Assembly (NCBI GenBank): GCA_030141605.1
Contig: JAQGDQ010001208.1
Location: 1-55,451 of the forward strand
Direction: 5' to 3'
Length of the DNA stretch: 55,451 nucleotides
Source: Tubiluchus corallicola
Taxonomy: Eukaryota > Animalia > Priapulida
The translations under genes and the position numbers were made by a program. Under the pieces are notes generated by a model. The model did no database searches. It was not told where the DNA came from and saw only the letters and a program-made list of their open reading frames with translations. This document shows positions 1-55,451 of the stretch, piece by piece. How positions within the stretch are numbered: the stretch's first letter is position 1; each line of letters starts with the position of its first letter.

Positions 1-542
1 ACTACACTCAATCCACATTCATTACTTCATACAGATACCATCACATCTTTCTCTTTCTTTCTATTCTCTATTAACCTTTCTCTTCTACTCCTTTACTGCT
101 CTTTTCTACTACACTCAATCCACATTCATTTGGGGTACTCTAAACAAGTAATTACTTCTTGAGTACCCCACGGGTCATTTGCGGCTTGGCATCTTGTGTA
201 CATAATAATAAATATATTATTAAATACTTTTTTGTACAATGCTGTAATGAACATTGTGGATATATTTAATAAATAAAATAGTAACACATTCAAACTGCTC
301 CATAACGTACTGTACGTAGTATAAGACGTTTGCATGCCTTAACACGTCTACAAGTTTATTTATTTTTGTATAGCGCGAAATCAGTATAAACACTTATGCT
401 GTACACAAAAACGCATAAAGTACTATTCATACTAAAATGACAATTTAAAACTGTTAAATAATACAGAATTTTACACAAATTTTTTTAGTGAAATTAAAAT
501 AAAAATATTGAAAAGACTTGTGCTGTTATATGATATGTTAAA

Positions 543-758
543 CAAACACGCACTAATAACAAATACGGCAACAATTTTATCACTAAACAAGGAGTTCAAC
601 TTTGGAATACCCCGCCATCAAATTTAAAACAAATCAAGTCTTTCGACGAATTCAAATCAAAATTAAAAATACATACATTAAATCGTATTGAAAAGCCAAC
701 ATACGTAAACGATAATATGTCTTCATCCACAAATTTTATTTACCCACGTCCATCTTAA
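543..758 (+). mobile_element. 5'-truncated L2/CR1-type LINE, ORF2 C-terminal remnant
   Basis: Reads QTRTNNKYGNNFITKQGVQLWNTPPSNLKQIKSFDEFKSKLK, the G..LWN.(L)P...K...S...FK..LK pattern typical of L2/CR1-clade ORF2 ends. Confidence 0.6.
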
Positions 759-1189
759 ATTACATGTACATATTGTATATAGTCTATTATAATTTGCGTG
801 TAACATTATAATGTACATTTTGTTTTAAATTTTTGGCACAGTAGTTTTTAGTTTGCACTGAACGCATTTGCCTTTAACAGTTGTGTGAATTTTATTCTCA
901 TGCTGCGATGTTCTTTTATGCTTTTATAGTTATGAATATCGATTTTTTTATGGCAAAAAAAGATTATATATATATATATATAGACAAGATAGGCTAAGGC
1001 GTGCGAGACGAAGTGCATGTGTAGCTGTGTTAACCCGTACAAAAGACGAAGTACATGTGTAGCTGTGTTAACCCGTAGAAAACTGCTGAGTCTACAGATT
1101 CTGATTTTCACTTCACATTTAAAGCAAAACTGGTCTCAATCTTAAACTGTAAGTCGAAACAATCTACTCTTTAAAATATTGAAAAGAAA

Positions 1190-1540
1190 CATACTATTTT
1201 TTCAAAAATGACTTACGTGAAAGAATTATTACCACACAAACACAATTTCGTGTTCGCGCCACTAGTTCCTCGCTGCTACATGCATTTCGCCATTCGCTAG
1301 TTAGACGAGCATTAGCGCCTGCATTTCGGAAATGCATTGCACAAAAAACAGGTGCTGTACCTCTCGGTTCAGATGTGTTCGTTCATGACGAACTACACAC
1401 GTTCGACAGCTCATGCTTGAGCATACCAGTCAGTTTGAATTTAAAACTTGCCTAGTTTTGCTACAACACACTGACTATCTTACAGTAGCACTGTACTTCA
1501 ATTTTCGCTTCATAAACACGTGCAACATGCTCGTGGAATA
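1190..1540. repeat. Dispersed repeat, inverted relative of about 17275-17630
   Basis: aaatgcattgcacaaaaaaca.gtgctgtacctc and tacagtagcactgta match reverse-complement blocks at 17.3-17.6 kb. Confidence 0.7.
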
Positions 1541-2401
1541 TTTTTGCTGTTGAAAATTATGTTAGTTTGTGATGTCAAGAATAGTTGGGCTTGCTCGATC
1601 AAATAATTAAGCTTTTAATCTATTATTTAATTATCAGAAACGTGTTTGCAGTATTAATCGTGTTAAAATGTATAGTTTTTACCATATATAAAAATCAAGT
1701 AGTATATGAAAAATCATTGTGCCTTCATTTATAATTAAAAGATTTTTGTCACTAGAAAATACTGTTGCAAATGACAATATCAGTCGTCAAATGTAAAAAG
1801 GAAAAGTTGCTAAAACAAAAAGCAAAACAAACAAAAAATAAATGAAAAAACTCCATAATTTTACAAAATAAATTTATTTGCATAAGCCATCACAAATTTT
1901 TCATAATGCTAGGTGTTTATTTTCAGAGCTTATACAGAGGTAAACAACAACAACAACAAATTTCTTATACACAAAGAATATATAAGAAGGCACTAAAAGT
2001 TCTCAGTTCAAGCCTTAACCCTTTAATCCAAGTATTTAAACACATGAAATGAACAATCAGCAGGCTTGACCTTGAAAGTTTGATAGATAGGTTGCTATAA
2101 AACTTGCATTATAACTTTATTACTTTAAACACCTGAACACTTGCATAATTCTGCAAATTCGGTTAAATCTATTATCAAACAATAGACAAGTCAGACCTGC
2201 GCATTTTCAGCTAGACATGTGAACGTGGCTTAACCTGCAATCTATGATGTAAAATAACAAATAAACTAACATCTCTATAGTAAGCTTGTGCAATCCTGTT
2301 TCTATTATTTATCTTATCAGCACGTCTAGAGAGCTGTAAATTGTTCAAGGATATTTTATCAGTCCAAAGAAAATTGCACAGCAATTAGAAAGTATTACCA
2401 T

Positions 2402-2795
2402 CAGTGGCGGCTCGTAGTTAAAATTAGGGGGGGGGGTGCAGCTTCAGAAATGTTTTAGCTAAAATCCTAAACCAAAATATTTTGCTTGCGAATAGCGTAA
2501 ATAGCCACAATTTAAGAATATGCCAGTACATGGTTTTTAAGCTCGTGTCAGCCGACAAACGGTGTGAGCGACAGTACTTTCTCTACCTAGCAGCAAACGC
2601 TAGCAGGGCAACATACAGCGTTATCTGAAACATGGCCGCATGTGCACAACAGCCAAACACATCAGTGTGTTGGACTGTGAAACTACCCTCACACAGAATT
2701 AAAGAAGACTTATTATATTGAATATTATCGATAACATTGAGTGAAAATAGGGGGTGCTGCAGTTCCACAGTTCCTCGACACACGAGCCGCTACTG
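2402..2795. mobile_element. hAT-type MITE
   Basis: TIRs cagtggcggctcgt / acgagccgctactg; 8-bp TSD attaccat on both sides. Confidence 0.85.
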
Positions 2796-2992
2796 ATTAC
2801 CATACAGGAAAGGCAGCACACAGCCACAATAAAAGAGTAGTACATACATACATACTGTATTGTTTACAATTGTATGCAACAATTGACATTGTATGTAAAA
2901 ACTATTTAACATTGTACTTAGAAAATGATTGGGATGAAACAATTGATTTTGATGCATCATCGTCACAGATAACAAAAGATAGGAACTTACTT

Positions 2993-4048
2993 AGAGTTTG
3001 AAGATAGTGAGTAGGGACCGGGTCCCCACCGGGAGAGTTTGAAAACAGTGAGTAGGGACTGGGTCCCCGCCGGGAGAGTTTGAAAATAGCGAGTAGGGAC
3101 TGGGTCCCCGCCGGGAGAGTTTGAAAATAGCGAGTAGGGACTGGGTCCCCGCCGGGAGAGTTTGAAGATAGTGAGTAGGGATCGGGTCCCCGCCGGGAGA
3201 GTTTGAAAATAGCGAGTAGGGACTGGGTCCCCGCCGGGAGAGTTTGAAGATAGTGAGTAGGGATCGGGTCCCCGCTGGGAGAGTCTGAAGATAGTGAGTA
3301 GGAACCGGGTCCCCGTCGGGAGAGTTTGAAGATAGTGAGTAAGGACCGGGTCCCCACCGGGAGAGTTTGAAGATAGTGAGTAGGGGCCGGGTCCCCACCG
3401 AGAGAGTTTGAAAATAGCGAGTAGGGACTGGGTCCCCGCCGGGAGAGTTTGAAGATAGTGAGTAGGGACTGGGTCCCCGCCGGGAGAGTTTGAAAATAGC
3501 GAGTAGGGACTGGGTCCCCGCCGGGAGAGTTTGAAGATAGTGAGTAGGGATCGGGTCCCCGCCGGGAGAGTTTGAAAATAGCGAGTAGGGATCGGGTCCC
3601 CACCGAGAGAGTTTGAAGATAGTGAGTAGGAACCGGGTCCCCGTCGGGAGAGTTTGAAGATAGTGAGTAAGGACCGGGTCCCCACCGGGAGAGTTTGAAG
3701 ATAGTGAGTAAGGACCGGGTACCCACCGGGAGAGTTTGAAAATAGTGAGTAGGGGCCGGGTCCCCACCGAGAGAGTTTGAAGATAGTGAGTAGGAACCGG
3801 GTCCCCGCCGGGAGAGTTTGAAGATAGTGAGTAGGGATCGGGTCCCCGCTGGGAGAGTCTGAAGATAGTGAGTAGGAACCGGGTCCCCGCCGGGAGAGTT
3901 TGAAGATAGTGAGTAAGGACCGGGTACCCACCGGGAGAGTTTGAAGATAGTGAGTAGGGACCGAGTCCCTGTTGACAGTGAGAGTTTGAAGACAGTGAGT
4001 AGGGACCGGGTCCCCACCGGGAGAGTTTGAAGATAGTTAGTAGGGACC
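2993..4048. repeat. GC-rich 41-bp minisatellite, about 25 copies
   Basis: Unit gggagagtttgaa(g/a)atag(t/c)gagtagggac(c/t)gggtccccgcc. Confidence 0.97.
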
Positions 4049-5133
4049 GAAATCTGAATCTTTCCGGAAGACCCTTTGGTGGTAATTTTGTACGATTGTG
4101 TCGTTGTAGATTGTGTGATTTGCAGTTGTTTGTGTTCTTTCATTGTTTATGTGTGATGATGATGTCATCTGAGATTAATAAACTAACATAGCCATAAAAT
4201 TGTCACACACAAAAAACTACGAATTGTAGAGTAAGACTTTTTACACCAATTCACAATTTACAATATATATATTAATAGGAAGTAATTTCTATATACAGGA
4301 TGATCCTATAGGCTACAGCCTGGGGCTCTTGAAGCTTGGGGGGGGGCTAAAACTTCCAAATATAAATTTTAGTCTAGCTGTTATAAAAAAATCTGTTTTT
4401 TCAATACAGGTTGTGTTAAAATATTTGATAATTTGGTTTGCAATAAATAATGAAATGGTGGCATTTCTCAAATATTTTTATTGACAAACAACAGACAGCT
4501 ATTCTAATTTATTTAAATAATTTGCAATAAGTATATTTCAAGCTATGTAAATGTCACTAAAATATGTCACAGGCAAAAGTATTCACGATGGGTGAGGCTG
4601 AGTTTTAGGGTCGCTTCATCTGAGGGGGGTCATAATTACGTTAGCTTAGGGGTCCCAAAGGGTTATAATCCGGCCCTGTATACGTGCAGATGTTCTCATT
4701 AACAAGTACATGTAATCTTAATTTTGCAAATTCATTAGGCAAGTGGGAAATGAGGCTGCACTTAAATGGCTTGTCACATTCACACATTCACACTTAAATG
4801 GTTTACCAAATTCCGTTTATTTGTCTCAGTTTCCAAATCATTTACCTAAGAATGTATTTTTTAAATAACTGACAAATATTTCAAAATAACTCGTATATAC
4901 AACAAACTGTTTCAAAAACAGACACACTATGCAAACTAGGACTAAAAATAATAAATTAAAATAGGCCCAATATACAAACGTACAAAGTTGGTATGGGTGG
5001 GGTGGGGTGGGGTGGAGAGTCGTGGGATCAGGTAGATGGGTTAATGATTAACCACACAAAGGATAGAATTAAACAACAGCAGCTAATGAAATGCAAAATC
5101 GCAGCAAAATAATTTAATGGTGAATTGTCTATT

Positions 5134-5560
5134 CACCGCACTAAACACAAATGGTTCCGCACACCGCACTAAACACAAATGGTTCCGCACACCGCACTAA
5201 ACACAAATGGTTCCGCACACCGCACTAAACAGAAATGGTTCCGCACACCACACTAAACACAAATGGTTCCGCACACCGCACTAAACACAAATGGTTCCGC
5301 ACACCGCACTAAACACAAATGGTTCCGCACACCGCACTAAACACAAATGGTTCCGCACACTGCACTAAACACAAATGGTTCCGCACACCGCACTAAACAC
5401 AAATGGTTCCGCACACCGCACTAAACAAATGGTTCCACACACCGCACTAAACACAAATGGTTCCGCACACCGCACTAAACACAAATGGTTCCGCACACCG
5501 CACTAAACACAAATGGTTCCGCACACCACACTAAACACAAATGGTTCCGCACACCGCACT
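5134..5560. repeat. 28-bp minisatellite, about 15 copies
   Basis: Unit accgcactaaacacaaatggttccgcac. Confidence 0.97.
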
Positions 5561-5774
5561 GCCATTAGGACCTTGGTGAATCAATTGTTGCTTAAACGGA
5601 TAAATTAATCATTAATTCAAAGTCATATTAAAATCACGTTTGCATCCAAAATTTTTCAAAAAATTTTTGTCAGCATTAACTCCTTCAGGACCACACCTCC
5701 CAAGTTAGATTTTACAAAAACTACGACTCTTCTGATGCCGTACGGGCGCAGACATAACTGATTACACATTAGGT

Positions 5775-6197
5775 CAGGGGTGTGCAAACTGCGGGCCACT
5801 TGCGGGCCGCCGACAGATCTTGTACGACCCGCAAAGAGGTTTGTCAACGTAATGAAAGTGCGGCCCACGCGATCCAGCTGAAGTGCACGCCAATATTGCA
5901 AAGATAGTGCGGGTAGTTTTTTCTTCTAGATCGGATGGCATCTAACCCTTACAAGACCGTTGTCACTTAATGTCACTGTCGGACATGACGAAATATATGA
6001 TTTTAATATAAATTTTAATAACTTCTAAAATAGTTCCAAGAGTGTAGTAGTGCAGTAGTAATGATGTACGCAAATCAAATGCAAAAAAAATCGTTATTAG
6101 GTCCTACTGTACTTGGCTCCTTGACCGAACTGCATCCCACAGGAATTGCGGGAATGTTTAATGTGGCCCAGCTAGTCAGATAATTTGCACACCCCTG
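5775..6197 (+). mobile_element. hAT-type MITE, family B copy 1
   Basis: TIRs caggggtgtgcaaa / tttgcacacccctg; 8-bp TSD cattaggt. Confidence 0.9.
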
Positions 6198-6756
6198 CAT
6201 TAGGTACTGTTCTATTCAGGAGAATCTCAGCTATCCAATCATGTTATTCGTTTAAACATTTATAAGTGATTTAATTGGATAAAATTAAGAAAAACACACT
6301 CTTTTCAGACACTCCAGCTTAGCCTATCGAGTAGCTTAGTCTGGTGCACACTTGCGTGATCGTACACATTATTTAATTGATTGCCTGCTTGCTACAGTCC
6401 AAGAGAACCATCTGCTGTACAGAGTTCCAGGAAAAACCAACCAATCAGGAAACTACAAATTAAGATCGTTTCATCTTTTAACAGAAATTTCTCTTTAAAA
6501 ATAGAGTAGAGTTGAGGCCAGAGTTTATCAGACTGTTGTGTCTAGATGGTTGAAATTTTCCGTACAAACTGATTTCACACAAGTGGTACTGTACTAATGT
6601 TACAGTTCAAAACAAGGTGTGCACGCACACGAGTTATGTGAGGCAAGAAAACGCACAATCATTAGGTAAATGCAGAAAAACTGGCCATGATAGCCCAGAA
6701 TGAGGGACGTGCGTAACAGAGCAGAAACTATTTTCACATTTAACTTGGGAACCTAC

Positions 6757-7292
6757 TGCACATTCCGCACAAGCTGAACTTACAGGTGCCGCACATTCCG
6801 CACAAGCTAGACTTACTGGTGCCGCACATTCCGCACAAGCTGAACTTACAGGTGCCGCACATTCTGCATAAGCTAGACTTACTGGTACTGCACATTCCGC
6901 ACAAGCTGAACTTACAGGTGCCGCACATTCTGCATAAGCTAGACTTACTGGTGCTGCACATTCCGCACAAGCTAGACTTACTGGTGCCGCACATTCAGCA
7001 CAAGCTAAACTTACAGGTGCCACACATTCTGCATAAGCTAGACTTACTGGTGCCGCACATTCCGCATAAGTTAGACTTACTGTTGCCGCACATTCCGTAT
7101 AAGTTAGACTTACTGGTGCCGCACATTCCGCATAAGTTAGACATACTGTTGCCGCAAATTCCGCATAAGTTAGACTTACTGTTGCCGCACATTCAGCACA
7201 AGCTAAACTTACTGGTGCCATACATTCCGCACAAGCTGAACTTACTGGTGCCGCACATGCCGCACAAGCTAGACTTACTGGTGCCGCACATT
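6757..7292. repeat. 33-bp minisatellite, about 16 copies (possibly within the PPP4R4 3' UTR)
   Basis: Unit gccgcacattccgcacaagctagacttactggt. Confidence 0.95.
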
Positions 7293-7626
7293 ACGGAGCA
7301 TGTCACAACAGAGGATAAGTATTGCAGCAACTGGCAAATTACAATCCTAAAAATATTTACAAACAACCACCCCCTTGTAACTTTTGAACCTTGTAACATA
7401 TTGTTTCAGCCAAGCTGTTAAAGGACAGCTCTTCTCTGGGTAGTTGGTGACTCGATTATCGTACAGAAAGCTTTCCCAAGGAACAGCAGAAATGCACAAA
7501 AACAGCATCCCATTTCTTTTCTCTGTTCTTCATAATCACCATGGAAACCGCAGCTGGGGGTCTGCATCTCAATAAAACTCTTAGTCCTTTAACAACTCGT
7601 TACGGATCTCTAGAGGTGCTTCATTG

Positions 7627-7654
7627 TCAAGATTTTCGAACAGGAACAGGTTTT
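7627..7654 (-). CDS. PPP4R4: PPP4R4 last coding exon (KPVPVRKS-stop), followed by 3' UTR of undetermined length
   Basis: ttgtttacag acceptor, phase 2, TGA at 7629-7627; basic C-terminus. Confidence 0.68.
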
Positions 7655-10600
7655 CTGTAAACAACAAAGAAAGAATTCAATGCACACGTCTTAAAGTAAA
7701 GATTGGCGCTATTGATATCTATTATACAAGACTATGGAAATAAACTGTAAAAAATAAGCTTGGAAGTGGTGCTGACAAGCCACGGGCATAAAAGCGTCTA
7801 GTTCCTTGCTGGATTACTGCTGTGTTTACCTGTCTGAAGGGCAGATTGTTTTTGTTTATTTTAGAATTCTGCTTGCCCAATGTTTGTAAACAACATGGTG
7901 GACATATCACAATGATGATGAGAAATAAATATATAAATGGGAAAAAATTGAAAACTAACATTAACTTAAAAGAAAACTGGACGATTGTTTAGACTCAATC
8001 TCATTTTAATAAAATGTCCAAAATGTACATTTTCTTGCCTATAAAAGTTAGCAAGACTAATATTTGAATAATTAATTTTGGAACCAAACACAGCTGTTGC
8101 TTACGTCACAAACTAACCACAATTTGCGCAATGGTATGCATCTTCCCTGCACATCAAGCACGTTTGCGTAAGCAAATATTGCTATGAGATGCTGATGTGA
8201 TGTCACGAAAATGAGCTCTACGTCACACTGACATAATAGCCGAAAACAGCAGTTCATGATCGTGCTTATCACTGTACCGCGCCTATTTGTCGACCACACG
8301 AATGTGTCAAGCAGGCGCCATTACCAGTCTTAGTAAATTCGAGTAGCTTTGAAAGTTTAACAGAATTTAACTATTTCAGCTAATTACTATTATTTGATTT
8401 TAGTTTTGATTTAAAAAAGCTGTTGCACTTTTCAATATTTTAGTTCACACTTTACTTTGAACCGATGTCTACAAAATCGTACGCTTTTCCTTTAATCAAA
8501 CAAGTTACGAATGTTTCCAGTACCTGATCATTGTTGGTATGTGGCTGTTGGTTGACTTTGCAGGAGACGTCGTATTGCCGTTCACTTGAGAATGGCTGCC
8601 GTCGTTTGCATTGCAGTGAGAAGCGACGTCCTTTTGTCTGAGGAGCATAGGAATCGGGGAGCCTTCCCTTACCGGATATTCTGGAATGTTAGCAGAAAGA
8701 TTAAGTCATAAGCTTTGCTGAAATTGGAAAGGTTTTGCAAAGAAGAAATGTTTGAATTCGAATCAGCTACTTGCCCAGACAGTTTAACGAATTTAAAGGA
8801 CAAGAAAAGGGTTACCTGAAGAAGTAGGTGTCAGAAGAATCGAATTAAAAAATTATATTACGTCACAGCAAATTTATGCATATGTCGTACTCGCGTTAAA
8901 AGATATTTTTGTTTGTTTTCATTTTAAATCTCCCGCAATACTGCTTCAATCGCGCCATTACATGACGTCACCTACACAAACTTAAATCAGGGGAAGAAAA
9001 GGAAATGTTAAATTATGTCCCAAGAAAACTTTCCATGCAAATCTACATTACTTAACATTTCGCTTACCTGCTGGAAAGACTTATGTAACTAGAAATAATA
9101 ATTTAAAATATTCATTCCTATCGGTAAAATGTTGCTGACTCACACTCTGACGCTACTCACTAACCAAAAACGTATTTTTAATCTTATTGAAAGATACAGT
9201 AATTTAAAATTTTACTTAATTAGCAACGTGTGCGCTACGAATGCTCTGATTATTTTTGCAAACTTCACGCAAAGTTATCTAAACTTGTTTCAATCCACCG
9301 ACCACTAAAATGGTTGCGCCTAACGGTCAGCGTTACTGCCGACGCAAGCCCTGCATGCAAAAGGGCAGAAAGTTTCAAACGAATTTTTTAAACTTTAATG
9401 TAAGTGAAGGGTTTTCTTGCATTTTAAGTAAATTATGCATACATAAAGAACTTCTTAGGTAGTTTGTCTAGTGAAAATTTAATACTTACAGTGAGTTATT
9501 AGCCTTTTGTTTATAAATGCAACACAATCACATTAATTATTTGTCTTAAAATGCATTTTGAAATTGAAATAGCATTATTGCTATAGTGATTGACTCATTT
9601 ACTGTAAATTGGCATGCAACTTGATGTACAAACACTGTAAAGTTTCGCCATCTGTTGGTGAACGTAAAAACTAAAACTAAAGTTAGCAAAAGTTTGCAAA
9701 GAAACAAAAAACGAGTTTGAATTATTTAAAAATTCAAAATAGGATTTTAGCAACACTTAATGACACAATCTGAAGTCATTTGGTGAGTTTAGCCTGATGT
9801 AGACAAGATTTGCAAAGTTCAATGGACTTTTGTGCTGCTAGTTTTCGTTGAAAATGAAAAAAAATTAGACAGAAAATAACAAGAGTTGTCACTTGACTTG
9901 TGAATTAGTGACCAAATCAGTAACTAGAGTTGCCACTTGACTTGTGAATTAGTGATCAAATCAGTAACTAGAGTTGCCACTTGACTTGTGAATTAGTGAT
10001 CAAATCAGTAACTAGAGTTGCCACTTGACTTGTGAATTAGTGATCAAATCAGTAACTAGAGTTGTCACTTGACTTGTGAATTAGTGATCAAATCAGTAAC
10101 TAGAGTTGCCACTTGACTTGTGAATTAGTGATCAAATCAGTAACTAGAGTTGCCACTTGACTTGTGAATTAGTGATCAAATCAGTAACTAGAGTTGCCAC
10201 TTGACTTGTGAATTAGTGATCAAATCAGTAACTAGAGTTGTCACTTGACTTGTGAATTAGTGATCAAATCAGTAACTAGAGTTGCCACTTGACTTGTGAA
10301 TTAGTGATCAAATCAGTAACTAGAGTTGCCACTTGACTTGTGAATTAGTGATCAAATCAGTAACTAGAGTTGCCACTTGACTTGTGAATTAGTGATCAAA
10401 TCAGTAACTAGAGTTGCCACTTGACTTGTGAATTAGTGATCAAATCAGTAACTAGAGTTGTCACTTGACTTGTGAATTAGTGATCAAATCAGTAACTAGA
10501 GTTGTCACTTGACTTGTGAATTAGTGATCAAATCAGTAACTAGAGTTGCCACTTGACTTGTGAATTAGTGATCAAATCAGTAACAAGAGTTGCCACTTGA

Positions 10601-11282
10601 CTTGTGAATTAGTGATCAAATCAGTAACTAGAGTTGTCACTTGACTTGTGAATTAGTGATCAAATCAGTAACTAGAGTTGTCACTTGACTTGTGAATTAG
10701 TGATCAAATCAGTAACAAGAGTTGCCACTTGACTTGTGAATTAGTGATCAAATCAGTAACTAGAGTTGCCACTTGACTTGTGAATTAGTGATCAAATCAG
10801 TAACTAGAGTTGCCACTTGACTTGTGAATTAGTGATCAAATCAGTAACAAGAGTTGCCACTTGACTTGTGAATTAGTGATCAAATCAGTAACAAGAGTTG
10901 CCACTTGACTTGTGAATGAGTGATCAAATCAGTAACTAGAGTTGCCACTTGACTTGTGAATTAGTGATCAAATCAGTAACTAGAGTTGCAACTTGACTTG
11001 TGAATTAGTGATCAAATCAGTAACAAGAGTTGCCACTTGACTTGTGAATTAGTGATCAAATCAGTAACAAGAGTTGCCACTTGACTTGTGAATTAGTGAT
11101 CAAATCAGTAACTAGAGTTGCCACTTGACTTGTGAATTAGTGATCAAATCAGTAACTAGAGTTGCAACTTGACTTGTGAATTAGTGATCAAATCAGTATC
11201 TAGAGTTGTCACTTGACTTGTGAATTAGTGATCAAATCAGTAACTAGAGTTGCAACTTGACTTGTGAATCAGCAACAGCAAA

Positions 11283-11313
<31 letters not shown>

Positions 11314-14300
11314 ACAACAACAACATCAGCAGCAGCAACAGCAGCACTGGCCGTGGCAACAATGACAAAAACAACAGAAGACAATATAATTAAATACAAA
11401 AACGTCAATATTTACCTGTAGTCGGACTAGTAGCCGGAGTCCCAGTGTGCGGTCGTGAAGCAATGCCGTTGCTACTAAGAGGCTGACGCGAGATCACTGC
11501 GGGAGATGGTATGCGACTTCCCATTGTTTTGCTGAATCATAAACATGCGAATTTGTTAGCAGACAGCCAGTACGGGATCCACGGTAACACTCAGACAAAT
11601 TTCTGATGGTCTCATTTATTAATTCATTATGAAATTAAATAACGAATGTTAAAGATTAATGCAATAACTCCATTGCGCTTTTTTCATCTTAGCATGTGAA
11701 CAGAGGTGCTGACAACATGGAAGGAAGACCAGAGAAACAGAATTAGAAAGTGTAGGAGGATTGACTCAAATTCAAAACAGATACAGTGTATATAAGTTGT
11801 ACAACTATGTAATAAGCTGCATAACTGTGTATATAAGTTGTACAACTATGTAATAAGCTGCATAACCATGTAATAAGCAGCACAACTGTGTATATAAGTT
11901 GTACAACTATGTAATAAGCTGCATAATTGTGTATATAAGCTGCATAACCATGTAATAAGCAGCACAACTGTGAAATAAGGTGCACAACTATTTAATAAGT
12001 TGCATAACTGTGTATGTAAGCTGCATAACTGTGTAATAAGCTGCATAACTGTGTATATAAGGGTCATAATTATGTATATAAGCTGCATAACTGTGTATAT
12101 AAGCTGAGTATTGTGTAAGAAGGTGCATAACTATGTACATAAACTGCATTACTGCGCATATAAGGAGCATAACTGTGTATGTAAGGTGCATTACTGTCTA
12201 TGTAAGCTGTATAACTATGTATATAAGCTGCGTAACTGTGTATATAAGCTGCATAACTGGTAGCAACATGGAAGCAAGGCACTCCTCAATCACAGAAAGC
12301 TTATTTTATTAAAAGACCAGAATCTTAATTTCGTCTCTTGGCAACGGTTCTCAACAACGAGTAACAACAATTTGAGAAGGCTGGAATAAGTGAGTGATAA
12401 TATTCTGCAAAATTTAGTTTCACAAATGCAGAAAACTAAAAATAACAGAGTCAATCTCATCTTGCCTCCCCCCCCCATCCCACTGATAGCCGTTGCGTGA
12501 CAGTGACTATAGCTTGCTATGGTGAAGTAAATATTTGCTTTAAGGTCTCGAATTTGCCTCATATTCGCCAGCTGGCACACCCTCAAAAAACGAAAATTAT
12601 TAACCGGATTCATGGGCATTGCGCTGGAATAAGAAAGAGGTGGAAATCAAAAGTTGTAATTCAGGAAACGAGCAAAAAAAGGAAAACAAACGAGAAAGGA
12701 AAAACAAAGGAAGAGCGAGAAATATTTCATCTCACATTTATTACTCAAAATAAGCATTAATAAATTACAAAAATGACCACTCCCGACTAAGCGGAAATTA
12801 GGAGTGAATTACTTCATTAGTTCCCGGGAACGTGACCTGATCATGGGTCGAGGAGACGCGGGTTGAGTGACAGCGAGTTGCTGCTTGGTGTTGTTGTTCA
12901 CCTTCGCATTGCTCAGGTTGTTATCCTTGTTCAATTTACCTGAAAAACATGCAAAAATACATTACCTGTACTTGAAAAAAGATACATAAATGCAGGTTAA
13001 TTACCTGTACTTGAAAAAAAGATGCATAAATGCAGGTTAATTACCTGTACTTGAAAAAACATACATAAATGCAGGTTAATTACCTGTACTTGAAAAAAAG
13101 ATGCATAAATGCAGGAAAGCAGGTTAATTACCCGTACTTGAAAAAAAGATACATAAATGCAGGTTAATTACCTGTACTTGAAAAAAGATACATAAATGCA
13201 GGTTAATTACTTGTACTTGAAAAAACATACATAAATGCAGGTTAATTACCTGTACTTGAAAAAAGATACATAAATGCAGGTTAATTACCTGTACTTGAAA
13301 AAACATACATAAATGCAGGTTAATTACCTGTACTTGAAAAAAAGATGCATAAATGCAGGTTAATTACCTGTACTTGAAAAAAAGATGCATAAATGCAGGT
13401 TAATTACCTGTACTTGAAAAAAAGATGCATAAAAGCAGGTTAATTACCCGTACTTGAAAAAAGATGCATAAATGCAGGTTAATTACCTGTACTTGAAAAA
13501 AGATACATAAATGCAGGTTAATTACCTGTACTTGAAGAAAGATGCATAAATGCAGGTTAATTACCTGTACTTGAAAAAAGATGCATAAATGCAGGTTAAT
13601 TACCCGTACTTGAAAAAAGATGCATAAATGCAGGTTAATTACCTGTACTTGAAAAAAAGATGCATAAATGCAGGTTAATTACCTGTACTTGAAAAAAGAT
13701 GCATAAATGCAGGTTAATTACCTGTACTTGAAAAAAGATACATAAATGCAGGTTAATTACCTGTACTTGAAAAAAAGATGCATAAATGCAGGTTAATTAC
13801 CTGTACTTGAAAAAAGATACATAAATGCAGGTTAATTACTTGTACTTGAAAAAAGATTCATAAATGCAGGTTAATTACCTGTACTTGAAAAAAGATGCAT
13901 AAATGCAGGTTAATTACCTGTACTTGAAAAAAAGATGCATAAATGCAGGTTAATTACCTGTACTTGAAAAAAAAGATGCATAGATGCAGGTTAATTACCT
14001 GTACTTGAAAAAAGATACATAAATGCAGGTTAATTACCTGTACTTGAAAAAAGATACATAAATGCAGGTTAATTACCTGTACTTGAAAAAAGATACATAA
14101 ATGCAGGTTAATTACCTGTACTTGAAAAAAAGATGCATAAATGCAGGTTAATTACCTGTACTTGAAAAAAGATGCATAAATGCAGGTTAATTACCTGTAC
14201 TTGAAAAAAGATGCATAAATGCAGGTTAATTACCTGTACTTGAAAAAAAGATGCATAAATGCAGGTTAATTACCTGTACTTGAAAAAAGATGCATAAATG

Positions 14301-17300
14301 CAGGTTAATTACCTGTACTTGAAAAAAAGATGCATAAATGCAGGTTAATTACCTGTGCTTTAAAAAACAGATGCAAAAATACAGGTAAATCACCCGTTCT
14401 TTAAAAAACTGATGCAAAAATACAGGTAAATCACTTGTACATTAAAAAATACAGGCGAATTACCTGTAGTTGAAAAAAATGCAAAAATACAGGTAAATCA
14501 CCCGTGCTTTAAAAAACCGATGCAAAAATACAGGTAAATCACTTGTACTTGAAAAAATACAGGCAAATTACCTGTGCTTAAAAAATGCAAAAATACAGGT
14601 AAATCACCTGTGCTTTAAAAAACAGATGCAAAAATACAGGTAAGTCACCTGTGCTACAAAAAACTGATGCAAAAATACAGATAAATTACCTGGTGCTATA
14701 AAAAACCGATGCAAAAATACAGGTAAATCACCTGTACTTGAAAAAAGATGTATGAATACGGGTAATTTCAAAAAGAATTGCTTACGTATATCAGTTAACA
14801 AACAAGGTTCATTACCACATGGGAGGAGAATGGGACATGTTCAGCATATAAATACTGAAGAATATCTCTCTTTATCTTCAGCAAACAGAAAATACTGAAT
14901 AGTATATTTTTACTACAATGTGCTCCCCCTCCCCACTGTTTGACAAGTTGTCTTTCACATCACATCAAATCCCAGCACATCACATCAAACCCCAGCACAT
15001 CACATCAAACCCCAGCACATCACATCAAGCCACAGCACATCACATCAAACCCCAGCACATCACATCAAACCCCAGCACATCACATCAAACCCCAGCACAT
15101 CACATCAAATCCCAGCACATCACATCAAACCCTAGCACATCACATCAAACCCCAGCACATCACATCAAACCCCAGCACATCACATCAAATCCCAGCACAT
15201 CACACCATACAACACATATATGTATGCATTTGCATATTAAAATCGTCCATAATTCGGCAGATAAGTTTTTCTAGTTATTCACATATCCTAAATCTCCATT
15301 TCTTAAGAATCATTTTGATACCAAGTTCATCACTCTATGTTATTTCTAAGCTGAGATAATCCACGTTGAAGTTGAGGTGCAGGCTGCGCACTAAAAAACA
15401 TAATCTTGAGAAAATTGCTGTTAAAGTCAGCCATTGTTTTGTTTGCTTCTCTACAAAACACTTAGCAACCGTACGAAATTGTGGTTGCTATGGGCTTTGC
15501 AAGATCCCATTGAAGTTACGTTTAAATCCAGTAGATGGCTCTTCCTCAGGAAGATCTGGGCTTGACAACAGAAAAAATCAGAAGCAAAATGACAGCTTCC
15601 AGGAGCTACAATAGGAGTTTGAAAATAGGAATTTTTTACAACAGCACTACCAGTTTTCAGCCAGAGAAGTGGGTACCGTGTTTTAAAATTAGATTTCTAG
15701 ATTTTTGAAAATTTTTTTGATGATTTGATGCTAGAAATAAAAGTGCATTATATACAGGGATGAGAATGACAAATTGCAAAAAAACTCTGAAACAGGCCGG
15801 GGGTTTGGGGACCGCATAAGCCTGTTCAAGGGGGCGAAGCAACAAATTGCAATTTTGTGATCATAGAGAGTCTCTAAGTGGACTTAAATATCAGTTACCT
15901 TGTTTCATGCATAATTTAAAATACCCAACTATCAAGGATACATGATACCTAATTGTCTCAAAAACGCCTAAGTACTGGCCGCTCCTATGCAAAAGTATAT
16001 AAAAACTGTCTGCAATTGGCTCAAATAACTCCGCACAATTGATTCTATATTTTTACACATAGAGATATACACGTGGTTACACTGATGTACGTGATGTAAA
16101 CGAAGTGACGGCCTGCCATCTAGCGGTCAGTTTGTGAAGTAATGTACTGGGTCCGTAAAAACTTTCTCAACGAATTTACGCAATTTACAAAAAATGGCAC
16201 TACTGGTCTTCCAGAAACTCGGAATTCCTCGTATCCACGGAAAATTCTCATCCCTGTTTATATGATGTCTGTTTTTATAAAAAGCAACAATAATTGAAAT
16301 TTGACCACATTTTTGGTGCATTCTACTTTGAAGCATCATAACGTAGTTTTAACTACGCCAACTATGGACGGTTTTGGTTTACAAGGTTCATGAAAACTAA
16401 ATGTATTTACAAAATCAGCTTCAACGCTTCACGCATTATCCTACCCTACACACAGGAAGCCATTCAAATTTACTAATTATTTCATATCTTACTAGTGAAC
16501 CGAACTGATGCATTAACTTACCTTTAGACGGCAGACGCTTGATGTCTTTTATTTGTGGAATATTTACTGAAAGAAAAAAAGGCAATTATCAACTTTAAAA
16601 CGACAGTTTTTCTTTTCAACTGATATGAAATTGCAGAACAAAGCCTTAACTATCAAATTCATATTAATTACAAGTGGAAAGCAAGTCACAGAAAGGATGT
16701 CTGCTACATGCAAAAAAGTGGATTTTAAACTACATAATAAAAGCTCAAGCTCGAACGCGTTTTTTTAATTCGAATTCGATTCAAATCTAAAATTATAGAT
16801 TCGAACGATTCAGCGCTTCAACCACACAGGTTCTTTTTTCGATGCCTACATTATAGCGTTCTCCACTATAGTGCATTCTGAGCCTTTAAATGAGCCCAAC
16901 TTCAGGCAGTGAAGACGGTTTTTCAACCCGTAAGTAATATGCAGAGACTGTCTACCTACCAATGCTTTTTCTCACAGGAATTTTCCCGGTTTTCGCATTG
17001 CTCGGATTGCGATTGAACTTTTTGTTCTGATCTTCTTGCATCTCCTTTGCTTCCTGTAAATATGGGGACATTTATTTCAGTGACTTCAAAAGAAGACAGG
17101 ATGATTTTTCATATACTACCCCATTTTCAAGTCCGACAAAATAAGTATACATTTTAACACAATTAATACTGCAAAAACGTTTCTGATTATTAAGTAACAG
17201 ATTAAAATCTTAATTAACGGCGGGCAAGCTCAACCATTTATGACGTCACAAACTAACATAATTTTCAACTGCACAAGCATTCCACGAGCGTGTTGCACAT

Positions 17301-20300
17301 GTTTGCGAAAGTGAAAATTGAATTACAGTGCTACTGTACAACAAATATACAAAAACTCGGCAAATTTTAAATTTAGAAATTCAAATTTCAAATGTACTGC
17401 TGGGTTTACCATGAACTATTGAACATGTGCACTACATCACAACTTAGCCACAACTTGTAGAGGTACAGCACTTGTTTTTTGTGCAATGCATTTTCAATAT
17501 GCAGGTGCTAGTGCCCATATAACTACCAAATGGCAAATGCAAGAAACAACAAAGAATTAGCCTTCCGAATGCATAATTAGCATTTTGTGATAAAAAAATC
17601 TTTCACGTAAGCCAGTCTTTAAAAAATAGTATCCTCATCGAGGAAGGGCATTTATGCAACCGAACTCAGCTAAGACAAATCTTCCAATTTAACGCCACGT
17701 GTTCGATGACCTCTTCCTCCCGCTCGGTACCAGTCCTGTTACAACCATTCACATTAAGTAAACCCATGCTATAAAGCACTAGAACCTGGCTCGAAAAATG
17801 GCTTGAAAAATGAATCAAATTATGTCGAAGCGATTCATACCAGCGTCAACAGCATCTTTTCCTCATCTTCTTTCTTCCTGTCGTCTGCATCCTCGTTCAG
17901 AAACTTCCGCTTTGTAATCTGAAGAACCACAACAAGAAATGAAGAATTGGACTAGGAAAAGTAAAGGAAAAACTTACATATAAAAACTACATGATCAGAC
18001 AAGCCCCCATAGCATCAGAATTTTGAAAATCGCTGTTTTTTGTTGTCATCACTAGGGTTCCCACTGAATATTAAAATAAATTTCCCAGACTTTCGCATGA
18101 TCAATATCAGCAGAACTACCAGTAAACATATTCAACAATTTTTGTGTATGGACATTCATACATTTACTGATACATAATGTGTCGGCTAATTGTTATTTTT
18201 AGAACAAAAATTGAAACTGGGAGCCTGCCATAGCAAAATTTTATCTGAACACATTTTAACACAATTTATACTGCAAAAGCATTTCTGACAATTAAATAAT
18301 ATATTAAAATCTTAATTAACGGCGGGCGAGCCCAACTATATATGACATCACAAACTAACATAATAACAAAATATGTTTGCAAAAATATCAGTTCACGGTG
18401 ATTAAGTTTGCAACGCTTTCCAATCTCCCAGACTTTCCGCCCCATTTTCACCATTTTCCCTGACATTTTAACAAATTATCTTTCTTCCCTGACTTTCCAG
18501 AGTTTTCCCTGACTGTGGGAACCTTGTATTGTCTGAACGACATTGTACAGGGGGCTACAAAGTGGATCTATTCAGTAGCAACAGTGCTATTTTTCACAGG
18601 AGTATGAGTCACTTCCGAAACTTGTCAAAACTTTTAAATTACGAGATTTTCTGGGTGACTTCCAATGCCGTCAGGATCCAATGGTCGTCACTTCTCATAA
18701 ATCATGACTGCACAAAGAGCTAATCTAGAAACCTGTTAATTCACTAACTTCTCCATGCGTGACATTTAATTTGTTGTGGAGTTTAGGAACTAATGATAAA
18801 TGATTACACAAAAAGTATAGGTTTTACACGTCAAATGTAGACACAGGAAAGTTCAAATGTGACTTAGGTAAGTCAAATGTAGATGCAATTAACGTTAAGA
18901 ATCTAGTGGAATTGGTTCCCACTTCCCAATGAACAGTGAATCACTAATTAGTTTTTTAAGTAATGCATTAGCACTGCATTAATGAATTAGTTTCTCTCTC
19001 AAGAAACATTGCTTATTTTAAGAATGTATTGTTTTCTCTAAGAGTTCCAATGGTATGTAAAGTTTGCAGAATATTAGTGAACCTATAACGTTGTTATTTT
19101 AACTTAAGAGCCATTATTAAATTGAAATTAAAGAAGATTAAATTTAACATCGTTAAACTTTACCACCTATCCACATTTGAGATACCAATGTCACATTTGA
19201 CTTGACATGTGTCTACATTTGACTTACCAAAAGCGCTTAAGATTTCTTGAAAACCATTGTTAACACATTTGAATTACCTAAATCTACATTTGAGTTACCA
19301 AGACACATTTGAACTACCTAAATCTACATTTGAGTTACCAAGACACATTTGAACTACCTAAGTCTACATTTGAGTTACCAAGACACATTTGAATTATCTA
19401 AACCTACATTTGAGTTACCAAGACACATTTGAATTACCTAAGTCTACATTTGAGTTACCAAGACACATTTGAACTACCTAAGTCTACATTTGAGTAACCA
19501 AGACACATTTGAATTACCTAAATCTACATTTCAGTTAATGCAGGTCTACATTTGACATGTAAAACCTATAGTACAAGAAACTTACCGACTTCATTGGAAC
19601 TTCTATCTGATCCAATTCAATTATCGCCTAAAAACACAAAAGTCTGTAATTGTAATTGATTGTAATAAAGTTATTATTACTATTATTAAAGACTAATACA
19701 TACTTTGTACGTGTTTGTAGTTGTTTACACGTTCGAAACGCGTGTTTACACTTGATAGAAGTTGATAGAAATTGCCCCCAAACAAAGCCAGTTGCAATGT
19801 GGTAAGAGCACAGAGGCGGAAATATGAATGTGACTTTCGAAACAGCAAAATTTGTTAAAATTGGAATGAGAAAATGAGGTGGTAATTAAAAGGAAAACAG
19901 CTTTCAGGTAAATAATTCCATAGATAAGCAGTTCATAGGAAAAAACTGGATTTATAAACAGCAAAAATTGTTAATATTGGAATGAGAAAGTGAGGTGGTA
20001 ATTAAAAGGAAAACAGCTTTAATGTAAATAATTCCATAGATAAGCAGTTCATAGGAAAAAACTGGATTTATGAGCCACTGTTCCGAATCTAGGAATGTGT
20101 CTTGGGGAGTCAACAGCAACACGAATATGAATGAACTGTCAACGTGAGGAGTCCTTATAGTACCTTTCACGAAATATGCTTAGCAAATCGTGAACACCAA
20201 TAAGACAGTCAAAAATGCATAATTTTAGAACAAATATTTGTTAAACAATTACTGAATAGTCAGTATCAATTATCATTCGTAGTTTTGTGTCGCTTAGTTA

Positions 20301-22725
20301 TCAGAGGGTAATTAAAGATCGGTAAATTCATAAGATAACGTTCCTTTCTGTTTGGTCATCAATAGTGCACACTTAGAGGCTTTTTTGCATTAAATGCAAA
20401 CGAAAACGTTCATAAGATAATTTTCCTTTCTGCTTGGTGGACCAACGGTCTAAACTAATGTCTGAACTTCACATAAACATTGTAAACTCGCTCCCACTGA
20501 GACGCTCGAACTACTGCTGTTATTTTAAAAGTGAAAAATGAATACAATGAATGATTTACAATAACAAAATTCGTAAGCAGAAGTGATCGACCAACCTTTC
20601 TCACCGCATCAGTAACGTCGCGATCATTTTCATGTATCATCAGCGCACGCACGCACGATTCCAGCATCTGCAGGAAACCCCGGTCCTCCGGCAAGTGCAT
20701 AATCGATTTCAACTTTGGTAAAGTATTGCACACCCTTAATCTATGGCAAACAAGAATTGCACGTTGACGTAATCTTGCAAATTGTCAATACCTTATCAAG
20801 TGTGGTATAGTTAAATGTAACGTTCAAATTAAGGTAAAAAATTATCCATTCACCTTTTGTTCAACAGAACTGAATGATTTAAACCAGAAACAAAGTGAAT
20901 AAGAACATACGTACTGACCAACAGATGGCCTCAGCATACATACGTACTGACCAACAGATGGCCTCAGCATACATACATATTGACCAACAGATGGCCTCAG
21001 CATATTTATTACATAGCAGAATAAAATTAGAATTACCAACTTTTAAACATAGTATAGAAAATATTTAAACTAAGTCTACAATGGCCTAGATATTTTATCT
21101 TAAATGTCAAGGTGTTCTAGGATACAATATGTACCATAAGCCTTTCCCAGAGGCATCGCCATTTAACCCAGTGCTAAAGTTGATTACAGGTTAATTGCAG
21201 TTGATTACGCTAATTACCTGATATTGGGCACTGCATCTTGGTGCAGTTCCAACAGACAGGTAAGAAAATTCTGCTTGAAATATCCACGTGAGAACATTTC
21301 CATCACAATGCCACAGAAGTCGATGAACAGCATACGTTTGTGACAGCTCCCGTGGTGACAAAAGTCTGGAAAACAATCATTCGTTAGTTAAGGCGCTCCG
21401 CAGGGCTCAGTGCTGGGACCTGTTTTGTTTGTCCTGTACGTAAGAAAGCAAAACAATCCAAAATGACACATAACAGTACTAATTACACAGCTAAGCAGGG
21501 AAGTAAATGGGTTTAAATTTTAAAGAAGGAAAACTTTATTGACATTTTATGCTATTATATAAAAAACAAGCCAAAACAGCAGCTTCTGTTTTAAAATTGA
21601 ATTTATTTAGTAAGCTTTGTCAGTGTAAAAATGCAACATAGGGGTGTTACACCTGTATAATTGAAGTTATTTAATAAGCTTGGACAGTGTAATAATGTAA
21701 CGTACAGGTGTTACAACTGCAAGCAATATGAAGTGGGTGTAAGAATATAATGCAACCAGTAACAGGCCCGAGGGTACAAAGCAGTTTTAACAAATCCCCA
21801 CAAAATAGTGTCACAACAATTAAAGGTGACAACAGATACAAGCACAATCTTAAATCTGTGTCATAAGACTAGAGTTTAGTGACCTCTAGCAGTGATAATT
21901 ATTGTCTCAACACAAAACGACAACTCTTTGCAAATTGCACTTAGGCTAGGTGGTGAAAGCAGCTTAGTAAGAGAGATTACCATTATCTGAGGAATTATCT
22001 GTGCATTTATGAGAAGGGAAAGTAACCTGTGCCTGTACTGGGAATAGATGTGTGCATTGTGGTCTGAACACTGTGTCGTTAGACCGTGAAAGTTGTTCTC
22101 CCATGAAGGGCATACGGTCGGGGCTTGCGCTGTTCATATTCCGTTGAAATTTAGATTTATCATTCAGTAAAAGGCTGTGAAGATTTGCTGTTAGAAAGTG
22201 TTGCATCACAAAAGTTCACAATGTTGTGCTGTACGCTGTTAGACAGATTCGCAGAATAGTTTTGCTGTTAGAAAGTGTTGCATCAGAAAAGTGCACAATG
22301 TTGTGCTCTACGCTGTTAGACAGATTCGCAGAATAGTTTTGCTGTTAGAGAGTGTTGCATCACAAATGTGGACAATGTTGTGCTCTACGCTGTTAGACAG
22401 ATTCGCAGAATAGTTTTACTTGTGAAAAAGTTTTGGATCTCAAAATTTAAGCTCTACATTCACTTATGAGAAATTAAACAGGGGGAGAGAATTAGACTGA
22501 GGCAAGGAGACAGAAAGAGGTTTTATGTTTATTGTTTGAGAGCAAAGGTTTGAGAAAATTGTGAATGTCTTTTCAGAAAGTATTAACAAAAGCAATTATT
22601 ACAAATACTTACTAATTAATAATAATAATTACTAATTATTAGTAAAAAGAACATAGAATGTAAGAAAAAAGAAAACTTACTGTTAAATTTTTGTCCCAAT
22701 TGTATTTGTGAAGATAAAAAATACA

Positions 22726-22765
<40 letters not shown>

Positions 22766-25460
22766 GTGAATTTGCTGCTTTTACAATTAAAATGGAACTG
22801 TTAGTTATTTTGCAATTTAAAAACCTGGTGGCAAAGATAGATATGTTTGGTTTTAGAAATCTTGTTTAGGACAAACTCTTAAAATGAAAATTTAATTTTC
22901 TCGCAGAAAATAAAGGAAGCAGTCTACCGAGAGAAACCTAAATCAGTGGAAAAGAACAAACATTTGGTTTAAACTTTATGGGTGGTGAATATTCTGGATA
23001 ATCTGATAAAAAGTTGATCGTGATTCCGTCGTGGTCTTGTGTGACCAATGACCATGGAAGAAAAAGGATGTGCCATAACCATAGAATATTTGCAATTAAT
23101 TGTGATCGCCAGTATCGTAATGATGCTGATGATCTCTCATTACACTGATGTGAACATCGTAACGATTCAGAGGATAAATGGTTTACTCAGCAAACAAGCT
23201 TTGCATTCGGTGAACTTAGATCGGTCCGTACGTTTCGGTGAGTATAGAAAGTAATTAGTAATTTTTTTATTTTTCTTCATAAATTTACAATAATTTGACG
23301 ATAAAATACACAAAAATACAAACAAACATGGGAGAAAGGGTGGCGAAAAACCAGAGGTCATCGAGTCGACCACCCTTCTCAGAAAGACAGTAAACAAAAA
23401 GACGCTGATGCCAGCAGAACACAACTACCAAAAAAATACATAAATGTCCATAAATACAAAAAACAAGAATACAACAACAGCAAAAAACAAATCACGGTTA
23501 TCAGATATGCATAGCTAAACAGTGTGAGATGAAATTTAAAGCAGTAACTTTAAGAGAAGTAATAGTTATCAACTGTTTGCTTTATGGAAGTTGTAACATA
23601 TATCTATAAAGAGACTATGACTATACGTGTGAATAGCAAAAAGAAAGAAATAAAGGTAAGAAAGCAAGATAAATTGTCCTGACAATTGCAATACACTTTT
23701 CAAAAAATTTTTGAATTTGAAAAATAACAAACTTTTGATCCAGATTTAATTATCATAACAGCAGAAAACAAATAACTATCTGATTTAACAAATAAGCAAT
23801 ATTTTAAGTTTTTAAGCAGTACTAAGAAAAGGCCGAAAAATATATAACAATAAATTATCAAGTGTCTGTATTAGCAATCAAGCTGATGAGCATTAACCCT
23901 TTCAGTCCCAAATTATTTTGTAATAAGAAAAAATGTTTTGGCTTGGTACTTTTGTTCAGTATGTCCATCTTGTTTACACATAATAATAATTTTTTTCTAC
24001 TTGTGCCCGCGTGCCAAATATAGCCTGTATCCCACGGGATACATTGGGATTCAATGGAAGGATAAAATGCGTTTCATTTTGCAACTGCTGATAATATTTT
24101 AAAGTACTTAAGACATTTAGTATGTACGCTATGCTGATCTGTACAAAGTCATCTCTAAAGTGCTGTACCTTGCGCAGTTTTTTATGCTATGTAGATTTTC
24201 TGGTTCGCCATTTTATCACCATTTTTAGTCTATTGTTATTGGCTTAAATTAAAATAACTATTAACAGATCAAATAACTGTCAGTTTTAAAATTTTATTAA
24301 TTTTAAAGGCAGAAAATATTCTCGTATCCCACGGGATACAACGGGTATGAAAGGGTTAAAATAAAGCAAAACTATATGCAAAGCATATGAAAATTGTTTC
24401 AGTTTTAATTTTCTATGATCATATCAGTTGAACTGCCAGGTAAAACATTAACCTGCACTAAGTTACACAATGCAAGCTTTACGAAGATCTACATGAGACT
24501 GAATGTACGTCATCATCAAGAACAATCCTCTAAGATGGGGAGAATAAATCGGCAACTGGGCCATATTCGGAGGCATATCGCAATGGGGTATACCTCTCTC
24601 AATTATGTAAACCGCCCGGGGTAGTGTGTCAGACGAAACTGCCCAGTCTTTTTGGTGTGGTCACTTATCTATTTGAAAACCAAATTCAACGCAGCTTAAC
24701 TTTGCCTGCTAAGCATGCAAACTGACCGTTGAGCTATTTTGATCACCCCAGATGAGCTTTGCTATAATTTTGCCGCAATTATCTCAGTTTGGAGGATAAA
24801 TTAACTTGCAACAAACAAGGTGATAGTTTTGAACTTCGTTAACTTTTCAACTCAGTAAAGCATTATGCTCAATTTGGTTTGAGTTATCAGTATTTGCTAA
24901 ACTTCTATTATTTACTTTGAAGGCAAATAAACTAGAATTATCATTGATGACGGTTAATTTAAAGATTTAACTGTATGGAATTGAAAAACTACGCGTATTC
25001 ATTCCTAGTTAGTCGAAGTTTTGCACATAAAATGTTACATTGAAAAATCTTGGACCATAAAGTATAGCTGCACTAATGTTTTTGACAGGTAATGGTTATA
25101 GCTCAGTAAACTACTTGCCTCAACAAGAATTTCAATTGTTACAGTAGGAATGCCAGATAGAGCAATTTGGCAATTTGTAAATAGAAGATTTCAAATTGCA
25201 TTTTTCAATTTGCAAAAATTAAAACGATGCGAGGGGAGTACAAATGCGGTACGTAACCTTTTGCGAGGGGAGTACAAATGCGGTACGTAACCTTTTGCGA
25301 GGGGAGTACAAATGCAGTACGTAACCTTTTGCGAGGGGAGTACAAATGCGGTATGTAACTTTTGCGAGGGGAGTACAAATGCGGTACGTAACCTTTTGCG
25401 AGGGGAGTACAAATGCGGTACGTAACCTTTTGCGAGGGGAGTACAAATGCGGTACGTAAC

Positions 25461-25525
<65 letters not shown>

Positions 25526-28500
25526 TTTCCCATCCAAGGAAGAGAGAAAGAGATGTACAAAAGAAATGCACAAACAATTTGACAACACTCTTAGTCGAGA
25601 TTAAAAGTTGATTTTCTTATTTCAGATTTGAATCAAAGCGAAAAGAACAATGAGCTCAAAAACACCAAGGTTGACATTTTCGAATATCGAAGAGAACAAA
25701 TACAAGCATACTGCAACCGCTGGAACTGGAAGACTAACTCCACATTTGATCCACAATCTGACAAGTGGAAACGCCACATAAATGTGGACGAGACGCATGG
25801 GATACTACTCTGTTCCGTCCCCAAAACCGCATCCACAACCTGGAAGAAGATCTTGGCGAGTTTAATACTGATAGACACAAACGAGACTCAGCAAGAATAT
25901 GAACCAGAATTCCTGGTGAACAAACTGCTCATCTCACAGCTGCTGCAAATTGCTGATGGAAAATTCAAAAGACTGGATCATTACAATGCTACAGCACAGA
26001 GGAGCTTTCTCAAGTCTTTCACCAAAGTCTTCTTCGTCAGGAACCCATTCGAGAGACTGCTGTCAGCTTTCAGGGACAAACTGATGAAACATTCTCAGAA
26101 CGGTCCAGACAAAGCCGAATCCATCCACATAGCGAAGATGTACAAGCACTTATCCAATAGAACATCGGAGTACACAAACTTTGAACAGTTCCTGACATAC
26201 GCCACGGAGACGAATCTTTCACACAGGAACATCCACTGGGCTCGTTATGTGGATCTGTGCAATCCGTGCGGAGTGCATTACGAATACGTGGGTGTCTTTG
26301 AAAACCTTGAAGAAGAAACCAACGCCATTCTCAGAGCGCTGGGTTTTGGCGACAGAATTCAACTGCCCAAACGGAACACTCGATACCAGAAGAACAAGTC
26401 GGTGGACGTAATGCGAAAGTTTTACGCAAACGTGCCGCTAGACTTGATCCGGAATGTTTATCGGACGTTTATGATCGATTTCGAAATGTTTGACTATAAA
26501 TTTAGTTCTATATACGAGTATGTGAATCAAAGCGCAGGAGTCGGGAAGTAAGAATGTCTCTGAACCATTGTAACTCGTGACGTCTAGTCCTGTTGTCTAA
26601 TAACACTAAAAACTGTGATCAGTATTGTCCTTCTCTTTAAATAGCAAGCTTATTATTGACAGTATTGAGGATAAAAACAGATTTTTAACGAACGGTAGGT
26701 CCTCGCTTAGCGACGCTAATAAGCTTTCCAGCAAAACACGATGTTAAGCAAAACATTGTTAACCCTTTCAGTCCCAAATCATTTTTAATGAGAAAAAATT
26801 TTTTGGCTTAATACTTTTGTTCCCAATGTATCCTGTGGGATACACAACATTCTTTGTCATATGCAAAAAAAAACAAAGTCCGACTTTTTTAAAAACACAA
26901 CAAAAGCAAAAAATGTGCTTCATTCTGTAACTGCTGATAATTTTTTAAAGTATTTAAGACAGTTTTTGCTACATAGGTTTTCTAGTTTGCCATTTTATCA
27001 CTATTTTAAGTCTATTGTTATTGGCTTAAATCAAAATAACCATTAACAGATCAAATAACTGTCAGTTTTAAAATTTTATTAATTTTAAAGGCAGAAAATA
27101 ATTTGTTTTTTTCTTTTTCCCACACGAGGGAGCCACAAACTGAAGGGACGGGTGGGAATTGCTGGCAGAGTGGTCTGGTTTTGTGGATAATGCAATGTGT
27201 TGTAATGTCGATAGTGCAATTTTGATGTAAGGAATTGGTTTTCTGCTTCAGCCATAAACGGTGTGCGCACTTTGGCCGTACGAAGTGAGTGTTTTTTGTA
27301 TATTTAATACATAGCAATTTTCTCTGTAATTTTTTTGTTCAACTTCTGTGTTTTTTGTTCAAATTGCATTGCTGCATATTTTATGTAACATCATTTAACT
27401 GTAAGGAAACAGCAAGATTAAATTTTGATCAAATATCATCATTTATCATGAACGAACAAAACAGTTCGCTTGTTCGCACAGTTAGCACAGTTTCGTACCT
27501 TCTATAATCCTATCACGGATGCTTTCTCTCTGCTGCAACTTGCGATTGTTCCTGAGAAATACACAAAGCGTCCTGGCAGCAGCTCGTCGAACAGGTAGTG
27601 CCCTCTGTGAGCAAAAATAGTTAACTTTAGAAAATTCAGCGTGTTCCACATTGATTGTCGAAAGCAAATAATTTAATAATAACTTCATTTTTAAATAACG
27701 AGAAAAAATTTAGTAAACTTAAAAAACCTGCACCTCTGTGATGCATGTTTTGTCTGAAATTACACTAGACAACACGAGTTTCATTGTAGAAAATTGTTCA
27801 CGATGAAAAATTTAGAAATTTTCGCTAGTATGCGATAAACGTATGGAGAGTATAATATCTTCATAAAAAATTTCTAGACTTAATCACGTTAAAAAGCCTG
27901 CACCTTTTTGTCACGTGTTTTATCCAAAATTACCCTCAATAACAAGAGATTCATTGTTAGGAATCGTTCAGCAAATTATAGGTTTTACACGTCAAATGTA
28001 GACATACGAATTTCGAATGTGTTTTGGTAACCCGAATGTGACTTAGGTAAGTCAAATGTAGACATAGGAATTTCGAATGTGTTTTGGTAACCCGAATGTG
28101 ACTTAGGTAAGTCAAATGTAGACACAGGAAAGTTCAAATGTGACTTAGGTAAGTCAAATGTAGACACAGGAAAGTTCAAATGTGACTTAGGTAAGTCAAA
28201 TGTAGACATAGGAAAGTTCAAATGTGACTTAGGTAAGTCAAATGTAGACACAGGAAAGTTCAAATGTGACTTAGGTAAGTCAAATGTAGACACAGGAAAG
28301 TTCAAATGTGACTTAGGTAAGTCAAATGTAGACACAGGAAAGTTCAAATGTGACTTAGGTAAGTCAAATGTAGATGCAGGAAAGTTCAAATGTGACTTAG
28401 GTAAGTCAAATGTAGACATAGGAAAGTTCAAATGTGACTTAGGTAAGTCAAATGTAGACACAGGAAAGTTCAAATGTGACTTAGGTAAGTCAAATGTAGA

Positions 28501-31500
28501 CACAGGAAAGTTCAAATGTGACTTAGGTAAGTCAAATGTAGACACAGGAAAGTTCAAATGTGACTTAGGTAAGTCAAATGTAGACATAGGAATTTCGAAC
28601 GTGTTTTGGTAACTCAAATGTGACTTAGGTAAGTCAAATGTAGACATACGAATTTCAAATGTGTTTTGGTAACTCAAATGTGACTTAGGTAAGTCAAATG
28701 TAGACATAGGAATTTCGAACGTGTTTTGGTAACTCAAATGTGACTTAGGTAAGTCAAATGTAGACATAAGGACATTTAACTTGACATGTGTCTACATTTG
28801 ACTTACGCTTAAGATTTCTTGAAAACCATTGTTAACACATTTGAACTACCTAAATCTACATTTGAGTTACCAAGACACATTTGAATTACCTAAATCTACA
28901 TTTGAGTTACCAAGACACATTTGAATTACCTAAATCTACATTTGAGTTACCAAGACACATTTGAATTACCTAAATCTACATTTGAGTTACCAAGACACAT
29001 TTGAATTACCTAAATCTACATTTGACGTGTAAAACCTATATAAGGAACCACTTGTTCTTTCAATAGTTCTCTTGAGGATCTTAAAATGTGAAACTTACGC
29101 TCACTGAAGCCTTGTGAAAGCACAACGGTACGAACTTGGTGTAAATTTCGTCGCTTGAGAGACATTTTGTCAGAGAGCTGAGCTTGGTCATCAACTCCTC
29201 GTGAAGTCTCCAGTTGATCGACTCCGACACGACTTGCTCGCAGTAGAGAAGCGAGGAACACAACTCGACTCCGCACACGTCACCTAGCTGCACAGAGATG
29301 GATAAATACATGAGAATGTGACCAATATTTCTTTAAATGTGTGATGGGTGGCAAAATCGTCCACAAGTCGGCAACTTAACTTTTCTAGTTATGCTGAATC
29401 TCCATTTCACGAGGATCATTTTGATACCAAGTTCATCACTCTATGTTATTTCTAAGCTGAGATAATCCTTTTCCTTTAAATAATAAACTAGATGCGCATT
29501 ATCATCCGCTCTCTACAGTGAATAGAAAATGCTTACTATTTCATATCTATAGTCACTCGCTGCCATAAGGAAATTTTTTATTATGCCCTAACAACAGAAG
29601 AGCATACGAGAATTTTAGAAATCCTTCCATAATATAATTCTACAATTTATTTTAAGAGTAATGCATGCACAAAAACTATCCTTGGTACATTGCCAGATGA
29701 ATATGCGATGCTCCATGCTCAAACATACCAAGGTTTCCGTGGAGATCACGCCTGACCGGCCATTGTTTAACGACTTCGAGAAGCATTCCAGTGTTTGGGA
29801 AAGATTAGGGATTATTCCTTCTACAACGTCGATGTATTCGTCCTTCAGCAAAGCCAGAAACTGAGGAATTATCAACTTGACATCCTGACCGAGGATCTTA
29901 GCAATCTACAGAACAGACAGACAAACAAACACATAAAATATTTACGATTCCAGTAATCAAAATATCGAGTTTGCTCAAAAGTAATCATTTTCGTCCATTA
30001 GATGGAGCCACAAAACCAGTAGAGTATGCCAAGAAAAGTAAGCTTGAATTAAAATTGACCTTAAGATGGTTAAGTAATGTGAGCAAATAAGAATAAATAA
30101 AATATCTACATTCTCTCTCTTACACAGTCTGGTTTACATTGGCTATATACAATCTTTCGATTTTGGCTACTAGATGGTGCAACAAAACAAGGAAACACCG
30201 AACATTTGGACAAAGTTCGCTATTTTCCGTTATTAATATTCTGATCAAGTCGTCTATTAAACTGACTCCATTTACGAAATGCAAAGGCTTCATTGGCACA
30301 CTAGCCAGGCACCAGGTGCCGCCACAAACGAAGAAACCAATTAATTATGTATCAACAAAGTTGCTGATTAATCGCTAATGATTAATCAGTGGCTTGTTTT
30401 GGATGAAACCATTTTCACAAAGCAGAGGGGTGGACCAAAGAGAATTGTACTATAGGTTTTACATGTCAAATGTAGACCTGCGTTAACTCAAATGTAGATT
30501 TAGGTAATTCAAATGTGTCTTGGTAACTCAAATGTAGACTTAGGTAATTCAAATGTGTCTTGGTAACTCAAATGTAGACTTAGGTAGTTCAAATGTGTTA
30601 ATGATGGTTTTCAAGAAATCTTGAGTGCTTTTGGTAAATCAAATTTAGACACATGTCAAGTCAAATGTGACATTGGTATCTCAAATGTGGATAGGTGATA
30701 AAGCTTAAGGATGTTAAATTTAATCTTCTTTAATTTCAATTTAATAATTGCTCTAAGGTTAAAATAACAACGTTATAGGTCTACTAATAGATGCACTATC
30801 TTTGGTTTATCTTTTTCTAATTTGCACTTAAATAACTTAATTACCGATTTATTCGAAGAAATGCACCTACATTTGACTTACCTAAGTCACATTTGAGTTA
30901 CCAAAACACATTCGAAATTCCTATGTCTACATTTGACTTACCTAAGTCACATTTGAACTTTCCTGTGTCTACATTTGACTTACCTAAGTCACATTTGAAC
31001 TTTCCTGTGTCTACATTTGACTTACCTAAGTCACATTTGAACTTTCCTGTGTCTACATTTGACTTACCTAAGTCTCATTTGAACTTTCCTGTGTCTACAT
31101 TTGACTTACCTAAGTCTCATTTGAACTTTCCTGTGTCTACATTTGACGTGCAAAACCTGTAGCAAAGGTATAATGATGGCATCCAGGAAAATAAACACAT
31201 AGTTTAAGAAGATCGTTAGCAGGCAGTTGTGTGTTTTTACACATATTTGGAAAGATTTACTCATAACAAACAACATTTTGTTAGTAATATAACTGCTTGT
31301 GCATTCTACAGGCTGCATAAGATTACGGATATCCATAAAATAAGACCAAAAATCCATAAAATAAAATTTGAAAAATCCATAAAATAAGAAATGCATAAAA
31401 CCAAAAAAAAATTTTTTTTTGAGATTTTTTTGTACAAAATAAGGCAATCAAAACTGAATACAGGCATTGGATCGGAAACTTCAGCCTAGAGGGCATTCTA

Positions 31501-34500
31501 CATTCGTACCAAATAGACGAATTATTTGAACTGAAGTGATGAATTACAAGGCATTGTCTCGTAAAATTTGATTAAATTTGAAGTGATATGAAATCGATAA
31601 AATTAAAACTAACTCCTGCGTGTTTAAAACCACGTTTCAAGCACTCCTGTTTTTACTTTTTAATTGATTTCCCCCCTGGGCATCTCGTTCCAGATATAGT
31701 CTATTTCTTATTTTATTGATATCCATGAAATAAAATTTCAAAAATCCATAAAATAAGCTATTTTATTTATTTTATACATATCATCCATAATCTTATGCGC
31801 CCTGTGCATCATTTATCACCAACCCACCATCCAGTAAATGAGAAGTCTTATTCACCAAGCCGTTAAGAAGTCATACAACATCTAAATGAGAAAATGTAAT
31901 CTTTCCCAGCTTATACATTAGTATTATACAATGTAATGAGCTTGCATAGGTCATATGCATAGGTAGCTAGTAAGTGCGAGGAAGTGATCACTTAATGTAA
32001 CTAGGATTAGGTTTACACGCTCAGGTAAGATTAACTACCTGAACTGATAACTGCATTCGCTCTGACGATGCAGCAGCGCAAGCGTAATTACGAAGCCGTC
32101 AAAAGAAACTGTTTTCGAAGCCAGTCTTTAAAGAGAAATAACCTTAGAAATTACTTTACAGCAGTTTAATGCGTGTATCGTACTCGCGGTGAAAGGAATT
32201 TCTGTTTGTTTTTATTTTAAATCTCCCGCAATACTGTTCAGACGGCGCCATTACATGACGTGACCTAAGCAAACTAAAATCAGGGGAAGATTAGGAAATG
32301 TTAAATTATGTCCCAAAAAACATTCCATGCAAATCTGTATTACTTAGCATTTCGCCTACCTGCTGGAAAGACTTATGTAACTAGAAATCATAATTTAAAA
32401 TGTTCGTGCCGATTGGTAAAATGTCGCTGACTCACCCTCCAAGGTGCGCCACTCAATAACCAAAAACGTATTTTTAACCTTTTTGGACAAGATACAACCG
32501 TTTAAAATTTTTCTTATTTAGTAACATGTCTGCTACGAATGCCCTGATTATTTTTTCAAACTTCACGCAATGTTATTTAAACTTGTTTCAAACGACCTAA
32601 CATTAAAATGGCCGCGCCTAACGGACATCGCAGGAGTTTAAATTTACACGTTTTATATAGCATTACTGCCAATGCAAGCCCTGCACGCAAAAAGGCAGTA
32701 CGTAAGTGGAATGAAATTTCGAATTTTTTAAGCTTCATGTAAGTGGAGGGTTTTCTTGTGCTTTGAGCGACACACAAAAAAACACAAGCATCTTATGTTT
32801 CAATTGGCTTTCATTTCAATACAAACAAACGGAGGCATAATTTAGATGAACTATGAACTATTGAACTATGAATTTTATTTCACACATCAAAAAGTACAAT
32901 ATTAAACACATTAATAAACTTTGAATAAAATAATTTGAGTAGTGCGAGGTGAGTGTACGACCATACGGTCATTAACACACTCACCTTACTTAAATGAAAA
33001 AATGATTATAGTTATGCATGCTTCTGTAGATAACTTAATGTAAATAAGGATGAAGTAAATGATGTAATAATTTGAGTAGTGCGAGATGAGTGTACGACCA
33101 TGCGGTCATTAACACACTCACCTTACTTAAATGAAAAAATGATTATAGTTATGCATGCTTCTGTAGATAACTTAATGTAAATAAGGATGAAGTAAATGAT
33201 GTAATAATAGCAATGGTATAAGAGCAATAAACCTGAAAGTTGAGAAAGGAAAACATAATATGTAATTACGACTTTGACTGAGCCTTAAAGAGTGAAAATT
33301 TTTTTTTAAATAGTTACGAATATGAATTATGTGATTATCTGTCAATGTACCACTTACTTGTATTACAATGCACCATATTGCTTACTTGTATATGCAATGA
33401 TATACATATACACATATATGTACCCAAATTTAAGCGCCACTCTTTTAGAATATCTTTATCAGCTAAGCCGTCCTTTAAGTTTTCATAAATGAATAACGGG
33501 GCAGAAAGAGATTTACTGAAATAATTGAAAGTCTTAAGCTCAATTTCCTTTTAAAATGCCCATTTAACTTAATTTGAATATTGAATATTAACTAAATGAA
33601 TATTTCTGTATGAGACATTCCAACACACTGCCTGTTAATTAAATAACGTGAATGATGATGCCAAGTCATCAATAAATAACTTGAATGATGATGCCAAGTC
33701 TTCAATAAATAACTTGAATGATGATGCCAAGTCATCAATAAATAACGTGAATGATGATGCCAAGTCATCAATAAATAACGTGAATGATGATGCCAAGTCA
33801 TCAATAAATAACGTGAATGATGATGCCAAGTCATCAGTTATACCTCATGAAGTCCGGCAGCTATACTTTTCCGCACTCCGGGTGCGGGATCGTCGCACAG
33901 GGACGCGAACGTGTCATACAGCGTCTTGCTGAAGCCGTCCACTCCGACAAACAGGACAAACGCCGGAAAGTTATATGCACTGCTCAGTCGACTGTCGGCG
34001 TAGACGTCGGCATCCTCAAAGAAGAGGAACGGGTCTTCAGCTACCTGCTAAAAGTGACAAAGAAAAGGTTTCATATGCTTACAACAGGAGCGTGTGGCAG
34101 GAACAGCATCTAGCTCTAGATGAGACACTGAAATGTGAGATCTACCTTAACCATATATAGGCGTATACACACCTATCTCACTGAGACAGTCAGGGGTCAT
34201 ACTGTGGTTAATATTATCAGGCCAAGTGTTGTTTAACTTTGGTTGTTAAGCTCGCATTGTAAACATTCATCTATCCCCAAGCCAAAATATAACAGTAATC
34301 CCAATATCCTTAATGAGTGTTTGCAAGATAAACTTAATGAGTATGTTGTTTTAGACGACTGTTATGTATGTAACTGAATAGAAAAAATGAATGAAATCAT
34401 CCATCCAGTTACCAGGCTCACAGTTGTTTAACTTTGGTCGTTAAAGTCACATTGTAAAAATTCAGCTGTCTCCTAAACAATACGCAACATTAATCCAAAT

Positions 34501-37500
34501 GTTATTAGACCACTGTTATGTATGTAACCGAATAGAAAGAATGAACGAAATCATCCACCCAGTTACCAGGCCCACAGTTGTTTAACTTTGGTCATTAAAG
34601 TCACATTGTCTCTTCAACAATACGCAACATTAATCCAAATGTTATTAGACCTCCGTTATTTATATAATAGGATAGAAAGAATGAACAAAATCATGTGTTG
34701 ACTTTGTAGAGTTCCGATGGCTAGGACGTACCAATTGAAAAATCTGCCAACAAACTAAAATGGTGTGTGAAGATTTTTCCTGAATTTCAAGCGCCAGGTG
34801 GCAGTAGTATAAGGCAGGTAAAAGGTGCGAGCGAAGCACTGACGTAGCAAAGCTTAATGTGTGAACTGGGGCGCTAATTTTTGTTATTGTGTTTGTCAAA
34901 TATTTGTATTTTTTCTTGTCTTCGCTACTATGATGTAAGTAATTAAGAATATTACACCACTCCTTTTTCGAACTTCTAAATCTGCATACACACGTCAGAA
35001 AACGTGCTATAATACTTTAGGTTATATTTTTACTATTTTATTAGCTGTGTATTTTGCATTTGAGTATTTTTTGCTACACAATATTTTGTTTAGACTTATT
35101 AGGCTCAAACTTTATGTATACTTCTCTTAATTTGCAGATTAAATGATAATACAAAAAAGTAGTTACATGGTGCATTAACTGTCACAATGCCCAGAAGCAT
35201 GCCGAGAGACATCTAGTGGACGTACAACAAACTAAAATCGTACATTAACTGTCACAATGCCCAGAAGAATGCCGAGAGACATCTAGTGGTCGCACAAGTA
35301 AGAGTATAATTGTCAAACTTTTACAATGTCATTTGCTTCAGACGAACAGAAACAAATCTAGCTGCAGCAGACGAACACATCAAAATTTAACCACGAACTT
35401 CCCAGAAACAGACCAAGCAGTACGTTGTGTTAGTCGATATTGGCGTTTTTGGCTAGTTTAACAAACAGCAAATCGAATAACACATGCACTTGCTTCATCA
35501 AAAACAGTATAAGTGGATCAATACCACACATTTCTACACTTGGCTTGTTTTAACCGACACTGAATCCGTTTTAAACTTATACAGCAAATTGTTCTTTGTG
35601 TACAAACGCTTCCCTTTATACGGCTCACATTAATATTTCAGCAAAATCAATTTGTGGAGTAGAAAGAACGAGAAATGTGGTTGCAAGTTCCACGAGCAGA
35701 CGTGTCCGTAATGCGTTCGGTGACAGAAAAAACAAAAGAGCGAGAAAGAGAGGACACCCCTTTCTTGAAAGCAATCTCCAGAAAAAAAGACGTGATGAGT
35801 TAAAGCAAGAAGGCTGATTCGTCAATCTAATGACAGCGAGTTTGAAATGAATGCTGTCGAGCGGTTGGAAATCAAAGCAATTCTCCAATGAGTGGAAAAC
35901 AAAGATGGCTGCTGCGATTCCTCAAAATTCAAGCAGCTATGTTTAGAATAGAAACTGCTCATTTAGAAAAACACTGCTATTTCTACAGTGTTTATTTTTC
36001 TTTTGTTTTGTTTATTAATCAGACACTTTTGTTATTATTTTAATGCATGTATTTTGCACACTGTTTTTAATGCTATAACCTTGAGTAGGAAATGTACGTA
36101 AAGTGACACAATCTGGACTAAAATCACTAATGTATCGATTGTGGCATTTACCTCGTTCCTCGTGTATACACGTAACTTGTTTTAGTCAATAAACTACATA
36201 CATACATATCCGGAGCAACACTAGTGTGTAATTCCTGCTTTTAGACTAAAACGACAGCAATGTATGTAGTTCTTTTATTTGTAACAAATAAAATGATTTT
36301 ACTATTACATTTTAAACCTGCTGGAACCAATAGTTACTCTCCCTGCCTAACCTCATTTCTCTTCCAGTCAAAGACGGGTCAATTGCTTCCTTAAGTTAGT
36401 CTGTTTACAGCACAGACAACAGCTACTTGTGCTGCATTTTACAGCAAGTACATAACACTTGTCAGAACACGTTAGTGGCTCTGCTGTAAACATTAGAATC
36501 AGATGATAGTCCAAATGAAATTCGGTTTGGCTGTAATTAAACGTAATTCAAGTTTTAAATTTCGAGTTCCTTAAAAGAAAGGTTTCGGTGGGAAGTTAGG
36601 CCTATTTCGATGTTGGTGAAAAACGTTAGAAGGATTTAGTAATAAAAGAGTGACAAGTCTCGTTAAACCAGTAAAATCACTTTAAAGTTGTGATCATTTC
36701 ACGCTAGGGTGCTCCCGCTTTGAACACCCATTCGTCCACCAATGATGTAAGATATATATATATGTAAAAACTGAGTGTATGGAAAGAAAAAAAAACATCA
36801 AAAAAGTGTAATATAGAAAAATTTATGAGAAAAAGTAAGTATGAGAAAGAGCAACAATTACTTAGGAGATGAGGAGAAAAAAGAAAAGAAAAAAAAATTG
36901 CTATCGTTTCGCTTATTAGTCTTACGTGTTATGTACAAATTCTCTCATAAATTATTGCCTCCCTTATTTACTGATTATTTTTGTTTGAATGCTGAGATAC
37001 ATAATTACGGCACACGTTATAGACTGAACTATCACTACATACAGTACAACACAAATGTTAGAAAATTTTCTATTAAATACAATGGCCCTTACATATGGAA
37101 TTCAATTGCTCCAGCTATTAAAAATGCCAACTCGCTTTCCATTTTTTAAAATAAAATATAAATTAAACTTACTTGAAACATATAACTGATCACTCAATCA
37201 TGATTTGTTGTTTTTCATTTTCAAAAACTTCCCCTCTAGTATAATAATATTTTTATTACTTCCCACCCGTATTTATATTTGTATATATTGTAATATTGTA
37301 TCTGTATATATTGTAATTTTTTTCGTAACTAATTCTACTGGCCTACCATAAACTAGCTTCTTAGGTCCCTAGCGCAGAATTCATGAATAGTATCATATTT
37401 TTGTATTAACAAAACCTGATTATCGTGCACATGTAATGTAATGTATATGTATATGTCTATTGCGAAATAAATCTATTAAAATCTAACAAAAATCTAAAAA

Positions 37501-40500
37501 ATACTAGATTCAAGTTCTGAACTAAATTCAATAGTAATGTTTTACGAATAGTGGTGGCTGTTCGTTGATAATTATGGTCTTTCGCTACCCCGTCTCAATG
37601 CAATTATGATGAATTGTGTGAAATTAAACAGGATATTATATGCACTTGAATGAGACAAATCAACCCAAACTGTCATACTACTGCGCATTTTCATTTTGCA
37701 AGTAGCGACATGTCATGTCCAAACTCAACGTCAGGACGGTAGAGTTGTCGCTGGGGTGTTTTGTGGAGTAGCCAACAACCGACATTGGCTGGTTTATCAG
37801 TCAGTTTATGAAGTTGCGATGTTCGTGTTAAACAGATGAAATCAATGGATGAAAACATGGTTTAAATTTGTGATCTGTATTTTACTCAAAATCATAGTCT
37901 CATAGTCAATCCACATTGGTTTAACTTTGTGATCTGTATTTTACTCAAAATCATAGTCTCATAGTCAATCCACATTGGTTTAACTTTGTGATCTGTATTT
38001 TACTCAAAATCATAGTCTCATAGTCAATCCACATTGGTTTAACTTTGTGATCTGTATTTTACTCAAAATCATAGTCTCATAGTCAATCCACATTGGTTTA
38101 ACTTTGTGATCTGTATTTTACTCAAAATCATAGTCTCATAGTCAATCCACATTGGTTTAACTTTACGATCTGGATTTTACTCAAAATCATAGTCTCATAG
38201 TCAATCCACATTGGTTTAACTTTACGATCTGGATTTTACTCAAAATCATAGTCTCATATTCAATCCACATTGGTTTAACTTTGCTATCTGTATTTTACTC
38301 AAAATCATAGTCTCATAGTCAATCCACATTGGTTTAACTTTGCTATCTGTATTTTACTCAAAATCATAGTCTCATATTCAATCCACATTGGTTTAACTTT
38401 ACGATCTGTATTTTACTCAAAATCATAGTCTCATAGTCAATCCACATATACACAAAAATGGTAAACATAATCAACAGTAGTAAACAAAAGTTAAAGTAAA
38501 TCCATCAGCCAATCTATCACGGCATCTGAGTCAAAATGTTGTTTTGGCCATACAACTGTTTAAGCCCATTACTTTACTTCTAATCTTGCTACCAAGTGGA
38601 AAAAAAGCTATTTTATGTTATTACGTTGAATCTTGAATAGATTTTTCTTGTGAAATCGGCAACGTACAAAACTTTTCTATTTGTAGGTTTTTTTAAACAG
38701 CTGAGAAGAGTCAAAACAGACAGTTGACAAATCAGAGTCGTTTCACAGAAACAGACAAAAACCACCAGAAGCCCCGCAGCAGACGTGTTACAAAACACCG
38801 AACGTAAACAAGTGCAAATAACCTCTGGGCAATTTCCTGTGAAATTTGCACCACGCGACCTCATCAGAGATTGCTTTAAGTGGTCATCCGATATTGACCA
38901 TATGGCTTCTGTCAGGAAATCACAATTGGGGAATGAATTGCCCCCGGCGTGAGGAGCTCATAAGGCATAGATTCACGGGCTCATTCAGGAAACAAAGCTG
39001 AAAGCCCGGATAGGGATAGCCCACTAACAGGCACACTGTCAACTTTAGTAAGCAGTGAACAGTTCAGTGTTCAAAGAAAAAAATAGCAAATGTAATTTCA
39101 CACAAAGCTAAAAAATAGCACGACATGATTAATGGATAAACTGATGAATTAAAATTATATTTTTAATCAATAAATTAATAAATAGTTAATATAAGTAAGT
39201 TAATAATAAATAATAAATGAATAACAAATATTAAATTAATAAATAATAATTAGTCAATTAATAAATTAAATTAATTAGGCCATAATTAAATAAAAATAAC
39301 TGACTGATAAGATAATAAGCTCGCAGCAAAATAAAAAATACTAAAATTTAAGATAACATATTAAAATGGAAATGCAGAATGAACAATTTCTAGATAGCAG
39401 AAAATAAAAGAAAATGATTGCAGTAAGAAGAAAAAGATTGCAGTAAGAAGAAAAAGATTGCAGTAAGAAGAAAATGATTGCAGTAAGAAGAAAATGATTG
39501 CAGTAAGAAGAAAATGATTGCAGTAAGAAGAAAATGATTGCACTAACAAGAAAATGACTGCACTAACAAGAAAAAGATTGCAGTAACAAGAAAAAGATTG
39601 CAGTAAGAAGAAAACAATTGCAGTAACAAGAAAATGACTGCACTAAGAAGAAAAAGATTGCAGTAAGAAGAAAATGACTGCACTAAGAAGAAAAAGATTG
39701 CAGTAAGAAGAAAAAGATTGCAGTAAGAAGAAAAAGATTGCAGTAAGAAGAAAACAATTGCAGTAAGAAGAAAAAGACTGCAGTAACAAGGAAAAGATTG
39801 CAGTAACAAGGAAAAGATTGCAGTAACAAGGAAAAGATTGCAGTAACAAGGAAAAGATTGCAGTAACAAGGAAAAGATTGCAGTAACAAGGAAAAGATTG
39901 CAGTAGCAAGGAAAAGATTGCAGTAACAAGGAAAAGATTGCAGTAACAAGGAAAAGATTGCAGTAACAAGGAAAAGATTGCAGTAACAAGGAAAAGATTG
40001 CAGTAACAAGGCAAAGATTGCAGTAACAAGGAAAAGATTGCAGTAACAAGGAAAGATTGCAGTAACACGATTCGTGTGAAAACATTTAAATGAACTATTC
40101 CACAACTTAACTAAAGAAAAATAACAAACAGCGTTGTGAAATCTTACAGCCCTCAATTTTGCAGTCCACTGAGTGAAAAAAATCACATTTACAGCGTATT
40201 TATAAAATTTTAGTTGTGTCCTGTTTTGGATATGAATTGTTTAAATTTGTCCCATTCTGGATTTGTATTGTTTTAGTTTCATGCCACTTTGAAGAACTCT
40301 GTTTTGTTCTGTTTAAATGTGCACTGTTTTGGACTTATGGTTTAAGTTTTGTTCTGCTTTAGATGCGCAAGTTTTAATTTTGTTTCGGGTTTTGGACTTG
40401 TGTACTGTTTTACTTTGCCCCGCCCCTTTTTAGAAGCGAAACGCTTTAGTTTTACAGCAACAGTGAACCACCTTAGTTTTTGTAAGTTCACTTTTTCAAA

Positions 40501-43500
40501 ATCGCATCTTTTGCAAAGCAGGACGCAAGCCAGCGTGACTTTACACGGACGATACAAATAGCAAAACAAGTTCACTTTTTCAAAATCGCATCTTTTGCAT
40601 AGCAGGTCACAAGCCGGCGTGATTTACGCGGACATACAAATAGCAAAACAAGTTCACTTTTTCAAAATCGCATCTTTTGCAAAGCAGGACACAAGCCGGC
40701 GTGACTTTACGCGGACATACAAATAGCAAAACAAGTTCACTTTTTCAAAATCGCATCTTTTGCATAGCAGGACACAAGCCGGCATAACTTTACGCGGACA
40801 TACAAATAGCAAAACAAGTTCACTTTTTCAAAATCGCACCTTTTGCAAAGCAGGACGCAAGCCGGCGTGAGTTTACACGGACGATACAAATAGCAAAACA
40901 AATCAAAACTGTGTCCAAAAATAAGACGAATTACCTGACATCTCGGATCCAAGACCTTCTTTACTTTGACGCCGGTTTCGGTGAGGCCGAGCTGACACAA
41001 CTGCTTATAATATTGCAGAAACCAGTCCTTCTGTTCCTGTGTGAGATTAACTGCAATGCAACAGATCAAACATTTTAGAGGATTATGTAACTTCAATAAA
41101 CACCTTAAACTCTGTTATTATAACAGGAATGTTGGCCCAAGTGTTTGACATTTTAACTAAAATTACCGCAAATCATTTCATCCGAATCTCTGTTAGGAAA
41201 TTGCTTATTCATTGTATGAAAGCTTTGTTCGACAGTAAATACTGTAAAGTCGTTGAAGTGGTATATTTATTTTAAGGTTAAATTTGAGGTCAAAGACATG
41301 CTGTGTACTAGAAATTAATGGGCATTTAGCAGCAATGATATATTTTGCTGGAAGGCATAAATTGATAGATCGTTCAACAGGTAATTACAGTAATGGTAAC
41401 AGGTGAAAACTTCGGAAATGCTGCGTAATGGCCTCGGGGGCCTGATGACATTGCTTTCTTATCTATGACTTGTTTTTATCTATGAGTACCGATTTCTTTT
41501 TATCACCTAGGGGTAAACAATAAACACATTGCATGGCAGATGCTCTGCAGAAATTTTCTGTGTACATTCTGTGTTTTGTTTCTTAGTTAATATATAAGCA
41601 AGTTGTTCAGCTATAGCTATAACGTGATTCTAAACAGTCAGAATATTAATAGTGTTACACAGACGCGCGCACACACACACACACACACACGCACACCAAT
41701 AGTGTTTGATCTTTCCATATATAAAATATTGTGTAGATTTGTGATAAAAACAGAATTATGACACTGAATTCAGCATATCTGCAATATCTACAGATAATCT
41801 GCAAAAGCAGCACAAATTATCAATGACTGGGTCGCAAGAAGGCAAAGTTTTCTAAGCCACACAGAAACCAATTTTATTACAAAGTGGGTATGAACAATCT
41901 CAATCGGAAGGGGAATTCAAAACGATTTGAATTCCCGACTTTCGAACTGGATTTAAGCAGAATTTCAAGATTCAGTTTCGGTTTTAAAGATTTCCTAATT
42001 TATTTTCAAATCGTTAATAAAATGTAGGGCAACAAGAGTCATGCATATTACTTGAGTTTATTCTGGAGCGAAACCACTAATAATTTGTTTAAAAGTTGTG
42101 CACAGAAATCGCAACTAAATGTTGCTAATTGCACAAAGTTTCAAACGTTTTAAGGACAAAAAACGTATGTGGCTGAAGTGCGGAATTATTTGAATATAAT
42201 CAAATCAAGTTCAAATCAAATTTAAAGTAGAAAAACTCGCACTTTCGAACTCGAACGATGAATGCTCACTGCCCCACCCTTTACAAAGCTCCTCCTCGTG
42301 CATCTGTGGTTTACAGCCATTGATGAATGGTCACTGCCCCACCCTTTACAAAGCTCCTCCCGGTGCATCTGTGGTTTACAGCCAACGATGAATGGTCACT
42401 GCCCCGCCCTTTACAAAGCTCCCCCGGTGCATCTGTGGTTTACAGCCAACGATGAATGGTCACTGCCACGCCCTTTACAAAGCTCCCCCAGTGCATCTGT
42501 GGTTTACAGCCAACGATGAATGGTCACTGCCCCACCCTTTACAAAGCTCCCCCGGTGCATCTGTGGTTTACAGCCAACGATGAATGGTCACTGCCCCGCC
42601 CTTTACAAAGGTCCTCCTGGTGCATCTGTGGTTTACAGCCGACGATGAATGGTCACTGCCCCGCCCTTTACAAAGCTCCCCCGGTGCATCTGTGGTTTAC
42701 AGCCAACGATGAATGCTCACTGCCCCACCCTTTACAAAGCTCCTCCCGGTGCATCTGTGGTTTACAGCCAACGATGAATGCTCACTGCCCCACCCTTTAC
42801 AAAGCTCCTCCCGGTGCATCTGTGGTTTACAGCCAACGATGAATGGTCACTGCCCCACCCTTTACAAAGCTCCCCCGGTGAATCTGTGGTTTACAGCCAA
42901 CGATGAATGGTCACTGCCCCGCCCTTTACAAAGCTCCCCCGGTGCATCTGTGGTTTACAGCCAACGATGAATGGTCACTGCCCCGCCCTTTACAAAGCTC
43001 TTTCCGGTGCATCTAAATCTCTGGCTTACAGTCAATGATTAGTCTGTTTACCCTGTCTGCTATCTTGGAGTGACATTGGAGAAATACAAATGAGAAAAAA
43101 CATGTTTCGATACCTGGAATTGAGCACTTACAACGACAAGACTTACGAACGCACTTGTTTGTGGCAGGACGAGTATCTGGTTATTCACCGATCACAGTCA
43201 TTTGAGAATAACTTAGCAGAGGCAACTTAACTGCATTTGGATCACCAAATCTTCATAAAAAGTGGAGAAAAGTCAGAGGCGGTGTGGAAACAAAACTGCC
43301 CAGGAGTGATCGGCCTGGAGCACCCATCCGATTACAAACCAGGCCGATAAATGCTGAACTTCCCTAGCCATGCTCGCGTCATTGGTAACTACTCGGTAAT
43401 CTCATTTCACTCGACAATTTCTCGGCAACAATAAGTATTAGTTTTCCAATAAAGTAATAACCTTTGTTATAACAAATGTTACTACCTGACAAGCCATGAC

Positions 43501-46500
43501 ACAGCTTCCCTAGTAACCTAGCAACAACAGGTAAACAGCAGTCCTCAGCTTTCAGTGTTATCTCACAGATTTTGCGCACAAGCGGGATGATGATGTAGAT
43601 ACAGGTGTCTGAAAGGTAAACAAAGTTTAGAATAAGATCACTGTTCAAAATTTCAAACTGTCAGGTGAACAAAGCACCTTAATTTGAAAAGAGTTTGGTC
43701 TCTAGACGTCTAAACATCCCCTTCTGTATATCCAAGAGCGCTGATGCCTCTCAAGTGTTTATACACGGTGCTGTCATTCAAACTGCACACAATGAAATGT
43801 ATCAAATTTGCCTGTTTCGACGACAAATTGAAAACAGGCGGGAAAGAAATTAGCATTGAATGTAAAAGCACCGAGGAAAGGGAGATATCTCGTGCCTAGT
43901 GAAGAAAATGAAAACAAAGAGTTTGATAAGAAAATTCAGAAAAAAAGATTTGTAATGTATGTAAAATTTATTTATATAGATCACAATCATTTAAAATCTC
44001 AGCACGTTGAACAACAAAATACATTTAAAATTCATAAGAAACATGAGAATTAAAAGACGGTAAAAATTAAAAATAATTCATCATAAAAAGTATAGGTTTT
44101 ACACGTCAAATGTAGACACAGGAAAGTTCAAATGTGACTTAGGTAAGTGAAATGTAGACATAGGAATTTCAAATGTGATTTGGTAACTCAAATGTGACTT
44201 AGGTAAGTCAAATGTAGATGCATTACTTTGAATAAATCGGTAATTAAGTTAATTAAGTGCAAATTAGAAAAAAGATAAACCAAAGATAGTGCATCTATTA
44301 GTAGGCCTATAACGTTGTTATTTTAACTTGGGAGCAATTATTAAATTGAAATTAAAGAAGATTAAATTTAACATCTTTAAACTTTACTACCTATACACAT
44401 TTGAGATACCAATGTCACATTTGACTTGACACGTGTCTACATTTGACTTACCAAAAACGCTTAAGATTTCTTGAAAACCATTGTTAACACATTTGACCTA
44501 CCTAAGTCTACATTTGAGCTACCAAGACACATTTGGACTACCTAAGTCTACATTTGAGTTAACGTAGGTCTACATTTGACATGTAAAACCTATATAACTT
44601 AAACAAACGAGTGTTAAGATGTTGTTTAAAACAATCTAATGAATTTGTAGAAAGTATAACAACAGGTAAGTAATCCAGAGACGTATAGTAAAATAATATA
44701 TTAATATTATATTTAAAATAATCAGTTTTCAAAAAGAATAGACGGATTTCATTCCTACAAGAAAATTTTTAATTTCCTCAGCTGCTGGTTGTTGGTTGAA
44801 ATCTAATAATTTGGAAGACGAGTAATAAAAACCAATACTAATGCTAAATGTTGCATAAGATACAGCGGTACTACCGCAGAAACAAAACTCGCTAAATAAA
44901 CTTTAATTAACTCAGAAAACTAATTAGCAATCGCATAGCCAATTAACAAAAACGAAAACAAGCATTAATCAGATAGAAGGGGATGCAGCTGCAGCACCAC
45001 GGCTTCTCATCACGGCTCATCCTCGTTAATTAACATCTAATCAATTAGTGAGCTCACTAATTAGCGGTCAGCAGCTCGGAGATTAGCTAACAGGTTTGCA
45101 CTGCTATGATAATTATTGTAATTAGTAATCACAGCATGAGTGGAGGGAGAGAAAGGGGCATTTTCAAGTATATCTCCCAATAACCTTTCCATGCAAAGTT
45201 GTGTTACTTGGCATTACCATGTTTGAAAGTCTTATGAAAATGGAAAAGAAAATTCTTAGTGATTTAAAATGTTTGCACCACTTGGTAAAACGGCATTGTA
45301 TCGCCATCCCAGTGTGAAAAACTGATTCACCAAAAACACATTATTAATCTTAGTGATAGTGTAAAGTGATTTCAACTTTTGCTTAGTCAGTGCAGCGTAT
45401 GCTACGAACGAAAGTTTCACAAAAGCCAATAATTCTCATCTCTGGTTTTTAAGTCATTTTAACCGTAAGTTGTTTGAAATAAGTTTAGATAACATTGCGT
45501 AAAGTTTGAAAAAATAATCAATGCATAACGTCTAAATTCGTGAAAGCGATATAAAATATGTTAGTAACGATATGATAGTAACGGATGCACAAAGACTCAC
45601 CGTCATCTAAGAGACTCAGCAAATGAACAACCGTTTCTAAGGCGGCAAGCCTGACAGCACCTTCCTCGTCGTTGGCCAGTTCCACCAACTCCGGCAAGAT
45701 GGAACTCTTCGTTGACTCCAATCTGAACAAAAATGAACAAAAAATTGAGTCAGCCATTCATTTCGAGAAGGCAAACAAAGCCTTATTACTATAAAAATAC
45801 AAACAACAAATCTTCATTACAATGTGTATTTTAAGTTTGCAGAATATTAGTGAACCTATAACGTTGTTATTTTAACTTTGTTCGACGGAGCCACGAATGC
45901 AGCCTTAAGTTGTAAGGAGACTTTTTCAAAAGGCAATCAACTATTTCTTCATTATGGAATTCAGCTAATACCAATTTACAACAATAATGGGTCTTTCAAA
46001 AAGAAAGTTGTTGGAAAACTGCAAAAATGACAAAAAGCTGCTCAAACCTCATTACCAAAATGACCTAGAAAAACAAGCGAACAGTACAAAGACCACTTGA
46101 AAGACATGCTTAAACTACATTCGACTGTAACAGAGTACTAGAATCTTCTCAGGCCAGTAGACATCACAATAAATTCTGTCCCACGTCCTATTGTGTTACA
46201 AATTTCTACACATAATAACGTGTTAAGCGTGTCTATCATTTAGCTGCCGGAGGCTACAGTCAGCCACGCAAAAGCCGTGTTCTTTGTAAAGCAATATATC
46301 AGTTACAACCTTATGAAATCTAATCATTATTATGCTGGTGGCGATTTATTACAGAAGTGAAAACTTATCGCAATCAGGAAATTGGCTGGTATGTAGCTTT
46401 TGGCATTTGCTCTTTAGGACCGCGTACAGACAACTGTTACTTGGTACTTTCGCCAACTGTACCCCCCCCCCCTGTCTCAGTTCGTGGGGCTAAGGGGGCT

Positions 46501-47294
46501 ATTAGGTCACGGTCCTATAATACAGTCCCTACCTCTAAATGCCAGATGGATAATTATTATTATTATTAGCATCATTTAGTTTCGAACACACGTGTACAGT
46601 TAAATTATATAAGTGGTTCAATCAACAGAAGTTATTAGACTAGTAGTAAAACTAAAATAAATATTAAATACAAGGAAAATATTTTGATCCGTATATTGAT
46701 TGTCATCAGTAAATGAAATTTTAGGGAAAAAAACAATTTCCTCCAATGTCTGGTGAACATGTAACAACAGGAGTCGAGTAACAACAAACCTACTGAGCAG
46801 AAAGATCAATGCAGCATCCGATTAGAAGAGGATTCAATAATTTGATACTGCAGCAGTGCAGCAATGCACTTGAAGTTGCACTGATTGAGATGGAATCAAT
46901 ACGTCCGGCAGCAAATCGGTTGCAGTGCACTGTTAAACACGACATACATTAAATGCATGTTATGTAATGTGCTGAAAGCTCTTCTACATTCACTTGGGAC
47001 AATAATGTGGATCCATTAGCACAAAATAGCGCTGTCAGTCAATATTACGCGACGAGGACTTGGAGCATTTAGGCAGCATTATCCTATTATTGCATGATGG
47101 GGAGTTGTAGACTTCAGTCAGCATTATGCTACATTGATGAATATTCTTACAAAGCAGAAAAATAACCACAATCCATCAGTGTGAGCATGGCCGGCCCTAA
47201 GCACAGGCAAACTAGGCAACCGCCTAGGGCCTCACCCTCCAGGGGGCCTCACGCCGAGGTAACATTTTTTTGCTTTATGCGAACATACTGCCTC

Positions 47295-47341
<47 letters not shown>

Positions 47342-47344
47342 CCC

Positions 47345-47406
<62 letters not shown>

Positions 47407-50400
47407 TCTCTCTCCCTCTCTCTCACACACACACTCTCTCTCTGTCTCTCTCGTAAATTGCGTAATTTTATTTTTTCCGTATTTATTTTTTATTTTTCTA
47501 TTTCGTTTGGGGCCACCAAATTCACTTCGCCTAGGGCCTCCAATTACCTAAGGCCGGTCCTGAGTGTGAGACATAGTTTTAAAATGGTCAACTAAAGTGA
47601 AGAGCTGACTACCAGAATATTATTATTACAAACGCCAAGAGCACGGTACATAATTCACATTGAAATTTCAAGAAAATTGTTAGACTAAACAGTACTTAAA
47701 AGTAGTTCCCAGCAAGCATCTGTGAGTACCAATGAATACATAACAGCGCAGAACCGGGAAAGATCATTCATCTTCATCCAATACTGAAATAGGATGTTAG
47801 GTGTAAAAAAATACAAAAAAGCGAACGAAACGCGAATGGAAAATTGAACGGCTCAACATTCGGTTTTGAATTTGCTTACAGTTGTACCTGTTTATTGTTT
47901 ATTTTTGTCAGTTGTGCGTTTAAATTTATAGCTCAGTAAGTCAGTATAGGCCTTTTAATTATTTGCTAATTGTAAATAATTTCAATATTTGCTAATTGTA
48001 AATAATTTCAATATTTGCTAATTGTAAATAATTTCAATATTTGCTAATTGTAAATAATTTCAATATTTGCTAATTGTAAATAATTTCAATATTTGCTAAT
48101 TGTAAATAATTTCAATATTTGCCAATTGTAAATAATTTCAATATTTGCTAACTGTAAATAATTTCAATATTTGCCAATTGTAAATAATTTCAATATTTGC
48201 CAATTGTAAATAATTTCAATATTTGCCAATTGTAAATAATTTCAATATTTGCTAATTGTAAATAATTTCAATATTTGCTAATTGTAAATAATTTCAATAT
48301 TTGCTAATTGTAAATAATTTCAATATTTGCTAATTGTAAATAATTTCAATATTTGCTAATTGTAAATAATTTCAATATTTGCTAATTGTAAATAATTTCA
48401 ATATTTGCTAATTGTAAATAATTTCAATATTTGCCAATTGTAAATAATTTCAATATTTGCTAACTGTAAATAATTTCAATATTTGCCAATTGTAAATAAT
48501 TTCAATATTTGCTAATTGTAAATAATTTCAATATTTGCTAAGTGTAAATTATTTCAATATTTGCTAATTGTAAATAATTTCAATATTTGCTAAGTGTAAA
48601 TAATTTCAATATTTGCTAATTGTAAATAATTTCAATATTTGCCAATTGTAAATAATTTCAATATTTGCTAATTGTAAATAATTTCAATATTTGCTAATTG
48701 TAAATAATTTCAATATTTGCCAATTGTAAATAATTTCAATATTTGCTAATTGTAAATAATTTCAATATTTGCTAATTGTAAATAATTTCAATATTTGCCA
48801 ATTGTAAATAATTTCAATATTTGCTAATTGTAAATAATTTCAATATTTGCTAATTGTAAATAATTTCAATATTTGCTAATTGTAAATAATTTCAATATTT
48901 GCTAATTGTAAATAATTTCAATATTTGCTAATTGTAAATAATTTCAATATTTGCTAATTGTAAATAATTTCAATATTTGCTAATTGTAAATAATTTCAAC
49001 TGTTTCATAATAATTATGTTGTTAATAAACTGTGTAGTAAGTAATCTAGCAAACATAGTTATTTGCAGATGTGATTGTTCACGAATTACGTTAAAAAGAA
49101 AAAATATGTCCCTAAAAACTTTACACACAAAGTTATATTACTTATCATTACGCTTACCAGTCTAAAAGACTTATGTAACTAGTAAGAAAAATTCTGAGTA
49201 ATTCAAAGTGTTCACGGGTGGTAAAATGTCACTGACTTAGCTTCCCAGTGTGCACCACTGAATCACTAAAGAAGATATTCTTAATCTTATTGACAAGACA
49301 AAGTAATTAATACTTAGTTATTATAATTATTATTAAAAATATTTATTGAAAATTATACAATAAGCCCTCTATTTGCAGGGCACAAAAGTACAAAAATGTT
49401 AAATAAGTCTTTACACTATGTACATTAAATAAATTTCTTACTAAACAAGCTGACAATTTTGCATTACGGTTCACTTATTCTAAATATATATCCAATATTT
49501 ATAATCAATGTATCAATTTACTATAAGATCGTTTTGGGTTAGTTAGTGAAGTGTGCACTTTGAATGCTCCAATTATTCTTTTAAACTTTGCATAATGTTA
49601 TCCAAACTTGGTTCAAACGATTTATTGTTAAGATGGTTCAATTTAAAGGCCACTGCGGGAGGGCAACAGATTCTTTAATGTTCAGGTGTTACCCACTGAG
49701 TTTAGCTAAGATCAGAAGCATTCACAATGCATAGACATAGACATAGAACATTTATTTTCTCCAATTAGTTTAACGTCAAAAGTTTTTTAAATATTAAGTA
49801 ATTATAATCATGGAGCAGGGTAGGGAAGGACCATGGGGGCATCTAGTCTCCTGCCCTTTCTTATAAATAGATTAGTTATATTAAAAATTAACGGTGATGC
49901 TGCAGATAACAAAAACAAAAACAAATAAGAAAAAATAATAATAAAAACAGTATAAATGATACAAATTATCCAAAAAGAACTGAAAACAAAAAATAATAAA
50001 GTTAGATACCTAAATCTAAACAAAACAATACAATTATTCAGTAATTAGGATTATTAAATGTAGTAGTTTCAAATGGGGTCTTATTAACAGGGGAATTTGA
50101 CCAAGGTTAGTGAGTAAAGTTAACAACTGAGAGTATGGAAAGAAAAAATAAGTATCAAAAAAGTGTAATATAGAAAAATTTATGAGAAAAAGTAAGTATG
50201 AGAAAGAGCAACAATTACTTCAGAGATGAGGAAAAAAAAAGAAAAGAAAAAAAACATCTCGATGTTTAATTATATCCCACAGTGTAATCTAACTTAGTTA
50301 ATAAACCAGGACACTTTCAATGGCACATAATGCCCCTTGGGACTTCAGAGGTATGTTGGCTAACAGGGCACGTGCCAAAGGAGCCTGACGCCACGTTCAG

Positions 50401-53024
50401 CTGTCGGATAAAAAAACAAAAATTTGTCTCATAACGAGGCGCGATGATTAATCTTTGCGCCAAGAACGTAATCAGCGGTTTTGGGAATTTGGGCGAAAAA
50501 ATTCGGGCTTAATGGAAAAGCAATTGAACCGACGGAATGTTTACCATCAGCCGTATGGCTTACACGCCTGGGGATTAAACCTGATGGAAAGCAGACAACA
50601 GAGAATGAGGGTGAAGTGAAGCAGCCTTGTGTGACTCCGGCACGTGGAAAAAATGAAGTTGGGAAAGAGTTGAATGTAGGGCTCATTATTAGCATTAGAA
50701 AGATTGTATGTTTTGTTAATAATAATGCAGTAATATACCCACGGTAAGTAATATAAAGACGGCTATGCAATGTGTGTGTGTGCGCGCATGTGCGAGTGTT
50801 TGCGTATGTGTGTGTGCGTGTGCGCTTGTGTGTGCGCTTGTGTGTGTGTGTGCATGTGTTTGTGTGTGTGCATGTGTGTTTGTGTGTGTGTGCATGTGTG
50901 TTTGTGTGTGCATGTGTGTGTGTGCATGTGTGTTTGTGTGTGCATGTGCGTTTGTGTGTGCGTGTGCATGTGTGTTTGTGTTGTGTGTGTGTGTTTGTGT
51001 GGTGTGAAGTGTGTGTGTGTGTCCGTGCATGCGTGTGTGTTATATGATAAAACATATTTATTTAGCTAAACAAATTTAAACCTTCAATGAGAGTTTAGCT
51101 ATGCAAATCGGTGCTGTGTCATTGTACTAAGCATTTTGTTATAATTATGCCATGCAAACCATGGGGGTGGGGGGAGGGGGGAAACACGCAATAAGAATGA
51201 CGACGACACCTATGAAGACGCATAAACAAGATAACAATGCCAATTCTATAGAAAGCAATTTTATTATCTTTGGATGCGTGACACGATTACAAATGCACCC
51301 TTATTATAACTCCACGGAATAAATACCAGCCGACAATCCACAGAGACATATAGGGAGTTGATTGAATTTCCCAGCATCCCGTGCTGCCAGTGCAAACGGG
51401 ATGCTGAAGAAAATGACGGAGAAGGAAAGGAAAGGCAAGCTTTTGTTGCAGTGAGATAAATTCAGTCTTTGTCGGCACTTTCTTTACGCTGCAACGGGCA
51501 TAAATATCAGTTGGTTTGATTGCAACTTTTATGCTTAACAATAAAAGTGACGTTTATGAGTCACGTGGGGGAAGAATGCAATTCCCAAAAAAAGATCCCG
51601 GAAAACGGAATACATTACTAGCTGGCAAATTAAGCATATATATATTCTTGTGCTTCAGAAGTTTCGTTAAAGTTGTTGTAAGAAAGTGATTGGTATCAAG
51701 CAATTTAATCTAGCATTCTATAATTATTTGTTTTCTTTCCGCATTTTTACAAACATGCATTTCCTGAAAGTGTTTAAAACGAAGCCAGCCTTAGTCATGT
51801 GACCTAAGCTTTAGTAGTATACGCCACCTATCAATCACACTTGTTTTTACACGTAGTTACATTTTCTGTTGCCGCTATGCTGATCATGCCATTTGGTGAT
51901 ACTTGCATTGCTTTGTCTATTTTGTTACAATTTAACAGACACTAGTTGTATTTTCAAGCCAAAGTTGTCACCAGTAAATGTAAGTCACCATCTACTTTAA
52001 TAATTAGTTAATAGTTTAAATTGGTTAGAATTGTTTCAAATCTGTAGAATCATAAAGTAATAATTTGTGTTTCAGTCTTCTTAAATCTAACTTTTCATTT
52101 TGTCTAAATAGTAATAACCTTTAGCATGTTCTTAAGCACTTTTTGTGATCTGTTATTTTAATAAATTGCAGGTCTATCGCGCAGTTCAATACTGATTTTT
52201 GCCGTTTCTTTGCCTGGACTGGGCGCATCCACAGTGGTTTTTCCAGGCTGATTTTTCAGGAAGTTTACATGCAGACCACAGCAGTCAGCACGCCGCATTT
52301 GAAAACAGTGACTGGATTCTCTCATAAATTATTGCCTCCCTTATTTACTGATTATTTTTGTTTGAATGCTGAGATACATAATTACGGCACACGTTATAGA
52401 CTGAACTATCACTACATACAGTACAACACTAATGTTAGAAAATTTTCTATTAAATACAATGGCCCTTACATATGGAATTCAATTGCTCCAGCTATTAAAA
52501 ATGCCAACTCGCTGTCCATATTTAAAAAAAATTATAAATTAAACTTACTCGAAACATATAACTGATCACTAAATCATGATTTGTTGTTTTTCATTTTCAA
52601 AAACTTTCCCTCTAGTATAATAATATTTTTATTACTTCCCACCCGTATTCATATTTGTATATATTGTAATATTGTATCTGTATATATTGTAATTTTTTTC
52701 GTAACTAATTCTAGTGGCCTACCATAAGCTAGCTTCTTAGGTCTCTAGCGCAGAATTCATGAATTGTATCATATTTTTGTATTAACAAAAACTGATTATT
52801 GATGCACATGTAATGTACATGTATATGTTTATTGCGAAATGAATCTATTGAATCTAACAGGAAGTTTACATGCAGATCACAGCAGTCAAACAGTGACTGG
52901 ATTTTGATATACGTACCCGATGCCCCGAGCCACGGAGTCCAGTTGTTTGCACATGCACGCCCGCACCTCATAGTCCACATCCTGGCAGAGGGACTGAACT
53001 ATTGGCAGGATCTCTTTCTTTATT
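7627..53024 (-). CDS. PPP4R4: Serine/threonine-protein phosphatase 4 regulatory subunit 4-like gene (HEAT-repeat protein), 5'-partial; span of 18 minus-strand coding exons
   Basis: Manually spliced exons all have GT..AG boundaries and compatible phases. With the + strand exon at 54931-55037 they total 2205 nt (735 codons including TGA). Peptides such as IKKEILPIVQSLCQDVDYEVRACMCKQL, SILPELVELANDEEGAVRLAALETVV, LGKLCHGL, AYNFPA, NWRLHEEL and LPVRRAAARTLCVFLRNNRK match my recollection of vertebrate PPP4R4 in the correct order. Confidence 0.93.
8524..8680 (-). CDS. PPP4R4: PPP4R4 C-terminal tail exon (EYPVREGSPIPMLLRQKD...HIPTMIR)
   Basis: attccag acceptor, AG|gtactg donor, 157 nt, phase 1 to 2. 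Confidence 0.72.
8860..9420 (+). repeat. Dispersed repeat family C, copy (related copy about 32150-32760; more diverged pieces about 45170-45500 and 49100-49620)
   Basis: Shared blocks ttttaaatctcccgcaatactg, caggggaaga, cctgctggaaagacttatgtaactagaaat, aaacttcacgcaa. Confidence 0.75.
9878..11269. repeat. 44-bp minisatellite, about 31 copies, followed by a CAG/CAA tract to about 11345
   Basis: Unit agagttgccacttgacttgtgaattagtgatcaaatcagtaact. Confidence 0.97.
11416..11531 (-). CDS. PPP4R4: PPP4R4 C-terminal tail exon (KTMGSRIPSPAVISRQPLSSNGIASRPHTGTPATSPTT)
   Basis: attcag acceptor, G|gtaaat donor, 116 nt, phase 2 to 1; Ser/Pro/Thr-rich. Confidence 0.72.
11785..12258. repeat. Degenerate minisatellite, unit about 19-21 bp
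   Basis: Unit like gcataactgtgtatataagct. Confidence 0.9.
12837..12939 (-). CDS. PPP4R4: PPP4R4 C-terminal tail exon (GKLNKDNNLSNAKVNNNTKQQLAVTQPASPRPMI); donor may instead be at 12813
   Basis: tttttcag acceptor; two in-phase donors, AG|gtcacg and AA|gtaatt; open frame with GC-rich coding-like composition. Confidence 0.7.
12960..14750. repeat. 39-41-bp minisatellite abutting a PPP4R4 splice acceptor
   Basis: Unit aattacctgtacttgaaaaaa(a)gatgcataaatgcaggtt; diverged variant units after about 14350. Confidence 0.97.
14956..15205. repeat. 20-bp minisatellite, about 12 copies
   Basis: Unit cacatcacatcaaaccccag. Confidence 0.95.
16522..16566 (-). CDS. PPP4R4: PPP4R4 small exon (VNIPQIKDIKRLPSK)
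   Basis: tttttttctttcag acceptor, G|gtaagt donor, 45 nt, phase 1 to 1. Confidence 0.72.
16960..17053 (-). CDS. PPP4R4: PPP4R4 exon (EAKEMQEDQNKKFNRNPSNAKTGKIPVRKSI)
   Basis: tttacag acceptor, G|gtaggt donor, 94 nt, phase 0 to 1. Confidence 0.78.
17841..17918 (-). CDS. PPP4R4: PPP4R4 exon (ITKRKFLNEDADDRKKEDEEKMLLTL)
   Basis: ttcttcag acceptor, CTG|gtatga donor, 78 nt; charged coiled-coil-like segment. Confidence 0.85.
18053..18526. mobile_element. Possible MITE
   Basis: Termini tagggttcccac / gtgggaaccttg; internal ttccctgac repeats; no clear TSD. Confidence 0.45.
18816..19570 (+). mobile_element. TA-flanked TIR element with internal satellites, copy 1
   Basis: TA|taggttttacacgtcaaatgtagac ... 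gtctacatttgacatgtaaaaccta|TA; 40-bp internal array. Confidence 0.85.
19586..19627 (-). CDS. PPP4R4: PPP4R4 small exon (AIIELDQIEVPMKS)
   Basis: tttttag acceptor, TCG|gtaagt donor, 42 nt; resembles TVLELDRMEMSM as recalled. Confidence 0.85.
20596..20740 (-). CDS. PPP4R4: PPP4R4 exon (LRVCNTLPKLKSIMHLPEDRGFLQMLESCVR...DVTDAVRK)
   Basis: catag acceptor, AAG|gttggt donor, 145 nt, phase 2 to 0. Confidence 0.9.
21218..21365 (-). CDS. PPP4R4: PPP4R4 exon (DFCHHGSCHKRMLFIDFC...FSRGYFKQNFL...DAVPNIR)
   Basis: ttttccag acceptor, AG|gtaatt donor, 148 nt, phase 1 to 2. Confidence 0.92.
21392..21442 (+). mobile_element. Isolated non-LTR reverse transcriptase motif fragment
   Basis: ggc gct ccg cag ggc tca gtg ctg gga cct gtt ttg ttt gtc ctg tac = GAPQGSVLGPVLFVLY. 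Confidence 0.65.
23048..23237 (+). CDS. Nested carbohydrate sulfotransferase, coding exon 1 (short cytoplasmic tail plus type II transmembrane anchor)
   Basis: ATG at 23048 (alternative ATG at 23054), hydrophobic LQLIVIASIVMMLMI, G|gtgagt donor in phase 1 matching exon 2; strong upstream acceptor ttttctcgcag ending at 22906. Confidence 0.8.
23893..24359 (+). mobile_element. piggyBac-type MITE in the sulfotransferase intron
   Basis: TTAA|ccctttca ... tgaaaggg|TTAA. Confidence 0.8.
25228..25523. repeat. 34-bp minisatellite (about 7 copies) plus (CT)n
   Basis: Unit gcgaggggagtacaaatgcggtacgtaacctttt. Confidence 0.95.
25626..26551 (+). CDS. Nested carbohydrate sulfotransferase (Sulfotransfer_2 / CHST8-14, HNK-1ST family), catalytic exon 2
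   Basis: tttcttatttcag acceptor; 5'-PSB motif CSVPKTASTTWK, 3'-PB motif FVRNPFERLLSAFRDK, HW...LCNPC..YEYVG.FE, and C-terminal DFEMFDY; TAA at 26551; about 371 aa when spliced. Confidence 0.93.
26759..27100 (+). mobile_element. Truncated second copy of the piggyBac-type MITE
   Basis: ttaaccctttcagtcccaaa start and shared internal blocks with 23893-24359; no right TIR seen. Confidence 0.7.
27499..27604 (-). CDS. PPP4R4: PPP4R4 exon (RALPVRRAAARTLCVFLRNNRKLQQRESIRDRIIE)
   Basis: tcacag acceptor, G|gtacga donor, 106 nt, phase 0 to 1. Confidence 0.92.
27977..29040 (+). mobile_element. TA-flanked TIR element, copy 2 (core largely replaced by 42/60-bp and 40-bp arrays)
   Basis: Same TIRs; the arrays produce the spurious STFDLPKSHLNFPV ORF. 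Confidence 0.85.
29099..29287 (-). CDS. PPP4R4: PPP4R4 exon (LGDVCGVEL...NWRLHEELMTKL...SSDEIYTKF...SVS)
   Basis: gtgcag acceptor, AGC|gtaagt donor, 189 nt, phase 0 to 0. Confidence 0.9.
29729..29905 (-). CDS. PPP4R4: PPP4R4 exon (IAKILGQDVKLIIPQFLALLKDEYIDVVEG...STETL)
   Basis: ctgtag acceptor, TTG|gtatgt donor, 177 nt, phase 0 to 0. Confidence 0.9.
30451..31161 (-). mobile_element. TA-flanked TIR element, copy 3 (reverse orientation)
   Basis: Same TIRs; core is the reverse complement of the core in 44091-44594. Confidence 0.85.
31309..31804. mobile_element. Probable MITE
   Basis: Imperfect TIRs caggctgcataagattacggat / atccataatcttatgcgccctg; subterminal atccataaaataa repeats; TSD unclear. 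Confidence 0.55.
32150..32760 (+). repeat. Dispersed repeat family C, copy
   Basis: Colinear with 8860-9420. Confidence 0.75.
32848..33310 (-). mobile_element. Probable LINE 3' tail with a tandemly duplicated stem-loop segment
   Basis: Short gaactat tail repeats and aataaa on the minus strand; hairpin gtgagtgt..acactcac present twice (about 140 bp duplication). Confidence 0.45.
33640..33836. repeat. 33-bp minisatellite (6 copies) starting within 10 bp of a donor site
   Basis: Unit aataaataacgtgaatgatgatgccaagtcatc. Confidence 0.95.
33844..34044 (-). CDS. PPP4R4: PPP4R4 exon (VAEDPF...SAYNFPAFVLFVG...LCDDPAPGVRKSIAAGLHE)
   Basis: tagcag acceptor, GAG|gtataa donor, 201 nt, phase 0 to 0; missing from the ORF track in this frame. 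Confidence 0.92.
36770..36898 (+). repeat. A-rich dispersed repeat duplicated at about 50126-50253
   Basis: About 125 bp nearly identical (aaaaagtgtaatatagaaaaatttatgagaaaaagtaagtatgagaaagagcaac). Confidence 0.8.
36931..37490 (+). mobile_element. 5'-truncated L2/Crack-type LINE (ORF2 end plus 3' UTR), copy 1
   Basis: MYKFSHKLLPPLFTDYF...HNYGTR...FSIKYNGPYIWNSI; nearly identical to 52316-52858; this copy stops early at SIF*. Confidence 0.85.
37855..38447. repeat. 59-bp minisatellite, about 10 copies
   Basis: Unit tggtttaactttgtgatctgtattttactcaaaatcatagtctcatagtcaatccacat. Confidence 0.97.
39408..40066. repeat. 20-bp minisatellite, about 33 copies
   Basis: Unit cagtaa(g/c)aag(a/g)aaaagattg. 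Confidence 0.97.
40484..40900. repeat. About 83-bp tandem repeat, 5 copies
   Basis: Unit aagttcactttttcaaaatcgcatcttttgca...acaaatagcaaaac. Confidence 0.95.
40935..41050 (-). CDS. PPP4R4: PPP4R4 exon (VNLTQEQKDWFLQYYKQLCQLGL...DPRCQ)
   Basis: tgcag acceptor, CAG|gtaatt donor, 116 nt, phase 1 to 0. Confidence 0.9.
42254..43014. repeat. 64-65-bp minisatellite, about 12 copies
   Basis: Unit aacgatgaatggtcactgccccgccctttacaaagctcccccggtgcatctgtggtttacagcc. Confidence 0.97.
43486..43608 (-). CDS. PPP4R4: PPP4R4 exon (DTCIYIIIPLVRKICE...LGKLCHGLS)
   Basis: tttcag acceptor, G|gtagt donor, 123 nt, phase 1 to 1. Confidence 0.9.
44091..44594 (+). mobile_element. TA-flanked TIR element, copy 4 (shortest, least expanded)
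   Basis: Same TIRs; full core with only 1-2 units of each subterminal repeat. Confidence 0.85.
45601..45722 (-). CDS. PPP4R4: PPP4R4 exon (LESTKSSILPELVELANDEEGAVRLAALETVVHLLSLLDD)
   Basis: ttcag acceptor, G|gtgagt donor, 122 nt, phase 2 to 1; HEAT repeat. Confidence 0.93.
47186..47562. mobile_element. hAT-type MITE containing a (TC)n microsatellite
   Basis: Termini catggccggcc / ggccggtcctg; 8-bp TSD agtgtgag. Confidence 0.8.
47960..48999. repeat. AT-rich 26-bp minisatellite, about 40 copies
   Basis: Unit atttgctaattgtaaataatttcaat. Confidence 0.97.
50771..51040. repeat. Compound (TG)n microsatellite
   Basis: Interrupted tg runs with gcat and ttt interruptions. Confidence 0.95.
52316..52858 (+). 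mobile_element. 5'-truncated L2/Crack-type LINE, copy 2, with long flanking duplication
   Basis: Same peptide, open to ...KLNLLETYN*; flanked by duplicated caggaagtttacatgcaga..cagtgactggatt. Confidence 0.85.
52917..53024 (-). CDS. PPP4R4: PPP4R4 exon (IKKEILPIVQSLCQDVDYEVRACMCKQLDSVARGIG)
   Basis: ttcag acceptor, GG|gtacgt donor, 108 nt, phase 2 to 2; HEAT repeat. Confidence 0.92.
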
Positions 53025-53205
53025 CTGAAAAATGTCAGCTTGCATTAGTGGAGACATTTGGACATGAGTGAATGACCGACCGAATGAATGAAGGAATGTG
53101 TGAACGAATTGGTGCAAAATGGGTAAATGATTAGTATACAAAAACGGATGAATTACGGGGTCGGATTGTGTATGAATGAATAAGCGAACAAATAAATGCA
53201 TAAAC

Positions 53206-53705
53206 CAGGGGTGTGCAAATTGCGGCCCGTGGGCCACTTGCAGTCCATCGAGAGAATTTGTGCGGCCCGTGAAGAGATTTGTCGACCTAATGAAAGTGCG
53301 GCCCGGGCGATTAATTGAGTGTATCCAGCTAAAGTCCGTGCCACGATCCCAAAGATAGTGAGGGTAGTTTTTTCTACTAGATCGGATGCCATTAACCCTT
53401 ACAAGACGGTTGTAGCTTAATGTCACTGTACTACACAGACTGTGTGATACACATTACTAATATGCATTGTAATGAAATTACCACTATTTGTCCTGAAAGT
53501 AGAAATATATGGTTTGTAATATAAATTTTAATAACTTTTAAAATAGTTTCTTGAGTGTAGTAGTAATGATGTACGCAGGTCGGATGCAAAAAAATTATTA
53601 TTAGGCCTTTCTGTACTTGGCTCCTTGATCAAACTGCCTGTGGCACGCAGGAATTGTGGGAAAGTTTAATGTGGCCCGGCTAGTCAGATAATTTGCACAC
53701 TCCTG
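53206..53705 (+). mobile_element. hAT-type MITE, family B copy 2
   Basis: Same TIRs and internal sequence as 5775-6197; 8-bp TSD gcataaac. Confidence 0.9.
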
Positions 53706-54039
53706 GCATAAACAATTGGACAAATAAAAATTAAAGAAGCTAATAACAAATGAGTGAGTGAGTGAGTGACCAAATAACTAAAAAACAAATAAATGAATTA
53801 ATGAGCAGGCAAGGAAGCGAGTAAATAAGTAAAGAAAAAATAATCAACTAATTAAATATAAACAAATAAATAAAATTAATAAATGAACAATGAAGAATAA
53901 GAGAGAAGAAGAAGAAGAAAGAATAACCAGAGGACGTGAGTGTAGTACTGTTTGCTTCACAGCCCGGCATAGTGGTGTGTTTGGCCCTTATGCGCATGCG
54001 GCTATGCGCACATGTCTGAGATGGCATGCTGTATGCTGC

Positions 54040-54290
54040 ATTGTTAGGGTCTGCTGCTAGGTAGAGAAAGTACTGCCGCTCGCACAGTTTCTTGTCATGG
54101 TGTTTAAAAACCTGGTACTGGCGTATTCTTGAACTATGGCAATTTAAGCTATTCGTAAATAAATTTTTTTGTCAATTGCAAATCACAACATTAAAAATAC
54201 ATATGTTTGTCTCGCATTACACAGTATTAAAACAATGGCTAAAAATTTTCAGAAGGAGTACCCTCAGGAATTTTAACTACGAGCTGCCAC
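54040..54290 (-). mobile_element. Diverged inverted relative of the 2402-2795 MITE (partial)
   Basis: aattttaactacgagctgccacag is the near reverse complement of the 2402 terminus; internal gctaggtagagaaagtactg block is shared. Confidence 0.6.
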
Positions 54291-54930
54291 AGCAATCAAC
54301 AAACAACTAATAAGCCAACTGTATTGCATTTAGCTATAATTTTTCACACCAAAGTCACAACAATTAGCAAGAATGGGTTGTTTACTATGATGCAGCATCG
54401 ATTGAAGCCCATTAGTCTTTTACTACAAGCCTTTGCACGCGCACAGCAGCAAATATTGCAGGCTTCATTCAACCCCAGCCATCAATGAGCTGTGCATTCA
54501 AGCGTGAAAAACGTAAAATCGATAATCACTATGCACACCTGCCACAGGTAGATTCAGGTGAGGTTGATTGTTGTTTGCTGTCAGGTACAGGTACCTGGGG
54601 GGAAGTAATCGTGATAGAAATGAACGTGTTCAATGAGTTGTTTCTTTGTATTGAACCACATTGACATGCAGAAGTAGAGTTATCAGTTAAACAAAAACAG
54701 AGGATTGTGTAGAGTGATGAAATCCCGGTGCTGCTGCTGCTGAGATGAGATGATAAAGTACGAATGACAGACGAGAGGGAGGGAGGGAGAGGGAGAGGAA
54801 GAGAGAGATTGTTATTATTATTATAACTCTTTTATTAACCTCTTTTTGCACGTATACAATGAGAGAAAGAGAGAGAGACCCTTTTGCTAAGTACACAACT
54901 AAATCACATCAAACATTCATTGTGTTTCAG

Positions 54931-55037
54931 ATTCTGACTCTGGCAATATCCAAGGGGCAGATTTCTCAACCAGTGGAATCCCGCCTTTCATGCTGCAAAA
55001 TTCTGGGCAAAATCACCACCAAATTTGAGCCTTATTT
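54931..55037 (+). CDS. PPP4R4: PPP4R4 coding exon in inverted orientation (ILTLAISKGQISQPVESRLSCCKILGKITTKFEPY+TT)
   Basis: Acceptor tgtgtttcag|ATT and donor TT|gtaagt are on the + strand; 107 nt, phase 0 to phase 2. The peptide resembles PPP4R4 ILNPLVSKAQLSQTVQSRLVSCKILGKLTNKFDAH as recalled. TT plus the first base (A) of exon 53024 gives TTA and continues in frame. Confidence 0.88.
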
Positions 55038-55451
55038 GTAAGTTTGCATATTACTGGTCCTTGTTAAGAAGGTGAAAGTTGAGCTTTCTCACTTTTACAA
55101 ATCCCGTTTATTTTTCAAGAAATTTTTATTTGAGATTTCTTGTTGTGTAATTAGGACTAGATAAATTTTGAAAATGGATGTTTTTTGTGTTAATTTCATT
55201 TTTAATTTAAGTATTATCAAATCAAATAGTTCGAGATTTTTTAATTAGAATGTGTGATGAACCTATTTCCTGTTTTTAGCTAGTTTTTTTTATTGTTTAC
55301 CCTTTTATTTTTTCATTATTGTCCTCAACAGTTGTGATTGTCGTGATCGTCATTATCACCATAATCATCATTCTTGACATCATCCTCATCAACAGCAACA
55401 ACAGCAATATCATTTTTATCATCAAATCTCTCTCTCTCTCTCTTTCTCTCT

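Follow-up and report, generated by a model that had tools for sequence, protein, structure and literature searches.

The window (the whole stretch of DNA analyzed here, 55,451 nt without any N) contains most of a PPP4R4 gene. As a reference for residue numbering we used a protein of 866 amino acids (P0001), encoded on a 2,747-nt Logan contig that was found by a search with the plus-strand exon described below. Its best named match was a PP4R4-like protein of Priapulus caudatus (58% over 99%), and its named relatives, among the 120 matches listed, were mostly PPP4R4; the source is thus likely a priapulan or an animal close to this group. Domains PF02985, PF13646, and PF22646 were identified in it, and PP2A A chains were matched with an E value of 5e-26. 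Based on the full-length matches to PPP4R4 and the HEAT repeats related to those of PP2A-A, the protein is classified as a predicted PPP4R4 orthologue.

Seventeen exons of this gene were placed by tblastn on the minus strand between positions 8524 and 53024, all of them with AG/GT ends and covering residues 167 to 864 of P0001. A preliminary description of this DNA had counted 18 downstream exons on the minus strand; the strand was right, but the count was not reproduced, and the exon encoding the last two residues may be the eighteenth. For this last exon, with its stop codon, no placement was found within positions 1 to 8523. The exon closest to the right end of the window (52917..53024, minus) encodes residues 167 to 202, starts in phase 2, and matches HEAT by itself with a score under the curated Pfam cutoff. 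No exon for residues 1 to 130 was detected in the window, the best E value being 4.9 with P0001 and 0.006, over one stretch of 42%, with a protein of P. caudatus (P0002). Thus, nothing upstream of the plus-strand exon lies on its own strand.

The introns between 2993 and 48999 carry many long minisatellites, such as a 41-mer repeated 26 times (2993-4049), a 44-mer repeated 32 times (9877-11269), a 39-mer repeated 40 times (12961-14557), and a 26-mer repeated 40 times (47960-48999). A family of 40- to 42-nt repeats is dispersed in both orientations at 18.8 to 19.6, 28 to 31, and 44 kb. Two high-copy elements are found to the right of the minus-strand exon at 53024. The first (53194-53717) is noncoding, has 28-nt terminal inverted repeats and very high depth in 4/4 public runs, and looks like a miniature DNA transposon, with ends that we take to be hAT-like. 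In the second (53925-54312), positions 53956-54171 match 2473-2681 in reverse with 75% identity.

The remaining piece of the gene is on the other strand. An intact internal exon of 107 nt (54931..55037, plus) with an acceptor tttcag and a donor gtaagt runs from phase 0 to phase 2, and its end joins the exon at 53024 exactly in phase (TT+A = Leu); length, splice sites, and joining phase had been described before and were confirmed here. The assignment of its peptide to PPP4R4 was also borne out, since its reading of 36 codons was identical to residues 131 to 166 of P0001 at 36/36 positions (tblastn, E value of 6e-21) and to the P. caudatus protein P0002 at 32/36. In Pfam, the 36 amino acids alone had no match. 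A second copy of the exon was not found in the window on either strand (next tblastn E value of 0.08, next blastn match of 25 nt), in agreement with the earlier statement that no minus-strand copy is visible between 53025 and the end of the window.

When the plus-strand exon was spliced in silico to the 17 minus-strand exons at their AG/GT ends, an open frame of 734 codons with 0 stops was obtained, whose product was identical to P0001 at 670/734 residues (91%); the junction from 40928 to 34040 is probably a few codons off in this joining, leaving the frame unaffected. Direct joining of an upstream phase-0 donor to 53024, on the other hand, gave a stop after 18 codons. The view that skipping this exon would shift the frame of an otherwise lesion-free gene therefore holds. 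Among homologues, the exon segment was present, with the next segment directly after it, in 118/119. Since it is unchanged with respect to a 91%-identical relative and kept in nearly all of these homologues, comparison at the protein level identifies the flipped exon as an old, constitutive internal exon and as the working one. A metagenome scan gave, from 404 pattern matches, one locus (L001) in which a 107-nt exon with the same boundaries appears at positions 1255-1361. It belongs to a marine metagenome contig with a bivalve-like PPP4R4 exon (94% to Mercenaria P0051 over 35 residues) and, as its 1,841 nt contain no neighboring exon, it does not show the orientation.

The flipped exon lies within the final 590 bases of the window, in a terminal block (54861..55451, plus) that comprises the exon with 52 nt of upstream and about 390 nt of downstream intron, and that is likely inverted with respect to the genome. 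On the left, the block starts with a GA microsatellite (54861..54878, plus), which is the likely site of a false join and is 100% complementary over 18 nt to positions 55433-55450. This right arm is contained in a TC microsatellite (55427..55451, plus), inside which the window ends, one base past the arm; the complementarity does not include this final base, 55451. The preliminary description had taken 54861 as the start of its feature, which is precisely the left arm, although the inverted pair is absent from its text. Given that the 18-nt motif is common, appearing also at 47302 and 47324, the pair proves little alone and was rejected as stand-alone evidence. It counts because it bounds the reversed piece and because the sequence stops there. 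The intron following the donor is T-rich on the plus strand (AT skew of -0.22, compared to a gene body average of +0.07), with values as low in only 1/119 gene-body stretches of equal size. This is a weak sign that intronic DNA was reversed along with the exon, bearing in mind that transcription of the plus strand would give the same skew. Immediately left of the junction, 28 nt (54833..54860, no strand assigned) look like part of a dispersed repeat and were represented by a 31-nt contig (depth of 36) in X4, a run without cover of the unique stretches.

To examine this junction in independent DNA, we used four public runs that contain the stretch as contigs, three from one sample (S1) and one from another (S2), none of them on record as RNA. 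Substitutions and indels with respect to the window were present in all four (10 substitutions in 1,611 nt, or 0.6%, in run X1), so the runs do not represent its haplotype. Positions 54560-55451 were compared with 17 contig records, which had been filtered, with the repeats at 54765-54832 and 55421-55451 masked; because of the second mask, the right TC microsatellite is crossed by no listed contig. The left GA tract was crossed from the exon side by two contigs, both from S1 (runs X1 and X3), and 2/2 depart into other DNA whereas 0 bridge the junction of the window. The contig from X3 (record 13, 264 nt, depth of 5) fits 54860-55088 and then continues leftward with 31 letters unlike the window, which include a 17-nt motif that the window lacks even when three mismatches are allowed. 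The one from X1 (record 3, 50 nt, depth of 53) has, left of 54869, 20 letters of the same kind, and is the graph neighbor, with a 30-nt overlap, of a 455-nt contig covering the exon. Both loose ends are G-rich and then enter a GT repeat, with slight differences between them, and look like two alleles of S1.

The 455-nt contig of X1 corresponds to 54869-55323 with a single difference, and its depth (135.5) is close to that of the unique flanks (119.1 and 134.6; a third flank, which starts in a repeat, reached 214.7), so the exon is not doubled. Among the records listed for 54560-55451, no joint was found. Depth bookkeeping over a wider stretch, crowded by high-copy elements, indicated that, beyond these records, 54847-54935 holds one 18-base piece per run and 54758-54846 nothing; since such a piece is too short for bridging, no hidden record spans the junction. 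The piece over 54867 in X1, X2, and X3 had been considered as a hidden junction and was discarded, as it was too short and vanished in a narrower comparison. It has single-copy depth (129.7 in X1, 23.3 in X2, and 5.9 in X3), may come from any repeat-junction contig with the common GA motif, and was given no weight. From S2, no listed contig lies over the GA tract. The other junction to be expected, from the left flank to the right end of the block, was not seen in this masked, filtered, and poorly covered region, where no S1 contig falls on 54697-54859 and none bridges 55323-55451. In X2, the depth was 4 to 5 on the block (54958-55314) and 18 to 24 on the flanks, a type of dip that filtered records can cause and that was given no weight.

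The departure of the S1 contigs exactly at the GA tract is what a misassembly, or else an inversion or duplicate private to the sequenced animal, would predict, and not what is expected from an exon whose opposite-strand position is common to the whole species. This supports the earlier ranking, in which assembly error, inversion, and duplication were placed before any functional arrangement. Together with the lack of any bridging contig and the undoubled depth, it indicates that the terminal block most likely runs the other way round. The flip is real in the assembled sequence, but most likely it is not real in the animal, where the exon would likely share the strand of the others and be spliced normally. 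We thus consider it likely that it represents a sequencing or assembly error, a chimeric read or a misjoin, at the GA microsatellite. The two features expected of such an error were observed: a brief stretch of common sequence where the join occurs, as the GA tract belongs to the exon side in X3, and a junction absent from independent DNA in S1, although a private allele would behave in the same way in this second respect.

An error of this type could have arisen in a few steps. The sequence left of 54860 would terminate in a separate GA tract, from which a read or an overlap would switch to a look-alike GA tract just upstream of the acceptor of the exon, then read back along the other strand through the exon, and stop at the TC tract, so that the end of the window would be the end of its contig. 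The two look-alike tracts would be ca. 0.6 kb apart or slightly more. The likeliest agent would be a single inverted chimeric long read that determined the consensus where cover was thin, at the end of the contig; a short contig misjoined through the repeat would have the same appearance. At the end of a contig, one inverted chimeric read is able to fix the consensus. That long reads are behind the assembly is suggested by tandem arrays that reach 1.6 kb and are assembled without gaps.

Nevertheless, the positive evidence at the junction comes from S1, whose haplotype is unlike that of the window, and a real private rearrangement would look identical. One such possibility, which we regard as unlikely, is a real small inversion between the microsatellite arms, private or polymorphic, in which the exon would be lost from the transcript, resulting in a frameshifted null allele. 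The inverted 18-nt arms that bound the block, the accuracy of its sequence (1 difference in 455 with respect to X1), and the fact that the four runs carry haplotypes other than that of the window agree with it, and heterozygosity would also break a contig at the block. However, the window junction is in neither of the S1 continuations, loss of the exon would close the frame after 18 codons in a gene free of other lesions, and the window does not proceed past the far arm into the upstream intron found in the S1 contigs. If true, this would be a modest example of a null allele bounded by microsatellites. Quite improbable is that the exon and its flanks were recently duplicated in inverted form and that the working copy is located past 55451. 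The window does end before a second copy could appear, but the exon has undoubled depth and a single contig over it in X1, the window junction is on no contig, and a spare copy unchanged with respect to P0001 would have to be very young.

We give very little credit to the idea that the whole species carries this exon on the opposite strand, under its own promoter, and that two trans-splicing steps bring it into the mRNA. Its splice sites are intact and in the correct phase, opposite-strand exons of mod(mdg4) in Drosophila are described as trans-spliced (PMC13490949), and the S1 loose ends have purine-rich words of 6 and 11 nt in common, by eye, with 54762-54790, which leaves room for a colinear allele. 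However, a normal exon that had been flipped would equally show intact sites and phase, and upstream exons are absent from the plus strand. Furthermore, 2/2 crossing contigs depart at the GA tract, in contrast to 0.6% substitutions elsewhere, and their ends lack ca. 70 nt of the left flank of the window. A colinear allele with a heavily remodeled microsatellite is unlikely, because these ca. 70 nt would have to be lost, a GT repeat gained, and several bases substituted, all within 30 nt. An internal exon would also need two trans steps, while the common exons of mod(mdg4) join one terminal exon. Equally remote is the broader proposition that this lineage carries a conserved internal exon in opposite orientation, or that the exon flips between the arms in some cells or individuals, and that it is nevertheless kept in the mRNA, for which double trans-splicing or a reversible inversion of the exon would be needed. 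A new arrangement would indeed result if one internal exon were trans-spliced twice, yet our data point in the other direction.

The error at the GA microsatellite would matter only for curation: it would make the gene model appear split or frameshifted, and the final 590 bases would have to be turned around or removed. Known library artefacts can produce comparable structures. For whole-genome amplification, the artefact presented as commonest is the inverted chimera that has a short overlap and joins sequences less than 10 kb apart (PMC9984789), and nanopore ligation libraries are reported to contain 0.18 to 7.33% of inverted chimeric reads (PMC13141652). As a counterpoint, two assemblies from amplified DNA are described with only one suspect chimeric contig (PMC11660948), so, as far as that account goes, assembly errors of this kind are not the rule. 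Among the listed papers on PPP4R4 inversion, misassembly, and chimeric reads at contig ends, no report of this case was found.

Compared with the inverted chimeras of multiple displacement amplification, as outlined in PMC9984789 and PMC11660948, our junction is similar in that a short common sequence connects nearby stretches (<10 kb) of opposite orientation and that the arrangement was seen in one sample only. It differs in its 18-nt microsatellite, as the usual overlap in those summaries is 5 to 8 nt, and the DNA of the window may have been amplified or not. The inverted-repeat chimeric reads of nanopore ligation libraries, introduced in PMC13141652 as a known source of false structural variants, share with it the change of strand and the reading back along the same chromosome. 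In contrast to these, the block repeats nothing in the window, which implies that the switch went forward to new sequence, and the platform may be other than nanopore.

Among functional systems, the parallel drawn in the preliminary description was mod(mdg4). As presented in PMC13490949, this gene has many alternative 3' exons, some of them encoded on the opposite strand, and its common exons are spliced to one of these; the clusters of 3' exons have their own promoters and require one trans step. The two cases have in common that the coding exons of a gene are distributed over both strands, but the fit is otherwise poor. In our case there is one constitutive internal exon (residues 131 to 166 of 866, with a donor) at the end of a sequence, instead of terminal 3' exons reached by a single trans step. 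Nor does the opposite strand appear as the normal state of the species, since the arrangement is not found in another sample: in S1, 2/2 contigs depart and 0 bridge, with poor cover of the left flank. Finally, PPP4R4 itself (serine/threonine-protein phosphatase 4 regulatory subunit 4, a HEAT-repeat scaffold) is the name of nearly all the named matches of P0001, and compared with known members the protein is ordinary, its sole oddity being the orientation of one exon in this assembly.
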